Assembly: GCF_044704955.1 (NCBI RefSeq)
Contig: NC_091999.1
Span: 50,220,001-50,284,000, forward strand
Source of the DNA: Pristiophorus japonicus
Taxonomy: Eukaryota
Length of the DNA: 64,000 nucleotides
Direction of reading: 5' to 3'
In this document: positions 1 through 64,000 of the stretch, in pieces
How the letters are laid out: each line of letters starts with the position of its first letter
Position numbering within the stretch: the first letter of the stretch is position 1
Made by a program: the position numbers and the translations under genes
Notes under the pieces: generated by a model
The model's input: the letters and a program-made list of their open reading frames with translations, nothing else
The model's database searches: none
What the model was told of the DNA's origin: nothing

Positions 1-660
1 GAAGAAATTCCCCTCAAATCCCCTTTAAAACTTTTAATTATTTTAAATTGATGTATCCTGGTTGTTGATCCCTCTGCTAATGGCAATTAACCCTTTCTAT
101 CCACTATATCTAGGCCCGTCATAACTTTAAACACATCAATGAAGTTTCCCCTCTGTTCCAAGAAAAACAAATCCAGCCTATCCAATCTGTCCTCGTGGCT
201 AATATTCCCCACTACCGGCAACATGCTCGTAAATCTCCAGTTCAATCATCTCCTTCCTGCAATGCGGTGACCAGAACTGCACACAATACTTCAGCTGTGG
301 CCTAACCAGTGTTTTATACAGTTGACGCATAAGCCCCCCCTGCTCTTGAATTTTATGCCGCGGCTAATAAATGCAAGCTTTAATTATGCCTTATTAATCA
401 CCTTATCTACCTGTCCTACTAACTTCAGGGATCTGTGGACATGCACTCCAACGTCTCTTTGTCCCTCGACACTTCTCAGTGAACCATTTAATGTGTATTG
501 CCTTTCCTTGTCAACCTTCCCCAAATGCATTACCTCACAAACCTCTGGATTAAATTCAATTTGCCACTGTTCTGCCCACCTGACCCGTTGATAGACATTT
601 TCCTGCTGTCTGCACCTTTATTCTTCATTATCAACCACACAGTTGATTTTAGTATCGTTT
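1..660 (-). mobile_element. CR1-type LINE fragment (ORF2 C-terminal region)
   Basis: Reverse complement resembles the CR1 ORF2 C-terminus (YCVQFWSP-type motif at ~265-295); similar to 7240-7960. Confidence 0.75.
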
Positions 661-1074
661 CAACGCAATAGTCAGAAATAGATGCATTTTAATAACCCTT
701 TACACGCATCATTTCTGGACATTTGTCCGTCGACAGCATTTGTGAACCTGTGTTTGATCACCAGAATTAACTGTACTGATAAAAAGTGGCGGGAAATACA
801 TATCAAGACACACATTATTGACTGATCATTGTCGCATCGGTTCACTTCATATTTTTGCATTAGTCACACGATTCTTACTTTTTAAAAATAACGACTTTTG
901 ACTTGAACAGAGATTATTAGCTGAAGGCAGTGCGAATATAGATCTGGGACACGAAGTCACGCTGATGCAGAATAATGTTGTAATAAATTTTGCTTTGGAC
1001 ACCCGGGGAACTTTACAATTCCAATAAAATGTCACACTGAACAGGGATACAGAAGACACATACTCTGACTCAGG

Positions 1075-1172
1075 GAGATTTGAAATGAGACCAGAAAACC
1101 TGGAAGGTCAAGCAACATCTGTGGAGAGAGAAAATGAGTTAATGTAGCAGATCAGTGATCTTTCATCAGAAC
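1075..1172 (-). mobile_element. Penelope-like element terminal fragment with degenerate hammerhead motif
   Basis: Minus strand reads GTT CTGATGA AAGATC ACT GATCT GCTAC ATT AAC; same short repeat as 41015-41140 and 61856-61990; GAAA core mutated. Confidence 0.55.
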
Positions 1173-1296
1173 ACAATGAACAAAGCGGCTGTGAAGCAAA
1201 ATCTCGAAACACAAAATGCCAAATCGGGTAAAGATGCAGATCATCAGCAGAAACCGTGATATCCTTAACAACCAATGACTTGCTGTAATACCTTAC

Positions 1297-1366
1297 CTGG
1301 AACACCGACAGCAGCGAGAAGCGGATAGTAAATGGCAAGTATTGGACTGTTTCCAGGTGCGTGCAT
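1297..1366 (-). other. Possible signal-peptide (leader) exon of an unidentified gene
   Basis: ATG at 1366 gives MHAPGNSPILAIYYPLLAAVGVP+G, phase 1, followed by a strong donor CAG|GTAAGG; no convincing downstream exon in the window. Confidence 0.3.
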
Positions 1367-1699
1367 TCTCTGTGAGAAACGAATTGCTGGAGACAGTAGC
1401 TCCAATATGAGATGTGGCTCATTCTAATGATCCCTTAGTTATACCGAATGTTAATCCCCAGTGAGCCAATCAGATTATGCAATTTTATTGTGAGCTACGG
1501 TCATTGAAACAAACAAATTAAGGCAGCCATTTTCGAGTTCACCTTTTCTACATTACAATAACTTCCAATGAATATTGCAGCATGTGGCAGGGGAAAAAAG
1601 ACTTCCGTATCTTTCTAAGGAAAATATAATGTAAATCTCCATCTGGACATTCGAAGATGGCATAAAACCATACACAGCATAGAGGTCCGAGTTCAATTC

Positions 1700-2030
1700 C
1701 TGGTGTTTTCTTTTGAACTATGGGGCACAGTCTCAGGATAAGGGGAAGCCCATTTAGGATCGAGATGAGGAGGAATTTCTTCACTCAGAGGGTTGTGAAT
1801 CTTTTGAATTCTCGGCCTCATCGGGCTGTGGATCCCGAATCTCTGAATATATTCAAGACTGAGGTGGATAGATTTTTGGAGTCTATGGGGAATCTGGGGA
1901 TATGAAGATTGTGCAGGAAAGTGGAGTTGAGTTCGATGATCAATCATGAATTTATTGAATGGCAGAGCAGGCTCGAGAGGCATAGGGCCTACTCCTGCTC
2001 CTATTTCTAATGGTTTGTTATGTTCCTTAA
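1700..2030 (+). mobile_element. CR1 LINE 3' end
   Basis: ORF 1720-1905 GHSLRIRGSPFRIEMRRNFFTQRVVNL is the CR1 ORF2 C-terminus, followed by 3' UTR. Confidence 0.85.
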
Positions 2031-2399
2031 TCAGACCCAAATTATCTCAATGGGAGAAAGCAGTTGTGCGATCTAATGATAACTTTTGTCTCCCATCCTG
2101 CAATAAAGCAGTCATAGTGTAGTAGGTGGTGCTATCTTTGGACAGAGCACCCCTTGTTCTGCAGCAAACCGTCATACGGCAGAAGGGGTGCTAAAATTAT
2201 AAAGCACATCCCTCATCATCCGATAAATCAATAATCGGGATGGTACAACTAGACAGACAAATAAGATGTAAACAGAAACGTGTTTTATCAATTAAAACAT
2301 GCAATACTCAAATAAACAGGGTTGAATACAGGAAACAGCTAAATAAAATGATGGCTGCTATCACATCATCAAACACTAATGGACTAATGGTTTGTAGAC

Positions 2400-4340
2400 A
2401 ACTGTGGCAGTAATGGGATCAGCATTTTTCTTTACGTGGTGAATCAGAGACTTATCAAAGATTGTATTGGGCCACTGAAGGGTGTTCAAGGGCAGGTTTC
2501 AAAGGAATCACTAAGAATGGTGGAAATATTACATTTGTACTTTGCATCAGTCTTCACCCTTGAAAATGATTCTCGAATATTAGAATTTAATTCTACTAGT
2601 TTTGTTAGCAGCATTACCAAAGATAAAAACGTTAGGGTAAAAATAATTAAGAACTTGAAAATAGATAGAGCAGCCGCGCTGGATGATATCCACCTGATGG
2701 TCGTCTGGGAGATAGGACATGAGCTGTGAGAGCTGTTGGCCTGTATTTATAATAGCTCACTGCTCTCTTGAATGGTTCCTACAGATTGGATGGAGACTAA
2801 TGCAGACCCCATTTTTGAAATAGGTGACAAGACAGACTCGGGCAACTATAGGCCCATCAGTTTAACATCAGTAATATGTAAGATGCTTGAAGCAAACATA
2901 AGGGATTTAAGAATACTTGGATAGGGAGGGACATTTTAGGCATACCAATATGACTTCATAAAAAAGAGATAGTATCTCACAAATCTAATTGTATTTTTTG
3001 AAACAGTTACGAAGTTTGTGGATCAGGGAAGCCCAGTAGACATTGTCCACTCAGATTTCCCAAAACATTTTGAAAAATACCGCACAAAAGGCTTTTGTAT
3101 AAGATCGGACCCTCTGGTATACGTTGAAATATATTGAGTTGGATTCAGAACTGGCTGGCAGGAAACAGTCAAAAAGTAATAATTGATGGATTTGAATCTG
3201 ATTGTCGACTGGTCACCCGTGGTGTCCCGCAGGGGTCAGTGTTGGGTATATTGTGTTTTACTATTTTTAATAATGATCTAGATTTTGGGATTGCGCGCAA
3301 AACTTTTAAATTTGCAGATGATACCAAGATCTGAGTGAGATTTTGAATTATAGCAGATGCTCGACTGCTTCAGGCAGATCTTAATGTGCTGGGAGATTAT
3401 GCTCAAGGCTGGAAAATTATGTACAACTTAGATAAGTGCATATTTATGCATGTAGTTAGGGCAAATGTTCACATTCTTACACCCTCCAGGGAAAGGTATT
3501 AAAGTTGGCGCAGATAGAAATGGAATTGCGCATTCTAGTACATACATCCTTAAAGTTACATGAGCAATGCCGTGCAGTTATAGTTACAGCAAATAAGGCA
3601 TCGGGGTGTATCCAAATGACTTTTGATTATAATAGGACGTATACTGTTATGTCCTTGAACAAGGCCTTAATCAGACCGAGCTTTGAATACTGTGTCCAGT
3701 TTTGTCCTCCTCACATGATAGGTGATATTGACACTCTGAAAAGGAGAACAAGAGGGTCACGAGGCTATTTCCAAGTATAAAGCATTTTAATTACCAATAT
3801 AGGTTGAATGAGTTGGTACTCAATTCCTTAGATCAGCGTAGACTTAGGGGGGATCTGATTGAGTTTTATATAATAATGAAGGAAATAGAAGGTTTTCCAA
3901 CCGATAGTTAATTTCAATTAAATAGGTTAGGTTGGACCAGGTATCACACATTTAAGTTGTATAGGACTAGATCTAGGTTAGATGTCAGGAGGTGGATCTT
4001 TTCCCAGAAGATAGTAGACCACTGTACAATCTGTCGTTTCATGTAATGAATGCAGACTCACTGAATTCCTCAAGTGAAAGCAGGATTTGTTTCTGGCTGC
4101 GGTAGAGATCACATGTTATAGAATGGGAGGTACTGCAGGGAATTCAAGGCCAGAGTAATCACCTGGACTAGTTTCGATCATCTAGATGGATCAGAGAAGA
4201 ATTTGCCAAATTTCTTCCCCCAAATTGGCCTGGGTTTTTAATCAGACTTTTGCTACTTCCAGGAGATCACATGGTTTCGGGCGGCGTGGGACAGGCTCAA
4301 TGAACCAGATGGTCTTAACCTTTCCATCATTGCATGTATG
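2400..4340 (+). mobile_element. Old, degenerate CR1 LINE (RT region to 3' end)
   Basis: NYRPISLTS at ~2844, GVPQGSVLG and FADDTK at 3220-3330, YCVQF at ~3690; many stops and frameshifts. Confidence 0.85.
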
Positions 4341-4390
4341 CTCGTATCTTTGTTTGTAGAGTGTCCGTTCTCTTGCAGTAAGTCTGTCAT

Positions 4391-4532
4391 ATGGCAGTGG
4401 GCGTTGCTAAATGTATACAGAGCGTCGTTTGTCTTGCGGCAAATCAGTCAGAGGGAGGCAGGGGGCGCAACAATTATTAAAGAACATACTATTCCATGCG
4501 TTAAAAAATTAAGAAAGCAGTAGGGGGCGCTA
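4391..4532 (+). promoter_or_regulatory. Cluster of co-oriented CTCF-like motifs
   Basis: GCAGTAGGGGGCGCTA (4517-4532), GAGGCAGGGGGCGCAA (4455-4470), weaker ATGGCAGTGGGCGTTG (4391-4406); motif match only. Confidence 0.35.
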
Positions 4533-4760
4533 CAATTATAAACGAATAAAGATATTGAAAAAGAGATNNNNNNNNNNNNNNNNNNNNNNNNNNNNNNNNN
4601 NNNNNNNNNNNNNNNNNNNNNNNNNNNNNNNNNNNNNNNNNNNNNNNNNNNNNNNNNNNNNNNNNNNNNNNNNNNNNNNNNNNNNNNNNNNNNNNNNNNN
4701 NNNNNNNNNNNNNNNNNNNNNNNNNNNNNNNNNNNNNNNNNNNNNNNNNNNNNNNNNNNN

Positions 4761-5030
4761 GAAATAGAGAGGGATAATCTGCCAGCTAGGCAGATAGAAA
4801 GATAGACAGACAGCCAAGTAGATTGATAGTTACATAGATCGACTGATACATACATAGATAGATAGACAGACATACCGACAGACAGACTGATAGACAGACT
4901 GACAGACTGACTAACAGATAGATAGTTAGACAGATAGACAAAGAGGGCTAGAAGAATCTATAGATATATAGACAGACTGAAAGATAGATATTGATAGGGC
5001 ACACAGATAGCTCGGTAGATAGGTAAATAT
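4761..5030. repeat. Degenerate (GATA)n/(GACA)n microsatellite next to an N-gap
   Basis: Directly visible; similar tracts at ~12270-12500, 22540-22870, 33131-33240 and 38700-38755. Confidence 0.85.
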
Positions 5031-5489
5031 CATGTTGAAAGCAACATATTAATGAAAGGAATGTCCTTGAAGAGAAAATGAGCGCTGTTTGCAGTTCGAG
5101 TTGTGTGTGTGGAAAAGTTACAATTTCAAAATCAAGTTATGGAAATGTCATTTTGTACTGACATGTAATGCACTGCATGGTGGGACTGGTGACCAGAGTC
5201 TGCAATAACATAATGCAGGAGAGGGGCGAGGGTCAGGAGATGGAAACAGCAGGGTGTATTGACACTTGATAAATGTACATTTGGCACACTGTAATTAAAG
5301 AATGTAAACAACTTGCTCATCCAGTCTGAATCAGACCGACCTTCATCTCCTTTCCTTGTTGCTGGATGTGATGCTATGTCTCAGGATCAAGTGGACACTA
5401 TCTCAACAGTCCTTAAAACCGTGGATGTACATTACGAGTCACATCAGAAATTATATTCAAATGAAAATCAGTGAGGCACAATGCAGGGA

Positions 5490-5917
5490 TACATAATAAC
5501 AAAAAAAATCGGAGCAGCAAGAGGCCATTTGGCCCTGCGAGCCTCTCCGCCCTTCAGTATGGTAATGGCTGATCTTGTACCTCAACTGCACTTTCCAGCA
5601 CTATCAAGAATCCCTTGATTCACTTATTATCCGACAATCTATCGACATGTGCATTGAATATACTGAACGAGTATGCCTCCACTGCCCTCTTGAGCAGAGA
5701 ATTCCAAAGAATCACCCCCCTCTGTGAAGACATTTCTTTTCATCTAAGTCCTGGTTTATCCTGAGATAGTGAAAGCCTAGTTCTAGACTCTCCTGCCAGA
5801 TCTTCCCTGCGTCTACCCTGTAAAGCCCTGGATGAATGTTGTAGTTTTTATATGACATTTTATTCTTCGTAACTCTAGAGGATATAGGAGTAGTCTACTC
5901 AATCTCTCCTTATAGAG
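5490..5917 (-). mobile_element. CR1 3' end fragment running into an N-gap
   Basis: AGGCCATTTGGCCC...GAATTCCAAAGA pattern matches the reverse complement of the CR1 3' UTR/ORF2 end. Confidence 0.7.
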
Positions 5918-6147
5918 NNNNNNNNNNNNNNNNNNNNNNNNNNNNNNNNNNNNNNNNNNNNNNNNNNNNNNNNNNNNNNNNNNNNNNNNNNNNNNNNNNN
6001 NNNNNNNNNNNNNNNNNNNNNNNNNNNNNNNNNNNNNNNNNNNNNNNNNNNNNNNNNNNNNNNNNNNNNNNNNNNNNNNNNNNNNNNNNNNNNNNNNNNN
6101 NNNNNNNNNNNNNNNNNNNNNNNNNNNNNNNNNNNNNNNNNNNNNNA

Positions 6148-6870
6148 GCAGGGACTAAGAGGCACCCGTCACCGTGCAGATATTACCATGAGGGTTTCAG
6201 ACTGAGACACCAGTCGATGTACTGATATGTCCCTGAGGAGGGAAGTCATATGGATACCAATCAATGTCGAGATCTCCCCCTGAAGGAGAGGGAGTGAGAG
6301 AAATCAGTCAATGTACAGATATCTCCCTGTGGAGTGGAACTGAGGGACATCAGTCAATATTCTGATATCTCCATGAAGGAGAGGGACAGAGATAAACCGT
6401 CCATTGTACAGATAGCTCCTCAGGACATCAGACAGAGAGAAACCCGTCAGTGTCCAGATATCTCTTGAGTATGCAGGTATAGCCATGAGGGATAGGGGAA
6501 TGAGGACAACAGTCGATATATTGATACCTCCATGCTTGACAGGGATGGAGAGACAGGAGCCAGTGCATATCTATCTCTCTCAGAGAGAGGAGACTGAGAC
6601 GCCAGGCACTGCACAGATATCTCTTGTGCGAGCAGGGACTGAGGGACACCAGCCAGTCTATAGAAATCTCCCTGAGTTGGGAAGGGACTGAGAGATACCA
6701 GCAGTGTACAAACATTTCTTGAGTGAAAGAGACTGGGAGACACCAGTCAATGTAAATATGTTTTCCTGCGAGAGAGGTGGGGGTCATCGAGACATCTGTA
6801 AATATACAGTTAACATGCGGAGAGAGAGGGACTTAGATATTAGTCAGTGCACAGATATCTCGCTTTCTCA
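6148..6870. repeat. Degenerate ~45-50 bp tandem repeat
   Basis: Recurrent unit GAGGGACTGAGAGACACCAGTCAATGTACAGATATCTCCCTGAG, roughly 15 copies. Confidence 0.85.
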
Positions 6871-7019
6871 CGTATAGGATGACATTATTTTCAGTATTTC
6901 AATAACTTTAATCATATCCGTCCATTTACAGGATGCAATTTCCTCCTTGATGTGTGAAATTATGCATGCTGGAACCTCAGGGATCTCTTGTATCTACTGG
7001 TTTCCAAAGATTTCAGAGA

Positions 7020-8270
7020 GGAACATCATAGAATCACAAAAGTTTACAGCACGGAAGGAGGCCATTTCCTCCCATCGTGACTATGCCGGTCAATCAGAGG
7101 CAAACCAGCCAAATCCCACTTCCCATCCTTGGTCCGTAACCCTGCAGGTTACGATACTTCAACTGCACATTCAAGTACTTTGTAAATGTGGTGAGGGTTG
7201 CGCCCTATACCACACTTTCAGCCAGTGAGTTCCAGACCTCCGAAGCTCTCTGCATTAAGAAATTCCCCTCAACTGCCCTCTAAACCTTCTACCAATTACT
7301 TTAAATTTATGCCCGCTGTATGTCGACCCCTCTGCTATGGGAAATAGACCCTTTCTACCTATTCTATCTTGGCCCCTCATAATTGAATACACCTCAATCA
7401 GTTCTCCGCTCAGCCTCGTCTGTTCCTAGGAAAACAAATTTAGCCAATCCAATCTGTACTCACAGCTAATATTCTCCACTGCTACCAATATCCTCCTAAA
7501 TCGCCTCTATACCCTCTCGAGTGCAATCACGTCCTTCCTGTAATGTGGTGACCAGAACTGCACTCACTACTACAGCTGTGGCCTAACCAGTATTTTATAC
7601 AGTTCAAACATAAACCACCTTTCTTGTATGCTTTGCTTTGCCAAATAAAGGCAAGCATTCCGTAAGCCTTCTTAACCAGCTTATCTACCTGGTCTATTAC
7701 CTTCAGGGATCTGTGGACATGCACTTTGGACATCCAAAGTCTCTTTGTTCGTCTACACTTCTCAGTTTCCAACCATTTAAAGTGTATTTCCGTTCCTTGA
7801 TAGCCATCCTCAAATGCATTACCTCACAGTTCTCTGGATTCAATACAAATTTGCACTATTCTGCCCCCCTGACCAGTTGATTGATATCTTCCTGCATTAC
7901 GCAACTTCCCTCTTCATTACCAACCATATAGCCAGTTTTAGTATCATCTGCAAACTTCTCAATCATACCCCCATATTCAAGTCTAGATCATTGATGTATA
8001 TCACAAAACGTTGAGATCTAGTACTGAGCCCTGTGGAACCCCACTGGAAAGATCCTTCCAGCCACGAAAACACCCATCAACCGTTACCCATTGCTTCCTG
8101 CCTCTGAGCCAATTTTTGGTCCAACTTGCCACTTTGCCCTGTATCGCAAGAGTTTTTACTTTTGTGATCAGTTTGCCATGTGAGACCTTATCAAAAGCCT
8201 AGCGAAAATCCATATTCACTACTTCATATGTTTGGCTCTCATGGACCCACCTGGTTAATTTCTCAAAAAG
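7020..8270 (-). mobile_element. CR1 LINE 3' half
   Basis: Minus-strand GVPQGSVL/FADDTK remnants at 7935-8045; KKAYGMLAFI ORF 7527-7772; ATCATAGA tail at ~7025. Confidence 0.85.
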
Positions 8271-8493
8271 GAGGTAACTTCAACCAGTCAAACCCAGTGA
8301 GATCGGATTAACATGGTGGAGAAGCAACTGATAACTTCAACAACAAATAACCTTACATTGCAGTATCAACTGTTTTTGGAGAATATATCTTTAATTTACC
8401 CCAAATTTTGATCGGTTGCTCTATATTATTTGCCACAACATCAAATGGTTAGTTTTGAGAGTTGGAACGCAAGTCAACAGATCAGGGTCGGAG

Positions 8494-8843
8494 ATCAACT
8501 CATCCAATCAGACTGGGCCCTCGATGGACAACGCCTATGACGAAGTGGCACAGAACAAAACCATCGTCCTTCCCTGTTTCCTTGTATTAGTGCTTGTATC
8601 GGGCATTACCGGGACCTCAAGTGCACTGTGGCACATCGTACGAATGAAGAAGGTCTCACAAGCAAGTGATGTCCTCCTTCTGGATTTAATGAGCACCGAC
8701 TTCTTGATTATCCTGGTCTCTATACTTTCTCTTATACAATTTATCCTTGGAAGCAGATTATGGAGTAATTCCGTGATGTCAGTGCCCTCTTGCGTCCAAT
8801 CAATCTTTATGGCAACGCACTTTTCATGACCTGCATTGCTATT
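8494..8843 (+). pseudogene. Intronless rhodopsin-class GPCR pseudogene (P2Y/LPAR4-6/PAR-like, delta group), 5' half: N-terminus to TM3
   Basis: NSSNQT glycosylation-type N-terminus; TM1 IVLPCFLVLVLVSGITGTSSALW; TM2 VLLLDLMSTDFL; after a frameshift TM3 INLYGNALFMTCIAI, cut by a CR1 tail at 8844. Confidence 0.85.
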
Positions 8844-11377
8844 ACATGGAAACATAGAAAATAGGTGCAAAAGTAGGTCATTCGGCCCTTCGAGCCTGCA
8901 CCACCATTCAATATGATCATGGCTGATCATGCAACTTCATTACCCCATTCCTGCTTTCTCTCCATACCCCTTGATCCCTTTAGCTGCAAGTGCCTCATCT
9001 AAGTCCCTTTTGAATATGTCTAACCAACTGGCCTCAACAACTTTCTGTGGTAGAGAATTCCACAGGTTCACATTTCTCTGAGTGAAGACGTTTCTCCTCA
9101 TCTCGGTCCTAATTGGCTTACCCCTTATTCTTAGACTCATGTTGCTGGACTTCCACAAGATCGGGACCATACTTCTTGCATCTAACCTGTCCAATCCCAT
9201 CAGAATTTAGCATGTTTCTATGAGATCCCCTCTCATTCTTCTAAATTCCAGTGAATATATGTCTAGTCGATCCAGTCTTTCTTCATATATCAGTTCTGCC
9301 ATCCCGCGAATCTGTCTTTTGAACCGTCGCTGCACTCCCTCAAAAGCAAGAATGTCCTTCCTCAGGTAAGGAGACCAAAACTCTACACAAAAGTCAAGGT
9401 GCGGCCTCACCAAGGCCCTGTACAACTTCAGTAAGACCTCACTGCTCCTATATTCAATAACTTTCGCTATGAAGGCCAACATGCCATTCACCGCTTGCTG
9501 AACCTTCATGCCAACTTTCAATAACTAATGTACCATGACACCCAGGTGTCGTTGCACCTCCATTTTTCTTATTTGTCACCATTCAGATAATATTTTGCTT
9601 CCCTGTTTTTGTCACCAAAGTGGATAACCTCACATTTATCTATATTATACTGCAAATGCCATGCATTTGCCCACTCACCTAACCTGTCCAAGTCACCCTG
9701 CAGCCTGTTACCATCCTCCTCACAGTTCACACTGCCATCCAACTTAGTGTCATCTGCAAACTTGGAAATATTATTTTCAATTCCTTCGTCTAAATCATTA
9801 ATGTATATCGTAACTAGCTGAGGTCCCAGCACTGAACCTTGAGGTACCCCACTCGTCACTGTCTGCAATTCTGAAAAGGAACCGTTTATTCCTACTCTTT
9901 GCTTCCTGTCTGCCAATCAATTCTCTATCTACGTCAATACATTACCCCCAATACCATGTGCTTTAATTTTTACACACTAATCTCTGATGTGGGACCTGGC
10001 CAAAAACCGTTTGAAAGTCCAAATACACCACAACCACTGGTTCTCCCTTGTCCACGCTACTGGTTACATCCTAAAAAACTTCTAGACGATTTGGCAAACC
10101 TGATTTCCCTTTCATTAATCCATGCTGACTTGGACCGATCCTGTCACTGCTTTCCAAATGCGCTGCTATTACATCTTCAACGATGGATTTCAACATTTTT
10201 CCCACTACCGATGTCAGGCTAACCGGTCTATAATTCCCTGTATTCTCTCTCCCACCTTTTTTAAAACGTGGGGTTACATTAGCTATCCTCCAATCCATAG
10301 GAACTGATCTAGAATCTATAGAATGTTGGAAAATGAACACCAATTCATCCATTATTTCTAGGGCAACTTCCTTAAATACTCAGGGATGCAGAATATCAGT
10401 CCCTGGTGTTTTATCGGCCGTCAATCCCATCAATTTCCCTAACACCTGATTCTGACTGCAAGGGAACTATATTTGTCCTAACTAATTTTTTTCTCTTTAC
10501 ATATCTATCGAAGCTTTGCAGTCAGTTTTCATGTTCTCGGCAAGCATCCTCTCATACTCTAGTTGCCCCCTCCTAATTAAATCCTTTGTCCTCCTCTGCT
10601 GAATTCTAAATTTCTCCCAGTGCTCAGGTTTGCTGCTTTTCTGGCTAGTTTATATGCCTCTTCCTTGGATTTAACACAATCCCTAATTTCACTTGATAGC
10701 TACGGTTGAGCCAATTTCCCCGTTTTATTTATATGCCAGACAGGGATGTGTAATTATTGAATTTCATCCATGTGATCTTTAAAAGTCTGCAATTGCCTAT
10801 CCACTGTCAACCCTTTAAATATCATTCGCCAGTCTATCCTAGCCAATCCACGTTTCATTCCATCGAAATTAACATTCTTTAATTTCAGGACTTTATTCTC
10901 TGAATTAACTGTGTCACTCTCCATCTTAATGAAGAATTATATCACATTAAGGTCGCTCTTCCCCAAGTGGCCTCGTAGAACAAGATTGCTAATTAATCCT
11001 CTCTCATTACACAATCTAGGATGGCCAGCTCTCTGGTTCGTTCCTCGACATATTGGTCTAGAAAACCATCCCTTATACACTCCAGGAAATCCTCCTCCAC
11101 CATATTGCTACCAGTTTGGTTAGCCCAATCTATATGTAAATTAAAGTCACCCATGCTAACTGCTGTACCTTTATTGCACGCATCCCTAATTTCCAGTTTG
11201 ATGCCACCCCAACCTCACTATGACTGTTTGGTGGTCCGTACACAAATTCCACTAGCGTTTTCTGCCCTTTGGTGTTCCGCAGCTCTACCCATACAGATTC
11301 CGCTTCATCCAAGCTAATGTCCTTCTTTACTATTGCTTTAATCTCCTCTTTAACCAGCAACGCTACCCCATCTCCTT
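8844..11377 (-). mobile_element. CR1 LINE (endonuclease to 3' tail, internal deletion near 10445) inserted into the GPCR
   Basis: GVALLVK (EN), NYRPVSLTS, GVPQGSVLGP and FADDTK ORFs on minus; (CATAGAAA) tail at 8844-8862; host reading frame resumes at 11378. Confidence 0.93.
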
Positions 11378-11937
11378 GACCAATATATTTTTTTGTCCAC
11401 CACATTAGGTCTCATGTCTGGTGAAGGCCTTGATGCTACCTCATTCTAGTCTATGCAATTTGGGTGGCAGTGTTGGACCTGAGCCTGATAGCCTTTTCAT
11501 AATGAGAATTAGCAGATAAGGTTTCATGCAAATATATGCAATTATCGTGGCAAATTTTCATGCAATTTTTTTAAATTAAATTATTTCCGATCCTGATGTT
11601 GTTGATCTGCTATACTCTAACCGCAAAAGTAATGATAGAAGTGGGAGCTGAGAAGGAATCTATAGAGCTGATGAAGAAGAAAGTGCTGAAATACATTCGT
11701 GTAATTTTGGTGCTTCTTTTCTGCTTTGACCCTTATCACATCCTTGAACTGTATTTTGATTGTATTTTGAGATTAAGGATTTGCTAGATCCAGCGAATCC
11801 ATTCCCAGTTTTTTTACAGGGGCAATAGTAAATTTTACAACTGGACCCTCCCTTCATTCATTGCCTTCCTCAATCCCTTGCTGTACATTTTCAGGTCTCA
11901 GAGCTTTGAATGGCGATCGCGCTGCTGCACTGTGTAA
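11378..11937 (+). pseudogene. GPCR pseudogene 3' half: DRY-like motif to C-terminus
   Basis: DQYIF(fs)VHH; TM4 LILVYAIWVAVL; TM5 LFPILMLLICY; TM6 VILVLLFCFDPYH; TM7 AFLNPLLYIF (NPxxY); stop TAA at 11935-11937; several internal stops. Confidence 0.88.
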
Positions 11938-12504
11938 CATGCTCGAAACAGTAACCCACACGCTCACATCAGCAGGGTCTGAGTTAGAGTGTAAGAACTC
12001 ACCATCTGCTTTTCCACTTTAAGTACGGAGAGAATGTGCTGAAGACACGGACATCAGGAGCAACAGTGTTTGTCCAGTTGTTGCGACTGAGCAAATAGGC
12101 TACAAATTATAGCAGATTGAACTTGCCTGAAGTGAAATCATTCCAAACTTAGCTTATGTGTCCATCAAGAACGAATGATTACGTTCATCTATCAATGTTA
12201 CGTACTCATAAATTTGTTTTCTGTTGATTTATCTTACCGCGTATCACTATAAGTACCGTTTAACCATATGCATATCTATCCAACCATCCATCAATTTCCA
12301 TCTTTCTATGTATGTTGCTGTTGATGCATCGATTAATATCTCTATCACAGAATCCTTCTACCATTATCTACATATTTATGTATCTCCATAATCTATCTAT
12401 CTCTCTATCTAACTTTATTTATATGTTGCTATCTAAATCTGTTTATCTCTCCATCTATCTGTATCCATTACTCCTTCTATCGATCTGTCTCTATCGAATA
12501 TTAT

Positions 12505-12775
12505 TGGCCTGAATTTGCGGTCAGAGCTTTCCCATGGTCGAATGCCTCTGAACGACAAGAAAATACGAACCTAACTGATGGTCACGGAAGTTCGAACACT
12601 GGTGCTCCTGGGCCTCTACAGGTACGCAGGCATAAACGTCCACATATCCCAGGGGTGCACGCGTTTAGCATGTGACCCTGGGAACATTTGGACCAGGCCG
12701 ACCAAACAAAAGGTGAATCCCAGTTATGTTCATGGAGATTCTACTAACTTTTGGAATCAACAAAAGCATAAATAG
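12505..12775. mobile_element. Truncated non-autonomous TIR-type element end
   Basis: Starts GGCCTGAATTTGCGGTC, similar to the left end of 21936-22516; cut by a CR1. Confidence 0.35.
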
Positions 12776-15770
12776 GAATGTGCCTGTTGGACATGGCCAG
12801 AAAAAGCAGCAAACCTGAGGACTGGGAGAAATTTAAATTTCAGCAGAGGAGGACGAAGGGTCAATTTCGGACCGTGGAATATTGATTATGAGAGGAAGCT
12901 TTCTGGGAACATAAAAACTGACTGCAAAAGCTTCTATAGATATGAAAAGAGGAAAAGATTAGTGAAGACAAACGTAGGCCTCTTTCAATCAGAATCAAGT
13001 GAATTTATAATGGGAAACAAAGAAATGGCAGACAAATTGAACAAATACTTTTGTTCTGTCTTCACTGAGGAAGACACAAATAAGGTTTCAGAAATATTAG
13101 TTCCTCCTTCTCGATGGTCTATCGAGAAGGAGGAACTGAAGGAAATTCTTATTGGACAGGAAATTGTGTAAGGGAAATTGACAGGATTGAAGGCCGATAA
13201 ATTCCCAGGGCCTGATAGTCTGCATCCCACGAGTACTTACGGAAGTGACCCTAGAAATAATGGCTGCGTCGATGATAATTTTCCAACAGTCTATCGACTC
13301 TGGATTAGTTCCTATGGACTGGAGGGTAGTTAATGTAACACCACTGTTTAAAAAAGGAGGGAGAGAGAAAAGGGGAAATTATAGACCAATTAGCCTGACA
13401 TAAGTACTGGGGGAAATGTTGGAATCAATTGTTAAAGATGAATTAGCGGCATTTGGAAATCAGTGAAAGGAGCGCTCCAAGTCTGCATGCATTTAGGAAA
13501 GGGAAATCATGCTTGAAGAATCTTTTAGAATTTTTGAGGACTCAACTAGTGGAGTGGACAAGGGAGAACCAGTGGATGTGATGTATTTGGACTTTCAAAA
13601 GGCTTGTGACAAGGTACCACACAAGAGATTGGTGTGCAAAGTAAAGCACATGGTATTGGGGGCAATGTATTGACGTGGATAGAGAAATGGTTAGCAGACA
13701 GGAAGCAGAGAGTCGGGTTAAACGTGTCCTTTTCAGAATTGCAGGCAGTGACTAGTGGGGTGCCACAGGGGTCAGTGCTGGGATCCCAGATATTTACAAT
13801 ATACATCAATGATTTAGATGCAGGAATTGAGAGTAATATCTACAAGCTTGCAGATGACACTTAGCTGGGTGGTGGTGTGACCTGTGAGGAGGATGCTAAG
13901 AGACTGCAGGATGACTCGGACAGGTTAGGTGAGTAAGCAAATGCATCACAGATGCAGTATAATGTGGAAAAATATGTGGTTATCCAATTTGGTGGCAAAA
14001 ACGTGAAGCCAGAATATTATCTGAATGGTGGCAGATTATGTAAAGGAGAGGTGCAACAAGACCTGCGTGTCATGGTACATAAGTCATTGAAGCTTGAAAT
14101 GCAGGTGCAGCAAGTGGTGAAGAAGGCAAATGACATTTGGGCGTTCACAGCTAGGGGTTTTGAGTATAGGAGCAGGGAAGTCTTCCTGCAGCTCTACAGG
14201 GCCTTGGTGAGGCCTCTCTTGGAATATTGTGTTCAATTTTGGTCTCCTAATCTGAGGAAGGAAGTTCTTGCTATTGAGGGAGTGCAGCGCAGGTTCACCA
14301 GACTGATGCCCGGGATGGTAGGACTGACATCTGAGGAGAGACTGGATCGACTGGGCGTCTGTTCGCTGGAGTTTAGAAGAATGAGAGGGGATCTCCTACA
14401 AACATACAAAATTCTGACGGGTCTGGACAGGTTAAATGCCGGAAGAATGTGCACGATGTTGGGGGAGTTCAGAACTAGAGGTCAGAGTCTAAGGTTGAGG
14501 GGTAAGCCATTTAGGACCGAGATGAGGAGAAACTACTTCACTCAGAGAGTTGCTCTCCTGTGGAATTCTTTTCCGCAGAGAGTTGTTGATGCCAGTTCGT
14601 TAGATATATTCAGGTGGGAGTTGAATATGGACCTTATGGCTAAAGGGAGCAAGGGGTATGGAGAGAAGGCAGGAAATGGGTATTGAGGTGAACATAGAAA
14701 CATAGAAACATAGAAAATAGGTGCAGGAGCAGGCCATTCAGGCCTTCTAGCCTGCACCGCCATTCAATGAGTTCATGGCTGAACATGAAACTTCAGTACC
14801 CCCTTCCTGCTTTCTCGCCATAACCCTTGATCCCCCGAGTAGTAAGGACTTCATTTAATTCCGTTTTGAATATATTTAGTGAATTGGCCTCAACTATTTT
14901 CTGTGGTAGAGAATTCCACAGGTTCACCACTCTCTGGGTGAAGAAGTTTCTCCTCATCTCGGTCCTAAATGGCTTACCCCTTATACTCAGACTGTGACCC
15001 CTGGTTCTGGACTTCCCCAACATTGGGAACATTCTTCCTGCATCTAACCTGTCTAAACCCGTCAGAATTTTAAACGTTTCTATGAGGTCCCCTCTCATTC
15101 TTTTGAACTCCAGTGAATACAAGCCCAGTTGATCCAGTCTTTCTTGATAGGTCAGTCCCGCCATCCCGGGAATCAGTCTGGTGAATCTTCGCTGCACTCC
15201 CTCAATAGCACGAATGTCATTCCTAAAGTTAGGAGACCAAAACTGTACACAATACTCCAGGTGCGGCCTCACCGAGGCCCTGTACAACTGTAACAACACC
15301 TCCCTGCCCCTGTATTCAAATCCCCTCGCTATGAAGGCCAGCATGCCATTTGCTTTCTTAACCGCCTGCTGTACCTGCATGTTAACCTTCAATGACTGAT
15401 GTACCATGACACCCAGGTCTCGTTGCACCTTCCATTTTCCTAATCTGTCACCATTCAGATAATAGTCTGTCTCTTTGTTTTTACCACCAAAGTGGATAAC
15501 CTCACATTTATCCACATTATACTTCATCTGCCATGCATTTGCCCACTCACCTAACCTATCCAAGTCACTCTGCAGCCTAATAGCATCCTCCTCGCAGCTC
15601 ACACTGCCACCCAACTTTGTGTCATCCGCAAATTGGGAGATACTGCATTTAATCCCCTCGTCTAAATCATTAATGTTCAGCCATGATCTTATTTAATGGT
15701 GGTGCAGGCTCGAAGGTCCGAATGGCCTACTCCTGCAGCTATTTTCTATGTTTCTATGCTTCGATGTTCC
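12776..15770 (+). mobile_element. CR1 LINE ORF2 3' two-thirds; 3' UTR interrupted by an antisense CR1 (14692-15676)
   Basis: ORFs 12962, 13634 and 13952 (RT GVPQGSVLG, LADDT; C-terminal YCVQFWSP); 3' UTR resumes at ~15677 TCAGCCATGATC and ends in (TTTCTATG)n. Confidence 0.92.
14692..15676 (-). mobile_element. Young 5'-truncated CR1 nested in another CR1
   Basis: Uninterrupted 273-aa ORF 14793-15614; (CATAGAAA)3 tail; very similar to the 3' end of 33295-36424. Confidence 0.95.
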
Positions 15771-15989
15771 TACTGACCTGCTCTATCAGTTCCTCTCTAC
15801 CTGGTTTTCAGAGATCACATTGTAGGTGAGCACCTTAATCGTGGAGCAGTTTGCGGACTTCTGCATAGTATACTGACACAGTGCCCCGCCCCCCGCCCCC
15901 CACCCCTGCACCACTTCCAGCACGTGACTCTCCTGCGCTTTCCGATTCTCTATCCAACAGCTCACACTTTTGTCGTTGGTTATTTTCTA

Positions 15990-16650
15990 CTGACCACGTA
16001 TTTTCTGGCCTCGTGTCTCGACTTCGCTGCTAGCCACCTGTGACGGTATTTTCTGCATCTTCCCTGGGTCCCGATCACCTTGTTGGTCCGTGCTGTACCT
16101 TTCCTGGTCACAACCTACCTGTTGGACCGTGCTGTACCTTCCCTGGGTCCCGATCACCCTGTTGTTCTGTACCTTACTTTCCTCGAGTACCGATATTGCT
16201 GTTGGCCTCAGCCTCCGACCTCACTTCTGATTTGTGATGAACCTTCCCTGGATGCCAACTTTATTGCCTGTCTTGGCTTCCCGACCTCGCTTCTGCGCTG
16301 TGCCTCACGACCCTGCAGCTGGTCCGTGCTGTTTCTTCCCAGGGTCCCGACCTTACTGCTGGCCTTGGCTTCCCAACCTCGCTCCTGCACTCGGTCTCCG
16401 GACCTAGCTGCTGGTCTGTGCTGTACCTTCCCTGGGTTCCGTACTCGCTGCTGACCCCTGCTAAACCGTTCATGGGTCCTCCGATCCTCGCCGGCCATCG
16501 ATTCCCACCGGTCCTCCGATTCTCCATTCCCGCCGTCACCCAGCAACTGGTGCCACGTATTTTTACCGGGGTTTTACCCGTTTTCTTGCCAATCGCTGCC
16601 CGACTTGGATGGATTGGAGACACCCGGTGTTTGCGCCACACACACCTTGA
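15990..16650. repeat. GC/pyrimidine-rich imperfect tandem repeat, copy 1
   Basis: Recurrent GTGCTGTACCTTCCCTGGGTCCCGACCTC units; paralogous to 20590-21320. Confidence 0.75.
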
Positions 16651-18562
16651 CACCCATGCAGCAGAGCCTCGTCTCCAATCATCTTGCATCCCCTTGCCAT
16701 TGGACCAAGACTTAGTCTGTCAGGTTCGGTGGTAGCTCGTGTGCAAGGGACACACCTCAGTAATATAATTCATGCAGGGGTATCTTCTAACCTTTAAAAT
16801 GAAGTTCAGGACCTGAAAACTTTAGGACCCTCATGGACAATCCCAACATTAACAGACAAGAACGTCATACTGCTGCCATTGCCCGGGAACTGAGATGCTT
16901 CGACATCGACAACACTGCCCTGAGTGATACAATGTGGGCAGGACAAGGTCAGCTCAAGGAACTAGGTGGTTGATACACATTCTCAAACGGCACACCAGAA
17001 GAATAACACCGTCTCAATGGGGCATACGCACCAACCATGGAAACTACGGACACGGACAAAGCGGAATTCTACTCAAGCCTGAAACAATCCCTGTCCCGAC
17101 TCCCAATAGGCAACACGCTGATTATTCTTGATGACTTTAACGGCAGAGTTGCAAAGGACACAGACCTCACGAGAGGGGTGATTGCCAGGGAAGGAGTAGG
17201 GAAAACCAACTCCAATGGAATCCTCCTCCTGAGGAATTGCTCATAACATGGCCTTGTCATATCCAACACCTTGATTCGTCAGAATGACTACTACAAGGCC
17301 ACATCGCAACACCCTCGTTCCAGGCACTGGCATCCGATTGAGGGACCACAAGGATGTCCGCATCACTCATGACATGACAGGAGCTGCTGACTGTTGCATT
17401 GACCACCGCCTAATCCGTTCTATTATCTCCATCAATATAGCCTCAAAACAGCAGGGGCAACATAAATCCTGCCGTAAAAAATCAACATTGAAGGTCTCAA
17501 AGACCCTGCAAAGAAAGTCCTAATCAGCCAACTGCTCACAGCCTACCTAACGACTTCCAATCAACCAAAGCCGCAGAGTGTCCATAGTGCCTGTTCTGCC
17601 CTAAATCCACTAAAATTAGCATCTGCGAATAAACACTTGGCTACAATACCAGAAAATATCAAAACTGGTTCGATGCGAATGACCAAGAGATCCAGGAGCT
17701 AATAAACCGCAAACGCAAATCATTTCTGAATTGGAAACAACACCACAACTCGAGTGAAAGCAAGCAGTTCTAGAGACAACTAAAGGCTGATGTACAACAA
17801 AAAACTCGTGACATAAGAACAGATGATGGGTGGAAAACGCGCAGGAGATCCAGCAATTAGCTGACAATCATGACGTGCGTGGATTTCTTTTAGCACAATC
17901 AAGATCACCTACGGGCCAAGCACACTGTCCGATTCTGCAGAGAACCGAGAATGGAGGAGTGCTCTTCATGGACAGAGAGGCAGTCATTAGCCACATGAAG
18001 GAGCACTTTGTGGATCTCCTCAACGAAGCCTCTGTCTTTGATGTGAGTGTCCTTGAACCCATCCCACAACATATAACCCGTCACCACATCGGTAAAATCC
18101 TGACCCAGCACGAGAGTGAAAAGGCTATCTGACAACTAAAGAACAACAAGGCCTCAGGAATCCCCGCCGAAGCACTAACATATGGTGGAGTAATACACTT
18201 GGCGCGAATTCATGTCCTCATATCCCTTAACTGGACGGAGGAGAGCATACCAGGGCCTCTCAAAGATGCCGTAATCGTGCCCATCTTCAAGAAAGGTGAC
18301 AAGTTCAATTGCAGTAATTACAGAAATCCGCAGGGAATATTATCGCACAAGTCATCCTCAATTATCTCCTCCCAATGACTGAAGAGCTCCTCCCACAGTC
18401 GAAATGCGGATTCCACAAACTAAGGGGCACAATGGGCATGATATTCACCGTGTGACAATTCCACGAAAAATGTATAGAGCTACTTCAATCTCTGTACATC
18501 GCTTACTTTGCTCTCACAAAGGTCTCCGAATCCGTCAACCATGAGGGATTATGGAGTGTCAT
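16650..18562 (+). mobile_element. RTE-clade LINE, 5' part (endonuclease and start of RT), 3'-truncated
   Basis: ALSDT...GQGQL, FYSSL...ILDDFNGRV, DHRLIRS, GIPAEAL, LPQSKCGF motifs typical of RTE/BovB-like ORF; frameshifted. Confidence 0.8.
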
Positions 18563-19058
18563 TGTTGAAAAAAAATATGTAGTGGGAACCTAATTGGTTA
18601 ATAAGGGGACCTTTTGTAAGCTGAACATGTTAAAAGTGCAGGCTTAGCAGTTTAGAACAAAGGGCAGAAATTTCAACTTGAGACTTCAGATATGGTGGTT
18701 TAGAACCACCGAACGTGAGATGTATTGTCTTGATACTGAAACATTTGAGATAACGGAAAGCATCTTCCAAAGTATACGTGCGAGACTCTGATCGCTTTGG
18801 AAGAGACATGGGTGTATACATTAACCAGTCACATGGGCAGAGCCAACGGTTGAACAGCTGCTAGTCACAGACATATATGGATGTTTTTTATCATTGTAAA
18901 TTGTCAAGCTTACGCTTCCGCACAATCATTTATAAAACCTGATGCAATTGTTTATCGGAGAGAGCCTTTGCTAATATTCTCTCCCCTGCATGCTTGTAAT
19001 AACGTTTCTCACATCATAGCCTGCCCACGACCCAGGGTAGTTTCTTTCCACATCAACA
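18563..19058 (+). mobile_element. Probable solo LTR (496 bp)
   Basis: Inverted termini TGTTGA...TCAACA; TATAAAA at ~18932; no target-site duplication. Confidence 0.5.
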
Positions 19059-19437
19059 ACTGAGGAGTACTGTGAGGTAAGATGAGGTGGAGCAATTGGA
19101 ATGATCAAAAAAAAAAATCAGAAGCCACTATCAACCAGGACCCAGAGATTGTTTTTCACTCTTGAAGCATGCTGCCAGTGCGTCTGCCATATAATACCGG
19201 AAATTGGGTTTTTGAAGTCCTTTTAATTGGACTCTGGATTTGTGGGACATGAATACACCAGAATTGTAAATTAGGCTATATTTTACTGTCTGATACAAGC
19301 ATTATTTTGCTTTCGATGATTACTAGTCGAAATCACCTAGCATTTTATATAGTGACCAAGAAACAAGTGTAGTTATCAGTTTAAATGGAGTTGGAAAGCT
19401 GAGGGAGAATTAAGATCAGAGATATGCAGAAATAATT

Positions 19438-20390
19438 CATCAATGATATAGATACAGGAATTGAGAGTAATATCTCCAAGTTTGCAGATGACACTAAGCT
19501 GGGTGGCAGTTTGAGCTGTGAGGAGGATGCTAAGAGGCTGCAGGGTTAATTAGACAGGTCAGTTGAGTGGGCAACTGCATTAAAGATGCAGTATAATGTG
19601 GATAAATGTGCGGTTATCCAATTTGGTGGCAAAAACATGAAGGCAGATTATTATCTGAATGTTGGCAGATTAGTTAAAGGGGATGTGCAACGAGACCTGG
19701 GTGTCATGGTACATCAGTCATTGAAGGTTGAAATGCAGGTGCAGCAAGCGGTGAAGAAGGCAAATGGCATGTTGGCGTTCCTGGCTAGGGGATTTGAGTA
19801 TGGGAGCAGGGAGGTCTTGCGGCAGCTCGACAGGGCCTTGGTGAGGCCTCACCTGGAATATTGTGTTCACTTTTGGTCTCCTAATCTGAGGAAGGACGTT
19901 CTTGCTATTGAGGGAGTGCAGCGAAGGTTCACCAGACTGATGCCCGGGATGGCAGGACTGACATATGAGGAGAGACTGGATCGAATGGGCGTCTATTCGC
20001 TGGAGTCTAGAAGAATGATAGGGGATCTCATAGAAACATATACATTTCTGACAGGACTGGACAGGTTAGATGCAAGCAGAATGTTCACGATGTTGGGGGA
20101 GTCCAGAACCAGGGGTCACAGTCTAATGATAAAGTGTAAGCCATTTAGGACCAAGATGAGGAGGAACTTCTTCACTCAGAGAGTTGTTAACCTGTGGAAT
20201 TCTTTTCTGCAGAGAGTTGTTGAGGTCAGTTCGTTAGATATATTCAAGCGGGAGTTGATTATGGACCTTACGACTAAAGGGATCAAGAGGTATGGAGAGA
20301 AGGCAGGATCTTATTGAATGGTGGTGTAGGCTCGAAGGGCCAATGGCCTATTCCTGCACCTATTTTCTATGTTTCTATATTTCTATGTTC
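19438..20390 (+). mobile_element. CR1 3' part (duplicated copy of 13803-15770)
   Basis: 243-aa ORF 19586-20317 and the same 3' flank (CCTACTGACCTGCTC) as the copy ending at 15770. Confidence 0.92.
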
Positions 20391-20589
20391 CTACTGACCT
20401 GCTCCCTCAGGTCCTCAGTGTAGGTGAGCACTTTAATCTTGGAGCGGTTTGCAGAATTGTGCATAGAATATTAACAATGTGCTTCCCCCACCCCCCGCGC
20501 CAGCCCCGCACCAGCACCAGCACGCGGCTCTCCTGCGCTTTCCTATTCTCTCTCCAACCGCACACACTTTTGTCGTTGGTTGTTTTCTA

Positions 20590-21320
20590 GTGACAACATT
20601 TAATCTGGCCTCGTGTCTCGACCTCGCTGCTCGCCTCGGGTCCCGGCCATGCTGCTAGCCTCCTGTGCCAAACTCCCTGATGGTCTTTTCTGTATCTTCC
20701 TTGCGTCCTGACCTCCTTGTTGGACCGTGCTGTACCTTCCTTGGATCCAGCCCACCCTGTTGTTCTGTGCTGCTCTGTACTTCCTCGTGTCCTGACCTCG
20801 CTGTGGGTCTCAGCCTCCCACCTCACTGTTGGTTCGTGCAGTACCTTCCCTGGGTCCCGAGCTTACTGCCGGCCTTGGTTTACCGACCTCGCTGCTGCGC
20901 TCTGCCTCCCGGCCCTGCTGCGGGTCCATGCTGTACCTTCCCTGGGTCCCGAGCTTACTGCTGGCCTTGGCTTCCCGACCTCGCTGCAGCATTTGGACTC
21001 CGGATCCTGCTGCTGGTCTGTGTTCTACCTTCCCTGGATTCTGTCCTTGCTGATGACCCGTTCTGAACCGTTCCTGGGTCCCGACCTCACTGGTTGTCCG
21101 TGCTGACTCTTTCCTGGGTCCTCGCGACCCGCCGATTACTGCCAGTCCTCCGATCCTCGCCGGCAATCGTTTCCCACCAGTCTTCCAATTCTGTGGGCCC
21201 GCTGTCACCCGGCAACTGGTGCCGCATTTTCTTTACCGGGATTTTACCGGTTTTCTTGCCAATCGCTGCCCGACTTGGACGGACTGGAGACGCCGGGTGT
21301 TTGCGCCACATACATCTTCA
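20590..21320. repeat. GC/pyrimidine-rich imperfect tandem repeat, copy 2
   Basis: Same units and same unique ending (TTTTCTTGCCAATCGCTGCCCGACTTGGA) as 15990-16650. Confidence 0.75.
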
Positions 21321-21935
21321 CCGACTGCCAGTGCGTCCGCCTGCATAATGCCAGAAATGGGGTTTTTGAGGTCCTTTTAATTGGACTCTTGATGTGTGGG
21401 ACATGAATGCACCAGAATTGTAAATTAGAATATATTTTAATGCCTGATACAAGCATTATTGTTGCTTTAGATGATTACAAGTGGAACTCACCTGGCATTT
21501 TATATAGGGCGCAAAAAACAAGTGTAGTGCTCAGTTTAAATGGGGTTGGAAAGCTGCGGGAGAATTAGACCAGAAATAATTGCAGAAATAAGTCTTCTCC
21601 ATTTTAAAGTTATACATGCTGCATTCGTTTCATTATATTATGTTTTGGTTTCATGTTATTACCTTTAGGTAAATAACAAGAGTTAGTGTATTTTGGGAAG
21701 GAGAGAAGTAGATTTGTATCGAAAATCGGGCATTGCTTGCTGTCGAGGCGGGGAAGGCTGGAGATGCAAAACTGAGGCACTACAGCGCCACCGCTATCGG
21801 GAGAGTGTAATCAAAGCGTGGCACGTTTGCATAAGCAGTTTCCATTATAATTGTAGAGATAGGAATATAAAATGCGAGAAGTTCGCACAAAGATCGCAAA
21901 GATATAAGATTTCTACGATATTATAGATAGATATA

Positions 21936-22516
21936 TGGGTCCTGAATTTGAGGTCTGAGGCATACACCCGGAGTACGCCACCGACACGAAAATAAATTGG
22001 TGTCTCTGGAGCTTTGGAGTCTTCAGGTCTTGGGACTCAATGCATATATCTGCATAAAGGCCAATGGATCCCAGGGAAGCAGGCGGTTCGGAAGCATCCC
22101 TGGGATCACCTGGCTGGGCCAGCCCAACCAATTAAATAGAGGGATTCACCATTACCTTATGGGGCTTCCAATTACAAAATAAATTCCCATAAGCTTTTTG
22201 AGAAATCTCTCAATAAAACACAATTCTAATAAAAATAACGAATCCCCTGTTCAAAATGAATTAAAAGTCCCTTTTATTAAGCATTTAAAATGTTTCAGGG
22301 GCATTCGGTGGGGCGCAGTTGTGCCCTGCACAAGGAAGAGTGTTTTTGGGGTGATCGCAGATGATCAATCAAGATGAATCTTGACAGATCGGAACTTCCG
22401 GGTTTTACGTGCATGCGCAGCGCATATGGAAAGTCAGAAGTTGCGGACCCATTCTGAGGACTTACGACGGCGCACGCTGTGCAGACACCATCATCAGCCC
22501 GGCTAAATCCGGCCAA
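21936..22516. mobile_element. Probable non-autonomous DNA transposon (MITE-like, imperfect TIRs)
   Basis: Left end GGGTCCTGAATTTG, right end CTAAATCCGGCCAA (rc TTGGCCGGATTTAG); inserted in a GATA-type tract; superfamily not established. Confidence 0.4.
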
Positions 22517-23742
22517 TTATGAATATTCATCATTTTATTCCAATCGTAAATGGACAGACGGACATATCGATAGATAGACAGTTNNNNNNNNNNNNNNNNN
22601 NNNNNNNNNNNNNNNNNNNNNNNNNNNNNNNNNNNNNNNNNNNNNNNNNNNNNNNNNNNNNNNNNNNNNNNNNNNNNNNNNNNNNNNNNNNNNNNNNNNN
22701 NNNNNNNNNNNNNNNNNNNNNNNNNNNNNNNNNNNNNNNNNNNNNNNNTATATACAAACATATAGTGAGTGTTGTTGACATAAATTATGACATATAGAGC
22801 AATATATAGGTAGACATGCAGACAGACAGACAGTCAGATACAGAGAACGGTACAGTGATGCAGAGAGATCGATAATACTTTTCACAAATCATTTTAATAT
22901 TTTAAGAGACGAATGAGTAGCCTTGAGTACAGGTGGATAGATTGCCATGGTGAATGAGTGTTTGTTTGCTGTTTGTGTTAAGAAAATGGAAAAGGCTCTT
23001 TGTCAACATGATGGTATGGAAATCTCAACGTGCAGTGGCATCTGATCTATAGCAATGTGGCATTGGGTACCAGAGTCTGTAATACTATAATTGAGAAAGG
23101 GGGACATGACATGAGCTGGAGATCTCCCTCTGTACTGACTTCTGATCTACAGCAGTTTAGGACTGGTCCCGCGACCGTAATAATATAATGCGGAAGGGGT
23201 GGAGGGGTGGGGGAGGGGGGTTGCCTTGTGTACTGAAACCTGATAAAAAGTAGTGAGCGATTTGACTAAAATATGTAGACAAATCTTGGTGGTGGGAGTG
23301 GGTGGGGCAGAGAATTGAATATCAGTGAGTACAGTGAACTACTGGAGGTTGGGACGGGGTGCCAGAGTCTGTTATAATATAATGTCAGGAGATGGAAATC
23401 TTAATGAATACTGAACTACTGCGGGGCAGTTCAATTAGTACGAATCTTGCCCCATAGCCATTTACATCTTTATTTTTGAAGGATATATCAAGGTAATTAT
23501 GAAGGTTACTAATAAAATCTGCTTCCACCTCCCTCTCAGACAGTGCGTACCCTGTCACAATATCGCGCTGCACAAAAATGCCTCCTAATTTGCCATCTCT
23601 TTTAATACCGATTAACTTAAATCGATATTGCCTGGTTACGATCCTTCCTCCAGTGGAAATTGTTCAGTTTAATTTACTCTGTCGATATCTTGTCTAATAT
23701 TGAAGACCACTATCAAATCTCCACGTAATCCTCTCTGCTCAA

Positions 23743-24185
23743 GGCGTCAGCGTTTGCTCAGCAGTCGCACCCGCACCTCTGACATCAGAAGGTTGTGGGT
23801 TCAAGTACCGCTACAACGATTTAAGCACATAATGTAGTCTGGCACGCCAGTGCATTGCTGAGGGAGTGCTGCACTGTCGAACGTGCCGTCTTTCGAATGA
23901 GATGTTGGTCTGAGGTTTTCCCTGCTCTCTGATATGAATACAAAAGAACCCATGGCAGGGGAATTTTCCTGGTGCTCCGGCTAATATTTAGCCCTCACCC
24001 ACCATCATTAAAGTACAATATATGCTCATTTATCTCATTGCTGTTTGTGGGGTCTTGCAATGCATCGATTGGCTGCTGCGTGCCCTACAATGAACAGTGG
24101 CTTCACTTCAAAAGTACTTCATTGACTCTAAAGCGTTTTGAGACGTCCTGAGGTCATCAGCGCGCTAAATTAATTCGTTATTTAT
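23743..24185 (+). mobile_element. tRNA-headed Deu-domain SINE (SacSINE1-like)
   Basis: B-box GGTTCAAGT, Deu-like core GAGGGAGTGCTGCACTGTCG..GTGCCGTCTTTCG.ATGAGA, tail CTTCAAAAGTACTTCATTG..TAAAGCG. Confidence 0.8.
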
Positions 24186-24294
24186 TTCCTTTCCACACGC
24201 AAACAAGAAAAAATCTCCTTCCCTTCACCCTTCCCCCACTCCATCAGGGCCTACCCATTGGTTTGAGTAGAAACCTCTTTCCACACACTGCCAA

Positions 24295-25365
24295 GAGCCA
24301 GGGCTACTCTTCGCGGTCTCACGCTGTTAACTGGTGTCCCATAAGTATCTATCCCTGGCCCCCAGATATTTCTCATCAAAACGGCGCCCGTCGGGGCCGT
24401 CATTCAAAAACACAATATCGCGTTCCACATATATGCTAACGACACCCAGGTCGACCTCACCACTACCTCTCTCCACACCACCAGTTTCTCTAATTTGTCA
24501 GGCTGCTTTTGTGACATACGGTATTGGATGAGCAGAAATGTTCTCCAACAAAATATTGGGAGTACTGAATCCATTGTCTTTGCTCTCGCCACAAACTCCG
24601 TTCCATAGCCACCGACTCCATTCCTTTCGCTGGCGTCTGACTGAAGCTGAACCAGTCTATCTGCAATCTTGGTATCGTATTTGACTCCGAGATCAGCTTC
24701 CAACCACCTTTGCGCGCCATCACCAAGATTGCCTATTTTAACCTCAGTAACCTCGCTATACACCACTCCTACCTCACCTCATCTGCTGCGGAAATCCTCA
24801 TCCATGCCTTTCTTATCACTAGACTTCACTATTTCAACGCTCAGATGGATGGGCTCCCATCTTACACCCTCTATAAACTTTACCATATCGAAAGCTCGGC
24901 TGCCGGTGTCCTAACACACACTGACCCGCTCCTCCATCACTGACCTTCATTTGCTCTCGTTCCGGAAAAATCTCCATTTAAAACTCTCATTATTTTTTAA
25001 ATTCTTCCCTTTCTCGCTAAGCTCTGTAACCTTCTCCAATACAACAACCCATCGACATCTGTGCACACCTCTAAATCCCGCCCTTTTCCGCATCCTCTTT
25101 GTTAATCACTCAACATTGGTGGCCGTACATATAGCTGCGTAGTTCCTCAGCAAAATATTTCCTCCTTAAACTTCTCCACCTCTCGACCTCTCTCTCAGTC
25201 TTTAAGACGTTCCTTAAGACCTACATCTTTGACCAAGCTTTTGCTCATCCATCCTAATTTCTTCTTATGAGGCTCGGTGTCAGATTTTGTTTAATAACTC
25301 TCCTGTGTAGCACCTTGGGATGTTTTTCTTGGTTAACGGCGCTACATAGACACAAGTTCTTGTTG
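24295..25365 (+). mobile_element. L2-clade LINE 3' fragment
   Basis: GVP*VSI, YANDTQ (YADDTQ), LIHAFLITRLHY, FKTFLKTYIF motifs; L2-type tail GCACCTTGGGATG...GGCGCTA. Confidence 0.8.
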
Positions 25366-25739
25366 GTGATGACAGACGAGGAACGCATTGCTATAACCTT
25401 GGATTAGTAGATTATGGTGTTTTTTAAAAATTAAATGTTTCGGCTCTTTAACATATACATTCAGAGTTTATTGACTGCCAATTTTAGAATTACAACATTC
25501 ACAGATTCAAACAACATTTCGCAGCAAACATCAGGTAAAGAAACAGACAATGAGAATTAGTATCTATGTTGAGAACCTGGTCGCTTTTCTCCTTGATGAA
25601 GCAACTAATTAATAAATAGTTTACTTTGACCATATGCAAGTGTCCACATTTAGAATCTGGGATATGAACCAAAATTTTATAGCGGCACAAACTCAAGCCA
25701 TTCATTCAGATCGGAATTACTGATTGCAATTTTGCCCCT

Positions 25740-26960
25740 TGTGTGATCCTGTCCCCTCTCTCTCCAGAGCCGTATATACATATCAATCTAATCCCACAGC
25801 CGCGCTCATTCCTCATAGTGCTGTATAAACCGAAACTAATCATACAGCCACTCTCTCCAGGAAGCCCGATACCAATCACAAACTAACACCAATGCGCCTC
25901 TTTCCCCAGATTCATGTAGGAATTCTAATCTAATCCCACAGCCTCGCTCATTGGCTATACCCCAGTTACAATCCCAAACTAAGTATGTTTTCTTCTATTT
26001 CCCTATATTCGTCGAACTAATCCACTGCATACTCTCCACAAAGCTCTGCATTACTGAAAAACAAATTCCTCTTTCCCCTCTTTCCCCATATTTCTGCATC
26101 AATCCAAAACTAATCCTACTACCCATTTCCCCCATATCCATGTATGAAACCCAACTTAATCTGAGAGGCCCTCTCTCCTCATTTCCCGTTATCAATTCCA
26201 AACTAATCCCATTGCCTCGCTCTCTTTCCAAAGCCGTGTATCAATCCCAAAGTAATCCCATTGCCCGTCTCCTTCCCCATAAAAATGTATCAATCTCAAA
26301 CTAATTTCACTGCCCTGCTCACTCCCCATTGTCCTGTTTCAATCCCAAACTAATCCCACAGCCCGTCGCTCCCCATGGCCCTCTACCATTCGCAAACGAA
26401 CCACACTGTCTTTCCTGTCATCGCATAGGCCTTTATCAATACGAAAGTGATCCCACTGCTTGCTCTTTCCCCATATTCCTGAATCAATGCCAAACGAATC
26501 CCACTGTTCAGCTCACTCTCCATTGCCCTGTACAAATCCCATACTAATCCGAAAGACCTCTCTCTCCCCACAGCCCTCAATCTCACCCAAACTGATCCTG
26601 CTGCCCCACTGTCTCCCCATAACCCTGTATCAATCCCAAACTAATCGCAAGGCCCCTCTCTCTCCCCACAGCCCTGTATCAATCCCACACTAATCACACT
26701 GCCCCACCCACGCATCATAGCCCTGTATCAATCCCACACTAATCACACTGCCACACCACGCACCATCGCCCTGTATCAATCCCACACTAATCACACTGCC
26801 CACCCAAGCACCATAGCCTTTATCCATCCGAAACTAACCTCAGTGTGCCTCTCTTTCCCTATAGTCGTATATGAATCCCAAACTAATGCCACTGCCATGC
26901 TCTCTCCTGGCTCTCTTCACGTAGCCTTCTATCAACGCCAAACAATTCACACTGATCCAT
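25740..26960. repeat. ~47-49 bp minisatellite, about 25 degenerate copies
   Basis: Unit CCCTGTATCAATCCCAAACTAATCCCACTGCCCCTCTCTCCCCATAG; most homogeneous at 26620-26820. Confidence 0.9.
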
Positions 26961-28196
26961 CATGAAGGAAGGGAAAAAGCACATGGACCTGCTCCAATCA
27001 GTCGCTATTTTCCAATTGAGGAACATGGGTGGAGACTCGGTAAAATCAAGTCCCCACATCAATTCTAACCATATCCCATCCCGAAAGACTTATGCCTTCC
27101 TATTGCCTCCCCGCCCTGTCTACACACAGCATGTCTTAAATTTTATCGTCTTCCATCAGTGAATTATTTGGTCCCATAACTAGATCTACCGTTTGCAAAC
27201 TGCATGTGAAGCACCACTGCTGGCTTGGAGTCGCCGGAAACGTTACAGTACGTCACCAGCAATGAGGTCCAGTGGTCTGCGGTTCGCTCGTGACTTCCGA
27301 TATTCAGCAGCAGATTGCTCGGGGCGTTGCCCAGGTCAAATTGATGCATGCAATTTGTTTTCATATACTCAAAATGGCAACACATTTGGGATCGAGACAG
27401 TAGAAACGAAGTGGCCTCGTAGTGAGTCTCAGCAACTACAACTACATTTAATAATGCACAATTGAATGAAAAATGATGATGTAGCAATTTGCAATGGGAG
27501 ATGGNNNNNNNNNNNNNNNNNNNNNNNNNNNNNNNNNNNNNNNNNNNNNNNNNNNNNNNNNNNNNNNNNNNNNNNNNNNNNNNNNNNNNNNNNNNNNNNN
27601 NNNNNNNNNNNNNNNNNNNNNNNNNNNNNNNNNNNNNNNNNNNNNNNNNNNNNNNNNNNNNNNNNNNNNNNNNNNNNNNNNNNNNNNNNNNNNNNNNNNN
27701 NNNNNNNNNNNNNNNNNNNNNNNNNNNNNNNNNNNNNNNNNNNNNNNNNNNNNNNNNNNNNNNNNNNNNNNNNNNNNNNNNNNNNNNNNNNNNNNNNNNN
27801 NNNNNNNNNNNNNNNNNNNNNNNNNNNNNNNNNNNNNNNNNNNNNNNNNNNNNNNNNNNNNNNNNNNNNNNNNNNNNNNNNNNNNNNNNNNNNNNNNNNN
27901 NNNNNNNNNNNNNNNNNNNNNNNNNNNNNNNNNNNNNNNNNNNNNNNNNNNNNNNNNNNNNNNNNNNNNNNNNNNNNNNNNNNNNNNNNNNNNNNNNNNN
28001 NNNNNNNNNNNNNNNNNNNNNNNNNNNNNNNNNNNNNNNNNNNNNNNNNNNNNNNNNNNNNNNNNNNNNNNNNNNNNNNNNNNNNNNNNNNNNNNNNNNN
28101 NNNNNNNNNNNNNNNNNNNNNNNNNNNNNNNNNNNNNNNNNNNNNNNNNNNNNNNNNNNNNNNNNNNNNNNNNNNNNNNNNNNNNNNNNNNNNNNN

Positions 28197-28395
28197 TTCT
28201 TAATGCCAGTTCATTGGGTATATTCAAGAGGGAGTTAGAGAAAGCCCTTGTGGCGAAAGGGATCAAGGGTTATGGAGAGAAAGCAGGAAAGTGGTTCTGA
28301 AGTGAATGATTAGCCATGATTTTATTGAATTGTGGTGAAGGTTGTAAGGGCCGAATGGCCTACTTCTGCACCTATTTTCTGTGTTTCTATGTTTC
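28197..28395 (+). mobile_element. CR1 3' end emerging from an N-gap
   Basis: IFKRELEKALVAKGIKGYGEKAG then 3' UTR and (TTTCTATG) tail. Confidence 0.85.
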
Positions 28396-29709
28396 TATCT
28401 CCCATTTCCTCCCGCCACCCCAATTGGATGTGATTTCTGGGGTAAAGATCTATTGGGATAGACGGGGTACAGTTGTCCTCCATCTATTGGGGAACTGGTT
28501 GGCCAATGGTCCTGAGCTATGTTATTACAGTGCGACAAATATTCATATTAGATCCGGTGTCAGTCAACACTGAGATTTTCAGTAGTGACTTCCTCTCACT
28601 ACATTTGTACATGACTGGTCCCCACTGCCACGGTGCAGTAGATCAGCTGTCATTACACAATCAGATGTCCATTCCCTGATGATAAAGCTCAGCATTTTCC
28701 ACATTCTTAATCCGAACTACAAAAAGAGATAGGGTTTTATTCAAAATAATTCAGATATCCGTCCATTCATATTCTTGTTCTACTCTTTCAGATTGAACTT
28801 TTATCAATCAACCAAATTGTTCAATGCATCAATATCTTTCTATCTATCAGTCTGCCCTATAATCTACATATAGCTCTATTTGTCTTAATTTCTTAACATA
28901 TATCAACAACTCTCTCTATANNNNNNNNNNNNNNNNNNNNNNNNNNNNNNNNNNNNNNNNNNNNNNNNNNNNNNNNNNNNNNNNNNNNNNNNNNNNNNNN
29001 NNNNNNNNNNNNNNNNNNNNNNNNNNNNNNNNNNNNNNNNNNNNNNNNNNNNNNNNNNNNNNNNNNNNNNNNNNNNNNNNNNNNNNNNNNNNNNNNNNNN
29101 NNNNNNNNNNNNNNNNNNNNNNNNNNNNNNNNNNNNNNNNNNNNNNNNNNNNNNNNNNNNNNNNNNNNNNNNNNNNNNNNNNNNNNNNNNNNNNNNNNNN
29201 NNNNNNNNNNNNNNNNNNNNNNNNNNNNNNNNNNNNNNNNNNNNNNNNNNNNNNNNNNNNNNNNNNNNNNNNNNNNNNNNNNNNNNNNNNNNNNNNNNNN
29301 NNNNNNNNNNNNNNNNNNNNNNNNNNNNNNNNNNNNNNNNNNNNNNNNNNNNNNNNNNNNNNNNNNNNNNNNNNNNNNNNNNNNNNNNNNNNNNNNNNNN
29401 NNNNNNNNNNNNNNNNNNNNNNNNNNNNNNNNNNNNNNNNNNNNNNNNNNNNNNNNNNNNNNNNNNNNNNNNNNNNNNNNNNNNNNNNNNNNNNNNNNNN
29501 NNNNNNNNNNNNNNNNNNNNNNNNNNNNNNNNNNNNNNNNNNNNNNNNNNNNNNNNNNNNNNNNNNNNNNNNNNNNNNNNNNNNNNNNNNNNNNNNNNNN
29601 NNNNNNNNNNNNNNNNNNNNNNNNNNNNNNNNNNNNNNNNNNNNNNNNNNNNNNNNNNNNNNNNNNNNNNNNNNNNNNNNNNNNNNNNNNNNNNNNNNNN
29701 NNNNNNNNN

Positions 29710-32115
29710 CGCCTTCACGGTACACGACACTAAAAACATCCCAATAATAGAAAACAAAGTGGAAATGGGGAAGAGGAAACTTAAAACATTTCACAAAATA
29801 AAAAGTATTGGTTAGCATAATGGGACTACATTTCACAAGTCGCCTGGAACTGATGGTCCGCATCCTCGGGTCTTAAAAGAAGTGGCTGCAGAGATATTGG
29901 ATGCATTGTTTGCATTCGACCAAAATTCCCTGGATTCTGGAGATATCGCAATGGATTGGAAAATCGCAAATATAATGGTGCTATTTAAAAAAAGAAGACG
30001 ACAGAAAAAAGGACGTTATACCCTGGTTAGCCGAGCATTTGTCGTGGGGAAAATGCTCGAATACTTTATTAAGGAAGTAGTAGCATTGCATTTAGAAAAG
30101 CATAATAAATTCAAGCAGAGTCAGCATGATATTTTAAAACGTAAATCATGTTTGACAAATATTCTGGAATTATTTTAAGATGTAACTATCACGGTGAATA
30201 AGAGGGAATGTGTGGATGTGGTGTATTTTGATCTCCAGAAGGCATTCGATCAGGTGCCACATAAAGATTACTGCACACGATACAAGCTCAGGGGGTCGGT
30301 GATAATATATTGGCATGGACAGAGGATTGGCTAACTAACAGAAAATAGAGAGTCGGGATAAACGGGTCATTTTACGTTGGGAAAACCGTAATTCATGGGA
30401 AGCTACAGTGATCAGTGCTATGGCTTCAACTATGTACCATGAAGATTAACGATTTGGATGAAGGAACCGTGTGTAATGTCGACACGTTTGCTGTTTATAC
30501 AAACATGGGCGGGAAAGCATGTTGTGAGGAGGACACAACGAATATACAACGGGATATAGACAGGCTAAGTGAGTGGGAAAAGATTTTGCAGATGGTGCAT
30601 AATGTGGGAAAAAATGAGGTTGTCCACTTTGGCATGAACCATAAAAAAGCAATTTAATATTTTAATCGAGAAGGACTACAAAATGCAGCAGTACAGAGGG
30701 ACCTGATCTCTATCTCTCTGTGAACAAACATTTGGTTTCGACCTTCACGGTACAAGACACTAAACACATCCCAATAATCGACAATAAAGTGGCTATAGGG
30801 AGGAGGAAACTTAAAACAATCACTTTCACTAAAGAAAAAGTATTGGGACAAATAATGGAAGTAAAGTTGGACATGTCGCCTGGAACTCATGATCCGCATC
30901 CTCAGGTCTTAAAAGAAGTGGCTGCAGAGATATTGGATGCATTGTTTGCAATTTACCAAAATTCCCTGGATTCTGAAGAGATCCCAACGGATAGAGAAAT
31001 CGCAAATATAACGGTCCTATTTTCAAAAAGTAAGATGACGGAAAGCAGGAAATTAGACACTAGGTAGCCTAACATCTATCGTTGGGAAAATGCCAGAGTC
31101 CTTTAGTAAGGAAGTAGGAGCATTGCATTTGGAAAAGCGTAATTCATTCAAGCAGAGTCAGCATGATTTTTTTGAGAAGTAAATCATGTTTGGCAAATAT
31201 TCTTGAGTTATTTGAGGATGTAACTATCAGGGGGGACGAGTGGCTGTGCTGTAATTGGATTTCCAGAAGGCATTCGATCAGGTTCCACATAAAAGGTTGC
31301 TGCACAGGATACAAGCTCAGAGGGCCGGTGGTACTATATTGGCACGGATAGAGGATTGGCTAACTAACAGAAAGCAGAGAGTCGGGATAAACAGGTCATT
31401 TTACGGTGGGCAACCGTAACTAATGGGGTGCCACAGTTATCGATGCTATGGCCTCAACTATTTGCAATCTATATTAATGACATGAATGAATGAATGGAGT
31501 GTAATGTGGCCAAGTTTGTTGATTATGCAAAGGTGGGTGGGAAAGCATGTGTTGAGGAGGACACAGAGAATCTGCAAAGGGATATAGACAGGCTAAGTGA
31601 GTGGGAAAATATTAGGCAGATTGTGCATAATATGGGAAAGTGTGAGGTTAAGCACTTTGGCAGGAACAACAAAAAAACAATTTAATTTTTAACAGAGATG
31701 GATTACAAAATGCAGTTGTACAGCGGGCCCTGAAGTCTTAAGCATGAAAGACAAACGTTAGTATGAATGTAAGGCAAGTAGTCAGGAAGGCAAATTGAAT
31801 GTTGGCCTTTATTGCAATGGGAATGGAATATAAACGGAGGAAAGTCCTGCTACAACTGTACAGGATATTGGTGTGACCACACCAACAACACTCCGTACAG
31901 TTTTGGTCTCCTTATTTAAGGAGGGATATACTGGCATTGGATGGAGTTCAGAAAAGTTTCACTAGTTTGAATCCTGAGAAAAATGTGGTGACTTATGAAA
32001 AAAAGTGGAGCAGGTTGGATCTATACACATTGAGGATTAGAAGAATGAGATGTGAACACGTTGAAACATATAGGTTACTGAGGGTGTTCGACAAGTTAGA
32101 TGCAGAGAGCATGTT
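29710..32115 (+). mobile_element. Two tandem copies of an old CR1 ORF2 fragment
   Basis: Both start near CCTTCACGGTAC..GACACTAAA (29712, 30742); KSCLTNILE, FAVYT/FVDYA (FADDT remnants). Confidence 0.85.
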
Positions 32116-33294
32116 TAACTATCTATCTACCTCTCCATTTTCCTCTGCCACCCCAATTGGATGCGAATTCTGATGTGAACCTCAATAGAATACAAGCATT
32201 GGTGGGATGAGTGTTTGATTCACCCCTGGAACTAGAGGTGAAATGCAAACGCGGACAAGGGGATGAATGGCTGTTCTATCTCATGGTGGATAGGATGTAT
32301 CAGCAGCTCAGTGACTTTCGTTTGGAGACGGGATCAAATTCATAAACAGATAGACGGGATATAGTTGTCCTCCCTCTATTGGGGGACTGGTTAGGGCAAT
32401 GTTCGTGGACTATGTTATTACAGAGTAACACGTGTTCATATTAGATCCAGTGTCAGTCGAAACAGATATTTTAATCTGTGACTTCCTCACACTATATTTG
32501 TACATGACCACTCCCCATAACCACCGTGCAGTTAATCATGTATCAGTACATACTGATATTTGTATCTCCTGACTTCCTCCCACAGTATTAGTTTATGATT
32601 CGTTCTCATTGCCATTGTGCAGTAGATCAGGTATCAGCACACAATAAGATTTCCATACCCTGATGATGACACTAAGCATTTTACACAATCTTAATCCGAA
32701 CTTCAAACAGAGATAGGGTTTTATTCAAAATAATTCACTATCCATCTGTTCACATTCTTATTCTACTCCTTGGGATTCAACACAACATTTGTCAATCTAC
32801 CAAATTATTTATTGCATCAATACTTTTCTATCTATCAGTCTGTCCAATAATCTACATATTGCACTATCTGTCCTAATTTATATCAACAAACCTCTCTATA
32901 TTTTTGTACATATATCNNNNNNNNNNNNNNNNNNNNNNNNNNNNNNNNNNNNNNNNNNNNNNNNNNNNNNNNNNNNNNNNNNNNNNNNNNNNNNNNNNNN
33001 NNNNNNNNNNNNNNNNNNNNNNNNNNNNNNNNNNNNNNNNNNNNNNNNNNNNNNNNNNNNNNNNNNNNNNNNNNNNNNNNNNNNNNNNNNNNNNNNNNNN
33101 NNNNNNNNNNNNNNNNNNNNNNNNNNNNNNTCTCCATCTCTCACACACAACCTCTCGCTCTTTTTCTCCATCTATCCATCTATCTACCTTTATCTGTACA
33201 TATATACCTATCCATCTATCTATCTCTCTATCTATATATGAACAAATATTTGTTATATGTCTTCACGGTGCACGATACTAAAAACATCCCAATA

Positions 33295-36200
33295 TAGAAA
33301 CATAGAAACATAGAAAATAGGTGCAGGAGTAGGCCATTCGGCCCTTCTAGCCTGCACCGCCATTCAACGAGTTCATGGCTGAACATGCAACTTCAGTACC
33401 CCATTCCTGCTTTCTCGCCATACCCCTTGATCCCCCTAGTAGTAAGGACTTCATCTAACTCCTTTTTGAATATATTTAGTTAATTGGCCTCAACAACTTT
33501 CTGTGGTAGAGAATTCCACAGGTTCACCACTCACTGGGTGAGGAAGTTTCTCCTCATTTCGGTCCTAAATGGCTTACCCCTTATCCTCAGACTGTGTCCC
33601 CTGGTTCTGGACTTCCCCAACATTGGGAACATTCTCCGTGCATCTAATCTTTCTAAACCCATCACAATTTTAAACGTTTCTATGAGGTCCCCTCTCATTC
33701 TTCTGAACTCCAGTGAATACAAGCCCAGTTGATCCAGTCTTTCTTGATAGGTCAGTCCCGCCATCCCGGGAATCGCCGCACTCCCTCAATAGCAAGAATG
33801 TCCTTCCTCAGGTTAGGAGATCAAAACTGTACACAATACTCCAGTTGTGGCCTCACCAAGGCCATGTGCAATTGTAGCAACACCTCCCTGCCCCTGTACT
33901 CAAATCCGCTCGCTAAGAAGACCAACATGCCATTTGCTTTCCTAACCGCCTGCTGTACCTGCATGCCAACCTTCAATGACTGATGTACCATGACACCAAG
34001 GTCTCGTTGCGCCTCCCCTTTTCCTAATCATTCACCATTCAGATAATAGTCTGTCTCTCTGTTTTTACCACCAAAGTGGATAACCTCACATTTATCCACA
34101 TTATACTTCAACTGCATGCATTTGCCCACTCGCATAACCTATCAAAGTCGCTCTGCAGCCTCATAGCATCCTCCTCGCAGCTCACACTGTCACCCAACTT
34201 AGCGTCATCCGCAAATTTGGAGATACTACATTTAATCCCCTCGTCTAAATCATTAAGGTACAATGTAAACAGCTGGGGCCCCAGCACAGTACCTTGCGGT
34301 ACCTCACTAGTCACTGCCTGTCATTCTGAAAAGTACCCAACTACACTTTGCTTCCTGTCTGACAACCAGTTCTCAATCCATGTCAGCACACTACCCCCAA
34401 TCCCATGTGCTTTAACTTTGCACATTAATCTCTTGTGTGGGACCTTGTCGAAAGCCTTCTGAAAGTCCAAATATACCACATCAACTGATTCTCCCTTGTC
34501 CACTCCACTGGAAACATCCTCAAAAAATTCCAGAAGATTTGTCAAGCATGATTTCCCATTCACAAATCCATGCTGACTTGGACCTATCATGTCACATCTT
34601 TCCAAATGCACTGCTGTGACATCCTTAATAATTGATTCCATCATTTTACCCACTACCGATGTCAGGCTGACCGGTCTATAATTCCCTGTTGTCTATCTCC
34701 CTACTTTTTTAAAAAGTGGGGTTACATTGGATACTCTCCACTCGACAGGAACTGATCCTGAGTCAATGGAATGTTGGAAAATGACTGTCAATGCATCCGC
34801 TATTTCCAAGGCCACCTCCTTAAGTACTCTGGGATGCAGTCCATCAGGCCCTGGGGATTTATCGGCCTTCAATCCCATCAATTTCCCCAACACAATTTTC
34901 CGACTAATAAGGATTTCCCTCAGTTCCTCCTCCTTACTAGACCCTCTGACCCCTTTTATATCCGGAAGGTTGTTTGTGCCCTCCTTAGTGAATACCGAAC
35001 CAAAGTACTTGTTCAATTGGTCCGCCATTTCTTTGTTCCCCATTATGATTCCCCTGATTCTGACTGCAGGGGACCTACCTTTGTCTTTATAACCTTGTTC
35101 TCTTTACATATCTATAGAAACCTTTGCAATCCGTCTTAATGTTCTCTGCAAGCTTCTTCTCGAACTCCATTTTCCTTGCCCTCATCAAACCCTTTGTCCT
35201 CCTCTGCTGAGTTCTAAATTCCTCCCAGTCCCCAGGTTCGCTGCTATTTCTGGACAATTTGTCTGCCACTTCCTTGGCTTTAATACTATCCCTGATTTCC
35301 CTTGATAGCCACGGTTGAGCCACCTTCCCTTTTTTATTTTTAAGCCAGACAGTAATGTACAATTGTTGTAGTTCATCCATGCGGTCTCTAAATGTCTGCC
35401 ATTGCCCATCCACAGTCAACCCCTTAAGTCTCATTCGCCAATCTATCTTAGCCAATTCACGCCTCATAACTTCAAAGTTACCCTTCTTTAAGTTCTGGAC
35501 CATGGTCTCTGAATTAACTGTTTCATTCTGCACCCGAATGCAGAATTCCACCATATTATGGTTACTGTTCCCCAAGGGGCCTCGCAAAACTAGATTGCTA
35601 ATTAATCCTCTCTCATTACACAACACCCAGTCTAAGATGGCCTCCCCCTTAGTTGGTTCCTCGACATATTGGTCTCGAAAACCATCCCTTATGCCCTCCA
35701 GGAAATCGTCCTCCAACGTATAGCTTCAAGTTTGGTTCGCCCAATCTATATGCATATTAAAGTCACCCATTATAACTGCTGCACCTTTATTGCATGCACC
35801 ACTAATTTCCTGTTTGATGCCCTCCCCGACATCACTACTACTGTTGTGATGTCTGTACACAACTCCCACTAACGTTTTTTGCCCTTTGGTGTTCTGCAGT
35901 TCTACCCATATAGATTCCACATCATCCAAGCTAATGTCCTTCCTAACTATTGCATTAATCTCCTCCTAACCAGCAATGCTACCCCACCTCCTTTTCCTTT
36001 TATTCTATCCTTCCTGAATGTTGAATACCCCTGGATGTTGAGTTTCCAGCTCTGATCATCCTGGAGCCACGACTCTGTAATCCCAATCACATCATATTTG
36101 TTAAGAACTATTTGCACAGTTAATTCAGCCACCTTATTACGGATACTCCTTTCATTAAGACACAAAGCCTTCAGGCTTGTTTTTTTTAACACCCTTTGTC

Positions 36201-36424
36201 CTTTTAGAATTTTGCTGTACAGTGGCCCTTTTTGTTCTTTGCCTTGGTTTTCTCTGCCCTCCACTTTTCCTCATCTTCTTTCTGTCTTTTGCTTTTGTCT
36301 CCTTTTTGTTTCCCTCTGTCTCCCTGCATTGGTTCCCATCCCCCTGCCATATTAGTTTAACTCCACCCCAACAGCACTAGCAAACACTCCCCCTCGGACA
36401 TTGGTTCCGGTCCTGCCCAGGTAG
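33295..36424 (-). mobile_element. Young near-full-length CR1 (ORF1 C-terminus, whole ORF2 with frameshifts, tail) inserted into an older CR1
   Basis: ORF1 end LGRTGTNVRGGVFASAVGVELN*; EN LNERSIRNK, ITESWL, GDFN; RT DFQKAFDKVPH, FADDAK; host CATCCCAATA|...|GACAATAAAG rejoins as in the 30768-30790 copy. Confidence 0.95.
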
Positions 36425-37765
36425 GACAATAAAGTCGCTATAGGGAGGAGGAAACTTAATACAATCAGTTTCACTAAAGAAAGATTATTGGGTAAAAAAA
36501 TAGGACTAAAGTTGGATAAGTCGCCTGGAATTGATGGTCTGCATCCTCGGGTCTGAAAAGAAGTGGCAGCAGAGATATTGAATGGGTTGGTTGCAATTTG
36601 CCAAAATTCCCTGGATTTTGGAGAGATCCCAACAGATTGGAAAAACGCAAATATAACGATCATATTTAAAAAAGTAAGACGACAGAGCAGGAAATTGTGC
36701 ACAGGTTAGCCTAACATCTGTCTTTGGGAAAATGCAAGATTCCTTTAGTAAGGAAGAAGAAGTATTACATTTGGAAACGCATGATACATTCAAGCAGAGT
36801 CAGCATCCTTTTTTGAAAAGTAAATCATGTTTGGCAAATTTTCTTGAGTTCTTTGAGGATGTAATTGTCAGGGTGGTGAGGGGGTACGAGTGTATGTGCT
36901 GTATTTGGATGTCCAGAAGGCATTCGATAAGTTGCCACATAAAAGGTTACTGCACAGGATACAAGCTCAGGGGGTCGGTGGTAATATAATGGCATCGACA
37001 GAGGTTTGGCTAACTAAGAAAACAAAGAGTTGGAATAAACGGGTCATTTAACGGGGAGCAAACGGTACCTATTGCGATGCCACATTTATCGGTGCTATGG
37101 CCTCAACTATTTACAATCTATATTAATGAGTTGGATGAAGGGACCGAATATAATTTAGCCAAGTTTGCTGATGATATAAAAATGCGTGGGAAAGCATGTT
37201 GTGAGGAGGACACAAATAATCTGCAAAGGGATATAGACAGGCTAAGTGTGTGGGAAAACATTTGGCAGATGGTGCATAAATTGGAAAAGTGTGAGCTTAT
37301 CCACTTTGGCACGAACAATAAAAAAACAATTTAATATTTTCATGGAGATGGATTACAAAATGCAGTAGCACAGAGGGGCCTGACGTCTTGAGCATGAAAT
37401 ACAAAAGTTAGTATTTATGTACAGCAAGTAATCAGGAAGGCAAATTGAATGTTGGTCTTTATTGCAAAGAGGATGGAAGTTAAACACAGGGAAATCCTGC
37501 TACAATGGAGAGGTTATTGGTTTGACCACACCAACAGTACTGCATACAGTTTTGGTCCCCTTATTTAAGGATGGATATCCTGGTTTTGGAGGCAGTTCAG
37601 AAAAGTTTCACTAGTTTGTATCCTGTGAAAAAAGGGGGGACTTATGAAAATAGGTTGATCAGGTTTGATCTATACACATTGGGGATTAGAAGAATGAGAA
37701 GTGATCACATTGAAACATATAAGTTACTGAGGGCGTTCGACAAGGTAGATGCAGAGAGTATGTTT
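36425..37765 (+). mobile_element. Old CR1 ORF2 fragment (third array copy)
   Basis: Continues 33240-33294; FADDIK at ~37165; ends at the same breakpoint (GCAGAGAG.ATGTTTA.CTATCTATC) as the 32115 copy. Confidence 0.85.
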
Positions 37766-38754
37766 AGCTATCTATCCAGCTGTCCATTTTCCTCCACCCA
37801 CTCGAATGGGATCCGATTTCTGATGTAAATCTCAATAGTATACAAGCATTGGTGAGATGAGTGTTTTACTCAACCTCAGAACTTGAGGTGAAATGTAAAC
37901 GCTGACAAGGGTTGAGGGACTGCTCTATCTAATGGTGGACAGGACGTGTCAGTAGTTCCGTACCTTTATTTGGATCTGGTTTCAAATTCAGACACAGATA
38001 GACGGGATACAGCTGTCCTCCCATATTGGTGGATTGGGTAGGCCAATGTTCCTGAGCTATGTTATTACAGAGTGACAGTGTTCATCTTAGATCTGGTGTC
38101 AGTCGATACAGATATTTTCATCTGTGACTTCCTCACACTACATTTGTACATGCCTGCTCCCATAACCACCGTGCAGTAAATCATGTGTCAGTACATACTG
38201 AGATTTATATCTCCTGACCTCCTCCCACAATATTAGTGTATGACTAGTTCTCACTGCCATTGTGCAGTAGATCATGTTTCAGCACACAATATGATTTCTA
38301 TACCCTGATGGTGACACTAAGCATTTTCCACATTCTTAATCCGAATGGAAAACAGAGATTAGCTTTTATTCAAAATAATTCGCTATCCTTCTGTTCACAT
38401 CCATCATCTACTCCTTGGCATTCAAAAGGACTTTTGTCAATCTACCAAATTGTTTATTGCATCAATACCTTTCTATCTATCAGTCTGCCCAATAATCTAC
38501 ATATTGCTCTATCTATCCTAATTTATATCAACAACTCTCTCTATATGCTTGTACATANNNNNNNNNNNNNNNNNNNNNNNNNNNNNNNNNNNNNNNNNNN
38601 NNNNNNNNNNNNNNNNNNNNNNNNNNNNNNNNNNNNNNNNNNNNNNNNNNNNNNNNNNNNNNNNNNNNNNNNNNNNNNNNNNNNNNNNNNNNNNNNNNNC
38701 CATCGATCTGTCTATCAATGTACATATCTATCTATCTGTCTATCTATCTGTCTA

Positions 38755-39300
38755 CTGAACATGCTGGACATAATCACCAGGTCTGACTGTATCTGTGGAG
38801 AGATAAATAGGTTTAAGATTTCAGGTCGAAGACCCTTCATCAAAAGTGGAAACAGTTGGATATGTTACATATTATTAAGCAATTTTCGAGTCAGGGTTAG
38901 GTTTTGTGGAGTAAAGAATAAATGGTAAGAACTGTGATAGAATGGAAGGCAAGAGTGATAGAAAGACAAAAGCGATGATGCTGCTTGGCAAAAGGAGATG
39001 GTAATGGGACAAGTTAAGAAACAAATGTTTGGTCGACATGAAGTATAAATGGGAACGGCAGAACCATCAACTGCTGCCATTTGGCAGAAAAACATAGAGG
39101 CGGAAGTTCTGGTCTGAATTTCTATTGAATTCGATATTGAGCAAATAATGCTGTAAAATCGAAGATAAGGTGCTATTCCTCGTGCTTGCATTGAGATTCG
39201 TTGGAACCGTGTAAGAGACTGAGGATGGAGACGTCAGAGTGGGAGTGGAGCAGAAAATTAAAGCGAGAAGCGGGTTCACGCTTATGGGCTGAATGGAGCT
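38755..39300 (-). mobile_element. Penelope-like element fragment with hammerhead-like motif
   Basis: Minus strand TTGATGA AGGGTC TTC GACCT GAAA at 38819-38843, preceded on minus by a pyrimidine-rich body; family assignment is inference. Confidence 0.5.
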
Positions 39301-39309
39301 ATTCTTCAA

Positions 39310-39885
39310 AGGTGTACACGTGTGATCTCAATATCACACTTAGGATGCTGTGTTCAGTTCTGATCTACATAATGACACTTAATTTACTGAGCATAGTTCT
39401 GGCTTCCATCTTACAGAAGCACTGGAGAAGTGCAAATAAAGAATTCCGAGGGATATACCAGAACTGAAAGATTTTAACTGCCAAGAATAATTAAACCGGC
39501 TGGGGATCTTATTTTTCAAGAAAATGGAACGCTGAGGTGTGACCGAATAAAGTTTTTTGAAATTATGAAGGGGTTTGAAAGGTTAGTCGGGTAGAAGATA
39601 TTTCTGCTTGAGTAGGAGCCTGATACTAGGCCCATAAATATAAGATATTCAATAGGGAATTCAGGGGGGTCTTCTTTACCCAGAGAGTGGGTAGAATGTG
39701 GATTCGCTACCATAGGTAGTAGTAATTGAGGCAAATATCATAGATGCGTTTCAAGGGAATGCAGATAAGTACACGACGTATAAAGGGATCGAAGGTGTTG
39801 ATAGGTGGAGATGAAGTAGGGAGAGAGGAGACTCATGTGTAACATAAAAATCAGCCTATTGGACTGAATGGCCTGTTTCTATGAA
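39310..39885 (+). mobile_element. Old CR1 3' fragment
   Basis: TCTTTACCCAGAGAGTGG (FFTQRV) and 3' UTR GACTGAATGGCCTGTTTCT. Confidence 0.7.
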
Positions 39886-39957
39886 AAAAACTCATCACAA
39901 TTCTTAATTGTTTGGATTGCAATAAATAATCTCAATAAAATAAATTTCTTGCTCATC

Positions 39958-40244
39958 GTGTGGTACATCATTCAACCGTTTTCCTCATCCTGACGTCCGT
40001 GAAGAAATCACCAGCATCAAATATGCAACAGCTGTGTGTTCAATCCTCGAATTCCGTCCAAAGGGAGTGACCGTGAATTGGCTGAGCACTGGACAACTCA
40101 TGCATTAGGGCTTCGTCACCTCTCCAATCTGTGAAGTGAACTGAAACTTCTCGGTGACCAGTCGGCTGACATTGCCCCTGGTCTCTACCTGCCAGGTCTC
40201 TCATCAAGGGTTCACACAAAGCAGAAACTTCGCCAGATCTCACG
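39958..40244 (+). pseudogene. IGHM: IgM heavy-chain Cmu2 exon (pseudo)
   Basis: HSTVFLILTS(fs)[57 protein letters not shown](del)LVSTCQVSHQGFTQSRNFARSH resembles shark Cmu2; two stops, a deletion, donor reads ATAATG, acceptor lost. Confidence 0.88.
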
Positions 40245-40544
40245 ATAATGGACACAACCCCATGAAGTCCCAAATGATTATGAGCGCGGATGTCAATCAG
40301 AGCTTTTATTCGAATTAGTAAAGAGCATAGAACTTTTTTCATTGCCAAACATACAGATTGGGCTTCCTTTCGTTGTACGTCCTAATCTATGTTCCCTCAC
40401 GGTTCAGGATTCCATAACCTCGTCAAAGGTTTCCCTGAGCGGTGATGTCGGATAGTGAATGAGGTGTCCTTAGTCTGAGGTTTATTCTGAGAAAGGTCAA
40501 TTTCTAATATACAATCGTGCTGTTTATGTTTTCTTCTATTATAA

Positions 40545-40965
40545 TATAAAAGAAAGAACTGCCATGGCCGAACTCCAGTTGTCCTAAAGTGCTTCACCGC
40601 CAAGGAAGTTCTTCTTGAATTGTGGTCACTGTTTTACTGTAGAAATCGCGGCGGCCAATGTTCAGACAGTAAGGTCCCACGAACAGCAATGTGATAATGA
40701 CCAGATAATCTTTTTGTTTAGTGCTGTTTGTTGAGTCGTAAGTATTGTCCAGGACAACTGGGAGAAATGCCCTGCTCATCTTCGAAATAACCCCAAGGGA
40801 TATTTTCCATCCAATTCAAAGGGCAGATGGGGCCTTGGTTTCCGATCTCATCCGAAATACAGCACCTCCCACAATGCAGCGCTCCCGCAGTACTGCACTG
40901 GGAGTGACAGCTCACATTTTTTGTTCAAGAATGTGGAGTGCGACTTGAACCTACAATCTTCTGAT
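40545..40965 (-). mobile_element. Deu-domain SINE (SacSINE1-like)
   Basis: Reverse complement of the 23743-24185 element; B-box rc ACTTGAACC at ~40943. Confidence 0.8.
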
Positions 40966-41014
40966 TCGGGATTTCTCATGGTTCAGGATTTAATAACCTC
41001 GCAAGATGTTCGCC

Positions 41015-41140
41015 CTGACGAAGGGTCATCGACCTAAAACGTTAACTTTTTTGTCTCTCCACAGATGCTGCCTGACCAGCTGAGATTTCCAGTCTTTCTT
41101 TTTTTATTTCAGATTGCAGCATCCGCAGTATTTTGCTCTT
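41015..41140 (+). mobile_element. Penelope-like terminal fragment with hammerhead motif (core mutated)
   Basis: CTGACGA AGGGTC ATC GACCT AAAACGTT AACT ... CCACAGATGCTGCCTGACC. Confidence 0.6.
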
Positions 41141-41239
41141 GATTTCCCTCTGCTCTAATTTCAGACAATATGTCTGCTGCCCTTGGTCTCAGGTTTATAC
41201 TGAGATGGAGCGACAGTAGGTGTTGGAACATTTTGCTGG

Positions 41240-41747
41240 TAACTGTCTCAGGACCCACTGCTGGAAAGGGCGCCTACCCTATTTCGAACATTGTGTTCAG
41301 TTCCATGCACCGCGCTGCAGGATGGATATAGCGGCTTTAGAGCGGGTGCAATGCAAATTCACCCGAATCATACCGGGGCTAAAATAGTTAAATAATGAGG
41401 ACAAGTTGCACAGAATAGGCTTGTATTACTTTGCATTTTGAAGGTAAAGAGGTGATCTAAGTTGTTTTACTTCATAAACGGCATTGTTAGGGTAGAGGGA
41501 AAATATTTCCTTGGTGCTGGATTGAGAACAAGGGGCACAAACTTAAAATTCGAGCGAGCCCATTGAGGAGTGAGGTCAGGAAGGATTCTTTCACACAAAT
41601 GATAATAGTAATCTGGAAACCTCTCCCCCAACAGCTGTTGAGGCGTAGGATCATTTGAAGATGTCAATACTGAGATTGATACATCTTTGTTAGGCAAGGG
41701 CATCAGGCGTTACAGAAATGAGGCGGATAGATGATATTGAGGTATAG
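41240..41747 (+). mobile_element. Old CR1 3' fragment hosting the Gypsy insertion (tail continues 46326-46400)
   Basis: HCVQF, RVQCKFTRIIPGL remnants; 3' UTR TTGAGGTATAG|LTR element|TGCAGGTCATCCAAGATCTAATTGAATGG. Confidence 0.75.
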
Positions 41748-41956
41748 TATTGTGTTCCTAACACAGATGAGAATTCAGAGGAAGGTTAAAGTAAGAGTGA
41801 CCTCAGTCTTTATTAAGAAACTCCAGAGTGAGTAACAGACCTTCGGGGCCAGCTTATATACAGTGCTCTCAAGGGATGCTGGGATCCCTTGGGACTTCTG
41901 GGGATGCGCTCCCTGGTGGCAGAACATGGGAGTGCATGCTTTACAAATGCACAACA
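41748..41956 (-). repeat. 3' LTR of the Gypsy element
   Basis: Direct repeat of 46115-46325; minus-strand TGTTGTG...CACAATA; PPT CTTTGGCGGGGAGTGA adjacent (41957-41972). Confidence 0.93.
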
Positions 41957-44900
41957 TCACTCCCCGCCAAAGTCAAAGTGAAAACAATTTACAAGGTGAG
42001 GCGGTCGGGAGCCTTTCTTTCCCTGGTGGACGGCCTTGATACAAATGTCGGTTCTGGTGTGTTGGCTGTGCCCTCGCTGGGCTGGTGTGTTGTTGGCCCT
42101 GCAGAGCTGCTGGGTGAGCCTGGCCTTGCTGGGCTGTTGGGCGTGATGGGTTCCATTTCCTGGTCCGGCGTGGTGTTGTTGATCGTTTTGGTGTGTGTTA
42201 TGCGTTCGACAAAGGTGGTGTCTGTTGTGGGTTGTTCAAGGCAGTCTATGAACCACAGCCTCGTGTGGTCCAGGTGCTTGTGCAAATTTGTCCATTGTCT
42301 AGTTTGAGTACAAACATCCGACTCCCTTATTTAGCTGTCACCCTGCCCGCGATCAACTTGGGACCATGTCCCTAGTTTAGCACATACATAGGGTCATTCA
42401 GATCAATTTCCCCTGACACAGTGGCACGACCATCGTTTACATTTTGTTGCTGCCGCCTGCTCTCTACCTGGTCATGCAGGTTGAGGTGAACCAGTGAGAG
42501 TCTGGTTTTAAGTGTCCTTTTCATGAGTAGCTCAGCTGGGGGAACCCCTGTGAGTGAGTGGGGTCACGTGCAGTAGCTGAGCAGTACTCGGAACAGGCGG
42601 GTTTGGAGTAAGCCTTCTGTGACTTGTTTGGGGCTCTGTTTCATTGTTTGTACTGCTCGCTCTGCCTGCCCATTGGAGGATGGTTCAAACGGGGCGGAGG
42701 TGCCATGTTTGATCCCATTGCGGGTCATGAATTCTTTAAAATCGGCACTGGTGAAACATGGCCCGTTGTCACTGACCAGTATGTCAGGCTGGCCGTGGGC
42801 GGCAAACATGGCCCTCAGGCTTTCAATGATGGCGGTGGCGGTGCTTCCCGATATTATTTCACATTCAATCCATTTAGAAAAATCATCCACCACCACCAGG
42901 AACATTATACCGAGAAACGGGCCCGCATAGTCGACATGAATCCTCGACCATGGTCTGGATGGTCAGGACCACAAACTTAGTGGTGCCTCTCTGGGCATGT
43001 TGCTCAAATGAGCACACATGCTGCATTGGCGTACACGAGACTGTAAGTCAGAGTCGATATCGGGCCACCACACGTGGGATCTGGCTATCGCTTTCATCAT
43101 AACTATACCCGGGGGTGTGCTTTGGAGATCCGAGATGAACGTGTCCCTGCCCTTTTTGGGTAACACTACGTGGTGACTGCACAACAGGCAGTCTGCCTGA
43201 ATGGACAGCTTGTCCTTTCACCGCTGGAACGGCTTGATTAGCTTTTGTATTTCAACGGGTTTGCTGGCCCAGCTCGCATGCAGTACACAGTTTTTTACTA
43301 GGGACAGCAGAGGTTCTTGGCTTGTCCAAGTCCGAATCTGGTGGTCCGTGATCGGTGATTTATCATTTTCAAACGCTTCCATGTCCATCAACAAGTCTGC
43401 GGGCTGCGCCATCGTCAATAAGTTTGCAGGCTGCGCCATTTACACCCCCATGGTGGGCAATGGTAGCCAACTGAGAGCAACTGTACAGTTATCGGTGCCT
43501 GGCCTGTGGCAGATGGTATAGTTATACGCTGATAGCGCGAGTGCCCACCTTTGTATGCGGGATGAGGCATTAGTATTTATCCCCTTGTTTTCAGTGAACA
43601 GGGATAGGAGGGGCTTGTGATCGGCTTCCAGCTCAAATATGAGGCCAAACAGGTACTGATGCATTTTCTTTACCCCGAACACAAACGTTAATGTCTTTTT
43701 CTCAATCATGCTGTCGGCCCTCTCGGCCTTAGACAAGTTCCTGCAGGCATAGGCGACAGGTTGCAACTTCTCCGCATTGTTAGCTTGTTGTAATGCGCAC
43801 TCGACTCTGTATGACGACGCATCACATGCTAGCACAAGTCTTTTACACGGGTTATACAATACAAGCAGCTTGATGCAGCATAAAATGTTTCTGGCTTTCT
43901 CAAAAGCAATTACTTGTTTTTTTCCCCATAACCTTTAGGCATTAACACATGTAGGGGCTCTAAGAAGGTGCTTAACCCCGGTAGGATGTAACCAAAATAG
44001 TTGAGGAGTCCCAGGTACGACCGCAGCTCCATGACATTCTGTGTCCTGGGCGCGTTCCTGACAGCCTCTGTCATGGCATCTGTGGGCCAAATGCCATCGG
44101 CCGTGATCTCCACGAAAACAACACTTCTGTTGCCATGAAGATGCATTTCGACCTCTTCAGCCCCAGCCGTACGCGATCCAGTCGCTGAAGGACCTCCTCC
44201 AAGATTTGTAGGTGCTCGATGGTGTCCCGACCTGTGAACAATATGTCGTCCTGAAAAACCACCGTGCGTGGGACCGACTTGAGTAGGCTCTCCGTGTTTC
44301 TCTGGAAGATCGCTGCAGCCGACCAAGTTCCAAATGGGTATCTGTTGTAGATGAACAATCCTTGTGCGCGTTGATGCAGGTGAGGCCATTCGAAGACTCC
44401 TCCAGCTCCTGCATCATGTAGGCCGAATTCAGATCGAGCTTGGTGAACATCTTGCCTCCTGCCAGCGTCACAAATACGTCATCTGCCTTAGGTAGTGGGT
44501 ATTTGTCCTGTAGAGAGAAACGATTAATAGTTACTTTATAATCGCCACAAATCCTGACCGTGCCATCACTTTTGAGTACAGGAACAATCGGGCTGGCCCA
44601 CTCGCTGAATTCTACTGGGGAGATGATGCCCCCGCGTTGCAGCCTGTCCAGCTCGATTTCCACTCTCTCCCTCATCATGTGCGGTACCGCTCGCGCCTTG
44701 TGGTGAAAGTGTCGTGCCTCTGGGACCAAGTGGCACCTTCGCCCGGAAAAGTTTCCAATGCCTGGCTCAAAAAGGAAGGACATTTTTTAAGAACCTGGGT
44801 ATATGAGGCCTCATCGACATGTGATAGCGCTCGGATGTCATCCCAGTTCCGGCGGATTTTGCCCAGCCAGCTCCTTCCAAGCAGTTTGGGGTGATCCCTC

Positions 44901-46102
44901 GGGAAAATTAAGAGTGGCAGTTCATGCACCGTGCCCTCGTAGGTGACGTTGACCATGGCGCTGCCCAGGACAGTAATAAACTCTTTGGTGCAAGTTATCT
45001 GTTTCGTGTGAATGGGGCTCAGGAATGGTCTGAGTGTCTTGTTGCACCACAGTCTCTGAAACATCTGTTTACTCAGGTTGATTGGCTAGCGCCAGTGTCC
45101 ATTTCAATGGCTACAGGTAAGCAATTCTATTTTATATTTAGCATTATAGGTGGACATTTCATCAAAAATGTGTGGACCCAGTGTATTTCAGCATCTGCCT
45201 CCTCTCTCTGATGCTCGAAATAGCTTTGATCCACCATGGACCGATCTTCCTCTGCCACATGGTGGTTAGTACATTTTGCCGAGCTTGCAGCTCATCTGCA
45301 AGCTCGTTGGAGGTGCCCCATTGTTCCACAGCTGTTGCAACCATACCCTTTGAACCGGCATGAATAGGCTGAATGGAAGCCTCCTCAAAGCCATCAAGGT
45401 GGAATTGCCTTGCATTCATCCTTTGTTGCGGGCTCTGAGTCATCTGGGTCACCTGAGGCCTTCTGGCAGTTGAAGACTCGTGCGTTTGCCCTGTACATTT
45501 CTGCTCGAAAACACAGTTCCAGTTAATTTATGAACATTGCTAGCACTTGTGTACTGAGAGATTTGTTTGGTGTTTTCACTGGTGGACATAAACGCCTGTG
45601 CTATCGCAATGGCCTTAATGAGGGTAGGTGTCTCTACAATCAAAATTTTCATAGGATGGTCTCGTGGCCAATACCCAGTACAAAAAATCTGAGCATTTGC
45701 TCCAGGTAGCCATTAAACTCACATTGTCCTGCAAGTTGCCTTAGCTCAGCGAAGTAGCTCGCCAATTCCTTGCCTTCAGATCGCTGGCACGTGTAGAACC
45801 GATACCTCGCCATCAACACGCTCTCCCTCAGGTTAAGATGCTCCCGAACCAGTGAACACTGCTCCTCATATGACATATCTGTGGGTTTCACCAGAGCCAG
45901 AAATTCTTCATGAGGCTGTAGGTCGGTGCCCCGCACACCATGAGGAGGACCGCTCTCCTTTTTCCAGTGCTTCCTTCTCCATCCAGCTCGTTGGCTACAA
46001 AGTACTGCTCTAGCCGTTCAACATAGGCTTCCCAGTCCTCACCATCCGAGAAATTCTCCTGGATGCCCCCAGTTTGGTGCATCTTTGCGTTGGATTCGTA
46101 TA

Positions 46103-46112
46103 CTCGTCGCCA
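46103..46112 (-). promoter_or_regulatory. Primer-binding site complementary to the tRNA-Ser(GCU) 3' end
   Basis: TGGCGACGAG 2 nt downstream of the 5' LTR; vertebrate tRNA-Ser(GCU) ends CTCGTCGCCA. Confidence 0.75.
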
Positions 46113-46114
46113 GT

Positions 46115-46325
46115 TATTGTGTTCCAAACACAGATGAGACTGCACACAGGGAGGTTAAAGTAACAGTGACCTCAGTCTTTATTAAGACACTCCAGAATGG
46201 TTAACAGGCCTCAGGGGCCGGCTTATATACAGTGCTCCCAAAGGATGCTGGGATCCCTTGGGACTTCAGGGCATGCGCTGCCTGGTGTCGGAACATGGGA
46301 ATGCATGCTATACAGATACACAACA
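46115..46325 (-). repeat. 5' LTR of the Gypsy element
   Basis: Direct repeat of 41748-41956, roughly 25 differences by eye. Confidence 0.93.
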
Positions 46326-47049
46326 TGCAGGTCATCCAAGATCTAATTGAATGGAGGAACATGCTTGATGGACTGAATGTCATATTTCCTTCTGACCATC
46401 TTTAACAAGGCATGATAAAGGCTCACTAATGATAGAAATGAAAAACTACTTCACACCAACATTACACATGATTCCCATACACAAAAGAGCACTTGGAACG
46501 CCATTGTCCCGACCTTTCACTTCTCCTTGGACGGGGGCTGCAAGTGCTACTTGTACATTTTTATCGCCCCAAAAAATCACAAGACACTTTATTTCGTTTC
46601 GCTACCAAAATCCTGAGTTGGATTTGTTACTCATTTTGAGCCAGTGTCAGTTTAGTGTTGAGCTCTTGAACCTGGGGCAGAGTCATTTTTAGAGCGGTGA
46701 TAATGTTTGGGCACAAGGATCTGTCGTCGAGCGTAATGGAACAAGGGTTTTCGGGAAGAGCGCTATTCAGTTCGTAACACTATTGTGCACGAATGTATTT
46801 AATGTTTTACGCCGGGTATTTGCTTTACAGCACATTACAGGTGGATCTGGATGTAAACACACAGGAAATGTTAAAGAGTCTCCCGGAAACGTTGCCAATG
46901 GGTTGTCCTTCCAATAACGATTTGTTTAAGCGACAGCGAATGCTTGATATCTCAAAGATGATTTATTCTTCTTGTAGGAATGAAGGCTGCATGCTGTTAC
47001 CCTGATTGTGAAGATGAAGCTTGGCTTGATTTATATTTCTGCTTCACAG

Positions 47050-47346
47050 ATTAGATCCAATGCACCGATCCAGAAATCACTCTTCTGTAACCGTCAGTAG
47101 AACAGGCCTACTTGGGACATTATCCTGTGTCGTGTCTAATGGTCCTTATGGAATCAAAGTATCCAGGACTCGAGAAAAGGAGACTTGGAAATCAAAGATT
47201 GCCGTCGAAACCGGCGAAGCTCCCAACAGTGTGATCAGCAACATAAACATCTCGAAACAAGCCTGGCAGAGCGGTGTTGAGTTCTGCTCCGTGATGAGGC
47301 CCCATTATTATAGCGACTATAAGAGATTCCATCCGCAAGGAAAATG
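47050..47346 (+). pseudogene. IGHM: IgM heavy-chain Cmu3 exon (pseudo)
   Basis: Acceptor TTCACAG|; [20 protein letters not shown](fs)[60 protein letters not shown](fs)IRDSIRKEN resembles shark Cmu3; donor reads ATGAGC. Confidence 0.9.
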
Positions 47347-47853
47347 ATGAGCGGAGAAATTGTAGCAACAAGTGAAATGCTCTGACGATTTCCGTGCATG
47401 TGCTAATTGGCTCTATTAAGTGTGTTAATGGACTGTTCTGATAATTGAAATGGTAATTCCACTAAACAATCCGACTAGGACCCGAAATGATGCACTTAAC
47501 TGGAATCTGGATCAGTCCATGAGGGAAAAAGGGAAATATATTTTATTTCTGTTAGATAAAGTTAGCTGGACGAGGCTCGTTTGGAGCATAAACAATGATA
47601 ATGACCAGTTGGGAAGGAAGGTCCGCTTCTGTGATAAAAATGCTGTGTTATTTTCCAGTCCTACTCTTAAAGCACCCAGAGAGAACGATTGCATCCCCCT
47701 CTGCTCCGTGCTGCAAAGCCAGACAGGCCACAGAGGGGAAAAAGGAAATCCTTTAAAAATCAGCACACAACACATTTCTCTCATATCTAACTACCGGTTC
47801 CTTTGTCTTTGGAATTATCCAGTTTATTGACTTTTAAAGTAATTGTTCTGCAG

Positions 47854-48234
47854 CTAAGGATCCGCGGGAACCGGCCGTGTCTGTCCTCCTGCCCTCGGCA
47901 GAAGAAGTCTCCGTTCAAACTTTCTCTACCTTCAACTGCTTAATGAGAGGTTTCTCACCCGAAGAGATCTTCGTCAACTGACAAGCCGGTGGATTCCGGC
48001 AACTAGAAGAACACCGAGGTGATGGCGGAGAACGGCAGCAGTTCCTTCTTCATCTACAGCCTGCTATCCATTGCAGCCGAGGAGTGGGCCAGCGGCGCCT
48101 CTTACTCATGTGTGATGAGACATGAAGCGGTCCCCGTGAAGATCACCAACAGAACCGTCAATAAGTCCAGTGGTAAACTGACTTTTGTGAACATTTCATT
48201 TAAGCTGGTAGATAAGGTGAATTCTTGTCAATGA
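47854..48234 (+). pseudogene. IGHM: IgM heavy-chain Cmu4 exon plus secretory tail (pseudo)
   Basis: Acceptor CTGCAG|; [42 protein letters not shown](del/fs)[62 protein letters not shown], internal donor G|GTAAAC at 48172/3, tail [20 protein letters not shown] with penultimate Cys. Confidence 0.95.
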
Positions 48235-48262
48235 GAATCTCTCGATTGCATTTAAATTCTTA

Positions 48263-48268
48263 AATAAA
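48263..48268 (+). terminator. Polyadenylation signal of the secretory form
   Basis: AATAAA 28 nt after the secretory-tail stop. Confidence 0.7.
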
Positions 48269-48674
48269 ATACTGTAAAGGCCTTTTCTTCCAATTGCGAG
48301 TTAAATACATAGCCACTCAATTAATATTGTTTTGCTACCCATTTTTGCGAACGCGGGAGGCTGCTAAACTGAAGCAGGCTATTTACAGGAGTCGGGTCCA
48401 AGGCTTGTACAGCCAAAGTTCCCAGCTCAGATAAACCACTGGTTGGAGACAGGGTGAAGCTCTTTCATGACAAGTTTCCACAATGTAACTTCAGCAACTT
48501 TCCTCCCACTGGAGGAATCTTTAACGTTCCCATTTCCGACAAACAAATGCAGCCATTTAGATATTGGTGTCCCTGTTTCTGATGTTGTCCATCCCTTCAG
48601 AATTGAGGCCAGTTTTATTTTGAAGCTTCGCATCTTCTGGAAACTAAAAAGAGGGCCAGATACGTACATGAACT

Positions 48675-49160
48675 GCACCTCCCATTATCACACCAGAAAG
48701 CGAGGACAGGGAATGGTTAACCCACTGTCCCTTCAACTCGCCAGCAGAGAAAGGGGAAAGGATAATGGTTAACACCCTGTACCTCACATTCAACCACCAG
48801 AGAGAGGGGAAAGGACAATTGTTAACCAAATGTACCTCACACTCAAACACCAGAGAGAGGGGGAGGACAATTGTTCACCCAATGTACCTCACACTCAACC
48901 ACCAGAGAGAGGGGAAAGGACAATTGTTAATCCAATGTACCTCACATTCAACCACCAGAGAGAGGGGAAAGGACAATTGTTAACCCAATGTACCTCACAC
49001 TCAACCACCAGAGAGAGGGGAAAAGGCAATTGTTAACCGAATGTACCTCACACTCAATCACCAGAGAGAGGGGAAAGGACAATTGTTAATTCAATGTACC
49101 TCACACTCAACCACCAGAGAGAGGGGAAAGGACAATTGTTAACCCAATGTACCTCACACG
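48675..49160. repeat. 53-bp minisatellite, ~9 copies, in the Cmu4-TM1 intron
   Basis: Unit AATGTACCTCACACTCAACCACCAGAGAGAGGGGAAAGGACAATTGTTAACCC; starts at 48881, 48934, 48987. Confidence 0.95.
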
Positions 49161-49554
49161 CCCACCATCCGCCCCCCGTCCCTACCGCAGAGAGGGGAAG
49201 TCAACCAATCTCTATTCTGTGAACTCAGTAGCAACCAGTAAAATGATAGTTTCCAACTCGCTGTGAGAAAACGTTAAACTTGCCGCATATGCATCATATT
49301 GTATAATAAATATTGTTCAACATTTTAGCTTTAACTAGTATTTGGCTAAATCTATATCAGTTATTCGTAAACTAACTGATTGAATTTTAATAGTCAAAAT
49401 GTAAACTGGTTATTCAATCCTCTGCAGGTTTTTTCATGGTTATCGCCAAGATAATTCCGAGGTCCATTGTTGAATTGTTGAAATCCATCAACTGACATCA
49501 CATTGCGTCTCACACGGAAACACTTTTACATAGAGTGGGCGAGAATGCCTGTAA

Positions 49555-50220
49555 AAGTGAGTGTGTGTCTCTATGTGTATGTGTGTTCGTGGTTGTGTGT
49601 AAGTTTGTGTGTTTTTGTGTAAGTGCACACTTCCAAACAAACACACCCAGACTTACAAATAAACAAACACATCTTCACACTAACACAGAATAATATAGGT
49701 ATCCAGAATATAATGCACACGTTATTGTCAGACTCAGTTACTGGTACTCTCTGAAACTTTGAGTAAACATACACAATCTTACACAAAGTACACAAACACA
49801 CGCATTAACACACAGATTTACACACACATAACCACACATATCAACACAAACACACATACACAAATCACACACACAAATACACACGCAGTTACACTCAAAC
49901 TCACACAGTTACACATAAAAAGACAAACATAGACCTCAACATTCAAAAACGCTTACATATACACATAAGGTACATGCACATTACTACACAGAACACGCAC
50001 ACTTATATATGTAAATACAAATATGCAAAAACACACAAAGACTTACATATAAACATACACACACTTACATAAATACGCGCACAATTACATATAACATACA
50101 CAGTTACATATTAACCTACACATTAAAACACAAACACAGGGAAAACGAAAACAAGAGATCATGATCCACACATATGCAAACAGTAAAACGCACAAAACAC
50201 ATCAGGATATAAACATATGT
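49555..50220. repeat. Degenerate (TG)/(CA)-rich low-complexity tract
   Basis: Directly visible. Confidence 0.8.
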
Positions 50221-50810
50221 GGAATTCAATGCACTTTTTATAAAAACACAGCATGCAATGATGGCACTGAATAAGTAACTCCTGAAAGCATAATTCTCAC
50301 TTTCTCAATTCCTACACTGAATCCATGAACTTGTTGGAAACTGGTACAAGTTAATTATGTTCAGAGCACTGCCATAACAAGTAAATAAGCAATATTATAA
50401 CTCACAACTGATCAGTTACCTTGTCTCCTTGACAGTCTCCAAATAAGTAGCTATCTATACCTATCGTTAAATTATCGATATCAATCAGAAAACCTCCATC
50501 GATCTTACATTATACTATTCCCGAATGGTAGATCGTAGAAAATTGATGCAAGATCAATTAGCGTGTGACATTGAAGGCAACATTCATATTTTCCAACACG
50601 GACTATATGAAGATCATAAAAGAAGAATGACTGTGGAGGTAGGAACAGAGATAGATTGCCGAGAGTGATTAACTTAACACAAGGTATATATTGACAATTA
50701 AATTAGAGAACAAAATAATAATTCATGGAAAAGAAAAGAGAATATATGATCACATGATATCTTGGTTTCATAAGCGATCTCAATATATTTCTATCTCTTA
50801 ATCCCCGTAG

Positions 50811-50938
50811 ATTCCTCAGACCACATCTCGAGTGAAGACTATGAGGATGAGTGCGACAACATCTGGACAACGGCTTCCACATTCATCATCCAGTTCTTCC
50901 TGAGCATTTCCTACAGTGCTGCCGTCACTCTGATGAAA
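50811..50938 (+). pseudogene. IGHM: IgM membrane exon TM1
   Basis: Acceptor CCCGTAG|; DSSDHISSEDYEDECDNIWTTASTFIIQFFLSISYSAAVTLMK with the conserved antigen-receptor TM motif; frame open, donor reads GCGAGA. Confidence 0.93.
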
Positions 50939-51076
50939 GCGAGAAGATTCAATCCATTCACATCGATCTGTTTGAAGCGGTTTGACAAATCTCTGGATGT
51001 TTCATTGATAAAAACCTTGCGATAAATGCCCCATACCACTAGATCTTCACTTCACTCTTTAATACCTCTTTTACAG

Positions 51077-51085
51077 GTCAACTGA
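51077..51085 (+). pseudogene. IGHM: IgM membrane exon TM2 (coding part)
   Basis: CTCTTTTACAG|GTC AAC TGA = VN* (VK* expected), 138 nt after TM1; AATAAA at 51148-51153. Confidence 0.8.
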
Positions 51086-51844
51086 ACGGTTGAATTTCGG
51101 ATGCCGTGGATTTTCCTCTCTGTTTATTAACATCTCTGTGTCCTGAAAATAAATATGTCCATCGTGCTTCTCAGAGTTAAATGCTTCAATTAATAGATCC
51201 GAATCTATAGCTGAGAATATCATAACCGGGATTTCCATCTTTCTGTTTGAAATGTGTGAATTAATCGTGGCCATAATGTAAATATATCTCAGAGTTTCAT
51301 CGTTGTTTGAATATTTCTTGTGGAAATAAGTCACTTCTCTCATTCCTAATTCTCAATTATTCGCTTCCTTTTATGTTGAGCCCTTATTTTCTCTCCCAGA
51401 TGCCTGTTACATTGGTACAGATAGCCGGCAGCTCAGACCACCGTTGTTGTGGTCTCAATGTGCTGTTATATTCAATTTGTGCTACATTTTTGAAAAATCT
51501 CTCGATAAATTGTTCTTTGCGAAATTGTTAATAAATCTGGGTGGCGATTGGACTAAGTTGGACATGTTGTTGAATTCCTTTCTCTGAGGCTCATCCGCAC
51601 CGTTGCATATCCCATTACACTTTGTTTTATTTCCCTGACTGATATTTTTTACACATCCTGTTTGGGTTTTGTTTAAATCCAAGTCCCTTCGGTTAAGGAA
51701 CCACTGCACCACCCAGTGTCCTATCAGAATAAAGACACCTTTATCTCTGCCTTTGTAAGTCAAGCCCCAGAGTGCAATTGACAGCACAGCGACACCGCAG
51801 TCCCTCTAACATCATGGTCTGTCACAGTCATATGCCAGGTTCTA

Positions 51845-53155
51845 TTAAAGAGCAAGGGGGGAGGAAGAAGAATGGAAGAGCTGTCGTGGTTGGGGCTTCA
51901 ATAGTCAGGGAAGCAGACAGTCGGTTCCGCGGCCGCAGCTGTGACTCCAGGATGATATGTTGCCTCACTGGTGCTGGGGTCAAGGATGTCACCGAACGGT
52001 TGCAGGGCTTTCTGGGTGGACGAGGATGAACAGCCAGAGGTCCTGGCCCATATCGGGACAAACGACATGGGTCGTAAGAGGGATGAGGTTCTGCAGGCAG
52101 AATTTAGGGAGCTAGGAGACAGATTAAAAAGCAAGACCTCAAAACTAGTAATCTCCAGATTAATTCAGTTGTCAAGAGCTAGTGAGTACGGAAATAGGAG
52201 AATAGAGCAGGTAGATGTGTGACTGGATAAATGGTACAGGAGGAAGAGCTTTCGAATCCTGAGGCATTGGAACCGCTTCTGGGGGAGGTGTGAACTGTAC
52301 AAGGCGGAACGGGTTTCACCTCAAAAGAGCCGGGACCAATATCCTCGCGGGATGATCGGGTGGGGTTGCGGGGGTTGAGAGGGGTTGCTAGTGCTGTTGA
52401 GGAGTGTTAATATTATCTTGGCTTGGGAATGGGAACAGGAGAATAGATTCTCTTTGAAGGGGAATTAATAATGGAGCGCAGGGAAATGGCAGAACGTTGA
52501 ACAAATAATTTGTACCGGTATTCACGGTAGAAAACACCAAAAACATCCCAACAGTGGATAATCAAGGGGCTATAGGTAGCGACCAACTTAATCCAATCAC
52601 TATCACTAATGAAGTGGTATTAGGTAAAATAATGAGACTAAAGTTGGACAAGTCTCCTGGACCTGATGCATTACATCTTAGGATCTTTAGAGAAGTGGCT
52701 GCAGAGATAGTTGATGTATTTGTTGTAATCTACCAAAATTCCCTGGATTCTGGGGTGGTCCCAGCAGATTCGAAAACCACAAATGTAATGCGACTATTTC
52801 AAAAATCAGGCAGCTACAAATCAGGAAACTAGACCAGTTCGCCAAACATCTGTCATTGTGAAAATGCTGGAGTCCATTATTTAGGAAGCAGTAGTGGGAC
52901 ATTTGGAAAGCAGGATTCAATCAAGAAGAGTCTGCATTGTTTTATGAAAGGGAAATCACGTTTGAAAAATTTGCTGGAGTTCTTTTCAGATGTAACGAGC
53001 AGGGTAGATAAAGCGTAATCATTAGATGTGTTGTATTTTGATTTCCAGAAGGCATTCGATAATGTACCACATAAGTGGTTACTGCACAAGTTAAAAGCTC
53101 ACCTGGTTGTGTAATATATTACCATTGATTGAAGATTGACTAACTAACAGAGCAA
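51845..53155 (+). mobile_element. CR1 fragment with ORF1 SGNH-esterase region joined by deletion to ORF2
   Basis: VVVGASIVR, CCLTGAGVKDV, AHIGTNDMG (ORF1); KSPGPDALH, DFQKAFD (ORF2). Confidence 0.85.
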
Positions 53156-54625
53156 ACCATACAATAGCCAAGAGATCAGGAGAAATGAAAGGTGGAAGGA
53201 ACATAGTTATGATTATACATTCTGGGGAGGTTTTCTTGCCAAGATATGCAGTTACTGTTGAAGAAGCTGGTAATGAACAAGGGAATTGCAGCTGCAAAAA
53301 TCCCCAACCACCTTTAATGCTGGCGTAGCAGGAAGAGCTGCATCTGAGTTTCCTGTGGGCGGCTGGGCATGTGAGCCGCTCTTACGCCCGGATGAAACAT
53401 GCTGCAATAAGCACTGAGACACCGCCTACTTTTCAAATGCATCTGTTTGACGTACAGTCCACCATTTGTTTCTGACAAACAATTGGCCATATATGTTTGA
53501 TGTGCTGTCAGCCGTGTTAGTGTGACGTAGCCATGTTTCTGTGACGTCTCATTACATGAACTAATGTTTCTTTCCAACCATTTAAATAAAACATGACTTA
53601 AATTCCCACAAAGGAAACAATTTTACTTTCTCAATAAAAAGTAGCAAATAGCCGACAGAAATAAAGATACAGGCAGCGACGATTAAAGTGTTTGACAGGT
53701 TTGAGCCACAATGCCCTTCACACTACCCAGATGCTTTGCCGTTTGGCGAGTAGCACATGTGCGAACAGTTCTCCCATGGAGCACCGCGGCCCGGGGACCA
53801 CATTGAGCCTTTTTTGGCCGCTTTGCATTGTGAAAGCTCTGTTATTCACGACTCCTTAAATCATTGAAAGGATCTGAGCTAAAGGAACCAGTGAATGCCA
53901 ATTTATTCACGCCCCCTTAAGGCAATCAGAGCTCTCCGTATGAGCCAATAGCACTTGGTCAGATGTATTTCAGGTTAACCAAAGCATGGAAATTATATTA
54001 TTGAGTCAGAGACCGGAAAGTAAGAATAGTAAATTGTACAACAATCTTTATATTCCCCAGAGTCCCCGAAACATACAACTATTTTCTCTTTCATGTCCTC
54101 CCTCATTCGGTTGAGTGATTGCAAGATCCTGTTTTCAAGTTTGGAAAGTTACAGTTGTCTTTAGGTGAAACTTACAGAAAGTAAGGGCCGGAGCCTTCCA
54201 CGAGCAGAACAACACGATAAATATCCAGCTTTAAAGGAATACACGGGGTGAAATCACCCATAGAGGCAGAATATAGGAACTAGAATCTTTCCTATTAAAT
54301 AAGCGACAAGCTGACCTTGGAGCTCCTGGAGCTGATCTGAACATCCATCCACCAAGTCAAGGGAAAACAGCTGATAAGAATCAGAAAGGACAGTTTAACA
54401 TGTCAGTTCATTCGATGGTGGTCGATTTACAGGTCGATTTTCGGACCGATTGAATAATTCAACTTGTTTTCCCGGCCGCTCCTGGAATCATTTGGGTGAC
54501 AATTGGATCCGAGGTTAATTTGGTATCCTCTCTGTGTGTCTGAGCGCCTGACAGCGCGCTGCACACTGTGGCTGCATCTGCCCGCGATTCCAACAGGCAG
54601 GAGCTGGGCCCAACAGGCCAATGGC

Positions 54626-54664
54626 ATTTTTTGTACGATGGTCAGGCTGCTTTCCATCACTGCG
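54626..54664 (-). promoter_or_regulatory. 23-RSS of the inverted V segment (heptamer mutated)
   Basis: Minus strand CGCAGTG + 23 nt + ACAAAAAAT. Confidence 0.85.
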
Positions 54665-54970
54665 AGTCTTAGGGCGCTGTAATACACGCCAGCGTCAGTA
54701 GGGTGCAGCCCGGAGATGTTTAAGCGGATTAATTTATTCGCGGTCTGGAGCTCTGCAGAGAAACGGGTTTGAGCAAAATCTGCATTATTCTCACCACCGC
54801 TCGAATATTGCCTCAGTGTAAACGTGGGCTGTGTGTCTGGGTGTTACCAGTACCAGAATAAATAATACAAGCTTCATGCAGTTTCATAATACAGCTTAAA
54901 GTGACCATTTCACCCTGTGCCTTAACCCCTGAGGACAGCTGGTGAGTGACAGAGTCTACTTTACTCAGAT
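54665..54970 (-). pseudogene. TRDV: TCR alpha/delta-type V segment (most like V-delta), inverted, pseudogene
   Basis: Acceptor TTGTCCAG|; DLSKVDSVTHQLSSGVKAQGEMVTLSC(fs)YETA*SLYYLFWYW*HPDTQPTFTLRQYSSGGENNADFAQTRFSAELQTANKLIRLNISGLHPTDAGVYYSALR then RSS; possible decayed leader 55170-55224 with GTGGGT donor; alpha vs delta not certain. Confidence 0.9.
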
Positions 54971-55819
54971 CTGGACAACTTGTTCAAACAGGAAAAGGTC
55001 AGACCGGCCTGTAATTACAATTCAGTTTCAACACATATCAGAAAAGATAGAAAAGATGAAATAGGTTTTGTCCACAATTATCTTTCAGAAATGTGCTGAG
55101 TCATCGTGTTGTCACTGCTGCTTTGTAAAAGGGGTTTGTATTTTTGAAGACACCCATTCTAATACCCACCCTCAATAATCGTGTGTCGTGTCTCAGGATG
55201 CTCTCGGTTGTGCTGTGAGACCATCGGTGGTGAGCTGGCAGCCACTGTACGGAAACACTCCGAGCTGGGCTACACTTAGTGTACTTATACGGGAATGGTT
55301 CTGTTTTTAAACACCAGTGCTGGGAATGAAATGCCAACCTGGTTATTGTGACTGAAATTTGCAGGATTATTGATGGCTTTGTTTTATTCCCGGGTCAATT
55401 CATTCTCCAGCGTTCGGTTAGGATACTGGTAACCGTGCATCCAGTGAGCTTTCCCTCACAGGTCAGAGAACTACAATGATTCTGTATTTTAGCGGAGTGA
55501 TGTATAGATCTGTGATATTGGAAGTATGCTATCTGCTGTTACTGGTCAAACAATTCAACAGACATAAAGAATAAACGCCCCCTGTATTTTAAACAGCGTT
55601 TTGAGAACCGCCCTTCTCCCATTTGCATTTAAAATGTTTCTTTTTATTTACTATGGTGAGTAATGACCTGCGTCGCTGTAATGATTAACTTAAAGTTCCA
55701 TGATTTCCAGATTCTAACATTTAAAAGAGAGTGAATAGAGGGAGGAGCGCTTTTCAGCAATTTCCCGTTCGTCTATTTAATGTTCACGGGAGCAGAATGC
55801 GGGGAAATTGTACAAAAGG

Positions 55820-56180
55820 GCAGGGTGAGTGGAGGCCGGGTTCAAACGCAGAGGATGAGTGTTGGGCAGGTATAAATCGCCAGGCTGTGGTGCAGGGCAG
55901 ATTCACGGCCCCCGGAGTGAGGTGTTGGACGGGATCAAACCACCAGACTGAGGTGTTGGGCGTGTTCAGGACGCTAGGGTAGGTGTAAGGTGAACCAATA
56001 GCCTCATGGTGAGGTGTATGGCGTGTTTAGAACCCAGGGTGAGATATAGGGCGATTTCAGTGCCCTAAAGGTGAGGTGTGGAGCCGGTGCAGAGCACCAG
56101 TGTGAGGTGCAGGGCGGGTTCAGAACCCAGGGTGAGATGTGGAGTGGGTTCAGACCCCTCAGGCGAGGTGTGGGCCGGGT
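55820..56180. repeat. G-rich ~30-32 bp tandem repeat
   Basis: Unit GGTGAGGTGTGGGGCGGGTTCAGAACCCAG, about 11 degenerate copies. Confidence 0.8.
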
Positions 56181-57254
56181 TCTTTTTAATAAAAGATCAA
56201 CATCAGCATGGCCGGAAAAACTGTCCTTACAACTTTCACTCATATTAGAAATGGATGTGGCGCAGAAATCAAATAAAATACAGGCGGATTCGATTTATTG
56301 TTCGCCCCGTTAATATCGATCTCTACCATTGGTATAATTTATGGCATCAGAAATCAGATCTCAGTGTGTGTCAATGATTCACATTTTAATGTTGCGTTTT
56401 CGATCTGCCACACTCTTCTAGTCACGTGTTCTGTCCACAGTTTACTAAACAAAGCTATCGTTTGAAATGACTGATGTCTTTTTTTGATGATTGTGCCCGA
56501 TGTACCGACCCAACCCATTGCGGATTTCACACATTAATCTTCAATTCATTCCACAATTTGCACAACTTTTGGAATAAAGCAGAATTGAACACAATGCCCG
56601 GGATCTGATCCACAAAATGTATATTGTGACCTGACAACATCTACAGATATTCTGTGAATTGTTCAGATATCGGGGGAAAGTGTGGGATATTCACTGACCT
56701 GATGCAGTTCCTCCTAATGGGAAGCTGGGTTAGAGCAGTCCTGAAATAATATGCCGAGCAGCAGCAAAGGTTTTACATCGTTTTACTGAAGACAGAGAGA
56801 AGGAAGTTCGTAGCATTATGGATAAAGAGTGGAGACAGGGGAAGAGAAGGTACATGCAGGCACGGAAGTAGCACCGAAAGACAAAGGGTGAATTGTGGCA
56901 CCACAGACATGATTTCTGAAGTTTATTTTGTCATAAATACGAGTTGAAATCACAAACTAATATTAATCCGCCGTTTTACTCTCGCTGCATCGAGATAAAA
57001 CACGAAGGAATTATTTTCAAGTGGCAGGCGTTTGTGTTAATACTTTCCTCTTCAACCATCATTTCAGGAACTGCCTGTTCCACTGTGTCTTGGTGTCTCC
57101 ATTGTAACATTAAATAATAGTAATAGGCATGATCTCAAACAAAATAGCCATCATCGCCACCATTACATATTTAAACAATAATAACATCTGGGTTACAGCA
57201 GTCAAGGGGAGAATGGATTTTCACTGAGAAAGAAATACTTATTAAGAAGTGATA

Positions 57255-58680
57255 GAATAAGAACATAACAACATAAGAAATGGGAACAGGATTAGGCCAT
57301 GCACTCCCTCGAGCCTGCTCCGCCATGCAATAAGATCAATGTTGATCTGATCATGAACTCAGCTCCACTTCCCTGCCTGCTCCCCATAACCCATCATCCC
57401 CTTTATCATTTAAGTAACTCTATTTATGTCTTAAATTTATTTTAAGTCCCAGCATCCACAGTTCCCTGCGGCAGCGAATTCCAAAGATTTACAACACTCT
57501 GAGATAAGAAATGACTCCTCATCTCTGTTTTAAATGCACGGCCCCTTATTCTAAGATCATGCCCTCAAGTTCTACTACATCCCATCAGTAGAAACATCTT
57601 CTCTGCATCCACGTTGCCAAGCCCTCTCATACTCTTATACGTTTCGATAAGATCACCGCTCATACATCTGCATTCCAATGGGTAGAGGCCCAATCTACTC
57701 AACGTTTTCTCAGAAGTCACCCACTCATCCCCGGAATCAACTTAGTGAAGCTTCTCTGAACTGCCTCCAAAGCAAGTATATCCTTTCATAAATATGGAAA
57801 CCAAAACTGCACACAATATGCGGCCTCACCAATACTCTATACAGCTGGAGCAAGACATCCCGGCTTTTAGACTCCATCTCCTTTGCAATAAAGGCCAAGA
57901 TCCATGGGCCTTCCTGATCACTTGCTGTACCTGCATACGATCCTTTTGTTTTTCATGCACCAGCACCTCCTGTTCCCGCTGAACTGTGGCACTTTGCAAT
58001 CTTTCTCCATTTAAATAAGAACTTGCTCATTGATTTGTTCTGCCAAATCTCTTGAGCTCCCACTTTCCAGCATTATACTCCATCTGCCAAATTCTTGCCC
58101 ATTCACTTAGCCTGTCTATGTCCTTTCGCAATTTTTTGTGTCCTCCTCACACATTGCTTTTCCTCTCATCTTTTTATCATCAGCAAAATTGGATACTTTA
58201 CTCTCAGCCCCTTCTTCCTAGTTGTTAATATAGATTGTACATATCTGAGGTCCCAGCACTGATGCATGCGGCGCTGCACTGGTTGCCAACCAGAGAATGA
58301 ACAATTTTTCCCGTCACTCTGTTTTCTCTTAGTTAGCCAATCCTCTATCCATGCTAATATATTACCCCAACCCTTTGAACTATTATCTTGTTCTGTAATC
58401 TTTTATGTCAAATGGCCTCCGGAAATCCAAATATATCACATCCACTGGTCCCCCTTTATCCACCCTGTTCGTTAGATCCTCAAAGAATTCCAGCAAATTT
58501 GTCAAAAATGATTTTGCTTCATAAATCCATGGTGACTCTGCTTGACCGAATTTTGCTTTTCCAAATGTCCTTTTACTGTTTCTTTCAGAATGGACTCCAA
58601 CATTTTCCCAACCACAGATGTTAGGCTAATTGGTCTATAGTTTTCTGCTTTTTGCTGACTCCTTTTATAAACAGGGATTT
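57255..58680 (-). mobile_element. CR1 LINE 3' half, degenerate
   Basis: (CATAAGAA) tail at 57255-57280; minus-strand FADDKK and NYRPISLTS remnants. Confidence 0.85.
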
Positions 58681-58934
58681 TACATAATGATGAGGAGTAG
58701 TGCGAGATGGTTCCACATTACATTCCCTGAGTCTGAAGATATGCGGTCCTGGAAACCCTCTGTCGAATCAGAAATAGGGTACCATGCCCAACTGCCCCGC
58801 TGATCCAACCAATGCGAAACAGGGAACTGCAGCTGCAATCTCTCCAATAACACAGAGCATGCAAGGCGGTTAATGGCTCCCATGAACAGACTAACTATTT
58901 GTACTACGTCGCCCTTCTGCGCATATGCACAGAA

Positions 58935-58955
58935 ATGTGTCTGTGTTTGTGTATA

Positions 58956-58995
<40 letters not shown>

Positions 58996-59090
58996 TGTGT
59001 GTGTGTGTGGCTGAGTGCATGTCTATATGTGTATGGATGTCTGTGTGAGTACGGCTGTCTGTGCATGTGTGTATGTGTATATGTATGTCA
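58935..59090. repeat. (TG)n microsatellite
   Basis: Directly visible. Confidence 0.95.
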
Positions 59091-59506
59091 ATTTGTCCGT
59101 GTTGCCAATGCACTATGCCATAGTTGTATGGTCGGCAGGAGTGAGCTCTCTGATCACTTTGCAAAGATCATGATCTCTATGTACAGTGGTGGCTGTTTAG
59201 AGAGGTAAAACTGGGCGGGAAGAAGAAATCCCAGCCAAGCTGATAAGATCCCCGTCCTATTTGAGTTTTCCATTGCAGGCCCGGTAAAGGCAGTGATGAC
59301 AGTCTCTTTTTCCTGGAGTTTAGACTGGAACAATTGAAGTGAAACTCTGCCTGTCTTTGATTATTGTCCTGTACAGAGGTCTGTGATATTGGAACCATTC
59401 TTTAAGATTCTCCAATTCTCATACAACTTCTCGTTTCCATCTACGGGTGCTTCTTCTCTCTCTGCTTCTCTTTCTTTCCTGCTGTGTGTCTGCTGTTTAT
59501 TTTCAG

Positions 59507-59781
59507 GGATTACTAGCGGAGACTCTGTGTCCCAAGGAGTCTGGTCAGAGTTGGGTGCAGATTCAGCAATAACTTGCAGTTACTCTGTATTAGCTACAAG
59601 CTATGGCCTGTTCTGGTATCTGCAATATCCCCACCAGGCCCCCCAGTATCTGATCAGAATCGATAGTTAAGGCATTTGAACACTTCAGCAGTAATCTCAA
59701 CCGGACACAAAGAACTTTTCACTTATCCATGAAAGGCATTATGATCAGGAACAGTGCCGTGTAGTACTATGTGCGATGACC
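59507..59781 (+). pseudogene. TRAV: TCR alpha/delta-type V segment, pseudogene
   Basis: Long polypyrimidine acceptor TTTTCAG|; GITSGDSVSQGVWSELGADSAITCSYSVLATSYGLFWYLQYPHQAPQYLIRIDS*(fs)EHFSSNLNRTQRTFHLSMKGIMIRNSAV*YYVR*; possible decayed leader ending 59204 (AG|GTAAAA); alpha vs delta not certain. Confidence 0.88.
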
Positions 59782-59820
59782 CACAGTGAATAAGAATCCC
59801 TTGGTCCACATACATAAACA
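59782..59820 (+). promoter_or_regulatory. 23-RSS
   Basis: CACAGTG + 23 nt + ACATAAACA. Confidence 0.9.
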
Positions 59821-60723
59821 TGGCACAGGTCAGCAAGTGTGGGCTCTGGAAAAATACCAGGGATTGAATCCTACAGAGTTTGTTGAGGAAATAAATGTGA
59901 AAGTACAACCTGATCCCAGAGTTTTTCTTCAGTTAAAGTCATTGCTGTCAGTGTTGGGCAACGTAAAATATCGCGAGCATTTTATTGTACCATCAAATCC
60001 AGACATTTCCACTCCAGTATTACACAACCCTGCAGATCTCTCTGATTGCTAACAGGCTCAATCTGTGAAAGTAAAAGTCCTGGGTGATGCAGATCTGCCA
60101 TTTGCGTCTTTCAAAAGCGATCTAATCTCAAAGTCGGCCTCGGGGGCGGGAAAATTCAGAGCTTCTGGGATGCTAATACCACAAGTAGTGACTGATTGAA
60201 ATCAGCTCTTTACTGGTATCGTATCCCGGTTTTACTATTATCGTGTCCTAGTGGCTTTAAGACTGTAACGATTAATGATGCTGATAAATTGGACGATATT
60301 CTAAATACTAGGGCTTGAAATTAATTTGGAATTATTTACTTTTTCACCTTAATTATGGCGAGATCTAGATATCTATTGATAGAGACATTGAGGTCGACCG
60401 AAAGGTATACAAAGCCAGAAAGAGGCAGTCCGATTGACAGAGACACGGTGCAGGAGTGTGAGACAGATAGAAAGACACACAGGCACTGACTGGGAAGGAA
60501 AGAGTTTGGAGGGAGCCAGCAGTAATTGGTCCTCAACTGACAGTGATTCGTAAACAGCTGGCGTTGGATCTGAGAGAACATCCAATCCAAGCCCTGAGAA
60601 ACGCACCTCAGTTTCGAAATAAATGAAGACTGCCGCTGATTTGGGTTTGCTCTTTATTATCAGACCAGAAACGGCAACATATTTAAAACATTCAATTATT
60701 GTACATCGAAATCTAAACCAGAC

Positions 60724-60772
60724 ATTTTGTGTTCCCCATTTTCACTGCAGATAATAATTTCCATGCTGACCG
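60724..60772 (+). pseudogene. Leader exon of the third V segment (start codon lost)
   Basis: ATT TTG TGT... = (M>I)LCSPFSLQIIISMLT+G, phase 1, donor GTGACT, 85-nt intron to the V exon. Confidence 0.6.
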
Positions 60773-60857
60773 GTGACTCCATGTTTAAAGGGTCAGTTTG
60801 TGTTCCATGGGTTATATTTTCTATCAGACTTTTAACACATTCTGCATTTTGTTACAG

Positions 60858-61151
60858 GAAGGAGTGGCAAAGATTCAGTGTCCCAGCATCCGTCTGAAGT
60901 AATGATTCAGGAGGTCAGACCTTAAAACTGAACGGTAATTACTCAGCAACGTACACTGCCCCAATTCTCTTCTGGTATTTCCAATATCCCGGGGAAGATC
61001 CGAGATATTTACTGAACATATACGGCAAGGGGTCTCCTGATTTCCCAGGATGATTTTCTGCTGCTTTGGACCAAGACTAGTAAACAGTTCCTTTAAATAT
61101 ATCCGGGGCTCTTGTCTCTGAATCTGCCGTGCATCACTCTGCGCTGACCCC
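60858..61151 (+). pseudogene. TRAV: TCR alpha-like V segment, pseudogene
   Basis: Acceptor GTTACAG|; GRSGKDSVSQHPSEVMIQE(fs)QTLKLNGNYSATYTAPILFWYFQYPGEDPRYLLNIYGKGSPDFPG*FSAALDQD**TVPLNISGALVSESAVHHSALT; both Cys lost. Confidence 0.9.
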
Positions 61152-61190
61152 CACACTGCTACACGGACGCAGTCAGTCCATACAAAAACA
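61152..61190 (+). promoter_or_regulatory. 23-RSS
   Basis: CACACTG + 23 nt + ACAAAAACA. Confidence 0.9.
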
Positions 61191-61342
61191 AGCAAAGGAA
61201 TTTCACTACCTCTCACTAAATCAGCTCTGAGACCCGGATTGTGATATTACAATAGAAATCAAACAATAACACGAAGACGCTCGATAATATATAGCTGGGT
61301 AGATAACTAACTAGATAGACCGGCAGATATCTAAATACATAC

Positions 61343-61349
61343 TCTCTCT

Positions 61350-61408
<59 letters not shown>

Positions 61409-61410
61409 GC
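61343..61410. repeat. (CT)n microsatellite
   Basis: Directly visible. Confidence 0.95.
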
Positions 61411-61855
61411 TATCTCTTCACTTCCTCTCCCAATGATCCCTTCCTCCTTCTTTGAAATTACCCATCACATGCAGACAAAAGTGTTAATTCATGCTGCGGC
61501 GTCTGCGATGTATTTCACTGCTCAGTAACGGCGTTGTAATGATCAGTTTAGCAGCTGAATGATGAAATAATTGGACACTAGCGCTGTTCCAATCATCACC
61601 CGAGTTCCAGACTGCAATTACTCCAACAGGTTGCCAAGGTCGCAAAGTGCATAAAAAAGCTAACTCTGATTATTACTTTAAATGAAGCCGCGGAAGTAGA
61701 ACCTGAGGACGCAAGTTCAAACTATGAAAGGTCAGCTTAGGACTGATGCAGAAAATTCTTCAGACACAATATGATTTACCTAGTTTCTCTTTTCTTCTTT
61801 CTTCCCCTCCCCCTTTCAGTGCTCCATAAGAATCTTTTCATTCGGAACATTCGCC

Positions 61856-61892
61856 AGTTCTGATGAAGGTTCAGCTACCTGAAAGGTCAACT
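61856..61892 (+). ncRNA. Minimal type I hammerhead ribozyme motif in a Penelope-like repeat end (repeat extends to ~61990)
   Basis: AGTT CTGATGA AGGT-TCAGCT-ACCT GAAA GG TC AACT: stem I AGTT/AACT, stem II AGGT/ACCT, both core boxes intact. Confidence 0.6.
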
Positions 61893-62269
61893 CTGTTTCT
61901 CTCTCCACAGATGCTGCCTGGCCCTCTGAGATTTCAGCATTTTATTTTTTATGTCAGATTCTATCATCCGCAGTATTTTGCTTTTGTATTATGATTTACC
62001 TCTTGGTGTTCGCACCATCGCATACTGCTCAAACCTGCCAGTGACTCTCCATTTTATTGATGTTACAGGAGTTCTTTTAATTTACCACATCATTGTGTTC
62101 AAATCCTTCATGGCTCGCTTCCCGTCTACATCCCCCTTTTATCGGCTATGCTTAGTGGTAATGGTCAGCAAGCAGCTCCTTTAATGGGAAGCTCCCTCAC
62201 AGCTGCCAGAACAACATTAATTGTTTCCTTCACTGCTCTCCTTTTCAAATTGACACTGTTAAAGAGGTA

Positions 62270-62435
62270 ACATAGACAGATGTTTGAGCGATAAGGGAAT
62301 AAATGGTCATGGGGAGAGCGCAGGGATGTGGAGCTGAGTCCATGATCCGATCAGCCATGATCTTGTTGAATGTCGCAACAGGCTCAAGGAGCCAGGTGGC
62401 CTAATCCTGCTTCTATTTCTTGTGTTCTTATCACA
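62270..62435 (+). mobile_element. CR1 3' end
   Basis: GATCAGCCATGATCTTGTTGAATG...TGGCCTAATCCTGCTTCTATTTCTTGTGTTCTTA. Confidence 0.75.
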
Positions 62436-63759
62436 TTTTCCACCTAGCTACATACGGAGATATTAGGGCAGATATTTAGGGGTGGAATTCCAGAGTTTAG
62501 GGCCGAGGCAGATGAAGGCATGGCGGCCAATTTTGGAGCGATTAAATTGGGATTGCACAAGTGGCCAGAATTGTAGGAGCAGACAGGTCGTGGAAGGTTG
62601 TCGGTTTCAACAGTCTGAAATTAATGCAATTGCATCTTAAACCTTTCCTTTCGTTATTAATTATAGGGATATGGATTTCACTGGCATGTCAGCATTTATT
62701 GCCCGTCCCTTGGTTTCCCCTTGAGAAATTGCTGGTGAGCCATCTGCTTTTCGAACCACTGCAGTTCTGCTCCTTTCAAGTGTTTGATACAACTGGGGGT
62801 GCATGCAGGGCCATTTCAAAGAGCTAATTCACGTTGAGTATGGGACTGGAGTCACATATAGGCCGGACGGGGTAAGGACGGATGATTTCTTTCACAGACG
62901 GGATGTTCGTGTACCCGTTGTTTTTTTTTGCCAAAGCCGATCATTTCATGGTCACTTTTGCTGATACCAGCCTCTCATTTATTTTTTAAAAATCGGAATT
63001 TAAATTCCCAAACTACGCAGGTACCATTTTAATTCGTGCAATAAAATGCTTCGCCCAGGCGTCTGGATTACAAATGGAGTAACATAACGAAAACACCGCT
63101 GCAACTTTTTTAAGGCGTAATGTTCTCTGCCTCAAACAGTGTTTGTGGCAAAATATCCCATGCTCCAACCAATCCTACGCTCGCGTCCATGCATATATTT
63201 TTCCGAGCTTCTGTCACTCTCTTGTTAATATGTTTAATTTGATGACCTTTCTTTACCGATTCCCACAAGCAGAGGAAGCAGTCTTTTCATCTTCTCTCTA
63301 GTAAAGCTACTTTACAACAAAAACTCGATTAGATCGCTTAGACTTATTAGCTTCAATCGAAATCTCAAGTCTAACATCATAAATGCAGTTACAATTGCTA
63401 GGTTCGTCTTTGTCCATATCAGCAGTTAAAGCTTCCAACTTTAATATGATTTCTATAATAGGACATCTTGCTCTACAGACATCAATCTTACAGTAGACCA
63501 ACCAGCCCAGCAGTAAGAGTACTAGACCAGTGACTCACAGTTAGTAAGTTCGAAGCTCCCCAAGCCGTGAAACTGATGTAAAATACAGCTGAAAATATGT
63601 GAGTTGCCAAAAGGAAAGTAGGAAGAAAGCTGACGGATGGTTGTTAAAAACCACAATTGGTTGAATAATATCTTTCATTGTAGGGAAACGGTTCCTCACT
63701 TAACCTGCTTCTCTGCTAATACACTCAGGGCGCCTGGGGATTGGCACGTAAAACCTCGC

Positions 63760-64000
63760 TGTAGTCATTCACCTCCCAGAAACAAAGATAATTTTGAGGC
63801 CTAAAAATTTAGTTGTCCGAGTACAGCAATCACTAAAAGCTAGCGGACTGGACAGCTACACAAATTAGTTAAAAGACTAATGGTGGGCTGGCCTTTATCT
63901 CTAGGGGGCTGGAGTAAAGTGTGGTAGCAATTATGTTAAATCTGTATATATCACTGGTTGGATCCCATTTAGAGTTCGGGTTTCAGTACTGGGGATCACA
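63760..64000 (+). mobile_element. Old CR1 fragment running off the window
   Basis: LAFISRGLE, LYISLVGSHLEFGFQYW remnants. Confidence 0.65.

Follow-up and report, generated by a model that had tools for sequence, protein, structure and literature searches.

Does this stretch of DNA hold a whole IgM cluster lodged among TCR alpha/delta V segments, and would such a cluster record the entry of Ig V domains into TCR delta? An initial annotation of the locus had proposed both. We examined the locus within a window of 64,000 nt from Pristiophorus japonicus (NC_091999.1, 50,220,001 to 50,284,000), and all coordinates given below are positions in this window. We asked what remains of the IgM cluster, to which class the neighbouring V segments belong and how the two came to lie side by side.

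An IgM constant region without its 5' half

Searches with each IgM exon individually bore out the annotated series of Cmu2, Cmu3, Cmu4 with its secretory tail, TM1 and TM2, in this order on the plus strand. The series begins with a pseudo-Cmu2 exon at about 39970..40250 (plus strand, ends approximate), which matches the C1-set at E 0.0016 and is matched by mouse IgM C domains at E 1.4e-7. It contains two in-frame stops (40106 and 40142) and, relative to a normal C domain, short deletions; it is Cmu2 rather than Cmu1 by exon order alone. The pseudo-Cmu3 exon (47050..47340, plus strand) has an open frame with weak Ig-C similarity (E 4.7e-5), but its conserved Trp has been replaced and a clear GT donor is missing after the exon. 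The pseudo-Cmu4 exon (47854..48234, plus strand) ends in a mu-type secretory tailpiece that matches IgM: for its tail piece, the Cmu4 domain and tailpiece of solved IgM chains give E 1.6e-22. This tailpiece carries an N-I-S site for N-glycosylation and the penultimate Cys, and an AATAAA signal follows the exon at 48263. Cmu4 is damaged by a frameshift near 47978 and a TAG stop at 48004.

Two membrane exons lie downstream on the same strand. TM1 (50811..50938) encodes an acidic spacer and the conserved Ig transmembrane motif, and its donor is GC, not GT. A micro-exon encoding Val-Asn-stop (51077..51085) is preceded by a polypyrimidine tract and AG, with AATAAA at 51148, 63 bases past its end; it is TM2 by position and form only. 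The locus thus contains a series of C1-set exons that ends in a mu-type secretory tailpiece and is followed by TM1 and TM2 (TM2 by form only). As the Cmu4 tail matches IgM, the C1-set matches agree and both membrane exons are built as expected, we identify the series as IgM. The open frames and usable splice sites of a working IgM gene have been lost (stops, frameshift, GC donor), and the earlier description of a decayed constant region holds, with stops in Cmu2 and Cmu4 and the frameshift in Cmu4.

The Cmu2-Cmu3 intron contains a decayed Ty3/Gypsy-type LTR retrotransposon of ~4.6 kb on the minus strand (41748..46326). Its two LTRs (41748-41957 and 46115-46326) are 87% identical (K2P 0.13) and enclose minus-strand matches to RT_RNaseH (E 1e-25) and then rve, the integrase (E 5e-16). 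This is an LTR pair around a pol region ordered RT, RNase H, integrase, as expected of Ty3/Gypsy elements. A GPCR-like ORF and the LINE ORFs had no Pfam match.

One part of the initial annotation that did not stand is the completeness of the cluster: a search of the 10 kb before Cmu2 gave no VH, D, JH or Cmu1, and the upstream region includes N runs. The plus strand from 29.7 to 39.9 kb contains LINE copies only, tblastn gave no match to V-like sequence upstream of Cmu2, and no Ig-domain pattern was found there. A candidate JH, marked by an RSS-like site at 38936, was ruled out, as no J-like coding sequence lies beside it. What was found is therefore not a complete shark IgM minicluster (VH-D-D-JH-Cmu1-4-TM). 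As the remnant lacks a VH, it records nothing on the entry of Ig V domains into TCR delta, and the proposal that the locus is a record of this event is not supported.

Four V pseudogenes behind the IgM exons

The V segment nearest to the IgM exons, pseudo-V1, is a TCR alpha/delta-type V exon with a 23-RSS on the minus strand (54626..54971, exon 54971-54665). It lies 3.54 kb past TM2, and its RSS (CGCAGTG-23-ACAAAAAAT, minus strand, 54664-54626) points toward the IgM exons. The V1 frame is shifted in CDR1 and interrupted by a stop in FR2, its second Cys has become Ser and its heptamer is mutated (CGCAGTG). Searched against 1.84 billion proteins, V1 has a best match at E 3.3e-32, far above chance, and its nearest relatives in this database are elasmobranch TCR chains. 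Four of the relatives (P0012, P0013, P0014 and P0030) are V-J(-C) chains, of which P0014 aligns with TCR delta chains end to end (E 6e-28). P0012 may be an alpha or a delta chain. A further relative, P0027, is named TCR alpha chain-like. Similarity to horn shark gene models continues past the RSS into the 3' flank of V1 (54448..54625, minus strand). The sequence at 55141-55307 may be the 5' arm of an inverted repeat by V1, the 3' arm of which is seen in horn shark models.

Two more V segments lie on the plus strand. Pseudo-V2 (59508..59820) is of TCR alpha type and keeps a consensus heptamer, still intact, in its plus-strand 23-RSS (CACAGTG-23-ACATAAACA, 59782-59820); its CDR2 and FR3 are disrupted by stops and frameshifts. 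Pseudo-V3 (60870..61190) is likewise a TCR alpha-type V with a plus-strand 23-RSS (CACACTG-23-ACAAAAACA, 61152-61190). It contains four in-frame stops (in FR1, before FR3 and in FR3), its first Cys has become Gly and its second Cys Ser. A fourth V relic on the minus strand consists of FR1 only (57015..57110), and a leader relic lies at 58814-58683; both are collinear with a two-V horn shark model, P0022. No inverted repeats were found around V2 or V3, and no inverted copy of segment B was found.

Three TCR-type V segments with a 23-RSS had been annotated after TM2. Their class and their RSSs stand, but the first is inverted and the relics number four. A V-set exon followed by a 23-RSS was found in V1, V2 and V3, so that a recognisable 23-RSS is kept in three of the four V pseudogenes, and the V regions most closely related to them occur in chains with a TCR alpha or delta constant region. 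None of the four combines an intact frame, both Cys and a CAC heptamer. No DNA similarity was found among V1, V2 and V3, and the V segments in the spacer behind the IgM exons represent no fewer than three distinct TCR alpha/delta families. Gene models of horn shark and bamboo shark have V-a next to V1-type and V3-type next to V1-type segments as neighbours. Word-indexed homologue searches with V1 and V2 pieces gave no candidates, and the contig encoding P0002 had no match in metagenome scans. TRDC, TRAC, D and J segments were not found in the window.

Origin of the arrangement

The claim that IgM lies beside TCR alpha/delta V segments in cis is upheld for the layout; there is, however, no working V array in the window, as all V segments are dead. 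We consider it probable, at about 80%, that the locus is a non-functional fossil in an elasmobranch antigen-receptor region where IgM miniclusters are interspersed with TCR alpha/delta-type V segments. Of a duplicated IgM minicluster only the exons from Cmu2 through TM2 remain, and the layout would be the product of block duplication and subsequent decay rather than of a recent IgM insertion into a working V array. We expect no segment in the remnant to rearrange or to yield protein.

The strongest competing explanation, although unlikely, is that an IgM cluster was inserted into a working TCR alpha/delta V array and so records the use of Ig V by TCR delta. The TCR-type V segments lying 3.5-10 kb from the IgM exons are consistent with such an insertion, as is the occurrence of the same V families in the V arrays of other sharks, whereas the lack of VH, D and J in the remnant and the death of every V segment argue against it.

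It is very improbable that the neighbourhood is an assembly artefact in which a misjoin brought IgM exons and V segments together. The only repeat able to hide a misjoin is a LINE fragment of high copy number between TM2 and V1 (51780..53160, plus strand). This repeat of ~1.4 kb has very high depth, and in public runs from one sample the contigs on this stretch are at most 768 bases long, with none bridging the fragment in the three of four runs examined. However, the sequence from 38700 to 64000 is without any N run, a normal long read is longer than the repeat, and the two flanks of the repeat have similar, single-copy depth.

The least probable alternative, that the V segments are Ig light-chain, Ig heavy-chain or non-rearranging V domains and not TCR-type, could appeal to a camelid VH, which is the best solved-structure match for the C-terminal half of V1, and to an Atlas search, which returned generic V-set clusters only. 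However, wherever a top V1 match has a name specific to a class, or J and C regions attached, it is TCR-type: these are V-J-C chains, one of them delta-like, and one protein named TCR alpha chain-like. For V2 and V3 the best matches are TCR alpha V (E 2e-7 to 6e-6), with light chains behind (about 1e-3).

Comparison with known antigen-receptor loci

TCR alpha/delta-type V exons have been described between elasmobranch IgH clusters (Flajnik et al. 2025, Sci Adv, PMC12227049). Neighbourhoods of IgM and TCR V segments in sharks and rays were thus already in print in 2025, and the window holds an ordinary decayed instance. Like the layout in that study, the window has IgM minicluster sequence in cis with adjacent TCR alpha/delta-type V exons; unlike it, the copy in the window is a pseudogene that lacks its 5' part, and its V segments, too, are pseudogenes without exception. 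TAILV and VH embedded in the TCR delta locus, and trans-rearrangement of Ig-V to TCR-delta in the nurse shark, provide a second comparison (cited in PMC12227049). Both cases mix Ig and TCR segments in one chromosome region. The window is the reverse of the TAILV/VH case, as it has TCR-type V segments by Ig constant exons and is without Ig V.

TRDV3 and TRBV30 are examples of an inverted V behind a constant gene. Both the TCR delta and the TCR beta locus contain this arrangement (PMC12227049), and V1 has the same geometry, lying 3' of constant exons in opposite orientation and with its 23-RSS turned toward them. Unlike in those loci, the constant gene behind V1 is IgM, the V1 heptamer is mutated, its frame is broken and no D or J remains for it to join. 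From the cross-species alignments we raise the tentative, rather doubtful possibility that an inverted TCR delta-type V ~3.5 kb behind Cmu is a regular part of IgM miniclusters in this shark rather than a stray relic, and that V1-type cassettes are bounded by inverted repeats. If so, the inverted V behind Cmu would mirror the inverted V after the constant gene in TCR delta and beta loci, and in intact copies it could join the D segments of the cluster by inversion. Cassettes bounded by inverted repeats could also explain the spread of TCR-type V segments among IgH clusters.

As no segment in it can rearrange, the window alone tests no open question. The issue of inverted TCR-type V segments behind Cmu, and of repeat-bounded V cassettes beside intact IgM clusters, is a genome-wide one. 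Set beside the known loci, the window adds a further shark example of mixing between an IgH minicluster and TCR alpha/delta-type V segments, and illustrates a route of decay that comprises loss of the 5' half, insertion of a retrotransposon and point damage.

Remnants of an IgM constant gene

As claimed in the initial annotation, the plus strand carries decayed Cmu2, Cmu3 and Cmu4 exons, the last with its secretory tail, together with TM1 and TM2. This is borne out by exon matches, by in-frame stops and by a frameshift. Each IgM exon was searched singly, by reference. The Cmu4 piece at 48007-48231 matched IgM chains of solved structure over their final domain and tailpiece (E = 1.6e-22), and its tail has kept the N-x-S site and the penultimate cysteine. 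An acceptor at 47853 precedes the Cmu4 exon, whose frame shifts near 47978 and meets a TAG at 48004. Cmu3 (47050-47340, +) has an open frame, with the conserved tryptophan gone and no clear donor after the exon. The exon at about 39970-40250 (+), whose name Cmu2 rests on exon order only, encodes a C1-set domain that matched the C domains of mouse IgM (E = 1.4e-7) and is interrupted by stops at 40106 and 40142. TM1 (50811-50938, +) encodes an acidic spacer as well as the conserved Ig transmembrane motif and has a GC donor, and TM2 (51077-51085, +) reads Val-Asn-stop and is followed by AATAAA at 51148. Past the secretory end of Cmu4 and ahead of TM1 lies a tandem array of a 53-base unit (48691-49159, 8.9 copies, 88% matches).

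The 5' side of the cluster and its retrotransposon

The IgM cluster had been taken to be whole, which proved incorrect. Upstream of Cmu2, the plus strand from 29.7 to 39.9 kb contains LINE copies only. The tblastn check for V sequence, proposed with the initial annotation, gave no V-like match upstream of Cmu2, and no Ig-domain pattern was found there either. The sole RSS-like site upstream of Cmu2, at 38936, was rejected, as no J-like sequence adjoins it. The cluster is therefore without VH, D, JH and Cmu1, with N runs remaining further upstream.

The Cmu2-Cmu3 intron holds a minus-strand Ty3/Gypsy-type element with domains for RNase H and integrase (E = 1e-25 and 5e-16, respectively). As its LTRs (41748-41957 and 46115-46326) are 87% identical (K2P 0.13), the insertion is old. 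Two similar LINE reverse-transcriptase blocks upstream of Cmu2 (29816-32200 and 36425-37830), arranged in the same order, share matching flanks at about 32.7 and 38.4 kb and look like a local duplication. An ORF at 8416-8829 (+), putatively one portion of a GPCR gene that a CR1 element interrupts, had no Pfam match.

V segments behind the IgM exons

The TCR-type V segments with 23-RSS that had been placed after TM2 were recovered: three carry an RSS, the first of them 3.54 kb past TM2. The inverted orientation of V1 and a fourth relic, V-a, had been missed. V1 (54971-54665, -) ends in the RSS CGCAGTG-23-ACAAAAAAT at 54664-54626, which points toward the IgM exons. The V1 frame shifts in CDR1 and is stopped in FR2, and serine has taken the place of the second cysteine. 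V2 (RSS 59782-59820, +) is broken in CDR2 and FR3 by several stops and frameshifts; in V3 (RSS 61152-61190, +) the frame is interrupted by four stops, the earliest of them in FR1, and neither cysteine is preserved. V-a retains only FR1 (57110-57015, -) and a leader relic (58814-58683, -), and is collinear with the two-V horn shark gene model P0022, which has a V1-type segment after V-a. Between V1 and V-a, a unit of about 31 bases is repeated eight times (55909-56183). No DNA similarity was found among V1, V2 and V3, which thus belong to different families.

To classify these segments, V1 was run against 1.84 billion proteins. Its best matches were elasmobranch V regions, with two horn shark gene models at the top (P0001, E = 3.3e-32) and a Pristiophorus japonicus protein (P0011) also among them. 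V-J or V-J-C chains make up four of the matches (P0012, P0013, P0014 and P0030). The CDR3 of P0014 is long, and this protein matched TCR delta chains end to end at E = 6e-28, versus 7e-23 for an alpha chain, and a further match, P0027, carries the source name TCR alpha chain-like. When the comparison was limited to solved structures, camelid VH came out closest to the C-terminal half of V1. The best match of both V2 (E = 6e-6) and V3 (E = 2e-7) was a TCR alpha V, with light chains behind at about 1e-3. In the bamboo shark gene model P0006, the first V shares 46% identity with V3 and the second is of the V1 type. Judged from these sequence matches, the V segments behind the IgM remnant belong to TCR alpha/delta families, and all are dead.

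TCR alpha/delta-type V exons between elasmobranch IgH clusters were described by Flajnik et al. (2025; PMC12227049), so such a layout was already known; Pristiophorus japonicus was not among the four species examined there. Of the mixed-locus interpretation in the initial annotation, the position of IgM exons beside TCR alpha/delta-type V segments stands, and the cluster is incomplete. The IgM and V parts are identifiable, and so is the damage to them. This region is a fossil, and we infer that no segment in it rearranges. A duplicated IgM minicluster probably lost its 5' half, took in a retrotransposon and decayed, and the spacer behind it holds the dead V segments of the TCR alpha/delta families.

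Contiguity and a possible V cassette

There is no N run in 38700-64000. The sole public sample that covers the stretch has contigs of at most 768 bases here, none of them bridging. In these contigs, the LINE fragment at about 51.8-53.2 kb (51780-53160) is high-copy, its depth exceeding that of its flanks by a factor of hundreds to thousands, and the depth on both sides of it looks single-copy. A misjoin could hide only at this fragment. Throughout 50700-55300, mismatches between the contigs and the window run at about 2 per 100 letters; the contigs derive from a different individual, a different haplotype or a close relative.

Past the RSS, the 3' flank of V1 goes on matching the horn shark models P0001 and P0067 over some 80 codons, to 54448 (54448-54625, -). 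In horn shark, the tail of gene model P0067 comes after a V1-type 3' flank on the same strand. This tail matches the window at 55141-55307 (+), directly upstream of the V1 leader and in the orientation opposite to that in horn shark. A second repeat arm was not found around V1 in the window. Taken together, the matches suggest that inverted repeats flanked a V cassette and that the window has kept only one of the two arms. If an inverted TCR-type V is a regular part of IgM clusters, it would mirror the TCR delta and beta loci, in which an inverted V lies behind the constant gene (PMC12227049).
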